The notes beneath the pieces were generated by a model. It saw nothing but the letters and a program-made list of their open reading frames with translations, did no database searches and was not told the origin of the DNA. Below are positions 1-64,000 of a stretch of 64,000 nucleotides of DNA, piece after piece; position 1 is the stretch's first letter; every line of letters begins with the position of its first letter. The stretch lies in NCBI RefSeq assembly GCF_009914755.1, contig NC_060926.1. The stretch is one strand, 5' to 3'. This DNA comes from the human T2T-CHM13v2.0 reference genome, Homo sapiens. A program made the position numbers and the translations under genes.

Positions 1-1745
1 GTATTCACAGGGGGTAAAACTATTTAGATTTGATGCTGAGGTAAGGCAGTGGAAAGAAAGGGGCTTGGGGAACTTAAAAATTCTCAAAAACGAGGTCAAT
101 GGCAAACTAAGAATGCTGATGCGAAGAGAACAAGTACTAAAAGTGTGTGCTAATCATTGGATAACGACTACAATGAACCTGAAGCCCCTCTCTGGATCAG
201 ATAGAGCATGGATGTGGTCAGCCAGTGATTTCTCTGACGGTGATGCCAAACTAGAGCGGTTGGCAGCAAAATTTAAAACACCAGAGCTGGCTGAAGAATT
301 CAAGCAGAAATTTGAGGAATGCCAGCGGCTTCTGTTAGACATACCACTTCAAACTCCCCATAAACTTGTAGATACTGGCAGAGCTGCCAAGTTAATACAG
401 AGAGCTGAAGAAATGAAGAGTGGACTGAAAGATTTCAAAACATTTTTGACAAATGATCAAACAAAAGTCACTGAGGAAGAAAATAAGGGTTCAGGTACAG
501 GTGCGGCCGGTGCCTCAGACACAACAATAAAACCCAATGCTGAAAACACTGGGCCCACATTAGAATGGGATAACTATGACTTAAGGGAAGATGCTTTGGA
601 TGATAGTGTCAGTAGTAGCTCAGTACATGCTTCTCCATTGGCAAGTAGCCCTGTGAGAAAAAATCTTTTCCGCTTTGATGAGTCAACAACAGGATCTAAC
701 TTCAGTTTTAAATCTGCTTTGAGTCTATCTAAGTCTCCTGCCAAGTTGAATCAGAGTGGGACTTCAGTTGGCACTGATGAAGAATCTGTTGTTACTCAAG
801 AAGAAGAGAGAGATGGACAGTACTTTGAACCTGTTGTTCCTTTACCTGATCTAGTTGAAGTATCCAGTGGTGAGGAAAATGAACAAGTTGTTTTTAGTCA
901 CAGGGCAGAAATCTACAGATATGATAAAGATGTTGGTCAATGGAAAGAAAGGGGCATTGGTGATATAAAGATTTTACAGAATTATGATAATAAGCAAGTT
1001 CGTATAGTGATGAGAAGGGACCAAGTATTAAAACTTTGTGCCAATCACAGAATAACTCCAGACATGAGTTTGCAAAATATGAAAGGGACAGAAAGAGTAT
1101 GGGTGTGGACTGCATGTGATTTTGCAGATGGAGAAAGAAAAGTAGAGCATTTAGCTGTTCGTTTTAAACTACAGGATGTTGCAGACTCGTTTAAGAAAAT
1201 TTTTGATGAAGCAAAAACAGCCCAGGAAAAAGATTCTTTGATAACACCTCATGTTTCTCGGTCAAGCACTCCCAGAGAGTCACCATGTGGCAAAATTGCT
1301 GTAGCTGTATTAGAAGAAACCACAAGAGAGAGGACAGATGTTATTCAGGGTGATGATGTAGCAGATGCAGCTTCAGAAGTTGAAGTGTCTAGCACATCTG
1401 AAACAACAACAAAAGCAGTGGTTTCTCCTCCAAAGTTTGTATTTGTTTCAGAGTCTGTTAAAAGAATTTTTAGTAGTGAAAAATCAAAACCATTTGCATT
1501 TGGCAACAGTTCTGCCACTGGGTCTTTGTTTAGATTTAGTTTTAATGCACCTTTGAAAAGTAACAATAGTGAAACTAGTTCAGTAGCCCAGAGTGGATCT
1601 GAAAGCAAAGTGGAACCTAAAAAATGTGAACTGTCAAAGAACTCTGATATCGAACAGTCTTCAGATAGCAAAGTCAAAAATCTCTCTGCTTCCTTTCCAA
1701 CGGAAGAATCTTCAATCAACTACACATTTAAAACACCAGAAAAGG
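1..1745 (+). CDS. RGPD5: RGPD large RANBP2-derived exon (5'-partial): C-terminal part of RanBD2, linker, RanBD3, Ser-rich region
   Basis: Open frame from nt 2 ([29 protein letters not shown]...) with two Ran-binding domain motifs (WKERG...CANH, ~1-335 and ~821-1225). Ends TPEK-G|gtaggt, donor at 1746. Paralog call (RGPD5 vs RGPD6) rests on linkage to LIMS3/4. Confidence 0.93.
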
Positions 1746-2107
1746 GTAGGTACTTTGTTGTTAAAGTTAAGCACAATTTTTCTTTCTTTTAATGTTTAGC
1801 TTGATGCAGACTCTTTGTGGGATACTAATGTTGGGATATAAACGATGCTTTGTGAACACCCCCAAAATATTTGAGCAATTTTTTTTCTCCCTTAATAAGT
1901 TCACGGTGAGGTTTCAAAGAGCAAGAGAACTTAGTTAAAGACATTTCAGTAACTGGAAGATACTTCTATCATGCTAGGGCAGAGCAAAAGAACTTGGTAC
2001 AGTGTACGGACTCATGCTTGAATCATGCGCATTAACGTGAGTCTTTTTTTAAAGTGTTCATTTTCATTTGTTCTGTTTCTTTTGTCACTCAGAAAACATG
2101 ATATTGA

Positions 2108-2428
2108 GGCTGGGCACGGTGGCTCACTCCTAGAATGCCAGCACTTTGGGAGGTTGAGGTGGGCAGATCACTTGAGCTCAGGAGTTCGAGACCAGCCTGG
2201 CCAACATGGTGAAACCCTGTTTCTACTGAAAATACAAAAATGAGCCGGGCATGGTGGTGCGTGCCTATAATTAGCAGCTACTCAGGAGGTTGAGGCAGGA
2301 GGATCGCTTGAGCACAGGAGATGGAGGTAGCAGTGAGCTGAAATCATGCCACTGCACTCCAGCCTGACTGAGTGACTGAGTGAGACTTTGTCTCCAAAAA
2401 AAACAAAAAACAAAAAACAAAAAAAAAC
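2108..2428 (+). mobile_element. Alu, full length
   Basis: ggctgggcacggtggctcac...A-rich tail; TSD aaaacatgatattga on both sides. Confidence 0.92.
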
Positions 2429-2636
2429 ATGATATTGAGATGTTCTCATTTTATGTGTTGTATGTCAGTCTTGCTCATGTATTAAATGAGCAAAGAATGA
2501 AACTACAGGGATAAATGAATATGTAAGACAGTCAGATTGGTGGTATAAATTGAGGGATTCTGGCTTTTTATGTTTTAAAAGCATATTCATTTTGTTTCCT
2601 AAAATGTTAAAAAATGAAATATTCTTTATTTTCTAG

Positions 2637-2714
2637 GATTTAATTTTAGCCTTTTTAAATCTAATCCCATGGCCTTTTGGACTAGCACCCCTTCCTCACA
2701 GCCTGAGAGCAAAG
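2637..2714 (+). CDS. RGPD5: RGPD 78-nt linker exon (GFNFSLFKSNPMAFWTSTPSSQPESK)
   Basis: Acceptor tttattttctag|GA, donor AAAG|gtatag, phase 1-1, open frame joining TPEK to EPPLW. Matches the RGPD protein sequence as I recall it. Confidence 0.88.
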
Positions 2715-3794
2715 GTATAGAACTAGCATTCTCAGTATGAGATAACAGCAGTTTTTAGCAGCTGGGTAGCCCTTAGCAAAGTATTAATTACTGTGGCTGT
2801 ATGAAATGAAGTACTTACCACTACAACATGCATGTTAAAGAATGCCAGTTTAAGCAAAGTACCTTTTGACTGGTGGCATGACACCCTTGTTGGTTTGTTT
2901 TTTAAAATGTAGTGGGATGCTGATTTGTAATGTACTTCATTGCTCTGCTATTTCAGGTCTGCTCAATGAAGACCTATGTTTTATCTAATGTTTATCTTTA
3001 GCCACTAACGTCTGCCAGTATTCACATGTAGTGGCAACGGCATGTATACAGTATGGAAGAGTGTCCCTGTAGGGCTGTTCTTTTGTGCATGGTTTAGAAA
3101 AATGTTGTATTTGAAAATGGACCCCATTTTTAACAGCCAGCATTCTACAGCTTGCATATTATATATGTTGCACAGATCATTTTTAGAAGTGTGGCTACTA
3201 GAGTGGAACAAGAAGTGGGATCTGTTGAAGGCCTTCAAGAACAGGTTAGGGAAGTGAAATCTCACCCTTAGTGACCAGTAACACATCTTAGCCATGCCAA
3301 ACAAGTACAATGATAAAGTAACAATCTCTGATTTTTTTTTAAGTATACCAGTTTTATTACCAGCTAAGGTAGCTCTTAATCTTTTATTTTAAAGATACGG
3401 TCTTTGAGAAATGTGAAAAGTGTTAACTTAAAAGTGGATGTATACTTGCGTACAGTTTCTGTGAGCTCTAGGTTAAGAATCCCTGAGCTAAGAACGAATG
3501 TGCCTATACACTACTGTAGAACATAGAGCCTTATTCTGTTTTGAATCTGATAATGTCATTGTCCCAAGGGACCTTAGAAATGAAGACTTTAGACATGAGT
3601 AAACTGAGGCCAAGAGAGGCTATCTGATTTACCCAAGGGGTCTTTACTGAGTAATAGCAGAAGTGGAACAAGAATCTGTATCTTATGGTGTACTGTTATT
3701 TCTCCTAGCTAGGAAATGATACTAAGTTTTTGTTTATAATGAAGGAGAGGGACAGATTTAACATTGTAAAAGGAAGGGCACTGGTTCTGCAGAG

Positions 3795-4308
3795 CAGTGT
3801 CATCCAATAGAAATAAAATATAACCTGTGTATGTAATTTAAAATTGTCATTTGGTGCAATGGCTTGTGCCTATAATCCCAGTTACTTGGGAGGCTGAGGC
3901 AGAGGGATCACTTGAGCCCACAAGTTCCAGGCTTCAGTGAACTATGATCACATCACTGCACTCCAGCTCTGGGTGACAAAGGTGACAAAGGAAGACCGCA
4001 TCTCAAATAAATACATAAATAAATAAATTTTCTAGTAGCCATATTAAAAAGAATAAAAAGAAACAGTTAAAAAGGGAAACAGATGAAAGTAACTTTATTG
4101 ATAGATTTGATTTAACTCATTATGTCCAAAATATCATTTTAACTTCTAATTAATATAAAAATTAACGATATTTTACATTATTGTTTTTCACCAAGTCTTC
4201 AAAATCCAGTGTGTGTGTTTACACTTACTGTTAGCATGTCTTGATTTGGACTAGCCACCTTGTGAGGTTTTAATAGAATGTGGCTAGGCTACCATATTGG
4301 ACACCATA
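3795..4308. mobile_element. MER33-like hAT-Charlie DNA transposon interrupted by an Alu monomer (~3852-4025)
   Basis: cagtgtcatccaatagaaat ... ggctaccatattggacac termini and internal ttctagtagccatatt / ggactagccac motifs. Confidence 0.7.
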
Positions 4309-5103
4309 GCTCTCAGAATGTTTCCCTGTCACCAGTTGGTATACATGGCATGCTTCATAACTGGCTTACTTTATTAAACTCCTTTAGCCAGAAGTTCTTC
4401 TTTACATTAATAGATCAGAACAGGTTGCATATAGAAGTTTTTTCTGTTTCTAATTTTTTGCCCTTTGCATTGATGGTGGCTGGGGATGGGTTGTTTTCAG
4501 CCATATGAATGGTCTTAGATTTTATAGTGTTAGCTACCCATAGAGTCACAGTTTTTATTTAATTTTATCTAGTATCATGCTTGAACACAGGCAAACTAGA
4601 TGCAACTCTAGTCACCTTCCATTCTTGGCAATTGTTAACTTTCCTTACAGGAACTAATCACAGTTGGCTTTGGATTAGTTTCATATGTATACTAATACTT
4701 GCTTATGTTTTAAGATTTTTTTCAATTGCTGCAAATGCGTGGATATTTTGGTAAACTATTGTATGCTAAGTATAGTTAGGCAACACTTTAAAATTTTTAA
4801 CCTTTTTAAATTCTAGAAATTTTGTAATTCTTTTCAATGACTATTAAGTAAACACAAGATTTTTTTTGTTTTCTTTGGTTTTAAATAGATTCTGTGTTCA
4901 CTTAGGGTTTTTGGTAGAACACTAAATCAGGATGCTAATTCTAATTCATGATTATCGTACATCTCTGCATCGAAGTATATGTGTTTTTTATCAGTATGCT
5001 GTTTTAACCTATAGATAGGTTCCATGGTTTTTATTTTCAGGTAGAGTATTAACGTCAATACTTAATACCTTATCTTTGTCAATTTTTTTGACTGGTGTTA
5101 CAG

Positions 5104-5141
5104 CAAAAGAGAAGAAAAAACCTGAAGATTCTCCCTCAGAT
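5104..5141 (+). pseudogene. Truncated remnant of the next RANBP2 exon ([13 protein letters not shown]), fused to an Alu fragment
   Basis: ttacag|CA AAA GAG AAG AAA AAA CCT GAA GAT TCT CCC TCA GAT continues TPEK in phase 1 as RANBP2 [17 protein letters not shown], then switches abruptly to Alu sequence. Confidence 0.88.
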
Positions 5142-5224
5142 AGTCTCGGTCTCCTGACCTCGTGATCCACCCGCCTCGGCCTCCCAAAGTGCTGGGATTA
5201 CAGGCATGAGCCACTGCGCCTGGC
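5142..5224 (-). mobile_element. Alu fragment (5' ~83 nt of left arm) at the fusion junction
   Basis: gtctcggtctcctgacctcgtgatccacccgcctcggcctcccaaagtgctgggattacaggcatgagccactgcgcctggc; no body, tail or TSD. Confidence 0.93.
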
Positions 5225-5933
5225 TGACACATGTCTTAATTCTGGTATTCACCAGATTTGTTTCGTGTTCTCCGTTGTTAGTCATCAAATTTGTCTACTT
5301 TTTAAATAGAAACATTAGCTAGAGCAAGGAACTTAGAAACACTCAAGCGGCACTGAATGTGTAGAATTGCATAACCAATATAGCTTCTTTGCTTTCACAT
5401 TTACAATTAGTTGGAGTTTTAGTTCAGCCGTACCCAGTATCTTCCATTCTGCTTCCAGGAAGAAATGGAAAAATGTCAGCCATGATGATGCAGTATTTTA
5501 GTAGCAAGTTGATGGTGTTTTGGTTTCCCATGGGAAATATTGTCACTGGAGCATTAGCAGCTATCGGTCACTTATTAGGGTAAAAAAGCAACTTCAGAAG
5601 AATTTAATATATGCCAAAGAATCAACAAAGGAAGTAATCAGCCAGGGCAAAGGTCGCACAAGAGATTGTAATCTAGCAATCAGCAGTGGAATAAGCAGTC
5701 AGCTTACCAGAAACCCAGGAAAATGCTTCAGAAAGGGCAGTCAGGACTAAGGCAATTTAATGAAATGCAAAATAAATGAAATCTGAAGTTTAAATAAAAA
5801 TCTAGATTACAATTCCGGTTTCTAACTCAGTTATGAGACCTTGGGCAAAGTCATTAAATTTCTCTGAACTTCAGATTTTTGGGAGTCAATAAACCAATAC
5901 ATGTCAAAGGGCCTGGTAAACTTTACAGTTTAG

Positions 5934-6229
<296 letters not shown>

Positions 6230-6646
6230 TTACAGTTTATCAGCAAACAGGAAAGTCTTGCTAGGCAATGTAATTGATTAGTTCCGTGCCCTGGATTCTG
6301 GGCTCTTAACTGTATGAGCACTGTAGGTGTGAGCAGCAACAATTAAGAAGCTGCAGAGGTAAAGGTATAAGGGCAGTGATTGAGGATGTCTACCAAGCAG
6401 ATTTCAGCAAGTGTGTTTCAAGAAGTATGCAGCAATCTGAAATACCTAATCCTGAAAAATTGCTAGAATCTAGTCTTTTAATTTTGGCCAGTATTTAGCA
6501 GTAGTTTGGCCCTCTACTCTAAATTAATAAAAAATAAGTAGTACTATATTATGAGCTGTGTTATCTAACGGTTTATCTTAGCTAGTAGCAATTAATTTAT
6601 AGCTGCTATTAAAATGACTAACGTAGTTAAAAGTTTGATGAGTAAG

Positions 6647-6950
6647 TTTTTTTTTGTTGTTTTTTTTTTTTGAGCTGGCGTCTCGCTCTGTCGCCAGGCT
6701 GGAGTGCGGTGGCGTGATCTTGGCTCACTGCAACCTCCGCCTCCTGGTTTCCAGCAATTCTCTGCCTCAGCCTCCCCAGCAGCTGGGATTACAGGCACCT
6801 GCCACCGTGCCTGGCTAATTTTTGCATTTTTAGTAGAGATAGGGTTTCACCATCTTGGCCAGGCTGGTCTTGAACTTGCTGACCTCGTGATCCACCCACC
6901 TTAGCCTCCCAAACTGCTAGGATTACAGATTTGAGCCACCACGCCCGGCC
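6647..6950 (-). mobile_element. Alu (AluS-like)
   Basis: Poly-T then antisense Alu; TSD ttgatga(g/c)taa. Confidence 0.9.
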
Positions 6951-7125
6951 TTGATGACTAAATTTTAAGAAATGTTTTAGCAATTCTTCATACACCTTTC
7001 ACTTATAGTTACTTAATTCCTCTACTCTTATCATTTGATATTTTCATTTTATTGTGTACCTCTGTAAGGCCGAATCAATAGATTTTGAACAATCTCACAC
7101 TTAACCTTTAAAAAAAATCTAATAG

Positions 7126-7320
7126 GCCCAGTTTCCTCTCAACAATCTTTGAAGAACCTTCGAGAAAGGAGAAACACAGACCTCCCGCTTCTAGACATGC
7201 ACACTGTAACCCGGGAAGAGGGAGAAGGCATGGAGACAACTGATACGGAGTCTGTGTCTTCCGCCAGCACATACACACAGTCTTTAGAGCAGCTGCTTAA
7301 CTCTCCCGAAACTAAACTTG
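7126..7320 (+). pseudogene. GCC2-derived exon (GPVSSQQSLKNLRERRNTDLPLLDMHTVTREEGEG...SPETKL), probably skipped in RGPD mRNA
   Basis: 195-nt open phase 1-1 exon matching GCC2/GCC185 just upstream of EPPLW. Acceptor aaaaaatctaatag has almost no pyrimidine tract; donor gtctgt is weak. Confidence 0.75.
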
Positions 7321-7450
7321 GTCTGTTACTCTGTCTAAATATGTTCTTCTTCTTTAATTTCACTGTCTTATTTAATTACTATTACTCTAAGGTACATATG
7401 CTTTTTTGGGCTGCTCCAATAAAATTTCTTTCAATATTCCACTACCTGTT

Positions 7451-7885
7451 TGTATTAGGGTTCTCTAGAGGGACAGAACTAATTGGATGGTTGGATGGAT
7501 GGATGGGATGGATGGATGGATGCTTATTAAGTATTACCTTACACGATCACTAGGCCATCTGCAGACTGAGGAGCAACGAGAGCCAGTCCAAGTTCCAAAA
7601 CTGAAGAACTAGGAGTCTGATGTTCAAGGGCAGGAAGCATCCAGCACAGGAGAAAGATGTAGCTTGGGAGGCTAGGCCAGTCTCGCCTTTTCAGGTTTTT
7701 CTGCCTGCTTTATATTCGCTGGCAGCTGATTAGATGGCACCTACCAGATTAAGGGTGGGTCTGCCTTCCCCAGCCCACTGACTCAAATGTTAATCCCTTT
7801 GGCAACACCCTCACAGACAACACTCAGGATTAATACTCTGCATCCTTTAATCCAATCAAGTTGACACCCAGTATTAACCATCACA
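7451..7885 (-). mobile_element. MLT2A-type (HERV-L) solo LTR with internal (GGAT)n
   Basis: tgtattagggttctctagagggacagaactaa...cagtattaaccatcaca; TG..CA ends; 5-bp TSD ctgtt/ctgtc. Confidence 0.85.
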
Positions 7886-8803
7886 CTGTCCAAATGGAAA
7901 AATTATTAAACAAATCTTTTTTAAAATAAAATGCTAGCTCTTGCCCTAGGCTTGAACCATAAATAAGTGGTGGGAAGTTTATAGTCACAAATAGGTGGTG
8001 GGTATTAGAAAGCAGGATAAACTATCCTCTCACCCTTCCAAGAAACTGACAGTTTCAGTTTATTCCTCTTGATGAAGTAATGCTAAATTTTTGTAGTGAT
8101 GTTTTGGTATATTTTATTACTTGTAATTAATATTACTGTTCAAAATTTAGGGGGAATCTGTCATCCTCCTGAAACTTCAGAATCACCTGGAGTAAGGGTC
8201 ATTTGTATTCATGGTCACTGACCACGTGGGGTAGAAACTGCAAGTCATGGTTCCTTCAGGCAAAGTTAATAGTGGTGACATGGAGGCATCATGATAGAGC
8301 AGCAGACTCCAGAAGCCAATTTGACTTTGTGATTTCTGAAAAAATTACCTGTCAACTGTGAGCCTGTTTCATCATCTGTAAAGTTTGAATAATGATACCT
8401 ACCCTGCCTGATAGAAGATTCTTATGAGGGAACATGATACGTGACCAGTAAATGTTAATGCTTTCCTTATACGTGAAATGACATAAAATCTTGGAATATT
8501 AATAGATGGGAAGAAGATGTGTAATAAAACTGTCTATAAACACAATTCTGACAAATTTCAGAACTGGGATTCATAGGGCTTTATTCAGTTAGATTACATG
8601 CTTTACAACAGAGATACTGTTTTATTTGTGTCACCTACAACATATAATCTGTTGATTGAGGTATGCTGAATAGATGAATGGCAAAGAAAGCAGACCTATA
8701 AAATATCACATAGTAAGATATTTATATTTAGATTTTTCTTATTTAGAATCTTCATCTGTAATGTATGATTTTGAAAATTAATTCTTGGAACAACATCTTG
8801 CAG

Positions 8804-8943
8804 AGCCTCCATTATGGCATGCTGAATTTACCAAAGAAGAATTGGTTCAGAAGCTCCGTTCCACCACAAAAAGTGCAGATCACTTAAACGGCCTGCTTCG
8901 GGAAATAGAGGCAACCAATGCAGTCCTTATGGAGCAAATTAAG
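8804..8943 (+). CDS. RGPD5: RGPD GCC2-derived coiled-coil exon (EPPLWHAEFTKEELVQKL...LMEQIK)
   Basis: ttgcag|AG CCT CCA ... ATT AAG|gtgaga; 140 nt, phase 1 to 0. Confidence 0.93.
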
Positions 8944-9050
8944 GTGAGATCAGAAAACCTGGCCACCGTGAAAACCGCCAGTTTGGTTTTCTGGACCCTC
9001 CATACACATGCACCCAAGTTTAAAAATTCACATTGCAGATGCATCTATAA

Positions 9051-9397
<347 letters not shown>

Positions 9398-10157
9398 AAA
9401 ATACTTCTTTTACACCTATTACATAAAGATTATTTGTTAATTCCTACTTTTCCTGAGAAACCGTAATAGATTTAGAAACTAGAGAGATGTTCACAAATCA
9501 TTGTTCACATATGCTTAAATAAAAAATGGGTGTGAGTCTTTGAATTCTAAAGATAACCAGTGAATTTAAATTATTCAACTGATATTTATAGTACTGAACT
9601 ACTAAACAGTTTCCAGGTGGAGATGGCAAAGTGGCATGGGAAGTTTTTCCTGTTTAAAGTAGACACCAGAAACATCTAGGAATGTTGCAGAACAGTTGAG
9701 GATTACTCAAATGAGGTTTTTCCACCCTGGCTCACTGATAAATCACCCCTCAGAATATAGTCATACTGCTTGTTGAGGAGTTCTTATGACCCAGGCCCTG
9801 GGCTTTACATACATTATTTAATCTCATCACTGGTTGAGAGAAAAATTGAAGCTGGTAAATGGTGGAACAAAATTCAAACTCATAGCTGTCTGAAAAGTAC
9901 ATGCTTTTCCCCTGTACTTTGCTGCTCCTAATAGATCTGTCCTGCCACTGTGCAAGGCCACTAGCTATCCTTGTCAGATTATTTTAAAGCCGAATTCAGT
10001 TATTTTCAGTAAATTGTATATATCATGACATTCCACCATTAAATACTTCAGTATGCATCTCTATAAAATAACATTTTCCCACTAATAAAAACATTATCAT
10101 AGCTAACAAATCACTAACTAGCCCAGTAAACCTAAATGACTTATTTAAATGTTATAT

Positions 10158-10556
<399 letters not shown>

Positions 10557-11150
10557 TAACTTTCTTGCCTAACCTAAAATGAAAATATACTAAAAGCTAT
10601 GGCTTGGTTTCAACCTGGAAATCTTCCTCAAAGACTTGAACATGATATTACCTTTTTTATATTGTTCTTTGCCTCATTTCTCTGATAGTGTTTTACATTG
10701 TCTTATATTCCTGAATTTTCACTGTGTCTGAACTTTTGTTTTGATTAAGTGCCGTTCACTGTGGACGTCTTAACTGCCTGGGACTTTAGGAACAGGGTAG
10801 GGGCAGGGGGTTAGTGGAGGCTGCCGATGTTCCCCTCAGCCCATTTTCAGAGCCCCATGCCATACTGGCTTAGTTTCTATCGAAAGTAGAAGGCAGAGGG
10901 AACATCTTGGTACCAACCCATGGCTCCAGTTAGTTGCTCCTCATGGAGACGTTCCATCAGTTCCCCAGCTTTCAACTCCATTTCCATGATACCCTGTGCT
11001 TCTGAGACAAGAACCCCAGTATTTACACAGGATGCATCCTCTCCTCTTGTCAGTGATACTTGGTAAGCTGCTGGACTGACTCATTTCCACCTCTTCATCT
11101 GTTTCTCGTGAGAATTTCTTGATGTGTCTCATCTACTTTTTCTCCTCTTG

Positions 11151-11389
11151 TATTAGCTTGTTGCTTTTCTACTTCGCCCCTCTTCCTTCCAACCCCAAAT
11201 AGCTTAGGACAATGGAGTCCTATAGCCCAACACTTGTTTCATATGCAGCAATCCACTTTCTAGGCAAATGCAGCTTTGAAACTATCTCATAGTTGGAGTT
11301 CCGGTTTTCATGTCAAATGGATTTTATACGGTGATGTCATAAACTCCTTTGAAATGCTTCACATGCAGCTGCTGTAGTTAACTGAATTC
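11151..11389 (+). repeat. Copy 1 of a ~240-bp diverged local direct repeat
   Basis: tattagcttgttgcttttctacttc...tagttaactgaattc recurs at 12052-12596. Confidence 0.9.
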
Positions 11390-11518
11390 CTTCCTTTATT
11401 GCCATATGGAGGGAAGGGGGAAATTTGGGGGGAAGAGAAGAAAAATACATGAGTTCAGTCTGCCATATTTAATCAGAAGCTCCTAAAGCCCATTTTTAAC
11501 TCATTTCTCTAACACCAG

Positions 11519-11720
11519 CTTCTCAAAAGTGAAATAAGAAGATTGGAAAGGAATCAAGAGCGAGAGAAGTCTGCAGCTAACCTGGAATACTTGAAGAACG
11601 TCTTGCTGCAGTTCATTTTCTTGAAACCAGGTAGTGAAAGAGAGAGACTTCTTCCTGTTATAAATACGATGTTGCAGCTCAGCCCTGAAGAAAAGGGAAA
11701 ACTTGCTGCGGTTGCTCAAG
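11519..11720 (+). CDS. RGPD5: RGPD GRIP-domain exon (LLKSEIRRLERNQEREKSAANLEYLKNVLLQFIF...LAAVAQ)
   Basis: caccag|CTT CTC ... CAA G|gtgggt; 202 nt. Contains the GRIP signature EYLKNVLLQF...LLPVINTMLQLSPEE. Confidence 0.95.
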
Positions 11721-12051
11721 GTGGGTAAAAGGAGAGTCTCAGAACTTCTGACTTCTAACTTAAACTAAACAGCCTGGTGGTTGAGAAGTTGTCTGTATGT
11801 GTAACTTTTCAATTTTGCTCATTTGAATTGGGTCTGTCATATGAGTAGGCCGTGACTAGATTTGAAAAGCTGACTTTTTAACATCTTGAGGCAACTGTAG
11901 TACATTTATATAATTTTAACGTTCAGCAAAATACAATAAGTGCTTAGCTTGATCTTCTAGCTCTTTGAAAATTGGATTTTTATCCTGGTGTTGAGTTCTG
12001 GTGTTCAGCTGAACGTGGTTTTGTTTTAAATTCTACTTTTTAAAAAACATT

Positions 12052-12596
12052 TATTAGCTTGTTCCTTTTCTACTTCACGCCTCTTCCTTCCTCCAACCCC
12101 AAATAGCCTAAGACAATGGAGCCATAGAGCCCAACACTTGGTCTATATACAGCAGTCCACTTTCTAGGCAAATGCAGTTTTAAAACTGTGCCATAGGCCA
12201 GGCGCCGGTGGTTCACGCCTATAATCCCACCACTTTGGGAGGCCGAGGCAGGCGGATCACAAGATCAAGATACCGAGACCATCCTGGCCAACATGGTGAA
12301 ATCTCGTCTCTACTAAAAATACAAAAATTAGCTGGACGTGGTGGCATGCGCCTGTAGTCCCAGCTACTCAGGAGGCTGAGGCAGCAGAGTCGCTTGAACT
12401 CACGAGGCGGAGGTTGCAGTGATGTGTCACGCCACTGTACTCCAGCCTGATGGCAGAGCGAGACTCCATCTCAAAAAAAAAAACAAAAAACTATGATGTA
12501 GTTAGAGTTGGTTTCCATGTCAGATGGATTTAATACTGTGATGTCATTAACTTCTTTGAAATGCTTCATATACAACTGCTATAGTTAACTGAATTC
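12052..12596 (+). repeat. Copy 2 of the local direct repeat, split by an Alu (12196-12490, +)
   Basis: Colinear with 11151-11389 on both sides of the Alu; degenerate TSD aaaactgtgccata/aaaactatgatgta. Confidence 0.9.
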
Positions 12597-12934
12597 AAGC
12601 TGCATCTTAAGAATTATGGTTTCGTTTTTGTTTTAGTTTTAAATTACTTTTATTTTTGACATTTACAAGCACAAGGAAGACGCTATAATCTCTCTTGAGT
12701 TGTCACCCATCTCTAACAGTTTTCAACTCATGGACAATCTTTTGGCGTAACTAGGGGAGAGTTAGAGACTTAAATCCCACACATCATTTCTTTCCCCAGT
12801 GAATAATTCAATGTTTATTGGATTTCTCTGTCACCTATACCTAGTTTATGTTCATTTTGCCTGTGTTATTGTGAATGTCTTTTTATAGTATCCTAAATAG
12901 GGCTCATATATTGCATTTGGTTGATATTCCTTAA

Positions 12935-13237
<303 letters not shown>

Positions 13238-13584
13238 ATTTTGTTGTTTTTTTATCTATAACAATTATATATATAAGTATATTTTTAATGTGCCACTTAT
13301 TAATTGAAGAAAGTGGTCATTTATGCTATAGCAGTTCTATATTTGGGTTTTAATCATTACAGGGTAACACTGAGCTTGTTCCAATTGCCTATAAATAGGA
13401 AGATCCAGGTGCAATTGGGTGGGATGGTGGACAAAAATACATCATAGATGGTATTGTGTGCTTTCTAAGACATGAGGAGGCCCAGAATGTCCAGACAACT
13501 TACTTTTGACTGATTGACCTTATCTAGTTGGTGTTCTTTAACATGTTCCCCATCCCCTGTAAACCCTAATAACTAAACTGATAA

Positions 13585-13742
13585 GAGTCATCCTCAAAAT
13601 TGAGCAGGCATCTGAATCATCTGGTATACTTACTAAAATTCCAATTGCTGGTCCCCAATTTCTGACCCAAGATTCTGCATTTTTAGCAATTTGTTGCTGA
13701 TGCTTCTGGTCTGGGGCCCATACCTTGAGAACCCCCGGTCTA
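13585..13742. mobile_element. MER5A-like DNA transposon
   Basis: catcctcaaa...gcatctgaatcatctgg...ctgcatttttagcaa...ccataccttgagaacc. Confidence 0.6.
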
Positions 13743-14608
13743 GAGGCCTGATAAGATTCAGGCTTAATTTTTTTTACAGACATACTTCATAAGTAGTATT
13801 GATAGTTTCTTTGAATCTGGTTTTTAATAATCTTTCTAATGATGAAGGAGGAATGTTCTCAATACTGACAGTAATCTCAGTTCTTCAAACTATAGGATAG
13901 GTTTCTATAGCCACAATAGTATTTTTGTCACAAGGGCCCAAATAAGAATACATCATGTATATTTTTAATACTTATTCAAATTACAAATTCACTGTCTTTA
14001 ATTTATTCTAACAAAAGTAAACCTAATTTTATAGTTATAAAAAAGAAGAAATCTACTTCTAGTCACCTAAGAGTAAAACTGCCCTTATAAAAAACAAGAC
14101 AGAAATCTCAAAATTATAACTAATTTTATAGTTATAAAATTAACCAGGACTTTAAGAACGTTTGCATTTTAAAATTAAAGTTTTCAATAGTTTTCAATAC
14201 AACAATGATACTATCTCAAAATACTCAGCATGTCTAACAGGCCTCTTTTAAAAGCTCAGCATGTTTAATGTAGGTGTTGCTAACGTCCAGGTGGCTCCTA
14301 TAAGTTAAGGGTCCATTGATTTAGAAGTTCTAAAAGAGACTAACCTAAGGGATACCAATAACAGATATTTTTAAAGAATTTCATAGAGGAGATACACATT
14401 AGAAACCCAGAACTCTAAGATGTGCATTTGCTAAGTCCTGTAAACAGACAAGAAAACACATTTACATTAGTTTGCCCTTTAAAGATTATTTCCTACTTGT
14501 CTCTTATCAATGTGAGTACATAAAAGAGACCTTATTACAATTAAAAACAATGATGGTTTAGCAGCAGATTTAGATACCTTACATTCTCTCTTTAAGAGAG
14601 AGAATGTA

Positions 14609-15470
<862 letters not shown>

Positions 15471-15809
15471 CCACCATATTACAGATATGGACTGTCAGTC
15501 TGACTGGTCACACTAGGGGCATTTTGTTACCAAGGCCTTGAAAATAATAACCAACACTGCATACATGAGGGATGCCAGAAGAAAGGTCTGAGAGCCACTC
15601 TTCCTGGCACTGAAGGAAACAGGGCCCATCAGAGCAAACAAGTACCTTTTGCCTCTCTCATCTCCTTGGAGGCAAATGTTTATAATCTCTGGTTTTGTGT
15701 AAAGTTTATAACAGTATTTTTCATTCAGGTTGCTACCTATTAGTGGATGGTGAAATTAATTTGGTGGATCACATTCAGGATATTTTTTTTTTAAATCAAA
15801 AGAATACAA

Positions 15810-16112
15810 GCTGGGCTCAATGACTCACACCTGTAAGCCCAACAGTTTGGGAAGACCAGGCAGGAGGATTGCTTGAGAACAGGAGTTCAGAATCAGCCTG
15901 GGCAACATGGCGAGACCCTATGTCTACAAAAATTTTAAAATATGCCAGATCTGGTGGCATGTGCCCATAGTCCTAGCTACTCGGGAGGCTAAGGCAGCAG
16001 GATTGTTTGTTAGAAGGAGTTCGAGGCTGCAGTCAAACTTCTGGTCGAAATCCTGGTCACGCCACTGCATTTCAGCCTGGGCAACAGAGTAAAACCCCAT
16101 CTTTAAAAAAAT
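15810..16112 (+). mobile_element. Alu (AluJ-like, diverged)
   Basis: Dimeric Alu structure. Confidence 0.8.
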
Positions 16113-17349
16113 ATTAAGAAATAAAAATAATATGTGAAACGTTAGAATATGTTGAATCTGGTAAGGATAAGCAATTATTTCTTGAAACTCTACATACATA
16201 CATGAGTGTTGGTAAATACCTGACTGTATCATCAGCTCTAGATATAAAATGTTTATGATGTTGGCTGTGAGTTAATGAGGAATAGTTTTCCTTTCTGTGG
16301 GTTTGGGTGTATTTGGGAAACATTAGCTTAGGGGGGTAAAGTAGGTTACCCAACTCCGAAAAGCAGCATCAAAATCTTTATAATAAACACATATTAGGGG
16401 CCCAACTTAAATTTCAAGCAGATGTCATGAGCTGCTCAGAGTAGCGTGTTACAACTCTGCGTTATAAGGTAAAATGACTTAGAGTGTAGCAGTAGTCCCC
16501 AATGTCAAATAGACAGTGGTAAGTATAGATTGCTCTTCTCCTTGCATCACAAATGTTAATTCACCCTGCCCCCACACGCATTAAAACTCAGCATATTTCA
16601 CAAATTGAGTGTTTCATTTCTATTTGAGATAGACTTATGGTAAGTCAGCTTTGCTCCCCAAATAAGTTAGCCATATAGTACTTCTATATGCAAAATTTGA
16701 ATCTCAATTTTACTACTCAAGCTGGAAGTAAAAGTCATTTTTGTATATCTTCTTTGCTCCCAGACTGGGTTACAGTTTACAGATCTGAATATTGTCACTT
16801 GTACACCATACATACACAGAGGTCTAAAACTCTCTACAAGTAAATAAAGAAAAAAAGCCCAGCAACCCAATAGGAAAATAGGCCAAGCCTGTTATAGGCT
16901 TTTTGATCATCTCCAGACTGGCAGGAAGAGAATGCATACTCACACTGTAAGTGCCTGATTTGATTTGCAGAGGATATAGAACCTTATCAGAAAACAGCCT
17001 TCCAAGGCAAGAGCAAATGCACCCTATCTAAGCACAGCTTTTCTCCAATTCTTATTTACCTAAGGAGATGAATAGCTGCCAGGAACATTGTTTGCACAAG
17101 GGCAGGAGCCTGCCAGATCTGAGAACACAGCAAAATTTTTATTTTGTCAAAAATCTTATATTCAGCTTACACCATTCATTTCAGGTGAACATACAACAGT
17201 CTGCATTTCAGTTTAGGGAAATGTTTACAGTCGTCTGGTTCTCTTTATTCTTGGGAACAAGGTTACCTCACTTGGAACACATAACCAGTGCCAAGTTGTC
17301 CATCCCTAAGCAATATCGCTTCCTCCTACTTTCTAGAAGTTCTTCAGGT

Positions 17350-17840
17350 TGTGGAAGACAGACTTTTCAGAATTGTTTGCCCTCATTCCCTCCTCCAGAA
17401 ATGCATGCCTTTGTATAATCTCTTCCCCTTGAGAGCCAGTAGGCTAACCTAATGAGTTATGTTTAACCAGTAGAATACAGCAAGAATGATAGATTACAAG
17501 AGATTGTGGCTTCTATCTTGCTAGCGGCCTCTCTCTGTCTTCTCTGCTTGCACACTTTGTTGAAGCAAGCTACCATCCCAGAGGCAAGGAACACAGGCCA
17601 TCAGTTTAGCAGCCTTGAGGAACTAAATTCTTCCAACTACCACATAAGTTTGGAAGTAGATTCTTCTCCAGTCCAGCCTTCAGATGAGACCCCAGCCATG
17701 CCAACATCTTGATTGCAGCCCTGTGAGAGACCTTGAAATAGAACCATTTCTGATCTCCTGACCCACAGAAACTGTGAAATAAATATGTGTTAAGGTACTA
17801 AGTTTGTAGTAATTTGTTACGCAGCAGATTGTAAATAACA
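17350..17840 (+). mobile_element. MLT1-type MaLR LTR
   Basis: ccagtccagccttcagatgaga...cctgacccacagaaactgtgaaataaat...taatttgttacgcagca. Confidence 0.75.
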
Positions 17841-18019
17841 CGCAGATAAAACCAGACAGAACAGAAAAATAAAATGACTTTAACTCTAGAAAGTTTCCCC
17901 ATGTAAAATTTTGAAAATGCTACTCTGCCTAAGGTCAAACTGTCATACATATATACGTATGAAAACACAGAAAGGTGTCTGGAAGGGTAATACCAAATTA
18001 AATCTTTATCCAAGAGGAA

Positions 18020-18600
18020 TGAAAACCAGTATTCACACAAAAACCTATGCACAAACCTTGTGAATATATTAAAAACCAGTGAATTATGCACTTTAAAAAG
18101 GTGAATTATGTGGTATATGAATTATATCTCCAAAACATTTAATTAAAAACCTGTACACAATTATTCATAGAAACTTTCTTTAAAATTGCTAAAAACGAGG
18201 AAGATCTCAGTTATCCTTCAACTGGCAAATGAATAAACAAACTGGTACAGCCGTGCAATTGAATACTGCTCAGCAATAAAAAAGAATGCACTGCCAGTTC
18301 AGCAACATGGGTAATTCTCAAATGCATTATGCCAGTTGACAGAGGTCAGACTCAAAATACTATGTACAGTGTGATTCTACTTATATGACACTGAAAAAAG
18401 CAGAACTATAAGGACAGAAAACAGGTTAGCGGTTGCCAAGGAGTGGGAGAAGCAGCCAGGGAGAACTTTGAGGAGATGAAAATGTGCCAGGCCTTGGTCG
18501 GTGGTGGTACGTAACTGTGCATTTGTCAAGACTCAGTGCTATATGCTGAAAAGGGCAGGTTTTACTATAAGTAAGTTGTACCTCAATAAACATGATTTTT
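18020..18600 (+). mobile_element. L1M 3'-end fragments
   Basis: aacctgtacacaa...tgaataaacaaactggtac...gttgccaaggagtgg...cctcaataaa. Confidence 0.7.
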
Positions 18601-19015
18601 AAATGATTAAAACTTTGGTTTTTGTTTGTTGTGGTTCAGTTTTAAGGTTTCCCATAAATCTATTGGTTTTAGATTCTAAGTTGTATATAAGCTTCTGTTT
18701 TAAAAGAATTTTTTTTTTAAATCCTCTTATCGTCAACAATATTTAGTTGTGCTGGAAATTTTATTTTGGAATTGTTTAATAGAGAAAGACAATAAATAAT
18801 GTTCAAGAACAGACATTGATTCATAACATCAAAGTATATTGTGAGAAGATGGTATTTCAGAATAGAGGAAGAATTTCTTATGTGCTGGTAAGATTGTAGA
18901 TAATCATTTCTGCATAATTTTCATAGCTGGATTGCTTTAATAAAGCCATTTAAAGGTTAAGTTCTAGATTGCTTCATGTTGCTTATCAATGTTTTAAAGC
19001 TAAAATAGAAAATTA

Positions 19016-19412
<397 letters not shown>

Positions 19413-19559
19413 CCCCCCCCCCCACCAAAAAAGGCATGTGATCAGTAAAAAAGACATTATTTGCTTATATTGTAGAGTGGTTCTAAAATATAGATTTTAC
19501 ATTGAGAAATTTTAATACTCTCTTTTTTCTTTTTTTTTTCTTTGTTTTACTTTCTAAAG

Positions 19560-19594
19560 ATGAGGAAGAAAATGCTTCCCGTTCTTCTGGATGA
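19560..19594 (+). CDS. RGPD5: RGPD terminal coding exon (DEEENASRSSG*)
   Basis: Long polypyrimidine tract, then ctaaag|AT GAG GAA GAA AAT GCT TCC CGT TCT TCT GGA TGA, in phase with the GRIP exon. Confidence 0.93.
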
Positions 19595-20016
19595 GCATCC
19601 TATCTTCGTAGTTGGTTTGGACTTCGATAGGTTGATGGAAGGAATACTTCTATTAACTAAATAGAATCTGTTTACAAAAATGGTTCGTGTGTGTTACCAT
19701 TATTCTTTTGTCAAAAAGTGTGTATATATGTTTGCATTTACATATATTTGTACATCTGTATGACAGATGTATTTTAAAAGTTTCAACTTGAAGTAAAAGT
19801 ACAACAGCTTGAAGTGTTGATACCAGGCCACAGCCCTCTAACTCATGTGATCTCCCATGCATGCTGCCAGAATAAAACCACCAGGAATGAATTCACTCCC
19901 CACTTCTCTGGAACCTCAGGACCCGCCCATTTCTCGGCAGTACTGTGAATTTTGAAGTTAAACTAAATTTTGGTACCATACCAACTGGAATTTAGGCTTT
20001 AAAAATAATGTTTCAA

Positions 20017-20170
20017 GGCCAGGTGTGGTGATTCATGCCTGAAATCCCACTACTTGGGGAGGCTGCGGCTGGAGAATTGCTTGAGGCTAGTGAGCTGTGA
20101 TTGTACCACTGCACTCCAGCTCGGGGAACAGAGCGAGACCTTGTCTCTAAAAATAATAATAGTAATAAAA
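20017..20170 (+). mobile_element. Alu monomer (FLAM-like) inside the 3'UTR
   Basis: ggccaggtgtggtgattcatgcctg...gaccttgtctctaaaaataataat. Confidence 0.8.
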
Positions 20171-21364
20171 ATAACGTTTTATGACTATTTATTGCAAGGT
20201 CAGATTTACAGATTGTTACAAATTGTTGAGAAATTTTTGTGATTAGAATATGAAGGAAAAAGCTTTGTTGGTAAAAGTGACATGTTAAGGGGCTATGAAG
20301 TAAATATGCTGCAGTTAATTGTGCTAAGTTAAAATACAGTTTAGTTATTTGCTTTAAAATAAACTCTTCTTTTTTTCTTTAAAGTATACTACCTCAAAAC
20401 TCATTATGTTGTCAGAGCCCTAGAGCTGGCTAGTGTAACACTGACTATGAGTAGGTGGGCCCACCACTTGAGTTGAGGTGATTTCATGGTGTCTTTCCAG
20501 GCTCTTGATAGGGTGTCACTGCATGCAAGCCATGAATCTGTTTTGAGAATCCTCTCCATTTTCCCAAATAAAAACCTATCCCAACAGTGACTATATCACT
20601 CAGCATTGGATCTAAATATAAAAGTGGTGCTTTCAGTGTTTTTGGCAGATAGTGTTCCATAACCTTTCCATCAGAAGGGATTTTAGACACCTTAGAGGTC
20701 CGTGCTACATCTTCACAGTTCCTCCGAATAACCTTAGGTGGTAGTGTTACTTGCCTTTGACACCTGTGCATATGTTTTAATGACTAGATCCAAACTGTGT
20801 TGTTCTTAAATCAAAAATTGGATAATTTTTAATATTTATGTATTAATCACACAGTGTGCTCTCTGAAGTTCTCTTAAGCCTTCAGTTTATACTCTTAATT
20901 TTCTTTCTGAGCTGGGGAACTGACTTTGCACTTTGGTTACACAGAACATTGGTTTCCAATTTAGTTTAACTGAAATTTGCTGCTGATATGTTGAGTTTGT
21001 TCTTTAAAAAATACCTCATATATCTCGTCTTTCCTCCTTAGAAGAACAGACCTAACTAGCGAATGTATGAATGAAAATGCATCTATTTCAGAGCCGACAT
21101 GAAGAGTTTAGTTTTTTTACTTTATAAACTGTGAATATGAGTATGCCAGCTGCATTAGATGTAACTAATCATATTTAAATATATTTCACTTTGACTTTAG
21201 ACCTTTTGAAGTCTGTATAAACTTGTTTTGAAATACAGTCTCCACTTACGAATGTCATAACAAAATACTTTTTTGCATGATAAAAAATTACTTTGATTAC
21301 AAAAGGCATATTCTTTCATGGTTTCTGCAATGAGAGGAAGTGTAGTGATTATTTTAATATTTCT

Positions 21365-21370
21365 ATTAAA
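21365..21370 (+). terminator. Candidate distal polyadenylation signal ATTAAA
   Basis: ATTAAA followed within ~30-60 nt by ctcttttatgtt...tgtctctttggggttgtt. Confidence 0.55.
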
Positions 21371-21711
21371 ACTGTATATTTTTATGGCTGCTCTTTTATG
21401 TTACCCACTGTCTCTTTGGGGTTGTTAATTGGTTTCTGAAAGGGAACTTCAAACTCCTTTACTACTGGCCTTCCATGGTTGGTCCCTATTAGGTTTTTGT
21501 GAGAACGTCGACCAACTCTTTGATACCCGCCAGGTAGACCGTAGTACCTGCCATGTCTGACACCCTGCATCCAAGCTAAAACCAGAAACAGCGCTGGGCC
21601 TCCCTGTGGACAAGACATTGATTTGACCAGAAGCAGATGTCTGGCTAAGGCTGCCAACCAAAGGGTGGCCTTAGATGAAGGGCTTTGTTCAGTTAGGGGC
21701 AGAGGTCATTA

Positions 21712-21940
21712 ATTTTTTTTTTTTTTTTTGAGACAGAGTCTTGCTCTGTCGCCCAGGCGTGAGTACAATGGCGCGATCTCGGCTCACTGCAAGCTCTGCC
21801 TCCCAGGTTCACGCCATTCTCCTGCCTCAGCCTCCTAAGTAGCTGGGACTACAGGCGCCCGCCACCATGCCCGGCTAATTTTTTGTATTTTTAGTAGAGA
21901 CAGGGTTTCACCGTGTTAGCCTGGATGGTCTCGATCTCCT
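21712..21940 (-). mobile_element. 5'-truncated AluY
   Basis: Ends at gatctcctg; flanked by degenerate TSD gaggtcattaatt/gaggtaatttatt. Confidence 0.85.
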
Positions 21941-22152
21941 GGAGGTAATTTATTTCTTTGGATGTTTGGACTAGGAGATGGGGAGAGGCAGAGCAGAAAG
22001 AGAAACACAGATGCCACAAGGAGGAGGAACAGAGCTAACCCTGGATAGGACTGGACACAGCAGCCAGACCAAGAGAGGCATCTAGTGAGAAGCAGCTCTT
22101 CAGCCCTGGGCCTGGTGCACACATCACTCCTTGGTTTCTAAGAACCAAATTT

Positions 22153-24286
<2,134 letters not shown>

Positions 24287-24620
24287 TCAGCCTGCAAAAA
24301 GATTTACCAATTTACCTCATTTTCTTCTGTTCCTTGTTCTGACCTCAGTGCATGACCCACAGCACCAAGTGTTACTGTCGTTTATGAGTGAACAATTGTG
24401 TTAATAAGGAAATAAATTGAATGTTTTCCAGCATTTTGACCTTATTTTTTAAAACTTTGTACCTCCCAGAGCTGGGAAGAGATTCCAGATTTCCAGACTT
24501 AGTCCAGAGTCATGACTAATGCTGGACTTCGTCTATAGCTCTTATTGAAATGTCAGAAAACATTTTTTGCCCCAAAAACTATTAACTGATAAATTTATAG
24601 CATCAAACTGCATTTTTTAA

Positions 24621-25399
<779 letters not shown>

Positions 25400-26183
25400 T
25401 ATTTGGTTTTTTGTTTGGTTTTCAAGCAACCTTTCTAAATTTTGCTATGCTCACTCTTTCTTCACATGTTGGTACTGGCTAGATACAGATTTTGCTTTCC
25501 TATTGGAGACTCTTTTGAGAGCTGGCTATCCCCTCTTGCTCCTTTTCTTTTTTCTCTTCCCTACTTTCAAGTTTCTTGCTCTTTTTCTTACCCCATAAGT
25601 TACCAGAAATTCATACCCCCTTGAGAGGGCTTTTTGTTTGAACTTCAGTCTTTAGTTTCATCAACTTTTCTAAGGAAATTGATCTGTTAATGAAAGTTGG
25701 CTTGCTTGACTTCAGAATATCTGTATTATTCAGTGATGTGTTTTTCTGGTTGCTTTGTTTGAGCACAGTGTAAATATCACCCATTGCATAGCTTTGGCAG
25801 TGACATAAATCTGGCAGCGTAAGATCGAGAAAAGCTAGAAGTCTCACCACAGATTGTATTTCAGTGAAAGGGATTCTTTTTAAGTGCTGATAAAACTAAA
25901 GAAAACCTATAAACATGGAAAACAATTATTAAACCCACCATATGCTCATACTGCTATTAAATGGTGTGACAGATTCTAGAAAGAGTTACCTTTTGGTAAG
26001 AGCACTGCTTGTTAACTATAGTTGATTGCTTTAGATGTCTAGTGTGTACACAAAAGCATGAATTTTATTCCTTATAACCAAAGTAGAAACCTACTCTGAG
26101 CAATTTGACAAAAGGTTTACATTATTTATTTTAGTGTAGTTTAAGATTACAGTAAGATACAATTCCCAAAGAGTGAAATATAA

Positions 26184-26464
26184 GGCTGGGCGTGGTGGAT
26201 CACGCCTGTAATCCTAACACTTTGGGAGGCTGAGGTGGGTGGATCACCTGAGGTCAGGAGTTCGAGACCAGCCTGGCCAACATGACAAAACCCCGTATCT
26301 ACTAAAAATACAACAATTAGCCAGACGTGGTGGTGCGCACCTGTAATCCCAACTACTAGGGAGGCTGAGGCAGGAGAATCACTTGAACCTGGTGGGGCGG
26401 AGGCTGGAGTGAGCTGAGATCATGCCATTGCACTCCAGCCTGGGCACGCTCTCAAAAAAAAAAA
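26184..26464 (+). mobile_element. Alu (AluSx-like)
   Basis: Alu consensus with small 3' deletion. Confidence 0.88.
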
Positions 26465-26835
26465 GTGCAATATAGCTTTTCACAAAATATGGAACTGTGG
26501 TAGTGTAGAACAATGTCTCAATATACCTCCTACACTAAGTATAATAGTAAATATCTGTATTTGGTGGCATAATATGTTCTTAGTATAAACCAAAAACACA
26601 TGCTGAGCATTGGACATTGTCCAATGTTTAATTCATATGATTCATTCTGAGTTTCTGACTGAGATCATTCTTTCAGACTATGTCTATTTGTCCTGGGACC
26701 CATAAAATATGCAGCCCTAACATGATTTCATTTTTGTTTCCTTTCCTGGAAAAGGAGAAATCATTCAGATCAGCTTTCATATTGCCTTATAGACGATGAC
26801 TTCAAAATAGTTTGAAAGGGACTCCTTTGTTCTAG

Positions 26836-27466
<631 letters not shown>

Positions 27467-27799
27467 TTTTCTAAAGAGTCACTGCTAAGCCCTGAATTTA
27501 ACTCCAAATACCTCCCTGGAATACAGTGCCAAGGCAGGGGCTTCCTTGAACTTCAACCTCCAAAAGTAAGCAAGAATTGAGAAATATCTTCTGCTTTGAA
27601 AAATATTCACTCCCCAACCCTAATACATCAATTACATATTATTTGGGGGCTAACTAAGCTCCTGTTTTAAAATGTAAATTGAAGAAATTAGGCCAGAGTC
27701 ACTCCCATCTTAGTGCCAATCATATAATCAGATAATTAGATTGCTCTTTCCCTAAAGCCTGTTTAGTTTTCTTGTTTGCTGGTTTTGTTGTTGTTGGGT

Positions 27800-28300
<501 letters not shown>

Positions 28301-28949
28301 GCTCGCTAAGGCCTTTTGCCAAGACAAATTAGCTCTTAGAGAACCACAGGATTCCTCTTGTAATGTATTACAAACTAAAGTCTTACCTGCTCTTGAAGAG
28401 TAGAAAACATGAAAAAGTTCTGTGTTAGCCCTTAGAATAATTAAAAATTCATAAGCTCTGAAATAAATACAGGTAATAAAGGTAATAAAATTATTGCCTA
28501 TGACAAAACAAAAGTTTAAATTGGCGTTTGTAAACTCTGCACGAAAGCCAGGTTTCTCACTACTAGAAAAAGAAAAAAAGTTATAAATAAGCCAAGAATT
28601 CCAGAATGAATCCTGTGGTGCCAAATATATGTTAACTACAAGGAATAACAGTGACCTTACACTGGAAACACCTTAACCATGGGCCAAGGTTAAAGATATA
28701 ACAGCATTCTCACACCCCTTGCACAGCTACCCCCAATGTTAACATAACTGTTAATAAATTATCAAAACTAAGAAATTAGTCTTGGTATAGTATCACTAAC
28801 TACACTCCAGACCTCAGTCAGGTTTTCCCAGTCTTTCCTTCAGTGTCCTTCCTCTGTTTCAGGATTCAATCCATGATCCTTGACACTTGGTACTTTGTCA
28901 GATGTCCTGCTATATGGGTTTGTTTGATGTTTTCCCATGATTAGGGATA

Positions 28950-32580
<3,631 letters not shown>

Positions 32581-33288
32581 ATAATTCCATAGTAAAAGGA
32601 ATCAGGAGGCTTGAGAGATGCTTATTTCAGGTCTGGGGTAAGGAATGTACAAAGTGAACCAGGACTAATGAAGTTATATTAAAACTCCAAAAGACGAAAA
32701 GAGTCATTTAAAAGACTAATGGAGTCATATGAAAAGGTCCCAGGAGCCAACAGAAAGGACTCCCCTTGGCCAAATCTGGAACATTTTGACAGTTTGAGCA
32801 TCAATAAGAGTAATGAACCATAATTGACTAGAAGACATTTAAAGCATAAAAATTCTTGAGTCCATAATCATACTCAATAAAGATGAAAACAAACCATCTT
32901 AATCATCACTGATGGGGGTGGCTGTTATTCAAGTTCTTATTCTAAAACTTGGTAATTAAAGGTAAGTAAAGAATAATGTATTCTTTCTCTGCAGTGGAAC
33001 TAAGTTTTAGATACAAAATAACCCCAGTGGATGAGGGAAAGTTCTTTAGAGGTAAGAATGACAGTTAATAAATGTAGAAAAAAAAAAGATAATTTAATCA
33101 CCATTTTGCAACTTCTAATTAAGTAACTGATGTGAGAAAGAATCATTACTGCATGCTAAAACCATTAAGGGAAAGATGTCAAAGATCTCAGTGTTCCAAC
33201 CCATAGAATACTTTCCAGTGGCAAGAAGATAAATCGATAGTTAACCCTATAATCTTAGAATCTCTAATAGTGGGTACACTAGATATTA

Positions 33289-33726
<438 letters not shown>

Positions 33727-34403
33727 TTACTGGAAATAAAAGAGAATACAGTTAAAGGACACCATGAGGAAACAATCAGATAAATACAGAAAGTGAGAAC
33801 ATTGACCCAACTTCTATAAGTCAACTGGCTAGGTCTCTCCAATAAGTTCAAAGTCAAGAAAAAAAAGGGGGGGCCAGGTACTACACTTGATTTTTAAAAA
33901 GCTTAGAGACAAACAATGAAATGCAACCTATGCTCCTTAATTAGAACCCTATTTAAACAAACCAGCTCTCAAAGACATTTTTTGGGGTCAAAAAGGGAAA
34001 GGTGAATATAGTCTGGTTATTAGAGAACATTTAGAAAGCACTGTTACTTGTATTAGGTGTGAAAATTGTGTGATTATATTGTGAAAGAATTCCTTCTTTA
34101 AAAAAGATGCATTCTAAAGTATTTAGGGGTGAAAAGTTTAAAGTAATTTACTTCAAACTACAGTGAAAAAAATTTAAACACTGCAAAATATTAACTGCTA
34201 AATCTAGATGGTGGCTTTATAATATTCATAGATGAACATATTTCCTTTAAATTTCTATGTGCTTAAAATTTTTCATGTTAAGTAATATATGTATTACATT
34301 GGGATACATATAACTATGATTGACAGAAAATAACACTAAAAGTGCAAGATCACTGATTCTGTCTAGGAAGTAGGATTATAGGGACTTCAATTTTCAAGTT
34401 AGC

Positions 34404-34687
34404 TTTTTTTTTTTGAGACGGAGTCTTGCTCTATCGCCCAGGCTAGAGTGCACTGGCGCAATCTCAGCTCCCTGCAAGCTTCGCCTCCCGGGTTCACACC
34501 ATTCTCCTGCCTCAGCTGGGACTACAGGCACCACCACCATACCCAGCTAATTTTTTTTGTATTTTTAGTAGACACAGGGCTTCACCGTGTTAGCCAGGAT
34601 GGTCTCGATCTCCTGACCTCAGGTGATCTGCCCACCCTGGCCTCCCAAAGTGCTGGGATTACAAGCGTGAGCCACTGTGCCCAGCCA
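34404..34687 (-). mobile_element. Alu
   Basis: Antisense Alu with short internal deletion. Confidence 0.85.
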
Positions 34688-35559
34688 GAAAAGAATATTT
34701 TTTAAAAAAGAAAATCCATAATCGTAGTAACATTTTCTAGATGGAAAAAACAAGAAAGAAAAATAGAAAATTAGGTACAGAAGGTAAGTTCCATTCAGCT
34801 GTGCTCAATTTTGGTAACATATTAAACATGGTCAAACGCTTCCTCATATTCCATGTCCCCCTTCCCACCACATACCATGGCAGTTTTTTCAGATGAATAA
34901 AAACAAAAGCTATGGACATGAATGCATTACCGAATGTCAAACTTGCGATGACCTGGCTCAAGCAGCAGAGGGTGCTCAAGATATTTCTGGATCACGTGCA
35001 CTGGGCCCTGGTTGTCTATGAAATGGAGAAGCTCTGAAGCCTCTGAGGAGATGAGAATGCCTTCACCTAACAGGGAAAAAGCAAAAGAGAAACCAATCCA
35101 ATTCAAACCAAGAGCTCTCTATAAAGCCAGAAAGGAAATACGAACAGCAAAAACCCCACAAGAGGCTTTCAATGTCCTGCTCACCTTTTTCCCTCCCTTC
35201 CTTACTCCAGTCCCCCACATGCTCCCTTCTCCCCTCAAGAGCACCCAGGATTATCCTACCAACTCTTTCTCCATACAGGTGTCAACGCTATCTTGGCTGG
35301 CTACAACCATGAAACGTCAGTTTTACAGAAATTCGTAGTGCCTAAGCACTCAAAATAAATACCATTCTAGTACTAGTCACTGGCTACCACAATAAAGACT
35401 ATAACAACAATAAATCCCCTTCCTTCACTATATCTTATAGAACTACCAGGAAGATAAAGGCATAAAGATGAATGTTCAAGTACGTCCCTTGCAGCATTGC
35501 AATAGAAAAAACTGGATACATTGGAATTGTCCATTAACATTAAATAATTGATATATCCT

Positions 35560-38660
<3,101 letters not shown>

Positions 38661-39268
38661 TGAGTTGTCACCACTTCTTATTTTAACCATTTTAATAAAA
38701 GTGTAGTGACAGCTCGCTGTGGTTTCAGTTTGCTAGAATCTTCTGATCTATGCTTTAGATTTATAGCTGATTTCTACCTGGATCTCATGCTTTCTTTATA
38801 AATGAATTCAATTCAGTTCATTAATTCAATGATCCACCTTTCCCAAACGTTAACGCCCTTTTCAACTATCTTCTTCCTGTCACTTGTTCGACCATCTGGT
38901 GAGCTTCTTGAACAAGAAACTGCAAATCAACCTGGAAAAGCTCCCTTCTTCTCTTTCCCTACACACATGACTCATGCTGTTTCATCTCCCTTAGGAATCA
39001 GACTCAGATTTTTTGATACAACAGTATCAAAAATTATAAAATAAATTTGAATTTTATGTATCGTTTTATACCTATAAAATAAGAAAACAAAAATGGTGAT
39101 ACTTTTAGTAGAAGTTCGTCATGAACTGCTCCCTGTTAGCTCACGGCCCTTTGAAAAAGCAAGAGGATAACACAGAGCAAGAGCCATAAAGGCTTCATAT
39201 CATTTGACCAAGTAATCTCATGTTTCAAACTTACTCTAATGAAATTTTTAAGAAGAAACAAGAGTCAA

Positions 39269-39903
<635 letters not shown>

Positions 39904-40698
39904 GACACATATATATATATAAAATAAAAAATTAAAATTAAAAAAGAAACAAGGGTGATCTACAGCAAAGACATTTACTACTGTTATCTGTAATAGCGGA
40001 ACAATGGGGTTGTTTCTAAACAATAATTTTCTGTTATAGATGTAGTGTGTTCCCACGCTCCAGGTGAGAGGTGAAGGTGGCTAGATTAGAGATAGGCAGT
40101 GGACATGGTAAACAGTGGCTTCATAATGGGTAGAGTTTGAAGGTTGAGCCAACTATACAAAGCATGTAGTGGGTACCAAATAAATACTTGTTTAACAAGA
40201 ATAAAAGCCATTCATTCATCCTATTGATTTCATTTTATGGTTTCCAAACATAATAAATATATATCAAATATATATCTCTTCAACTCCTAAAGCAAAAAGT
40301 CTTTAGCATTTTATTCTCTCTTGACTTCCCCCTGCTGCTTGGTGTCCCTCTGAGTCTTGTCTTGGTGAGGGTCCAGGGATCACCAGGTGTCCTCACAGTG
40401 GCCATTCTGACTCCAATCCCAAACCCACCGGAGAAGGGATGTCTATTTCCTCTTCCAAATCCGTCATTTACCATTGGAACCACACTAGGGGGCAGTAGTT
40501 GAGAAAAGGTCACAAGAGGGGAGAGAGAAGTAGGTGAGATACCTGACTTGTGGCAAGAGTCCAACTCTCCCCCTTTCAGGGATACCAGTTGAGGCCTTCC
40601 TGTCTCATGGCTGGTGGAAAAGAAGGTGAGGTCCCTTCGACCCAGAACAGAAATGAGTACCAATGGCCAGATGTCTCCCAAGGCAATACAAGAAGTGA

Positions 40699-42578
<1,880 letters not shown>

Positions 42579-43306
42579 TGAGTAGAATTTTGAAAAAATA
42601 TGTTTAATAATGGTGGCAGCTGATATTTCAGCTTGAAACTGATGGATAAAATTGGCTCTGTGTTTTACTGTTTAGTATAAAGCTTTCTCTTGATGACGAA
42701 TCATATTTAATCATTTTACTTGGAAACTTTGAAAAAAGATCAGAAACAAGCTTTTTAGTATTTATTGATTTAATCGTATTATCCTAGTTTAAATTGTTGA
42801 TTTAATATATTGTGATAGTTGAATTTTTTAAAAAAATAGTCTTAACTTTTTGGACAGTTTTGTCCTTACAGAAAAATTAAGAAATTCGTACAAAGAGCAC
42901 CTATATGCCCTGTACTCAATTGTCTCCTATAACCAACATCTTACACGAGTATGGTGTATTTGCAACAATTACTCAACTAATATTGATTTGTTATTATTAG
43001 CTAGTGTGAATATTTTATCCAGATCTCCTTAGTTTTTGCCTAATATTATTTTCTGTTCGAGGATGTCATCCAGGACATCACATTACATTTAGTTGTCATC
43101 TGTCCTTACGCTCCGCTTGGCTGTGACAGTTTCTAAGACTTTTCTTGTTTCTGATGACCTTGACAGTTTTGGGGATACTGGTGAGATTTATTCCTGTTGA
43201 TGCTGACCTTGATCACCTGGCTGAGACGGTGTCCATTACGTTTCTCCACAGAAAAGTCCCTCTTTCTTTCCCTTTCCTTACTGTACTCTTTGGAAGGAAG
43301 TCCTTA

Positions 43307-43924
43307 TGTCAGAGGTGTTTGAACTGGAGTGACTCCATTTTGAGTGAGGGCTAGGAAAATGTGTCTGAGGCTTCCTGGGCTGCATTCCCAGAAAGTGAGG
43401 AATTCCTAGCCCCTAGATGTTTATGGTTAAGGGAACAGATTAATAATGTTTACTAAACAGATGCAGACTCGGGAGTGTCCAGATATCCCGATATCTGGAG
43501 AACAAGGGCATTCCTAATTTTGCTTTAAACATATCGATTCTTGCAAAATACAGTAATTAGGAAAATTAATGCTTTATCACAAACCCCTGTAGCAGAGCAC
43601 ATCTCCCCAAGATTTTTTTATCATATATATACATATGTGTGTATATATATACACATATGTATGTATTTATCTCATATATACACATATGTATGTATTTATC
43701 GTGTGTGTGTGTGTGTATACCAACATTGTATCTACGGTGGAAGCGTTCCTCCTTTTGCTTTCAGGAACGCCCTGCTCTGTCTATGGAGTAGCTGTGCTTT
43801 CACTACTTTACTTTCTTTAATAAACTTGCTTTTGCTTTGCACTGCAGATTCATCCTGAATTCTTTCTTGTGCAAGATTCAAGAATCCTCTCTTAGGGTGT
43901 GGATCGGGATCCCGATCCCTTTCC
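43307..43924 (+). mobile_element. ERV1 solo LTR of the MER41/LTR15-related group, inserted in an old antisense L1MC (~42830-44300)
   Basis: tgtcagaggtgtttgaactggagtgactccattttg...ctgggctgcattcccagaaag...ctatggagtagc...aataaacttgctt...ggatcgggatccc; TA/TG microsatellite inside. Confidence 0.8.
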
Positions 43925-45139
43925 AGCCCACACTTAAGGATTGGAGAGTTATGCTCTCCACTGTTTGAGGGTGAAATATCGACATCAATCATTTAGAATT
44001 CTTCTGCATGGGAGGTTTGTCTCCCCTATTTATTTATTTTCTCAATCATTGTTCATAGATACTTATTTCATACTTTGGATTAGAATCCAGTGTTACTTTA
44101 TGGTGTTGCTCCAATCATGCCTCCTTTGGCCACTGGAAGTTCTTTCACTTGCTCCTGTGTGCCTTTGACAAACCTCCCTCAAAGTGGGTTTGGTTTTGTT
44201 TGGGAGCACTTCTTTATTTCCTGTCATTTCAAGAGATTCTGTGCTTACCTTCTCTATTCCTGCTACAGTCCTTGAATCAGCCATTTGTCCAAGGAATCCT
44301 GGTCAGTTGAGTTTGTAATGTTGAAGCACCCTCTCATTCCTCAAACCCTGATTAGTTAAGGAGTACTATTCTTTTTCCGTATCATTGGATTTCATATTCT
44401 AATAATTTGATTATAATTTTTGTGTCTGTATCCCTTTATAAAAATGGTATATACTCTAATTTTTTGATATGTCTTACTAGTTTTAAAAATTAAAGCAATG
44501 TTAGCCTTATAAGATAAACAATGAAGCTTTGCACTTTTTCCAAGTACTGAAATTGTTTAGGCATTGTAAGAATTGTTCCTTCTTTAAAGGCCAGAAAGAA
44601 TTCAGGGATTAAAATCTTCTGGATCTATGACCTTTTAAAATATAGGCCTTTATTATTTCAGTCTCTCTATAGCTAATAATTCATTCAGGCTTTGTGTTTC
44701 TTCTGGGTAACTTTTGTTTATATTTTGACAAGAAATGTTTTTATTTCCCCTTCATTCCTGAAGTATAGTTCACTGGGTATAGAATTAGGATGAACAGTTC
44801 TTTTATTTTAGCCCTTGAAAATGTTAGCTATTTTCTTATTGTCCCACAAGTTCCTGGATCTCTGTTCATTTCTTTTTCAGCTATTTTCTTTTTGTCGTTC
44901 AGTTTGAGAAACTTGTAATAATCTATCTTCAAATTAATTGACTTTCCTCTGTCATCTCCATTCTGCTATTGAGCCCATTCAATGAATTTATTTTAATTAT
45001 ATTTTCAGTTCTAAAATTTCAAATTTTTTCCTTCTGTGTCTTTTTTTTCTTGAATTGTAATTTTTAAAATTTAAGTGTGTTCAATTACTTGTTGAAGTAT
45101 GTTCATGACATGTGCTTCAAAATCCTTGTCAGGGCTTTG

Positions 45140-49537
<4,398 letters not shown>

Positions 49538-49820
49538 CTATTTCATATAGTTTGTGAGTCCATTCACCATTGTTTGAACCTCTGAATCTATCTCATTGTG
49601 CCTTTGTCCCATTTTTTAATGTTTCTGCTAAGCCACAACCTATCCCATACTTGTGAGGTCCTAAAAATATCTCTCCCAACTTATCCCTTTGATATTTTGC
49701 AGATTTCTTTCTCATCATAGAAGTAAAATTAGATGAACATCAAGTCAAAGAGAAGTAGGTTTACATGTCAGTCAGTGTGAGTTAAACTATGTTGTAACTT
49801 CTGTTCACAGACTAAGAGAG

Positions 49821-50026
49821 ATGGAGTCTTTCCTCTTGGATGACATCAGCTCTGTGATACAGAACAAAGGCATTGAGAGAATCATCTCACCAATGATCGT
49901 TCAGCTTTGCCATCTGCTCATCTCAATGGAGAGGAAAGAAGTGGAGAATGAAGTATTTGCCTCATTGGAGAAGATGGCTGAGGAATTGGCGAAAGCTTGT
50001 GAAGACTTCGTGCAAGTTGTCAAAAG
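49821..50026 (+). CDS. Vinculin/alpha-catenin head-like coding exon (MESFLLDDISSVIQNKGIERIISPMIVQLCHLLI...VQVVK); first coding exon of a putative long LIMS3 isoform or remnant of a vinculin-family gene
   Basis: Acceptor cttctgttcacag at 49809-49810, ATG in strong context (gagATGG), donor AG|gtaatt at 50027. Ungapped similarity to vinculin residues ~4-60. Confidence 0.75.
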
Positions 50027-50569
50027 GTAATTCTTTCAAAGAACACAATAAATTTTCACCCTGACAAATTTGCAGAAGAAGGAAAGTGTAACTAGAGACT
50101 TATTATAATCTTTTTAAGTGCTTTTGGAAAGAAGTCAGATGAGAAAAAAAATAATAAAACACAAAGACACAAAGCAAATTTATTTAATAGGTTGTTATTT
50201 ATGACTTGGGGTATAATTTAAGTATGCAAACATTTGAGAATTAGTTGACTGAGTTTTCCACTGAGAACAAGTTCTACATGCCATCAGAGGGTTTCTAGAT
50301 TATTATTTCATTTCACAGATGAATTATTTTCTATTATAGGGATAAGAATTTTCAGAGTAGTCTAAACACAATTTTCATGTCTGTCTTTTAGTGCATTTGA
50401 GCCTGATTCTTTGTTAGTAAACCTACATGCAAATTATTTTCATAATAAGTTTCAATTCCAGGGTTAATACAAAGTAGCCTAGTTATAACAACAAAACCGA
50501 ACTCTATTAATAAAAACTGAATACCACTACAAAAATGTTACTTTTTTCTTTTTCGCCCCAAACTTCATG

Positions 50570-51800
50570 TAGGTGTTGGAGCAAACTGCCTATGTTTGAA
50601 TCTTAGCAACACCATCAATTTAGTGCAATCCTATAAAAATTCCACAAGCTTTCTTTTTTAAATGGAGCTTGAAAAGTTGATACCAAAGTCCATATGAAAA
50701 AAATTAAACATAAGAACAACTAGAAGAACCCTGGAATAAAAAGCTGTGGAGAGAGAATAGCTTGTCAGGTATTAAAAACACTTCTAGATCCTCTTTTAGG
50801 AAAGTGTATGATACTGTCATATGAAGAGACAGATTGACCACTGGAACAGAATAAAAAGCCCAGAAACACACAACTACACATGGATCTGTACACCACAAAG
50901 AGTGGACTTTAGTGCACGCAAATTTGAAAAATGAACCAGGCTGGCCGGGCGGGTGGCTCATGCCTGTAAACTCAGCATTTTGGGAGGCGGAGGCAGGTGG
51001 ATCGCCTGAGGTCGGGAGTTCAAGACCAGCCTGGCCAGCATGGTGAAACCCCATCTCTACTAAAAATACAAAAATTAGCTGGGCGTGGTGGCGGGCACCT
51101 GTAGTCCCAGCTACTCTGGAGGCTGAGGCAGGAGAATCACTTGAACCCAGGAGGCGGAGGTTGCAAGTGAGCCAAGATAGTGCCATTGCACTCCAGCCTG
51201 GTGACAGAGCAAGACTCCATCTCAAAAAAAAAAAAAAGGAATAGGCTGTTAGGAAGTCCTGTGGAGAAAGCAGGCTATAACAAATGAATCTAACAATATT
51301 ACAAACGCATGATACAGCCTCACTGAAAGAGTTGCATGGAGAAGGAGCTGACCTAAGCAATTTTGGAAGACAGCCTTTTGACTGGATACTGTAAAACTAA
51401 AGAAAATTGTATATTAACACAGTATTCTAGGTAGTAAATTTGTTTCTCAGTAATTTTGAAACTACAAGTATAATAAATAGATAGATATGTTGTAGATAAT
51501 GAAAGTTGGGGTCTCACTCTCAGAGAAAAAAGTTACAAATAAGCAAGGGGGGAAGTTAGAATGAGCCTTGTGGAGTAGAGTGGGAGGTATCAGTATGAAT
51601 GTGTGCGTGTCTATGTATACACATGTATAATACACTAATCTGTGTTTAGCTGTATTTTTTCACTCTGTCTTCTGAGAAGCCCTAGAAGCAGTGACACCCC
51701 AGTATTTCTGGAGAAACGCCTGAGAAATTCTAGGTCTGGAGCCAGGAATACACAAAATAAGGCTGGAACATCTTGTAGCACCAGAAGGAAAAGAAAGGAT
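50570..51800 (+). mobile_element. Old L1M fragments with Alu 50943-51238
   Basis: caatttagtgcaatccta...cagattgaccactggaacagaata (ORF2 C-terminal) and an L1MD-like 3' region. Confidence 0.6.
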
Positions 51801-51820
51801 GGAGGCGTGTAAGAAGGACA

Positions 51821-52090
51821 TGTGGTGGGCTGAATAATGGCCCCCAAATATGTCCAGATCCTACTCCCCAAAACCTGTGAATATGTTACTTACATGGCAA
51901 AGGGACTTTGCAAATATGGTTAAGAACCTTTAGATGGGAGATGATCCTGGATGATCTGGGGGCCCGAGGGAGTCACAGTCGTCCTTATAAGAGGGATGCA
52001 GGAGGATCAGAAAGAGGAGAAAGGAATGTGAGGATGGAAACAGAGGTCAGAGTAATGTGCTTTGAAGATGGAAGAACAGGCCACAAGAAG
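51821..52090 (+). mobile_element. MLT1D-like MaLR LTR fragment
   Basis: tgtggtgggctgaataatggcccccaaa...acctgtgaatatgttac...gctttgaagatggaag. Confidence 0.75.
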
Positions 52091-52742
52091 TTGCACCTAT
52101 AATAAAATGTCAAATAAGATCTAGAGGCTTCAGGAGAACCTGAGGTTATCTGTGGAGGGTGGAAGGCTTATGCTGAAGTGGTCCCCTGAGAGCAAAGATC
52201 AGGAGTAAGGGACGATCCCCTAGTACTCACTTGCAGAAGTGACTTAAAGCTGCTAAAAGGATGTGTGTCAGGGCTTTGGCATTCTGCCGCAGACATAGAA
52301 AGACCTGATACTGTTTTGACTTCCTGTGTCCCTGTAGGCATTCAGCGGCCAACATTTGTATAGTACTTTATCTTTCTCAGCTTATTTCTAATTAGCGATA
52401 ATTAATACTCTTAGTATTAATACGAGTTAATTTGTAATTCTTACAAAAGAGTGTGAGATAAAATGAGCATGTGCTGTCTTTAATTTCCAAAGGAGGAAAT
52501 GAAAGGGTCCATGGAAGATGAGCTGTAGCTGTGGAAGGAGCAGAAAAGCCAGAGGGTGGCTCAGGAGTCTGGTGTTATATATGATGACAACATTTTAAAA
52601 ATAAGAGGTGAGGAAAATGGGAGCACACTTTTTGGAAGATTAACATAAATGTAAAATGATTTACAGAACAGATCAATGGAATTCAGTTAGGTCTCAGATT
52701 TTACTTTCCCCATTAGGGATGTATGTAAAGAAAGGGCATGTT

Positions 52743-53446
52743 GGCCGGGCATGGCACACGCCTGTAATCCTAGCACTTTGGGAGGCCAAGATGGGCAGAT
52801 CACCTGAGGTCAGGAGTTTGAGACCAGCCTGATCAACATGGAGAAACCTCATCTCAACTAAAAATACAAAATTAGCCAGGCGTGGTGGTGCATGCCTGTA
52901 ATCCCAGCTACTCAGGAGGCTGAAGCAGGAGAATCACTTGAACCTGGGAGGCAGAGGTTGCTGTGAACCGAGATCACGCCATTGCACAGCCTGGACAACA
53001 AGAGCAAAACTCCATCTCAAAAAAAAAAAACTAAACTAAACTAAAAAGGAGGGGGACATGTTGAGGCAATAGGAACTTGAAGTACTTGGGATGGTTCATT
53101 AATTTCCCTACGAAACGTCTTTGGTTCATTAATTTCCCTACGAAACATCTTTTTTTTTTTTTTTTTTTTTTAGACAGAGTCTTGCTCTGTTGCTGGGGTG
53201 CAGTGGCATGATCTTGGTTCACTGCAACTTCCGCCTCCTGGGTTCAAATGATTCTCCTGCCTCAGCCTCCCGAGAAGCTGGGATTACAGGTGCGCACCAC
53301 CACACCCAGCTGATTTTTGTATTTTTAGTAGAAGTGGAGTTTCTCCTTGTTGGCCAGGCTGATCTCGAACTCCTGACCTCAGGTGATCTGCCTGCCTCAG
53401 CCTCCAAAAGTGCTGAGATTACAGATGTGAGCCACTGTGCTTGGTC
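52743..53446. mobile_element. Inverted (tail-to-tail) Alu pair: 52743-53030(+) and 53150-53446(-)
   Basis: Alu consensus in opposite orientations ~120 bp apart. Confidence 0.88.
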
Positions 53447-53916
53447 AAAACATCTTAATTTGACCTTTTTTTTTAATTCACAGACCACTTTGAGACTCAA
53501 CACTTACGACATTCATAGAAGAAAATGCACAAAGGCACATGCATAGAAAGTTTTTGTATAACTTCCAGGAATTCATGCCCCCAGTCCAGCCACAGCAACA
53601 CGTGATTGTAATGATGATTGCATTTCTGAAGACTTTTTAAAAGCATTTTTTTGGATAGAAGAGTTAAAATGTTGTGAATTCTTGATAAATTGAATAAGCA
53701 ACAAATACACTAGCAGTCACTAGAGGGTGATGTTTTCTAGCATACAACATCAAGTTCTTTCCGGCAGGTTGTCATTGTAAGTTCCTGTGTATGTGCTTGC
53801 TTGTGTGTGTGTCTGTGTGAAAGAGACAGAGGCACACACACAGACTGTCTCTACCTGCATAACTAAAAGAATTTCTTTGTGCATGTTTCTTTTTTCTCCT
53901 TTTCACTTATCTATAA

Positions 53917-54232
<316 letters not shown>

Positions 54233-54926
54233 AGAAATGCTATTTTTTTAAAGCCTTCTCCCACCTGTTCTACAGATGAATTCTGAATGTTTTCTAATAT
54301 ATCCTTGTTTCTCATCATCCTAGGAATAGCTACCAATTATGAGCACCCACTGTGGTTGGCTGTGCACTGGGTGGCTTATGAACTTTACCCCTCATCCCTA
54401 CAACTGCAGCGTGGGCTATTTCATAGATTAGGACATGATGTGTAAGTAGCTGGCTCAAAGCCCTCCATCTAGTAAGTTTGCCAGTATATCATCAGTTCAT
54501 AGTAAACTAAAAAAATGTCTACTTTATCCAAACTTTTTTGTTTATAAATGAATTTTTGTCACCTGGTATGTCTTAGATATGATTTGAGACTTTTTGTTGT
54601 TGTTGGCATAGCTTTAATAAAATTAACATAAACTTTGACTTTGTATAGGCTAGGAGGAAGGAGAGACTGAGGAGTACTATGTTTGGAAGGAAAGTTGAAG
54701 GTAGGGCAGCCGGATGGTTAGCTTTGCAGATACCAGGCCAGTGAGAAGAAAACAGCTAGTTCAATATTTTGCTTAGGATTGAGCCCTGATGGTTGGATAC
54801 TAGCCATCTGGGGGGTGGTGGGTGGGGAATCCTTTTGGGAGAACGGACGGAGTGTGGGAATGAGGCCCTGGCCAGGCAGATGTGTGCCAATCTGACACTG
54901 TTCATTTCTTCTGTTGTTTATGCCAG

Positions 54927-55017
54927 TTCAGGCAACACGGAAGCTGTGTCTGTTTCTCCTGTCATTGTAAATGCAGCCCTGGTCTTTCAAAAAGCTGTGG
55001 TTGTGTGGGTCTTTAAG
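54927..55017 (+). CDS. Putative internal exon of long LIMS3 isoform (SSGNTEAVSVSPVIVNAALVFQKAVVVWVFK)
   Basis: ttcatttcttctgttgtttatgccag| ... TTT AAG|gtattc; 91 nt, phase 2 to 0, no stop. Confidence 0.6.
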
Positions 55018-55204
55018 GTATTCCTTCAGTAATTGTGGTGGCCACTATTTCATTTAAGGAGTTAGCATCTTATAAAGAAAAATCTGTTTTCTCAAGGCTC
55101 TATAGTAATGATATTTTGTTTAAGTTTGTCCAATATGGTATTTAGTTCTTCCTATTAAGGAGGAGTCTCTAAACTTCAGTCTGTGGGCCAAATCTACCTC
55201 CTGT

Positions 55205-57130
<1,926 letters not shown>

Positions 57131-57306
57131 TTGTTCTTCTCTTCTGTTCTCTTTTTTCTTCACTTTTCTTTCACAGAATCTTACTCTGTCACCCAGGCTG
57201 CTCTGATGCAGTCTCTGCTCACTGCAACCTCTGCCTCCCAGGTTCAAGCGATTCTCCTGCCTCAAGCCTCCTGAATAGCTGGGATTACAGGCACCCGCCA
57301 CCATGC

Positions 57307-57882
57307 TGTTCTGTGCGGGAGATGCCTAAGGGGGGAAGAAAAACACACACACAATACCTTTAAGGGTAAACAAGCTTTATCCCACGTAAAAGGCAATGCA
57401 GATATAATAAACAAATGATACAATAAACAAATTGCAATGAAAAGGGGAGAAGGGAAAAGATATATATATATATTTTTTTACACTCACCAAACTATGGAGG
57501 ATTCATCACCAGACCGGGAAGCAACAGCCTGTGCTCCAGAGTCAGCCACTGGTCCATGCACAGCGAGGGAAGGTCTCATGAAGTTTCGGTGCAGTCTGGG
57601 ACTCTAGCTGTTTTCGTAACAAGTTGTTTGGCATGAGACCCAGTCACAAGTGCCTTCGTGACTGGGCTTAAGGAACACAAAAAGGTCACAACTTGTTTTT
57701 GCGATTGTCTATTGTTTTTCAATAACTGACATGTAAGAATAGATTGAAATAGAGATTTCTCTGAAACAGCGCTGGATGAATGCCTCAAGGGGCTCACTCA
57801 ACCTGTTTCAGGACTTGGTGACCATTGTTTGTGTCCATGTTCAATTGAGTTCAAATTTAATATTTAACTTTTCCTCCACACA
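57307..57882 (-). mobile_element. ERV solo LTR (subfamily uncertain) nested inside an antisense Alu (~57160-58036)
   Basis: TG...CA ends; 5-bp TSD catgc/cacgc splitting the Alu at ccaccatgc|ccggctaat. Confidence 0.8.
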
Positions 57883-58165
57883 CACGCCCGGCTAATGTTT
57901 TGTGTTTTTAGTAGAGACAGGGTTTCATCATGTTGGCCAGGCTCCTGGCCAAATCTCAAACTCCTGACCTCAGGTGATCCACCCGCCTCGGCCTCCCAAA
58001 GTGCAGGGATTACAGGCGTGAGCCACTGCACCTGACCACCACCTAAACTTTCCATGGCCACACTGTTACAGATCCTTATTCACGACATACAAACAACCTT
58101 CTTCACTCAGCACTGGGCACCAAACTATGTACTGTATAGTCATAGAAGCAGAGGCTATGACTTTT

Positions 58166-58194
58166 ATTCATTCATTCATTCATTCATTCATTCA
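58166..58194. repeat. (TTCA)n microsatellite
   Basis: attcattcattc... ~7 units. Confidence 0.9.
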
Positions 58195-58949
58195 GCAGAT
58201 TGTAGTATCTTCTACTGATGGTGGGCGGGATACTTCTTAGGCACCACATTGGGCCTATTGCATCATGGGCTCATAGTAAAAGTTCCATATGTCCAGGAAT
58301 GATGTAAAGCCAACAATGGAATAATGCGAGCAACTATTTTTCTAGAAGAAGTAGACTTTACCAGAATGCCAAAATGGGCTGCTAAAGGAAGGGCAGCCCA
58401 TCAGTGCTGTCACCAGCTCCTGAAACCCCGGGGCCTGTTTACTCCCACCATTGCAGTGGAGGACATGTCTGAGCCTCCTGCTTGGCTTTAACCCCCACAT
58501 TAGTTCCTTTGTTGTTTCAGTGTAAGTAGCTTGGGTAATGTGCAGAGAATTTCTTTGCCTTGTATTATTATGAGAATCAACTGGTTGGGTCATCAGTTCC
58601 TAGGGAGAGGCTAATGGGAAGGTGATCTATAGAGTGTGATAGAAGACAATCTAGCTTTCTTGCTGCATCTTTTCTTCCTTCAGAACGTCAGCTTCTCTTT
58701 TCCCTCCCAACTCCCAGCAGGATATTCCTGATTGAAAGAAAGGCCAAGAGGAGAGAATGAGATCTAGCAAAATTGTAAACAAAGGAACAGAGCCACAAAC
58801 CTGTTTTACATTCATATAAAATGTTACATTGATTGATTAAACAGTTTAAAAATATCTTCATAGTATATGGTACCTTTGATCATAAAACCAGGTCATGTTA
58901 AGGTGACCTCTATTGAAGAGTTCTATTTAGGGTTACTGTGTGCCAACCA

Positions 58950-59453
58950 CCCTCATTAAAATAGTCACAGATGTAAGTAGAGGAAACCAGATAAAAGGAA
59001 AGATCTCTATCTGCTTCCCCGTAGTAATCCTTACATAGCATAACTTGAGTTAAGAACAGCCAGATGGAAGAGATAATGGGGCAAGGTGTGGGGAAACAGA
59101 GCAGAGCTTCTCTCCTCTGGGAGCGCCACCCTCCCAGCACCTCCATATGTTCAGCAACCCAGAAGTTCCCCTAAACTGTCCTATTGAGTTTTTATGGAGG
59201 CTTCTTTTCATAGGCATGATTGATTTGATCATTGACCACAACTCCTCTCCCTTCCAAGGGGTTGGGGCTGGAGCTGAAAGTTGCAGCCTTCTTATTGCAT
59301 GGTTGATTCTCCAGCAGCCACCCCCACACCTGTCACATTAGCCTACAAAAGACACTTACCACTTCAGAGAGTCCAAGAGTTTTAGGAGTCCTGTGCCAGG
59401 AAATGGGGGCGGAGACCAAGAATAGATTTATTATTAAAAGTCACAATATGACA
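58950..59453 (-). mobile_element. MER21-like LTR fragment
   Basis: aacagccagatggaagag...caccctcccagcacctccatatgttcagcaacccagaag...ggagtcctgtgccaggaa. Confidence 0.65.
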
Positions 59454-60045
59454 GGCAGTTTCTTTAAAACCTAAGCATTCACTTACCATACAACTCAGCA
59501 ATTTTACTGTTGGGCATTTATCCCAGAGAAATAAAAATATATTCAATACAGAAATTTCTATAGTTTCATTCACAGTGCCACAAATTGGAAGGAAAGTACT
59601 TAAATGCCCTTCAGCGGGTGAACAGTGAAACAAACTATGCATCCATGTCATGGAATACTACATGGCAGTAAACAAGAGCAAACTGTGGACATGTGGAGCA
59701 ACTTGGATTGGTCTCAGGGCATTGTGCCTTAAGATGTCACATGAACGATTCCATTTGGTAACATTCTTTAAATAATAGAATCATATAAATGAAAAACACA
59801 TGAGTGGTTGCCAGAGGTTAGGAGTGTTGGAGTGTGCAGAGGTATGTGATGGTCAGAGATAACATGAAAGAGAAGTCTGTGGTGATGGAATAGTCCTGTA
59901 ACTTGATAGAGGCTGTTGTTACAGGAAGCTGCCCATGTGATGAAATGACAGAGACCCGCACACATGCATTGCTGCAATGTCAGATTCCTGGTTTTGCTCC
60001 TGTACTGTAGTCACGTAAGATGTGAGCACTGGGGAGACTGTGAGG
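59454..60045 (+). mobile_element. L1M 3' fragment
   Basis: ggcagtttct...gggcatttatcccagagaaataaaaa...gagtggttgccagaggtta. Confidence 0.7.
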
Positions 60046-60919
60046 GAGAATTCTGAGCAGAAGGCTCACGTGGCTTCCTGCCTCCTACCATGCCACCCCC
60101 ACCGGATGCATTAAATTTCTGGTCTGAGTCAGCCTGCCTCTGTCCTCATCCATCTGTCTGTCTGTCTCTTTCTTTCCCTCCCTCCCTGCCTCCTCACTGT
60201 TTCACATGGTCATTGTAAAAAAGAAACCTAAAAAATTAGGAAATGTAGATAAATTGAAAGGAAAAATTTTAAACCATGAGGTTGTTCCTTTCTTATTTAA
60301 ATATGGTGGTTCCCTTGTTTCATCAGCCATAGGCTTTGGGCCTGGGCAGGATCTGTAGCCCACAGCCTTTGAGTTCTTGACCTATCCTCTGAGATTTTTA
60401 GGATTCAAAGTAGAAAGACTTGGTCCCCTGCTTCCAGTCCTATCTGGTACCCACTCCCTCATCTTTTCTGGCTAACCATTGTGCTTCCCAGTAATTATGT
60501 TTAACATTTTCTCACATAGGGATTAACAACATAGGCTCTGGACTCAGAGTGCCTAGGTTTAAATCTTGACTCCACCACCTCCTTAGTAGTTATTCAGTCT
60601 CTTTGTGCCTCAGTTTCTTCATTTGTAACTAACACCTATCTCAGAAGCCGTGGGAAGGATTAAGGGATGTGATAGGAAGCACTCACTGACTCTTGGATAT
60701 CATTATTTATGGTTGTTACTTGGTGTCTCTGGCTGCATTTTGTTTGTCGCTGCTGGTTCCGTGACTGTCCATCAGTGTGCCTTGCGCCTGTTCTGTAGAT
60801 TTTATTTCACAGTCTCTTGGTTTTGGTGGGTGGCACACTGCCCTGAGAGGACGGGGACGTGAGAAAGATTCTGAGCTCTTTAGTTGTCTCTAGTGCTACA
60901 TCATGATTGTCATCATTGC

Positions 60920-61505
60920 TGTAAACCAAAAAGTATATGAGACAAGTCTTACTCAATTTAGAACATGTATTTTGCCAAAGTTAATGACGCACCCATGACA
61001 CAGCCTCAGGAGGTCCTGACAACATGCGCCCCGGGGTGGTCGGGGTACAGCTTGCTTTTATACATTTCAGGGAGACATGAGACATCAATCAATATATGTA
61101 AGATGTACATTGGTTCAGTCCAGTAAGGTGGAACAATTCGAAGTAGGGGGTTTCCAGGCCAGAAGTAGATAAGAGACAAAAAGTTGCATTCTTTTGAGTC
61201 CTTGATCAGCCTTCCGATGAATACACAATTGTGTCTGGCTCAGTGAACCTACATTTTTACGTGAACAATAGGGCAGAGGAAGCAATCAGTTATGCATTTG
61301 TCTCAGGTGAGCCTCAAAGGGATGACTTTGAGTTGTGTCTGTCCTTTTTCCATAAGGAGTTTTCTTGCGGGCAAATGGTGAGGGAGGGATGTAGGTTGTT
61401 ATCTTTGTAGCTATCTTATTTAGCAATAAAACAGGAGGCAAGTTTGCCTGACGTAGTTTCCAGCTTGACTTTTTCCTTGGCTTAGTGATTTAGTTTCCTT
61501 TCGCA
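60920..61505 (-). mobile_element. MER4-family ERV1 solo LTR ~460 bp upstream of the 61966 exon
   Basis: tgtaaaccaaaaagtat...gacacagcctcaggaggtcctgacaacatg...cagcttgactttttccttggcttagtgat; 4-bp TSD ttgc. Confidence 0.85.
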
Positions 61506-61965
61506 TTGCTAACTCAATCACAGGAGACAGGAGTGTGGACTGAATATAGCAAGAATGCCAAAGTATGTAACAGTTTCCTTAGTCATGATAGAGACTGAGA
61601 AACATCGGCTCACCTAAGCTTTGAGGTTAGCTGGAGTCCAGTAGAAGAGTTATAACTAAACACTGGCCCTTGTCTGTTTCCACTTGTGCCCATTCATTGA
61701 AGCTGAGATTGGACTGAGTACATTTGTGACTATGTACCAGTAGCAAAGGTGATAGAAGTCAAACGTAGCTCTTAGTTTTAGGGGCTCATGGCCTCCTGGG
61801 GAAGGGACCCATCAGGCATAGCTGGCAGTCATGGCCAGGGTTGTGGAAGCCCAGGTCCAGGCAGGGTTCAAATGCTCCTCAGAGTGTGCCAGCAGCCTCA
61901 GCCTCAGGGAGAGCTTGTCAGGGGGATGTTTTACAAGGTCTCCAAAAGCCTCTTATGCCCTCTAG

Positions 61966-62051
61966 AGTGAAAAGCACGGCATTGTTGATGAAGTCTTGTG
62001 GCAAATATGCAAGGCACGTGTGGATATTTCTTTCTCTTGGAGGCTTACAAG
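61966..62051 (+). CDS. Putative internal exon of long LIMS3 isoform (SEKHGIVDEVLWQICKARVDISFSWRLT)
   Basis: ctcttatgccctctag|AGT GAA ... ACA AG|gtagcc; 86 nt, phase 0 to 2, no stop. Confidence 0.58.
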
Positions 62052-62248
62052 GTAGCCCCGGTCTCCTGGTGCAGTGTTTATAGCATAGTCCACTGGGACT
62101 GCCGCTCTGACAAAGACTGTGTCACTACTTTGTGGAATGTTATTTTAGAACTTCCAGAATGCCTCAGTAAATCCTGACTGCCATGTAACTGTGTACTGTG
62201 CTGCTGAGCTCTTAACATGAAGCAGCAGCAGTGACCCTGGCGGGCCAG

Positions 62249-62372
62249 GCTGACGTGCGTGGGAACAGTGGGAGTGACCCTGGCTGGGAAGCAGGGAGGC
62301 CTGGATATTGTTTCTCCTGGCTCTGTGTCCTGCCATTCTCATCCCTGTGCTCAGAGCTCTCAAGCACCCACG
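62249..62372 (+). CDS. In-frame 5' extension of LIMS3 exon (RLTCVGTVGVTLAGKQGG...QAPT) used only in the putative long isoform
   Basis: ggccag|G CTG ACG TGC GTG... stays open into the ATG at 62373; the acceptor is pyrimidine-poor. Confidence 0.5.
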
Positions 62373-62554
62373 ATGGCCTTCTCAGGCCGAGCGCGCCCCT
62401 GCATTATCCCAGAGAACGAAGAAATCCCCCGAGCAGCCCTTAACACTGTCCACGAGGCCAATGGGACCGAGGACGAGAGGGCTGTTTCCAAACTGCAGCG
62501 CAGGCACAGTGACGTGAAAGTCTACAAGGAGTTCTGTGACTTTTATGCGAAATT
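62373..62554 (+). CDS. LIMS3: LIMS3/LIMS4 (PINCH-3) first coding exon, derived from an alternative first exon of LIMS1
   Basis: MAFSGRARPCIIPENEEIPRAALNTVHEANGTEDERAVSKLQRRHSDVKVYKEFCDFYAK, then TT|gtgagt donor (phase 2). Kozak acgATGG. The LIM exon lies beyond the window. Confidence 0.9.
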
Positions 62555-63599
62555 GTGAGTGTCTCCTCTCCTGGAGTGCCCTCTTCCAGGTCCAGCGTTC
62601 TTGGCTGTCTGTTCAGGAGCCATCCTGAGCTGGCCCATACAATTTTATTGACTGGACTTTGGGTGGGAGTTTTCCAGGGTGGTAGGGCTTCGAGGGGCTC
62701 GCAGCGCAGCATGTTTAGGGAGACAGGAGACTGCCTTGTCGGTAAGACATGCAGCGACACGCAGATGGGAGGGAGGTGCTGCCCTCACTGTGAGAGCATG
62801 GCGGCCCCGTCTTCAGTAGGTTCCTGATCACTTGGTAACTAACTGCATTTTCATCATGTCGTCCGCAAGGGAGGCTTAGTGTTGTCATTGTCAGTAATTA
62901 CGTTAGAAAAATTCTGCAGTCTAAAACGGCCCAAAGATAAGGGGCAGATGGGTTGGGACAGTGAAAAAAACAAATTACAGACTGTTGGTAAAGATAAATA
63001 TTTTTGTTTTGTGTAATAATCAACAATTTGAAGTAAGCTAACTGGGTTTCTTAATTGAATGAATAAATATATATATCGTATAAGTAGCAGCTCAATACAC
63101 ATATAGAACATACTGTTAACTCTAAAAAGCTAGGCTAATTTATATTATTAAATAGGTTTTAGCAAACACATTTTTTTAAGAAAATGCAGAGTAGCCATCA
63201 GACCAGCTCAAGATTATTGACCTCATTCAAAGTTGTGAGCTTAGAATTACTGCGTATCCCAAATTTGTCAAGTAAGAGTTAATGAGAATTTAACTGACCC
63301 GGTTCTCTACTTCCATAATCCGTGCTCTGTGGTACAGATGTCACTTATCTTCACAACTCACAGAGAGCTCTGTTTGACAGTAACTGGGGAATTGTAATAA
63401 TACAGTAACCAATATTTTGACTGCTTGGTGAACTCTCAAGAAGATTTTTGGATTTATACATTGCTGCATTTTAGGACCAAACAATTTGTTTTGCATACTT
63501 GAATAATGGAAAGCAAGATATCAGTTGTGCTGTGTGAGGTTGATTTGTGGAAGTGGATCAGCTTCATCAGTCATGCCTGGCCTGACTTTTACATATAAA

Positions 63600-63608
63600 T
63601 ATCTATCT

Positions 63609-63647
<39 letters not shown>
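63600..63647. repeat. (TAGA)n tetranucleotide STR preceded by inverted TCTA units
   Basis: tatctatctatagatagatagatag... Confidence 0.92.
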
Positions 63648-64000
63648 CTCCCCCACTTACATATTTCTTGTCATCAACACTTTTTAGTGAAAATCTTTTT
63701 CTAAAAAATTAGCTAATTAATTATAACTAATCTGATGGTAGCTATAACTGTCACTAATGACTTTTTTAAAGTAATTTCTGTCATCTGTAGTATTAAATAT
63801 AAAATCAACATTTAAAAAAAAAAACAACAGGCATTGTGCCAGAGGGTCAAAGGCAAAAGAGGAAAGGGAAGCCTGACTGGTTCAGGGGGCAGCAAGGTGA
63901 TTGTTCTGTTTCCTTTTTCCCCCTGCTTGTGATGAAAAGGAATACTTCTTGCAAAATATATATTATATTACCTCTAAAACTAGCAGATTTTTCCTGTGTG

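What the first reader, a model, noticed from the sequence alone, without database searches (positions are those of the whole stretch)
5104..5224. Base-resolution RANBP2/GCC2 fusion junction: RANBP2 exon cut and joined to an Alu fragment
Seen: a RANBP2 coding exon runs 38 nt ([13 protein letters not shown]) and switches at ...ctcaGAT|agtctcggtctcctgacc into the middle of an antisense Alu with no tail or TSD. The Alu consensus there reads ...caggatggtctcg, so GAT is a short microhomology. All recognisable exons upstream are RANBP2-type and all downstream are GCC2-type. Established: in RANBP2 the next residues (DDVLIV...) begin the IR1-M-IR2 SUMO E3 ligase region, which RGPDs lack. Inference: this is the founding RGPD breakpoint, made by non-homologous or microhomology joining rather than Alu-Alu recombination.
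Basis: partly seen in the sequence, partly recalled or inferred. Interest (0 to 1): 0.72.

Follow-up and report, generated by a model that had tools for sequence, protein, structure and literature searches.

The report
RANBP2–GCC2 fusion joint of RGPD5

Summary
Against the window's own genome, identity to the RANBP2 locus ends at window 5141 and identity to the GCC2 locus begins at 5139. The two overlap by three bases, GAT.

- **RANBP2 side:** the break cuts a coding exon after residue D2629. This is where the crystallised IR1-M SUMO-E3 constructs begin.
- **GCC2 side:** the break lies 204 bases inside a 288-base full-length antisense Alu in a GCC2 intron.
- **No Alu-Alu exchange:** the nearest RANBP2 Alu is more than 1.1 kb from the break.
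- **One shared joint:** the 17-base junction word occurs exactly seven times in the genome, once in each RGPD copy on chromosome 2.
- **No reciprocal product:** parental sequence just beyond either breakpoint is single copy.
- **One age:** both sides differ from their parents by about 2.0-2.5%.

GCC2 lies 278 kb upstream of RANBP2 on the same strand, so the joint is head-to-tail, the duplication type. A 3-base microhomology arises by chance in 6.4% of random joints, so the joining pathway cannot be named.

RGPD as a RANBP2-GCC2 fusion is in print. Ape genomes could not be searched.

The parts
1..1745 (+). 3' part of the large RANBP2-derived coding exon of RGPD5 (exon 20 of 23 in the hub table). 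It is open in frame 2 and its donor is in phase 1.
   Evidence: no stops in frame 1 (0-based) and one base left over at 1745; two RanBP1 domains, PF00638, E 1.1e-103.
1746..5103 (+). RANBP2-derived intron sequence, forming the 5' part of the hybrid RGPD5 intron 1746-8803.
   Evidence: window 4000-5141 aligns to C2:109231224-109232345 at 95.7%; the 5 kb left of the joint aligns to RANBP2 with K2P 0.0185-0.0221.
5104..5141 (+). 38-nt remnant of the next RANBP2 coding exon (exon 21 by inference). The acceptor is kept and the donor is lost. It encodes (A)[12 protein letters not shown], ending at RanBP2 residue D2629.
   Evidence: residues 2618-2673 of the 3224-aa chain 7r5j.
5139..5141 (+). GAT: the 3-nt microhomology shared by both parents at the joint. 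There are no inserted bases.
   Evidence: Chance P(>=3 nt) = 0.064.
5139..5224 (-). Antisense Alu fragment (the 5' 86 nt of the element). It was inherited from a full-length Alu in a GCC2 intron. It has no A-tail and keeps only one copy of the flanking direct repeat.
   Evidence: positions 203-288 of the 288-nt GCC2 Alu, 97.7%.
5225..8803 (+). GCC2-derived intron sequence, forming the 3' part of the hybrid intron.
   Evidence: window 5139-9013 = C2:108953975-108957853, 97.3%.
8804..8943 (+). First GCC2-derived coding exon. Its acceptor is in phase 1, so it is in frame with the donor at 1745. It encodes the Rab-binding domain.
   Evidence: open joined frame; PF16704, E 1.3e-25; 3bbp_D, GCC2, E 3.7e-24.
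11519..11720 (+). GCC2-derived exon encoding the end of the Rab-binding domain and the GRIP domain.
   Evidence: PF01465 GRIP, E 2.7e-19.
19560..21403 (+). Last RGPD5 exon (GCC2-derived). The stop codon ends at 19594.
   Evidence: Hub gene table; the joined frame ends in a stop; colinear with the GCC2 locus.
5139..34677 (+). 29.5-kb block colinear with the parental GCC2 3' region and the sequence beyond it (C2:108953975-108983481). It ends at the edge of an antisense Alu.
   Evidence: (K2P 0.0215-0.030 throughout).

Best explanation
Window 5139-5141 is the single RANBP2|GCC2 joint that defines the RGPD genes.

How the joint formed. A break inside a RANBP2 coding exon (after the codon for D2629) was joined to a break inside an antisense Alu in a GCC2 intron. 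That Alu lies about 278.4 kb upstream on the same strand. In the parental locus the order is GCC2, then the LIMS1 region, then RANBP2. A RANBP2-to-GCC2 joint in the same orientation is therefore head-to-tail, the signature of a duplication rather than a deletion. The joining was non-homologous: unique exon to Alu, 3 nt of shared sequence, no filler.

Consequence. The RANBP2 reading frame loses everything from IR1-M-IR2 (the SUMO E3 region) onward. The 38-nt exon remnant has no splice donor. The phase-1 donor of the preceding exon (1745) is therefore spliced to the next phase-1 acceptor, the GCC2 exon at 8804. This gives an in-frame RanBP1-domain / Rab-binding / GRIP chimera.

Shown: the joint, its parents, its presence in all seven copies, the frame compatibility and the domains.

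Inferred: that this was the founding event, that it was one step, and which repair pathway made it (end joining or replicative template switching). Also inferred is that the first copy arose next to its source and that only dispersed descendants survive.
For: Joint and parents: (RANBP2 identity to 5141, GCC2 from 5139, GAT overlap). Both parental loci are on the + strand, at C2:109232345 and C2:108953975.

GCC2 Alu: it is whole in the parent, and no Alu lies at the RANBP2 break.

Sharing: 7 of 7 copies have an identical joint in a 300-nt alignment. The 17-nt junction word has exactly 7 perfect matches in the 3.1-Gb genome, all at those copies.

No reciprocal product: the 1,379 nt of RANBP2 just 3' of the break, and 3,497 nt of GCC2 ending 204 nt 5' of the break (at the left edge of the Alu), each match only themselves.

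One age: K2P to the parent is 0.0185-0.0221 on the left (7 copies) and 0.0230-0.0257 on the right (7 copies). It stays at 0.0215-0.030 along 29.5 kb.

Colinearity: window 5139-34677 follows the parental order.

Frame and domains.

Literature (passages read): RGPD is described as formed by duplication and juxtaposition of RANBP2 and GCC2, absent from macaque, marmoset and owl monkey (bioRxiv 10.1101/2023.03.07.531415). RGPDs are described as lacking the E3 SUMO ligase domain (PMC12882164).
Against: - No RGPD copy lies between GCC2 and RANBP2 today. The seven joints are at 86.99, 87.79, 106.88, 108.34, 110.30, 110.95 and 112.81 Mb. An in-place tandem duplicate is therefore not observed.
- Two probes inside the 278-kb interval are single copy: C2:109007076-109009886 and C2:109080354-109085092. 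No extant copy carries the whole interval.
- The LIMS1-derived blocks further down the window have different ages, K2P 0.0148-0.0216 and 0.004-0.008. The flank is a mosaic, not one clean unit.
- The 3-nt microhomology is not beyond chance (P = 0.064).
- A divergence of 2.0-2.5% looks low for an origin before the gibbon split. By my recollection human-orangutan divergence is about 3%. Either sequence exchange with the parents or a younger origin of the human copies is needed to explain this.
- Ape genomes were not available.
Confidence: 0.8

Rival explanations
1. Two-step origin. An earlier, larger duplication or duplicative transposition first placed a whole RANBP2 copy upstream of a whole GCC2 copy. 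A later deletion running from the RANBP2 exon to the GCC2 Alu then made the present joint. On this reading the GAT joint is a deletion scar, not the duplication joint.
For: The end product would be identical to what is seen. As I recall it, the published account (Ciccarelli et al. 2005) invokes several rearrangements; that paper is not held. The flank of RGPD5 is demonstrably a mosaic with later rearrangements, including an Alu-Alu chimeric joint at about 57.9-58.0 kb.
Against: It needs an extra event and an extra joint, and no trace of either remains. The sequences that would have been deleted (RANBP2 3' of the break, GCC2 5' of the Alu) are single copy in this genome. Divergence is the same on both sides of the joint.
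Confidence: 0.15
2. The joint was made by replicative template switching (FoSTeS/MMBIR) and not by ligation of two broken ends. A nascent strand ending in ...TCAGAT left the RANBP2 template, annealed to GAT in the GCC2 Alu 278 kb behind, and copied on. This could have happened while a dispersed copy was being synthesised, so no tandem stage ever existed.
For: The joint is head-to-tail with short microhomology and no filler. No tandem copy exists at the source. Extant copies carry only parts of the 278-kb interval.
Against: 3 nt is within the chance range. No templated insertions or second switch are seen within 5 kb of the joint in 7 of 7 copies. The sequence alone cannot separate this from end joining.
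Confidence: 0.3
3. Alu-Alu recombination (unequal homologous exchange between two Alus) made the fusion.
For: The GCC2 breakpoint is inside an Alu. Other joints in this window are Alu-based: the chimeric Alu at about 57.9-58.0 kb and the block edge at 34677.
Against: The RANBP2 breakpoint is in unique coding sequence. The nearest Alu-like sequence in RANBP2 is 1,110 nt upstream in the opposite orientation, or 1,389 nt downstream. The Alu at the joint is a clean truncation, not a chimera.
Confidence: 0.02
4. The joint is an assembly or alignment artefact.
For: The region is a high-identity segmental duplication, where assemblies can err.
Against: Seven separate loci carry the same joint with copy-specific substitutions around it. 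The annotated RGPD5 coding frame runs across the hybrid intron and is open.
Confidence: 0.01

Closest known systems
[quoted passage not shown]
   Same: The window holds the 3' end of RGPD5 (hub table). The RANBP2-derived exon has RanBP1 domains, and the GCC2-derived exons have the Rab-binding and GRIP domains. The IR1-M-IR2 region is missing. The literature passages read describe exactly this fusion.
   Different: Nothing differs in kind. I could not check whether the primary paper already gives these.
Chimeric genes made at the joint of a tandem (head-to-tail) duplication that begins in one gene and ends in its neighbour
   Same: A distal gene's 5' part is joined to a proximal gene's 3' part in the same orientation. 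Both parents stay intact, and there is no reciprocal product.
   Different: The duplicate is not next to its source today. All seven copies are dispersed over 86.99-112.81 Mb, and none keeps the whole 278-kb interval.
Segmental-duplication boundaries that fall in Alu elements (the Alu enrichment at duplication junctions reported by Bailey, Liu and Eichler 2003; recalled, not read here)
   Same: One breakpoint lies in an Alu. The distal edge of the same block (34677) also lies at an Alu edge.
   Different: The partner breakpoint is a unique exon, so the Alu acted at most as a fragile or accessible site, not as a homology partner.
Alu-Alu mediated rearrangement, as at window 57,876-58,032
   Same: Both kinds of joint occur in the same duplication block.
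   Different: At 57.9-58.0 kb both parental sites are Alus and the product is a chimeric Alu with about 157 nt of shared sequence. At 5139-5141 only 3 nt are shared.

Membership tests
RGPD gene family (RANBP2-GCC2 fusion) | 5' part derived from RANBP2, with RanBP1 (Ran-binding) domains | tested here: met
   (PF00638, two stretches, E 1.1e-103). (the 5 kb left of the joint aligns to the RANBP2 locus).
RGPD gene family (RANBP2-GCC2 fusion) | 3' exons derived from GCC2, with a GRIP domain | tested here: met
   (PF16704, PF01465). (3bbp_D, GCC2). (colinear with C2:108953975-108983481).
RGPD gene family (RANBP2-GCC2 fusion) | Lacks the RANBP2 C-terminal part (IR1-M-IR2 SUMO E3 region and beyond) | tested here: met
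   The break falls after D2629. The IR1-M crystal constructs 1z5s_D and 3uin_D start within 2 residues of it. RANBP2 sequence 3' of the break is single copy.
RGPD gene family (RANBP2-GCC2 fusion) | Open reading frame continuous across the fusion | tested here: met
   the annotated coding parts in the window join into 707 codons with a single terminal stop.
RGPD gene family (RANBP2-GCC2 fusion) | Present in apes only, with the same joint in every ape copy | not testable with these tools
   No primate genomes are held. Passages of bioRxiv 10.1101/2023.03.07.531415 state absence from macaque, marmoset and owl monkey and formation in the ancestral ape lineage. The joint itself is not mentioned in the passages read.
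Alu-Alu recombination junction | Both parental breakpoints inside Alus of the same orientation, with a chimeric Alu at the joint | tested here: not met
   the RANBP2 breakpoint is in a unique exon, and the nearest Alu is 1.1-1.4 kb away.
Microhomology-mediated joint (MMEJ or MMBIR/FoSTeS) | Microhomology at the joint beyond what chance gives | tested here: inconclusive
   3 nt observed. 6.4% of 200,000 random joints between the two 10-kb parental stretches have 3 nt or more.
Microhomology-mediated joint (MMEJ or MMBIR/FoSTeS) | Templated insertions or several switches near the joint (for the replicative form) | tested here: not met
   There are no filler bases. The flanks are colinear for 5 kb on both sides in 7 of 7 copies.
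Tandem-duplication joint | Distal parental sequence joined to proximal parental sequence in the same orientation | tested here: met
   C2:109232345 (+) is joined to C2:108953975 (+).
Tandem-duplication joint | Duplicate lies beside its source and carries the whole interval | tested here: not met
   (no joint between 108.95 and 109.23 Mb). (two interval probes are single copy).

The most novel reading that the evidence does not exclude
The RGPD founder was made in one step from a circularised or head-to-tail copy of the 278-kb GCC2-intron-to-RANBP2-exon interval, and its only new joint is this GAT. On this reading the dispersed RGPD blocks are opened-up, later eroded circular permutations of that interval, and the fusion itself needed none of the inversions and translocations of the published scenario.

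Hints: the family's flanks approach each other in parental coordinates. The downstream flank of the 110.30 and 110.95 Mb copies reaches at least C2:109139784. The upstream flank of the 86.99 Mb copy starts at or before C2:109177948.

Against: two interior probes are single copy, and the LIMS1-derived blocks differ in age.
Probability: 0.08. Interest if true: 0.55.

Novelty: already known. Interest (0 to 1): 0.28.

Why it matters
The joint fixes three things.

- **What the RGPD proteins lost.** Everything from the first residue of the SUMO E3 region onward is gone.
- **Why the GCC2 tail is in frame.** Both introns are phase 1, and the orphan exon has no donor.
- **What kind of mutation made a positively selected ape gene family.** It was a non-homologous, duplication-type joint and not an Alu-Alu exchange.

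The 17-base junction word is a perfect, copy-independent marker for RGPD genes. It could be used to count and date copies in ape assemblies and to keep RGPD reads out of RANBP2 diagnostics.

The fusion is textbook for this locus. The value here is confirmation and detail, not discovery.

Tried and rejected
- **Whole 10-kb tile as a probe.** Searching with a full LIMS1-region tile returned only Alu matches and not even the tile's own place, so it is uninformative. Later probes were restricted to stretches that were low-copy in a local screen.
- **Probe C2:109172687-109173564.** This turned out to be a dispersed repeat with copies of about 70-93% identity on many chromosomes. No RGPD-linked copy appeared, so the family's upstream edge probably lies between there and 109177948. 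This is a weak negative.
- **Test for a whole-interval duplicate.** Both interior probes were single copy, so there is no support for any extant copy carrying the full 278 kb.
- **Outer edges in parental coordinates (circular-permutation test).** Not completed.
- **Microhomology as evidence for a specific pathway.** Rejected as not significant.
- **Literature.**
  - Ciccarelli et al. 2005 (DOI and PMC551560), the Cell version of Mao et al. (PMC10947866) and Desgraupes et al. 2023 are not held.
  - Six full-text searches of the held library were answered (less the malformed), with RGPD/RANBP2/GCC2 terms plus duplication, breakpoint, fusion, chimeric gene or microhomology. In the passages I read they found no paper that gives the joint at base level.
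  - bioRxiv supplements are closed. Supplementary Figures 41-44 of the Mao preprint could bear on the joint.
- **Alu subfamily assignment.** By recalled diagnostic positions the GCC2 Alu looks AluY/Sc-like. I did not test this and do not rely on it.

Full report
**What is at the coordinates**

Window 5104-5141 is 38 nt preceded by a splice acceptor (ttacag). It is in frame with the upstream coding exon and reads (A)[12 protein letters not shown]. At 5142 the sequence runs into the right-hand part of an antisense Alu that ends at 5224.

I searched window 4000-7500 against the window's own 3.1-Gb genome. This gave:
- seven full-length matches on contig 2 (the window itself plus six others, 98-100% identity);
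- a match of query 1-1142 only, at C2:109231224-109232345 (96%);
- a match of query 1140-3501 only, at C2:108953975-108956339 (97%).

After fetching both places, local blastn repeated these limits. An ungapped three-way display showed the following:
- The first parent is identical to the window for the 90 bases up to 5141, then reads GATGATGTTCTCATTGTA.
- The second parent is unrelated up to ...CCAGGAT and matches from GAT|AGTCTCG onward.
- The two parents share exactly GAT at the joint, the bases either side differ, and no bases are inserted.

**Identity of the parents**

The exon at the first parent encodes residues 2618-2673 of the 3224-residue human RanBP2 chain 7r5j (E 5.7e-38). The break falls after D2629. 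The crystallised SUMO-E3 pieces 3uin_D and 1z5s_D begin within two residues of that point. A second, weaker match within chain 9b62_E shows the IR1/IR2 internal repeat.

The hub table places the start of RANBP2 at C2:109180084, which fits this parent.

The first coding exon downstream of the joint (8806-8943) matches PDB 3bbp_D, human GCC2, over 46 residues (E 3.7e-24). Pfam finds Rab_bind there, GRIP in 11519-11719, and two RanBP1 domains in window 2-1744.

**The Alu**

In the GCC2 intron the element is whole. It covers 288 nt (L010 4797-5084), is antisense, has a T8 run on its left and is flanked by GACATGTC / GACACATGTC. The window keeps only its positions 203-288, at 5139-5224 (97.7% identity).

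In RANBP2 the nearest Alu-like sequence is 1,110 nt upstream of the break in the opposite orientation, or 1,389 nt downstream in the same orientation. The joint is therefore unique exon to Alu, not Alu to Alu.

**Sharing among copies**

A 300-nt alignment of the seven copies shows the same joint in 7 of 7, with a few copy-specific substitutions nearby. The 17-nt word across the joint has exactly seven perfect matches in the genome, all at those copies. One further match with one mismatch lies on contig 23. The reversed control word gave 2+2 matches at up to one mismatch.

The 1,379 nt of RANBP2 just past the break match only themselves, and so do 3,497 nt of GCC2 ending at the left edge of the Alu, 204 nt before the break. 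No copy extends beyond the joint on either side, and no reciprocal GCC2-5'/RANBP2-3' product exists in this genome.

**Age**

| Comparison | K2P | Differences / sites |
|---|---|---|
| 5 kb left of the joint, seven copies vs RANBP2 | 0.0185-0.0221 | 91-108 in 4,949-4,980 |
| 5 kb right of the joint, seven copies vs GCC2 | 0.0230-0.0257 | 110-122 in 4,830-4,853 |
| Colinear 29.5 kb of the window, by chunk | 0.0215-0.030 | - |

Both sides thus have about the same age, as expected for one event.

By my recollection human-orangutan divergence is about 3%. The value seen here therefore looks low for an origin before the gibbon split, which is what the literature passage implies ('ancestral ape lineage', 'less than 15 mya'). 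I leave this as an open tension. Sequence exchange with the parents or a younger common origin of the human copies could explain it.

**Geometry and mechanism**

Both parents lie on the + strand, with GCC2 278.4 kb upstream of RANBP2. A RANBP2-to-GCC2 joint in the same orientation cannot come from a deletion within the parental arrangement. It is the head-to-tail joint expected from duplicating the interval between the two breakpoints. Such a duplication leaves both parental genes intact and creates one chimera.

Downstream of the joint the window follows the parental order for 29.5 kb (5139-34677 = C2:108953975-108983481). LIMS1-region pieces then follow in the same order: 52082-58032 = 109056501-109062414, and 57876-64000 = 109111159-109117295. 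A further LIMS1-region probe (109135352-109139784) has copies 18 kb beyond the window and at the 110.87 Mb block.

Several results limit this picture:
- No copy of the joint lies between GCC2 and RANBP2 today.
- Two probes from the parts of the interval missing in the window are single copy.
- The LIMS1-derived blocks differ in age, K2P 0.0148-0.0216 against 0.004-0.008.
- Window 34678-52081 has no counterpart in the 200 kb of parental sequence that I held.

The flank is therefore a mosaic. An in-place tandem stage remains an inference.

Three bases of microhomology occur in 6.4% of 200,000 random joints between the two parental 10-kb stretches. Classical end joining, microhomology-mediated end joining and replicative template switching all remain possible.

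**Consequence for the gene**

The upstream exon ends at 1745 in phase 1. The GCC2 exon at 8804 begins in phase 1, and the annotated coding parts in the window join into an open frame of 707 codons ending in the GRIP domain.

The 38-nt remnant kept its acceptor but lost its donor. If it is used, the frame reads ...[24 protein letters not shown] and stops at 5163-5165, seven codons into the Alu. The hub table lists a predicted transcript with a terminal exon at 5104-5989, which would give such a GRIP-less product.

**Comparison with what is known**

RGPD as a RANBP2-GCC2 fusion and core duplicon of ape chromosome 2 is established. All of the following were seen as passages only:
- bioRxiv 10.1101/2023.03.07.531415;
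- PMC12882164;
- PMC13639854;
- PMC10690583;
- PMC6920530.

None of these passages gives the joint at base level. The primary paper (Ciccarelli et al. 2005) is not held. From memory its abstract speaks of duplications, inversions, translocations, exon loss and domain accretion. I could not check whether it shows this joint.

**Verdict**

The feature is real, and it is already known in kind. The added detail is the exact joint, the truncated Alu, the head-to-tail logic, the frame compatibility and a genome-unique 17-nt marker. That detail is useful but not surprising.

Noticed in passing
window 57,876-58,032: Chimeric Alu joining two LIMS1-region blocks that lie 48.7 kb apart in the parental locus (C2:109062414 and C2:109111159). 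Both parental sites are Alus and the switch lies inside the shared Alu sequence. It contrasts with the non-homologous joint at 5139-5141.
   Followed up: partly
window 57,876-64,000 (includes the first LIMS3 exon at 62,332-62,554): This block differs from LIMS1 by only K2P 0.004-0.008, against 0.02-0.03 for the rest of the duplicated sequence in the window. It is therefore either a much younger acquisition or a recent conversion from LIMS1. The age step coincides with the chimeric Alu.
   Followed up: partly
window 34,678-52,081: This stretch has no counterpart in the 200 kb of the GCC2-LIMS1 parental region that I held. A probe (42,600-47,200) occurs only in the blocks at 110.34, 110.91 and 112.87 Mb. 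A 0.9-kb piece at 92% lies on contig 10 (82.16 Mb), and part of the probe matches a dispersed repeat on many chromosomes. It is a different duplicon or an insertion of unknown source.
   Followed up: partly
window 34,577-34,680: The distal end of the GCC2-derived block falls at the edge of an antisense Alu. It lies just beyond the RefSeq recombination and non-allelic-recombination features at 33,439-34,411.
   Followed up: no
window 5,104-5,165 (and the hub's predicted exon 5,104-5,989): If the orphan RANBP2 exon is spliced in, the frame continues seven codons into the Alu (SLGLLTS) and stops at 5,163-5,165. This predicts an RGPD isoform without the GCC2 tail.
   Followed up: partly
C2:86946228-86947505 (+) and C2:87972983-87974259 (-), outside the window: The 1.3 kb lying 2.1 to 0.8 kb upstream of the RANBP2 start has copies only at these two places (96%). 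It does not appear near the other five RGPD copies, so the copies differ in their upstream edge. The second place is 182 kb from the nearest junction copy (87.79 Mb), which is too far for one gene.
   Followed up: no
window 1-34,677 against the parental loci: Divergence is a uniform 2.0-3.0% on both sides of the joint. By recalled species divergences this is lower than expected if the fusion predates the gibbon split, as the literature passage implies. It is unexplained.
   Followed up: partly
L009 5,002-5,010 (RANBP2 locus, just 3' of the break): The RANBP2 breakpoint lies in the first unit of a (GAT)3 run encoding DDD. The RGPD copies keep one GAT.
   Followed up: no

What the first reader, a model, noticed from the sequence alone, without database searches (positions are those of the whole stretch)
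49811..50026. Orphan vinculin/alpha-catenin head-like exon between RGPD and LIMS3
Seen: a clean exon (acceptor 49809-10, gagATGG start, donor gtaatt) in repeat-free sequence encoding 68 aa. By-eye ungapped alignment of IQNKGIERIISPMIVQLCHLLISMERKEVENEVFASLEKMAEELAKACEDFVQVVK(R) to recalled human vinculin [57 protein letters not shown] gives 16/57 identities. The motif IE.I..P...Q..HL.I..E..EV and the hydrophobic periodicity are kept. Established: this segment is helices 1-2 of the vinculin D1 head bundle, part of the talin/alpha-catenin binding groove. Inference: it is too diverged to be a VCL retrocopy, so it is likely the first coding exon of a separate, poorly characterised vinculin-family gene broken by the 2q13 duplications. 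I found no further vinculin-like exons in the window.
Basis: partly seen in the sequence, partly recalled or inferred. Interest (0 to 1): 0.9.

Follow-up and report, generated by a model that had tools for sequence, protein, structure and literature searches.

The report
Leftover first exon of lost VINAC1
This is the surviving first coding exon of VINAC1, a little-studied sixth member of the vinculin/alpha-catenin family that is intact from fish to gibbons, while the human genome keeps only this exon, in three duplicated copies, already catalogued as the pseudogene VINAC1P.

Summary
The exon is real. Window 49811-50026 (+), ATG at 49821, gives a 69-codon open frame flanked by AG and GTAATT. 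Alone it hits only Pfam Vinculin (E 0.003, profile positions 2-56). It is 99% identical to the N-terminus of a 1446-aa siamang protein. It is 64-94% identical to about 1400-aa orthologues in monkeys, carnivores, whales and rodents. The siamang protein finds further orthologues in rat (named Vinac1), marsupials and birds, and a toad relative finds amphibian and fish relatives. The four full-length proteins scanned are clear PF01044 members (E 2e-48 to 3e-60).

In T2T-CHM13 only exon 1 was found, in three copies on chromosome 2. Exon 2, the roughly 3.3-kb giant exon and the tail exons were not found. All three copies keep about 2.06 kb of intron 1, then run into sequence copied from upstream of LIMS1.

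It is not new as an entity: VINAC1P (ENSG00000283698) already appears in human gene lists, although five full-text searches found no paper that studies the gene. Most likely it is a non-coding relic. An in-frame splice to LIMS3 exon 2 is possible but untested.

The parts
49811..50026 (+). Relic first coding exon of VINAC1 (ATG 49821; 68 codons plus 2 nt, phase 2). It encodes helices 1-2 of the VH1/D1-type head domain.
   Evidence: Searches give the sequence and open frame. Pfam Vinculin E 0.003; 99% identity to siamang P0002 residues 1-69; fold of the orthologous N-terminal domain.
49809..49810 (+). AG splice acceptor in front of the exon. An upstream 5' exon is implied.
   Evidence: Marmoset model P0008 begins MKSIFPTK-LREMESF, which fits a splice into the A at 49811 followed by CTA AGA GAG ATG. 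This is inference from a predicted model.
50027..50032 (+). GTAATT splice donor. Read-through gives AGG TAA (R, stop).
   Evidence: Fragments P0126 and P0127 end at ...AKR, and full-length orthologues continue LAGDSEE.
50027..52081 (+). Retained stub of VINAC1 intron 1, about 2.06 kb.
   Evidence: Homologous to the 112.87 Mb copy at 98%. No LIMS1-locus homology lies left of 52082.
52082..60500 (+). Sequence derived from upstream of LIMS1, leading into LIMS3 exon 1 (62332-62554). The junction at about 52082 is the break in VINAC1. The first 418 bp (52082-52499) are also present at the 112.87 Mb copy.
   Evidence: C2:109056501-109057175 matches window 52082-52760 at 98%; window 52500-58032 matches 109056918-109062414 at 96%, and 57883-60500 matches 109111166-109113792 at 98%; sharp divergence from copy 3 after 52499.
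40721..49810 (+). VINAC1 5' flank (promoter region and any 5' UTR exon), co-duplicated with the exon.
   Evidence: window 40721-52499 matches C2:112876568-112864520 at 97.4-98.0%.
34404..41002 (+). More distal sequence from the same source locus. It lies 45.6 kb further upstream at the 112.87 Mb copy, so it has been brought next to the VINAC1 flank by a deletion in this copy or an insertion in that one.
   Evidence: window 34404-37671 and 37766-41002 match C2:112928518-112922208 at 96-97%.
1..34675 (+). RGPD5 3' part and GCC2-derived 3' flank. This is a neighbouring duplicon, not part of VINAC1.
   Evidence: 99.6-98.3% to C2:112816545-112781852; window 34000-34677 matches C2:108982787-108983481 at 94%. 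Hub annotation.

Best explanation
The exon is the orphaned first coding exon of VINAC1 (vinculin/alpha-catenin family member 1). VINAC1 is a separate, old paralogue of vinculin and the alpha-catenins.

In species that keep the gene, it encodes a protein of about 1400 aa. The protein has a VH1-type N-terminal head, an alpha-catenin-like middle region and a vinculin-tail-like C-terminal bundle. About three quarters of the protein appears to be coded by one giant exon (inferred).

In the human genome the gene was cut about 2 kb into intron 1, where a LIMS1-derived duplicon was joined on. Everything downstream was lost. The 5' module (flank plus exon 1) was then carried along as the 2q13 segmental duplications spread. 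It now sits in three places:
- downstream of RGPD5 and upstream of LIMS3 (this window);
- in the inverted twin copy;
- 6.9 kb upstream of the RGPD8 start codon.

The exon can no longer make a vinculin-family protein. Its intact reading frame is what one expects of a short sequence that has drifted for only a few million years.

Shown: the identity of the exon, the family membership of the orthologues, that the rest of the gene was not found in T2T-CHM13, and the shared break point. Inferred: the order of the events, and that the relic has no function.
For: Identity:
- 99% to siamang P0002 over 69 aa, 93-94% to Old World monkey proteins, 88% to marmoset, and 64-83% to other placental mammals.
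- With P0002 as query, 164 proteins reach E<=1e-5, of which 120 are listed. They include rat 'Vinac1 / Vinculin/alpha-catenin family member 1', marsupials (44-48%) and birds (33-36%).
- Relatives in toad, Xenopus, sturgeon, coelacanth, gar and grouper align with the siamang protein at 25-44% identity per stretch. The gar protein scores only 147 bits to alphaE-catenin.

Family:
- PF01044 at 165.7-205 bits in the four full-length orthologues scanned.
- PDB matches: vinculin tail to residues 1260-1384, and alphaE-catenin 13-651 to residues 6-636.
- AlphaFold2 model of the lynx N-terminal 284 aa: pLDDT 78, pTM 0.74.
- Foldseek top hits: 4p9t_A (alpha-catenin VH1, E 5.7e-7) and 1rke_A (vinculin head, TM 0.66/0.71). 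25 matches reach E<=0.001.

Loss in human:
- Whole-genome six-frame searches find only exon 1, three times, with P0002, P0130 and P0013. They find nothing with the giant-exon fragment P0035.
- Local tblastn of P0002 finds only exon 1 in the 64-kb window and in 200 kb around copy 3.

Break:
- Searches place the junction.
- One search shows a chr21-derived block and then the RGPD promoter block after it at copy 3.
- One search finds the RGPD8 start codon at C2:112860059 beside a CpG-rich kilobase.

Drift:
- The exon differs between copies 1 and 3 at 3 of 216 positions, against 2.0% in the flanks.
- All three human copies have Val at residue 67. There, 30 of 34 aligned relatives have Ala, 4 have Ser and none has Val.

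Name: VINAC1P (ENSG00000283698) occurs in human gene lists.
Against: - fell back to a stricter first look. That mode can miss matches under about 60 bits and 'a few stronger ones'.
- The Alu-derived tail of P0003 swamped, so that search says nothing about exon 2.
- I could not read any non-human genome. The ancestral position of the break, and whether chimpanzee, gorilla or orangutan still have the gene, are therefore unknown. No great-ape row appears among the 120 listed, but proteins over 90% identical would be hidden inside the siamang cluster.
- I could not confirm the coordinates of VINAC1P. The RefSeq table for this window has no row at the exon.
- The frame, acceptor and donor are all intact in three copies. 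VINAC1P also turns up in an RNA-seq differential-expression list. Some transcription, and possibly use of the exon, is not excluded.
Confidence: 0.85

Rival explanations
1. The relic has been taken over. The VINAC1 promoter and exon 1 would serve as an alternative first exon for the gene now lying downstream: LIMS3 here, LIMS4 in the twin copy, possibly RGPD8 at the third copy. That would give a hominid-specific chimeric transcript or protein.
For: - The exon lies on the same strand, 12.3 kb upstream of LIMS3 exon 1 (hub table), and 6.9 kb upstream of the RGPD8 ATG at copy 3.
- The donor GTAATT is intact in all three copies.
- The exon ends in phase 2 (206 nt from the ATG). LIMS3 exon 1 coding sequence also ends in phase 2 (182 nt...AAA TT|gtgagt). 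A splice to LIMS3 exon 2 would therefore stay in frame.
- VINAC1P appears in an RNA-seq differential-expression list.
Against: - No transcript evidence was available here.
- RefSeq on T2T-CHM13 annotates no exon at this place (hub table).
- Matching phase has a 1 in 3 chance of arising by accident.
- Divergence between copies in the exon is no lower than in the flanks.
- The conserved Ala67 is replaced.
Confidence: 0.1
2. Human VINAC1 is still whole, and my searches simply failed to find the rest of it.
For: Two of the whole-genome searches ran in the stricter mode. That tool warns that no match does not show absence.
Against: - A 3.3-kb exon expected to be about 95% identical to the siamang sequence would score thousands of bits.
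- Two searches in the normal mode (P0130 and P0013) scored all 9 and all 8 candidates and found only exon 1.
- Local tblastn over 264 kb around two of the copies found nothing else.
- The human entry is named as a pseudogene.
Confidence: 0.02
3. The exon is a chance open frame, or a fragment of a VCL or CTNNA processed pseudogene.
For: Against vinculin itself the match is weak (E 0.12). The Pfam score is below the family cut-off. CTNNA-like processed pseudogenes do exist in this genome.
Against: Matches of E 1e-16 to 1e-32 to a distinct orthologous group. The exon is bounded by splice sites that coincide with the orthologues' exon boundary. Identity to vinculin is only about 29%.
Confidence: 0.01

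Closest known systems
VINAC1 / Vinac1 (vinculin/alpha-catenin family member 1) and the human entry VINAC1P
   Same: The exon is the orthologue of the first 69 residues: 99% to siamang and 64-94% across placental mammals. The exon boundary is the same. The rodent proteins carry this name, and mouse Vinac1 is listed at chr2:129,038,002-129,039,048 (PMC8560743, passage read).
   Different: Only exon 1 was found in human, in three copies. I could not check which copy carries the VINAC1P label. That mouse chr2 at about 129 Mb is syntenic with human 2q13 near ZC3H6 and TTL is recalled, not tested.
Vinculin (VCL), head domain D1/Vh1 and tail
   Same: The same fold is predicted for the N-terminal domain: TM 0.66/0.71 to 1rke_A. 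The exon aligns without gaps to vinculin residues 4-59. The orthologue's C-terminus matches the vinculin tail best (about 55-57 bits).
   Different: About 29% identity over the exon (16 of 56 columns, my count) and 18-20% in the structural alignments of the head domain. VINAC1 proteins are about 350 aa longer, and most of the protein appears to lie in one giant exon. Binding to talin, alpha-actinin or actin was not tested.
Alpha-catenins (CTNNA1/2/3)
   Same: Siamang residues 6-636 align with alphaE-catenin 13-651 (E 1.6e-24). The best Foldseek hit is the alpha-catenin VH1 domain 4p9t_A.
   Different: Sequence similarity is low (88.9 bits over the whole protein). The tail is closer to vinculin's (about 56 bits against about 34 bits). 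[quoted passage not shown]
Alpha-catulin (CTNNAL1)
   Same: It is another divergent vertebrate member of the same superfamily. One cat orthologue of VINAC1 is auto-named 'Catenin alpha like 1'.
   Different: No alpha-catulin sequence was at hand, so nothing was compared. From recall, its N-terminus differs from the VINAC1 pattern. A tree including CTNNAL1 is still needed.

Membership tests
Vinculin/alpha-catenin superfamily (Pfam PF01044) | Significant match to the PF01044 profile | tested here: met
   The human exon alone gives E 0.003 and 16.4 bits. It is the only family hit and sits at the correct end of the profile (positions 2-56), but it is below the 38.1-bit cut-off. The four full-length orthologues scanned score 165.7-205 bits, E 2e-48 to 3e-60.
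Vinculin/alpha-catenin superfamily (Pfam PF01044) | N-terminal VH1/D1 domain: two four-helix bundles sharing a long central helix | tested here: met
   AlphaFold2 model of lynx P0013: helices at 5-37, 43-73, 77-106, 111-159, 164-186, 191-215 and 220-249; pLDDT 78. Foldseek: 4p9t_A E 5.7e-7, and vinculin heads at TM 0.55-0.66. This was tested on an orthologue. The human exon covers only helices 1-2.
Vinculin/alpha-catenin superfamily (Pfam PF01044) | C-terminal helical-bundle tail (actin-binding domain) | tested here: met
   Siamang residues 1260-1384 match vinculin tail chains at E about 1e-14 and the alpha-catenin actin-binding domain at E about 4e-8. This is met in orthologues only. No such sequence was found in human.
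Vinculin/alpha-catenin superfamily (Pfam PF01044) | Binding of talin/alpha-actinin-type helices, beta-catenin or F-actin | not testable with these tools
   No binding experiment or complex prediction was done.
VINAC1 orthologous group | Near-identity to primate orthologues over the whole exon, with the same exon boundary | tested here: met
   99% to siamang, 93-94% to Old World monkeys and 88% to marmoset over 69 of 69 residues. The boundary is at ...KR|LAGD.
VINAC1 orthologous group | A complete coding gene (exon 2, giant exon, tail exons) | tested here: not met
   Only exon 1, three times, in T2T-CHM13. The human locus is a fragment of the gene, not a working member.
VINAC1 orthologous group | Conserved gene neighbourhood with mouse or other mammals | not testable with these tools
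   Only the mouse coordinate from a paper is available. No non-human genome could be read, and the neighbouring genes are recalled only.
Processed pseudogene of VCL or CTNNA | High identity to the parent mRNA, no introns, spanning several parental exons | tested here: not met
   About 29% identity to vinculin. The exon is bounded by AG and GT. By contrast, the true CTNNA-like retrocopies on chr5 and chr2 span several profile segments in one piece.

The most novel reading that the evidence does not exclude
Humans, and perhaps other great apes, are natural knock-outs of a sixth vinculin/alpha-catenin paralogue conserved from ray-finned fish to gibbons. The gene was destroyed when 2q13 duplicons landed in its first intron. 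The surviving promoter-plus-exon-1 module, now in three copies, is used as an alternative first exon. It would give in-frame VINAC1(1-68)-LIMS3/LIMS4 chimeras and an upstream start for RGPD8, putting a vinculin-type helical hairpin on hominid-specific proteins.
Probability: 0.1. Interest if true: 0.6.

Novelty: already known. Interest (0 to 1): 0.3.

Why it matters
For this window the finding resolves to a catalogued pseudogene fragment, so it is ordinary as an annotation matter.

The wider point is modest but real. The vinculin/alpha-catenin family is usually listed as vinculin, three alpha-catenins and alpha-catulin (PMC3141441, passages read). Yet a further member of about 1400 aa is widely conserved in vertebrates. 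In the five full-text searches I ran it appears only in gene lists. [quoted passage not shown]

Its absence from human is a plausible reason for the neglect. It also gives a clean example of a conserved gene lost to segmental duplication.

Tried and rejected
- wrong frame, a slip; corrected.
- (PF01044 against the whole genome) ran in the stricter mode. It returned the known family genes and retrocopies but nothing near 2q13, so it was uninformative for a 16-bit exon. The hit at C2:31,696,230 looked like a possible missing tail exon. Its frame reads as a decayed alpha-catenin retrocopy, and it was dropped.
- (macaque fragment P0003) was swamped by Alu matches to a mis-predicted C-terminus. It says nothing about exon 2. 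with lynx P0013 replaced it.
- (is the flank of copy 3 unique?) returned only dispersed repeats and not even the self-match, so it shows nothing.
- the far 5' stretch of the RGPD5 gene span (C2:110216001-110226000) has no match of 400 bp or more in the 200 kb around copy 3. I located RGPD8's start instead with a recalled six-residue motif and CpG content and.
The upstream RGPD5 body, the LIMS1 locus and sequence beyond 112.9 Mb were therefore never read.
- No phylogeny against VCL, CTNNA1-3 and CTNNAL1 was built, because I held no sequences for those proteins.
- No dN/dS was computed, because no non-human coding DNA was available.
- No supplements were read. The bioRxiv supplementary table that holds the Vinac1 expression values is closed.

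Full report
**1. The observation**

- An AG lies at 49809-49810 and an ATG at 49821.
- The frame is open from 49737 to 50030.
- The exon ends AAA AG|gtaatt at 50026.
- Translation from the ATG gives 69 residues, MESFLL...VQVVKR (P0001).

Residues 12-67 align with vinculin head residues 4-59 in chain 1t01_A. I count 16 identities in the 56 printed columns. The E-value is only 0.12-0.16.

Against Pfam the only family at E<=10 is Vinculin PF01044. The match has E 0.003 and 16.4 bits and covers profile positions 2-56 of 852. That is the correct end of the family profile, but the score is below the 38.1-bit whole-protein cut-off. Taken alone, the exon is suggestive and no more.

**2. What it is**

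A search of 5.8 billion proteins for longer relatives returned 33 matches at E<=10 from 45 scored candidates, and 32 of the 33 carry PF01044. Over all 69 residues the identities are:
- 99% to a 1446-aa 'uncharacterized protein' of the siamang;
- 93-94% to Old World monkey proteins (1372-1438 aa);
- 88% to marmoset;
- 64-83% to seals, whales, pig, cats, dog, rabbit, guinea pig and kangaroo rats.

Searching with the siamang protein gave 164 proteins at E<=1e-5, of which 120 are listed.
- They include rat, hamster and deer-mouse proteins named 'Vinac1' or 'Vinculin/alpha-catenin family member 1'.
- They also include marsupials (44-48% identity) and many birds (33-36%).

A toad relative (P0144, 'vinculin-like') finds further proteins in Xenopus, sturgeon, coelacanth, two gars and a grouper.
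- These align with the siamang protein at both ends.
- The gar protein scores only 147 bits against alphaE-catenin and vinculin, so it is neither of those.
- The lineage therefore goes back at least to early bony vertebrates.
- No alpha-catulin sequence was available for comparison. That it differs is recalled, not tested.

**3. Family and architecture of the intact gene**

The four full-length orthologues scanned match PF01044 at 165.7-205 bits, in three stretches each. Against PDB sequences the siamang protein gives two kinds of match:
- Its tail (residues 1260-1384) matches the vinculin tail. The whole-protein E-value is 3e-27, and isolated tail chains score about 56 bits.
- Residues 6-636 match alphaE-catenin residues 13-651 (E 1.6e-24).

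So the protein sits about equally far from both.

An AlphaFold2 model of the lynx N-terminal 284 residues, made from a 36-sequence alignment, has mean pLDDT 78 and pTM 0.74. Its helices lie at 5-37, 43-73, 77-106, 111-159 (long), 164-186, 191-215 and 220-249. Foldseek places the model on the alpha-catenin VH1 domain (4p9t_A, E 5.7e-7) and on vinculin Vh1 heads (1rke_A, TM 0.66/0.71). In all, 25 matches reach E<=0.001.

Many single-contig protein fragments begin near residue 139-144 and end near residue 1221-1223 of the siamang protein. Some come from contigs barely longer than their own coding length (1077 aa on a 3341-bp contig). I infer one giant exon of about 3.3 kb. Two short models (P0130, P0135) join the N-terminal 110-140 residues directly to the tail.

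Conservation is highest in the tail (72% mean identity to siamang over 22 full-length relatives). It is also high in exons 1 and 2 (64% and 66%).

**4. The human state**

The exon occurs three times in T2T-CHM13:
- C2:110347821-110348027 (+), this window;
- C2:110907614-110907820 (-), with an identical protein;
- C2:112867002-112867208 (-), with one residue different.

Nothing else of the gene was found.
- The siamang protein finds only these three places genome-wide (stricter mode).
- A giant-exon fragment that is 89% identical to siamang finds nothing (stricter mode).
- The short N-plus-tail model P0130 finds only exon 1, with all 9 candidates scored.
- The lynx N-terminal 284 aa finds only exon 1, with all 8 candidates scored.
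- Local tblastn with the siamang protein finds only exon 1 in the window and in C2:112,700,001-112,900,000.
- One search was swamped by an Alu-derived tail in the macaque model and is uninformative.

**5. How the gene was broken**

Megablast shows window 40721-52499 matching C2:112876568-112864520 at 97.4-98.0%. The RGPD part of the window (1-34675) matches C2:112816545-112781852 at 99.6-98.3%.

Window 34404-41002 matches C2:112928518-112922208 at 96-97%. The window therefore carries a copy of about 64 kb from the 112.87-112.93 Mb locus, and it differs from that locus by 45.6 kb. This copy sits between a GCC2-derived 3' flank and LIMS1-derived sequence.

The LIMS1-locus homology begins at window 52082. 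The homology with the third copy runs on to 52499, after which the two diverge sharply. So all three copies share the same junction, about 2.06 kb after the exon. Copy 2 is 100% identical to the window across it.

At the third copy only 418 bp of LIMS1-derived sequence follow. After that come a 3.77-kb block that is 97% identical to C21:41812301-41816065 and about 550 bp shared with the RGPD5 and RGPD6 5' ends. The RGPD8 start codon lies at C2:112860059 beside a CpG-rich kilobase (the motif was recalled). That places the third copy of the exon 6.9 kb upstream of RGPD8, on the same strand.

The single shared junction argues that the gene was cut once, before the copies spread. Which copy is ancestral, and the order of the later events, is inference. 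[quoted passage not shown] It states that RGPD2 is the one paralogue syntenic among African great apes (PMC13639854).

**6. Is the relic doing anything?**

Between copies 1 and 3 the 216-bp exon differs at 3 positions, which is 1.4%. The flanks differ by 2.0%. There is thus no sign of constraint.

All three human copies have Val at residue 67. At that position 30 of 34 aligned relatives have Ala, 4 have Ser and none has Val. An intact 207-bp frame after this little drift is expected by chance.

On the other side, the splice sites are intact in all copies. VINAC1P also appears in a human RNA-seq differential-expression list.

The exon ends in phase 2, and so does LIMS3 exon 1. A splice from this exon to LIMS3 exon 2 would therefore stay in frame. 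That is a one-in-three coincidence, and I have no transcript evidence. I give co-option about 10%.

**7. Comparison with what is known, and novelty**

The entity is already catalogued.
- Rodent proteins carry the name Vinac1.
- Mouse Vinac1 is listed at chr2:129,038,002-129,039,048 (PMC8560743, passage).
- VINAC1P / ENSG00000283698.1 occurs in two human papers' gene lists (PMC11094034 and PMC12388004, passages).

I could not confirm which of the three copies bears the VINAC1P label, and the RefSeq table for this window shows nothing at the exon.

Literature searches gave the following:
- 'Vinac1': 5 papers, all gene lists or a passing remark.
- 'VINAC1P': 2 papers.
- 'alpha-catenin family member 1': 0 papers.
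- 'ENSG00000283698': 1 paper.
- The five terms vinculin, alpha-catulin, alpha-catenin, phylogenetic and paralog together: 2 papers.

None of these studies the gene. [quoted passage not shown]

**8. Verdict**

The object is a known pseudogene fragment. Interest as a finding in this window is low to moderate. The uncharacterised intact gene in other vertebrates is the more interesting lead.

Noticed in passing
L007 = G000:C2:31694730-31698047 (match at C2:31696230-31696547, +): A 138-codon open frame matches the Vinculin profile at positions 708-813 (98 bits). It reads as a decayed alpha-catenin-like retrocopy fragment and is unrelated to VINAC1.
   Followed up: partly
G000:C5:115903221-115905633 (-): A nearly full-length intronless match to the Vinculin profile (positions 12-814 in adjoining pieces, 457.7 bits for the largest). 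It contains many stops, so it is presumably a processed alpha-catenin pseudogene.
   Followed up: no
G000:C2:112860604-112864376 (L038), between the third VINAC1 exon copy and the RGPD8 start: A 3.77-kb GC-rich block is 97% identical to C21:41812301-41816065. It is a chr21-derived duplicon wedged just upstream of the RGPD8 promoter.
   Followed up: partly
window 57883-58032, with C2:109062414 and C2:109111166: The LIMS3 upstream region skips about 48.8 kb relative to the LIMS1 locus. The two matching blocks overlap by about 150 bp in the window.
   Followed up: no
window 40722-41002: This is the overlap of the two blocks copied from the 112.87-112.93 Mb locus, marking a 45.6-kb difference between the loci. 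The first exon of lncRNA LOC102724848 (40543-40693, minus strand, hub table) lies right beside it.
   Followed up: no
P0003 (macaque, 219 aa): A database model of the macaque orthologue has a C-terminal tail from about residue 130 that matches Alu-type repeats all over the human genome. It is therefore a mis-prediction.
   Followed up: partly
P0130 (355 aa) and P0135 (292 aa): These models of unnamed origin join the first 110-140 residues of VINAC1 directly to the tail domain and skip the giant exon. They are either a real short isoform or a prediction artefact.
   Followed up: no
L040 = G000:C2:112880001-112890000: A whole-genome DNA search with this 10-kb stretch returned only dispersed repeats and not its own position. 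Empty answers from that mode need care.
   Followed up: no

What the first reader, a model, noticed from the sequence alone, without database searches (positions are those of the whole stretch)
49821..62554. Four exons splice in frame into a vinculin-head/LIMS3 (PINCH) chimeric protein
Seen: 49821-50026 (phase 2) + 54927-55017 (2 to 0) + 61966-62051 (0 to 2) + 62249-62554 all have AG/GT ends and join without a stop. This adds 169 aa (MESFLL...VVKSSGNTEAV...WVFKSEKHGIV...WRLTRLTCVG...QAPT) before LIMS3 MAFSGR. I recall a long LIMS3 isoform with this N-terminus in protein databases but cannot verify it, and I do not recall its vinculin homology being noted. Established: vinculin and PINCH LIM1 (ILK-binding) both act at focal adhesions. 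Inference: a second duplication-born chimeric gene next to RGPD, joining half a vinculin head bundle, exonised linker sequence (one exon strongly hydrophobic, VIVNAALVFQKAVVVWVF) and a LIM domain. It may equally be a non-functional rare transcript.
Basis: partly seen in the sequence, partly recalled or inferred. Interest (0 to 1): 0.85.

Follow-up and report, generated by a model that had tools for sequence, protein, structure and literature searches.

The report
Orphan VINAC1 exon beside LIMS3
The vinculin-like piece is the leftover first exon of an old vertebrate gene (VINAC1) that humans have otherwise lost, copied next to LIMS3 by segmental duplication, and nothing shows that the proposed four-exon fusion protein is made.

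Summary
The four segments exist, have AG/GT ends and join in frame (169 aa before MAFSGR). That alone is chance level. From the exon 1 donor to the LIMS3 ATG there are 2 direct, 3,793 one-exon and 2,438,481 two-exon stop-free in-frame paths.

It is the first coding exon of VINAC1 (vinculin/alpha-catenin family member 1). It is 99% identical to the N-terminus of a 1446-aa gibbon protein, and orthologs run from eel to mammals.

The human T2T genome holds only this exon, in three copies. No other VINAC1 exon was found.

The stretch upstream of LIMS3 is a duplication mosaic:
- a TTL fragment plus VINAC1 exon 1;
- a LIMS1 5' fragment that holds "exon 2";
- the LIMS1 first-exon region that holds "exon 3" and LIMS3 exon 1.

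No annotation or database protein supports exons 2 and 3 or the acceptor at 62249 (hub table).

A simpler untested route exists: the exon 1 donor and the LIMS3 exon 2 acceptor are in phase.

Verdict: pseudogene relic in a duplication mosaic. The chimeric protein is unsupported.

The parts
49821..50026 (+). Relic first coding exon of VINAC1 (vinculin/alpha-catenin family member 1). It has the ancestral start codon and natural donor (AAG|gtaatt, phase 2). It is one of three human copies.
   Evidence: translation. (Pfam Vinculin E 0.0037, 16.1 bits, profile 2-55). (vinculin residues 3-57). (99% to gibbon P0001, E 1.1e-31). (19 of 22 orthologs align, 15 of them from their residue 1). (three copies).
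50027..52081 (+). Remaining stump of VINAC1 intron 1, about 2.06 kb, ending at the junction with LIMS1-derived sequence.
   Evidence: Homology to chr2:112.8645 Mb runs to window 52499. Homology to LIMS1 upstream starts at 52082.
34404..52499 (.). Duplicon block A. It copies the head-to-head TTL / VINAC1 5' region found at chr2:112.8645-112.9285 Mb, where about 45.6 kb more lies between the two halves.
   Evidence: 95-98% identity.
34930..35118 (-). Copied exon of a TTL-family gene, inside an exon of lncRNA LOC102724848.
   Evidence: Pfam TTL 33.3 bits, cut-off 20.1. (three copies: window, 110.9225 Mb, 112.9278 Mb).
52082..58032 (+). Duplicon block B, copied from chr2:109,056,501-109,062,414, about 53 kb upstream of the LIMS1 MAFSGR exon.
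   Evidence: (97%).
54927..55017 (+).
   Evidence: (three copies only: window, 110.9025 Mb, LIMS1 upstream). (no Pfam match).
57883..64000 (+). Duplicon block C, copied from the LIMS1 region that starts at chr2:109,111,166. It carries LIMS3 exon 1 and runs on beyond the window.
   Evidence: 98%; 99%.
61966..62051 (+).
   Evidence: (no Pfam match).
62249..62331 (+). Proposed 5' extension of LIMS3 exon 1. The frame of MAFSGR is open back to 62235, and the acceptor at 62249 is weak.
   Evidence: open frame 62235-62558. (acceptor top 25%). Hub table (transcript starts at 62332).
62373..62554 (+). Annotated LIMS3 coding exon 1 (MAFSGR... ; phase 2 at its donor).
   Evidence: Hub table.. (joins exon 2 at window-style 66899-67058).

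Best explanation
Window 49821-50026 is the orphaned first coding exon of VINAC1. This is an old vertebrate member of the vinculin/alpha-catenin family of about 1400 aa. It is intact in gibbon, monkeys and many other vertebrates.

In the human genome only this exon and about 2 kb of its intron survive. They were joined to a copied piece of the LIMS1 5' region, and the composite now exists in three copies: this one beside LIMS3, a near-identical twin at 110.9 Mb, and a truncated one about 7 kb upstream of the RGPD copy at 112.8 Mb.

The exon keeps its start codon, open frame and natural donor simply because the break is recent. The four-exon open reading frame to LIMS3 is one of millions of possible in-frame paths and is most likely not a gene product. 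The relic most likely has no protein function.

Shown: orthology, copy number, absence of the other exons, mosaic structure, the chance count.
Inferred: order of events, lack of function.
For: Orthology:
- Exon 1 is 99% identical to residues 1-68 of gibbon P0001 (1446 aa; E 1.1e-31), 93-94% to Old World monkeys, 88% to marmoset and 65-82% to 26 further mammal proteins.
- 32 of the 33 hits carry Pfam Vinculin.

Family:
- A search with the P0001 tail gave 84 proteins, all with PF01044. They come from placentals, marsupials, birds, alligator, frogs, bowfin and eel.
- 5 of the 84 are named Vinac1 or 'Vinculin/alpha-catenin family member 1'.
- P0001 scores 197.5 bits on PF01044.
- In the PDB search P0001 matches vinculin at E 3e-27 and alphaE-catenin at E 1.6e-24.

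Same start and same exon end:
- 15 of 19 aligned orthologs match from their residue 1.
- The first exon of the chr10 vinculin gene covers profile positions 1-58. The window exon matches positions 2-55 and has two more residues, so it ends at about 57.

Rest of the gene absent from the human assembly:
- Whole P0001: only residues 1-70 matched, three times (run with a stricter first look).
- Its last 183 aa: only a weak hit in the CTNNA3 region, E 0.43.
- Lynx N-terminal 284 aa: only residues 1-70.
- Macaque P0002: only residues 1-70.
- tblastn against the window and 11 loci: only residues 1-69.

Mosaic.

Chance level of the four-exon path.

No chimera in annotation or protein databases: hub table.

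Relaxed constraint, weak evidence: Ala67 is nearly invariant in 20 orthologs but is Val in all three human copies.

The symbol VINAC1P (ENSG00000283698) exists in two gene lists (passages only).
Against: - No RNA, ribosome or peptide data could be consulted, so transcription from the retained VINAC1 5' end is not excluded.
- The exon is intact in all three copies and its donor is good (top 2.3% on a rough recalled matrix).
- That donor is in phase with the natural LIMS3 exon 2 acceptor, so an in-frame chimera is physically possible.
- VINAC1P appears in a differential-expression list, so some copy is transcribed in some cells.
- One search used a stricter first look, and the Alu-derived tail of the query swamped. 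The absence of the other exons therefore rests mainly.
- Names of the paralogous loci (RGPD8, LIMS4, LIMS1, GCC2, TTL, VCL, CTNNA3) are my inference from map order and recall. No tool annotated them.
Confidence: 0.82

Rival explanations
1. A transcript starts at or before 49821 and splices 50026>54927, 55017>61966 and 62051>62249. It is translated into a protein of 169 extra residues fused to LIMS3.
For: All sites have AG/GT and the frame is open. All four segments are intact in the 110.9 Mb twin, and segments 2-4 in LIMS1. The exon 2 acceptor is good on the rough matrix (top 3.6%).
Against: - The path is one of 2,438,481 equivalent two-internal-exon paths.
- The acceptor at 62249 is weak (top 25%) and lies upstream of the annotated transcript start. 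The exon 2 and exon 3 donors are mediocre.
- RefSeq has no exon there (hub table).
- No database protein carries these junctions.
- Intactness in copies that are 99-100% identical says nothing about selection.
Confidence: 0.04
2. A simpler chimera. The retained VINAC1 promoter and exon 1 are still active in some tissue. For lack of its own exon 2, the natural donor at 50026 splices to the next strong natural acceptor, LIMS3 exon 2 (window-style 66899), skipping LIMS3 exon 1. That would give an in-frame product of about 125 aa: two vinculin-like helices followed by the LIM1 domain and the LIMS3 tail.
For: - The VINAC1 exon 1 and LIMS3 exon 1 donors are both phase 2, so the join to exon 2 is in frame and stop-free through exon 2.
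- The exon 2 acceptor ranks top 2.1% of 1,212 AG sites between the two exons on the rough matrix.
- Upstream promoters usually splice into exon 2 of a downstream gene (general knowledge).
- A 2026 preprint reports 51 fusions born from juxtaposed duplications with long-read support (passages of the main text).
Against: - Phase agreement has a one in three chance.
- No annotated transcript exists (hub table).
- No such protein of 120 aa or more appears among the exon 1 hits.
- The main text of that preprint names neither LIMS nor VINAC, and its supplementary table could not be opened.
- 68 aa cover only about the first 57 vinculin-equivalent residues. By my recollection of the vinculin structure that is half of a four-helix bundle, unlikely to fold or bind talin alone.
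Confidence: 0.12
3. The vinculin likeness of exon 1 is a chance match of a random open frame.
For: On its own the exon scores only 16.1 bits on Pfam Vinculin, below the 38.1 cut-off. Its E-value against solved vinculin chains is 0.15-0.2.
Against: There are orthologous N-termini at E 1e-31 to 1e-15 in 33 proteins, 32 of them with PF01044. The alignment from residue 1 holds from bowfin to gibbon.
Confidence: 0.01

Closest known systems
VINAC1 / Vinac1 (vinculin/alpha-catenin family member 1), e.g. rat P0076 and gibbon P0001
   Same: Same start codon, the same 68 N-terminal residues (99% to gibbon) and the same exon end.
   Different: The human locus has only exon 1. The remaining roughly 1380 residues, including the tail domain (P0001 1260-1384, which matches the vinculin tail), are absent from the assembly.
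VINAC1P (HGNC symbol, ENSG00000283698)
   Same: Probably the same relic or one of its three copies. The symbol shows that curators already regard human VINAC1 as a pseudogene (gene lists only).
   Different: I could not see its coordinates. The RefSeq table for this window lists nothing at 49821-50026, so this copy may be unannotated.
Vinculin head domain D1 (PDB 1u6h, 1syq and others)
   Same: Exon 1 residues 12-66 align to vinculin residues 3-57. The exon ends where the first exon of the chr10 vinculin gene ends.
   Different: Distant paralog (E 0.15 alone). The exon covers only the first two helices by my recollection of the structure, not the whole four-helix bundle. The structure prediction was not accepted.
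RGPD genes (RANBP2 + GCC2 fusion made by segmental duplication)
   Same: Same neighbourhood and the same process: pieces of different genes set side by side by duplication (passages).
   Different: RGPD has annotated spliced coding transcripts. The VINAC1-LIMS3 pairing has none (hub table).
LIMS3 / PINCH family
   Same: Segment 4 contains the annotated first coding exon of LIMS3. Exon 2 encodes the LIM1 domain, 98% identical to a LIMS1-type protein.
   Different: Segment 4 itself has no Pfam domain. The proposed N-terminal extension is not part of any family member found.

Membership tests
Vinculin/alpha-catenin family (Pfam PF01044) | Score above the curated cut-off on PF01044 | tested here: not met
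   Exon 1 alone scores 16.1 bits against a cut-off of 38.1. Its full-length orthologs score 193-197 bits.
Vinculin/alpha-catenin family (Pfam PF01044) | Complete head bundles plus C-terminal five-helix tail | tested here: not met
   No human match to P0001 beyond residue 70.
VINAC1 ortholog (first coding exon) | N-terminus collinear with and highly similar to VINAC1 of other vertebrates | tested here: met
   99% to gibbon, 94% to Chlorocebus, 50% to rat Vinac1 and 40-41% to eel and bowfin. 19 of 22 chosen orthologs aligned; elephant, horse and Tasmanian devil models gave no hit.
VINAC1 ortholog (first coding exon) | Exon ends at the family's first intron position | tested here: met
   The match to orthologs stops at residues 69-70, at AAG|gtaatt. 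The first exon of the chr10 vinculin gene ends at profile 58, against about 57 here.
VINAC1 ortholog (first coding exon) | Ancestral gene neighbourhood | tested here: inconclusive
   A TTL-family exon lies head-to-head in the same duplicon and at the 112.9 Mb copy. Synteny in other species could not be checked.
Duplication-born fusion gene (as RGPD, NPEPPSP1-TBC1D3) | Juxtaposed duplicons of different origin | tested here: met
   Blocks A, B and C come from 112.86 Mb, 109.056 Mb and 109.111 Mb.
Duplication-born fusion gene (as RGPD, NPEPPSP1-TBC1D3) | Spliced transcript that joins the parts | not testable with these tools
   No RNA data. The RefSeq table shows none. Supplementary Table 5 of PMC13639854 was closed.
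Duplication-born fusion gene (as RGPD, NPEPPSP1-TBC1D3) | Open reading frame across the parts beyond chance | tested here: not met
   2,438,481 equivalent in-frame paths.
PINCH / LIMS (LIM domain proteins) | LIM zinc-finger domain | tested here: inconclusive
   There is none in window segment 4. The LIM1-coding exon lies outside the window at 66899-67058, recognised by 98% identity to P0036, which carries PF00412.

The most novel reading that the evidence does not exclude
The retained VINAC1 promoter and first exon act as an alternative 5' end for LIMS3, and for its twin at 110.9 Mb. The natural phase-2 donor at 50026 would splice in frame to LIMS3 exon 2. That would give an ape- or human-specific protein of about 125 aa, in which the first two helices of a lost vinculin-family protein replace the usual LIMS3 N-terminus in front of the LIM1 domain.
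Probability: 0.08. Interest if true: 0.55.

Novelty: new member of a known kind. Interest (0 to 1): 0.3.

Why it matters
VINAC1 is a sixth, unstudied member of the vinculin/alpha-catenin family. It is conserved from fish to gibbon.

The human assembly keeps only its first exon. The relic sits in the RGPD duplication zone of 2q13. This looks like an old gene destroyed by the same duplications that created new ape genes.

Two practical points follow. Work on Vinac1 in rodents has no human counterpart. An intact-looking ORF with a family match in a duplication mosaic should also not be read as a new gene without transcript evidence. The in-phase pairing with LIMS3 exon 2 gives one cheap, specific thing to look for in long-read RNA data.

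Tried and rejected
- Earlier findings of this scan were not open.
- Pfam gave nothing for segments 2, 3 and 4.
- A Pfam Vinculin scan of the whole genome did not report the chr2 relic. It ran with a stricter first look that drops weak matches, and gave only the chr10, chr2:79-80 Mb, chr5 and chr2:31.7 Mb loci.
- The macaque fragment P0002 was a poor query. Its Alu-derived tail filled the scored candidates. I replaced it with the clean lynx fragment P0015.
- P0034 (343 aa, 100% identity and coverage to segment 4) looked at first like support for an N-terminal extension. It is an unspliced read of genomic DNA with TGA read as W. P0035 is likewise unspliced.
- Literature:
  - 'LIMS3' gave 49 papers, of which I saw the listing of 25, and none was on isoforms.
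  - Six LOC identifiers of orthologs gave 0 papers.
  - 'alpha-catenin family member 1' gave 0 papers.
  - 'Vinac1/VINAC1P' gave gene lists only.
  - 'ENSG00000283698' gave one gene list.
  - PMC12721320 has no LIMS, VINAC, RGPD or 2q13 in its main text.
  - PMC3476715 mentions only a MALL/LIMS3-LOC440895 deletion.
- Structure prediction of exon 1 with its ortholog alignment was not accepted. The 'two helices' statement therefore rests on the sequence alignment to vinculin 3-57 and on recall.
- I considered that exon 2 might be an exonised transposon. I rejected this because its region has only three genomic copies.
Full report
**1. The observation**

The four segments are as described. Each follows an AG and precedes a GT. 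The lengths are 206, 91, 86 and 306 nt. Joined, they read without a stop for 229 aa, of which 169 precede MAFSGR.

The frame of MAFSGR is open back to 62235 only. The proposed acceptor at 62249 therefore sits 14 nt after the last stop. It also sits 83 nt upstream of the annotated LIMS3 transcript start at 62332 (hub table).

**2. Is it more than chance?** No.

- Between the exon 1 donor and the LIMS3 ATG there are 890 AG and 734 GT sites and 13,739 AG..GT segments of 40-300 nt.
- Stop-free in-frame routes number 2 with no internal exon, 3,793 with one and 2,438,481 with two.
- I scored sites with a rough matrix whose frequencies I recalled from memory, so the ranks are only indicative:

| Site | Rank among GT or AG sites in 41000-64000 |
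|---|---|
| Exon 1 donor | top 2.3% |
| Exon 2 acceptor | top 3.6% |
| Exon 2 donor | top 12% |
| Exon 3 acceptor | top 12.8% |
| Exon 3 donor | top 6.8% |
| Acceptor at 62249 | top 25% |
| AG in front of ATG 49821 | top 75% (no acceptor) |

**3. What exon 1 is**

Alone it matches Pfam Vinculin weakly: E 0.0037, 16.1 bits against a cut-off of 38.1, profile positions 2-55. Against solved structures it matches vinculin head chains at E 0.15-0.2, aligned to vinculin residues 3-57.

A search of the large protein collection settled its identity.
- 33 proteins of 120-2000 aa matched, out of 45 candidates, and 32 of them carry PF01044.
- The best is a 1446-aa 'uncharacterized protein' of the gibbon Symphalangus (P0001), 99% identical over all 68 residues at E 1.1e-31.
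- Then come Old World monkeys (93-94%), marmoset (88%), and seals, whales, pig, cats, dog, rabbit and rodents (65-82%).

A second search with the tail of P0001 gave 84 proteins, all with PF01044.
- They include marsupials, birds, alligator, frogs, bowfin and eel.
- 5 of the 84 are named Vinac1 or 'Vinculin/alpha-catenin family member 1' (rat, Phodopus, Cricetulus, Peromyscus, Apodemus).

Further checks on the family and the exon:
- P0001 scores 197.5 bits on PF01044.
- In the PDB search P0001 matches vinculin (E 3e-27; its residues 1260-1384 align to the vinculin tail, 983-1116) and alphaE-catenin (E 1.6e-24; residues 6-636 to 13-651).
- Of 22 orthologs that I picked, 19 align to the human exon. 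15 align from their own residue 1, two from residue 3, and two (marmoset, dog) from further in, in models extended upstream. Elephant, horse and Tasmanian devil models gave no hit.
- The match of the orthologs to human DNA stops at residues 69-70, at AAG|gtaatt.
- The first exon of the chr10 vinculin gene covers profile 1-58, against about 57 here. The gene name for that locus is my recollection.

So ATG 49821 is the ancestral VINAC1 start codon and 50026 is its natural first donor.

**4. The rest of the gene is gone from this human assembly**

| Query | Result |
|---|---|
| Whole P0001 | Only residues 1-70, three times (stricter first look in use) |
| Last 183 aa of P0001 | Only a weak hit in the CTNNA3 region, E 0.43 |
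| Lynx fragment P0015, 284 aa | Only residues 1-70, 8 of 8 candidates scored |
| tblastn of P0001 against the window and 11 fetched loci | Only residues 1-69 |

The symbol VINAC1P (ENSG00000283698) occurs in two papers' gene lists (passages only). The pseudogene status is therefore already recorded by nomenclature. I could not see its coordinates, and the RefSeq table for this window has nothing at 49821-50026.

**5. How the exon came to lie beside LIMS3**

Exon 1 has three copies: the window, 110.9076 Mb (minus strand, one base different in 266) and 112.8670 Mb (minus strand, three bases different). There is none at LIMS1.

The stretch upstream of LIMS3 is a mosaic:
- Window 44000-52499 matches 112,864,520-112,873,038 at 98%.
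- Window 52082-58032 matches 109,056,501-109,062,414 at 97%.
- Window 57883-62000 matches 109,111,166-109,115,291 at 98%. This runs on into the LIMS1 copy of the MAFSGR exon.

Further left, window 34404-41002 matches 112.922-112.9285 Mb. It carries, on the minus strand, an exon that passes the Pfam TTL cut-off (33.3 bits against 20.1). That exon has exactly three copies.

Block A is thus a copy of a head-to-head TTL / VINAC1 5' region. Exon 2 lies in a piece taken from about 56 kb upstream of the LIMS1 MAFSGR exon. Its region has only three copies, so it is not a transposon. Exon 3 lies in the piece that carries LIMS3 exon 1.

The 418 bases at window 52082-52499 match both the 112.8645 Mb copy and LIMS1 upstream. 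The VINAC1-intron / LIMS1-fragment junction is therefore shared by all three copies and arose once.

At 112.86 Mb the LIMS1-derived part breaks off after those 418 bases. It is followed by 3.8 kb that match chr21:41.81 Mb (97%) and then by a copy of the RANBP2 5' end.

The last RGPD exon has copies at 110.3176, 110.936, 112.795, 108.352 and 106.864 Mb, and at 108.968 Mb, the GCC2 parent by my inference.

Passages of the primate-genome preprint say three things: RGPD arose in the ape lineage less than 15 million years ago, monkeys lack it, and RGPD6 is a very recent human copy of RGPD5. This fits monkeys and gibbon keeping a whole VINAC1. It also fits the 99.3-100% identity of the window to its 110.9 Mb twin.

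The order of events and the statement that great apes also lack VINAC1 are inference. The cluster of P0001 holds 3 sequences from 1 contig, and no great-ape protein is listed. Clustering at 90% identity could hide such proteins.

**6. Is a chimera made?**

Against:
- No RefSeq exon lies between 40693 and 62332 (hub table).
- No LIMS3-type protein appears among the exon 1 hits.
- Among 16 hits to segment 4, the two that cover its upstream part closely (P0034, P0035) are unspliced reads of genomic DNA, one with TGA read as W. P0036 and the LIMS proteins start at MAFSGR.
- The intactness of all four segments in the twin, and of segments 2-4 in LIMS1, is expected at 99-100% identity.
- Ala67 is nearly invariant among 20 orthologs but is Val in all human copies. 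This is a small sign of relaxed constraint.

For:
- The exon, its start codon and its donor are intact.
- VINAC1P appears in an expression list.
- The donor at 50026 has the same phase as the LIMS3 exon 1 donor. A direct splice to LIMS3 exon 2 (window-style 66899-67058) is in frame and stop-free through exon 2. That acceptor ranks top 2.1% of 1,212 AG sites on the rough matrix.

The direct route needs no invented exon and is the one to look for, but phase agreement alone has a one in three chance.

**7. Mechanism and verdict**

Most likely (0.82) the exon is an inert relic of a gene broken by segmental duplication. The four-exon protein is a chance path (0.04). A low-level transcript from the old promoter into LIMS3 exon 2 is possible (0.12).

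If translated, the product would carry only the part equivalent to vinculin residues 3-57. By my recollection of the vinculin structure that is two of the four helices of the first head bundle, so folding or talin binding is unlikely. The fold could not be tested because structure prediction was not accepted.

**8. Novelty**

The kind of feature is known: a pseudogene fragment in a duplication mosaic. The pseudogene has a symbol. No paper that I could find describes VINAC1, its loss in humans, or its copies beside LIMS3 and its twin. The supplements of PMC13639854, which list 51 duplication-born fusions, could not be read and may bear on the chimera question.

Noticed in passing
window 34930-35118 (-), within lncRNA LOC102724848 exon 34931-35066: The lncRNA exon is a copied coding exon of a TTL-family gene (Pfam TTL 33.3 bits). 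It has three genomic copies: window, 110.9225 Mb and 112.9278 Mb. The lncRNA therefore looks like the transcript of a partial TTL duplicate.
   Followed up: partly
L010 (chr2:112,857,000-112,866,999) and L003: The third VINAC1 exon 1 copy lies about 7 kb upstream of, and on the same strand as, a copy of the RANBP2 5' end, presumably the start of RGPD8. A 3.8 kb piece 97% identical to chr21:41,812,301-41,816,065 separates them. Whether exon 1 splices into that RGPD copy was not examined.
   Followed up: partly
window 40722-41002 versus chr2:112,876,568-112,922,208: The window copy of the TTL/VINAC1 5' block lacks about 45.6 kb that separate the two halves at 112.9 Mb. The breakpoint lies next to the first exon of LOC102724848 (40543-40693).
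   Followed up: no
window 33439-34411 and 34404: The left end of the homology to 112.9285 Mb (34404) abuts the RefSeq meiotic recombination / NAHR region (33439-34411). The hotspot therefore sits at a duplicon boundary.
   Followed up: no
window 25249-30424: This stretch is 96% identical to two places at chr2:87.01 and 87.77 Mb, presumably the RGPD1/RGPD2 loci. It is a further separate duplicon between the RGPD5 3' end and the TTL fragment.
   Followed up: no
window 61782-62900 (protein P0034): A public protein cluster (343 aa, 44 member sequences, 461 contigs) is an unspliced translation of this human genomic stretch with TGA read as W. This is human DNA called as a gene with a non-standard code, an artefact in protein collections.
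   Followed up: partly
window 50019-50021 (codon 67): Ala67 is nearly invariant in 20 VINAC1 orthologs but is Val in all three human copies. The 112.867 Mb copy also differs at codon 66.
   Followed up: partly
window 61963: Position -3 of the proposed exon 3 acceptor is T in the window and C in both LIMS1 and the 110.9 Mb twin. It is one of the few differences between the twins.
   Followed up: no
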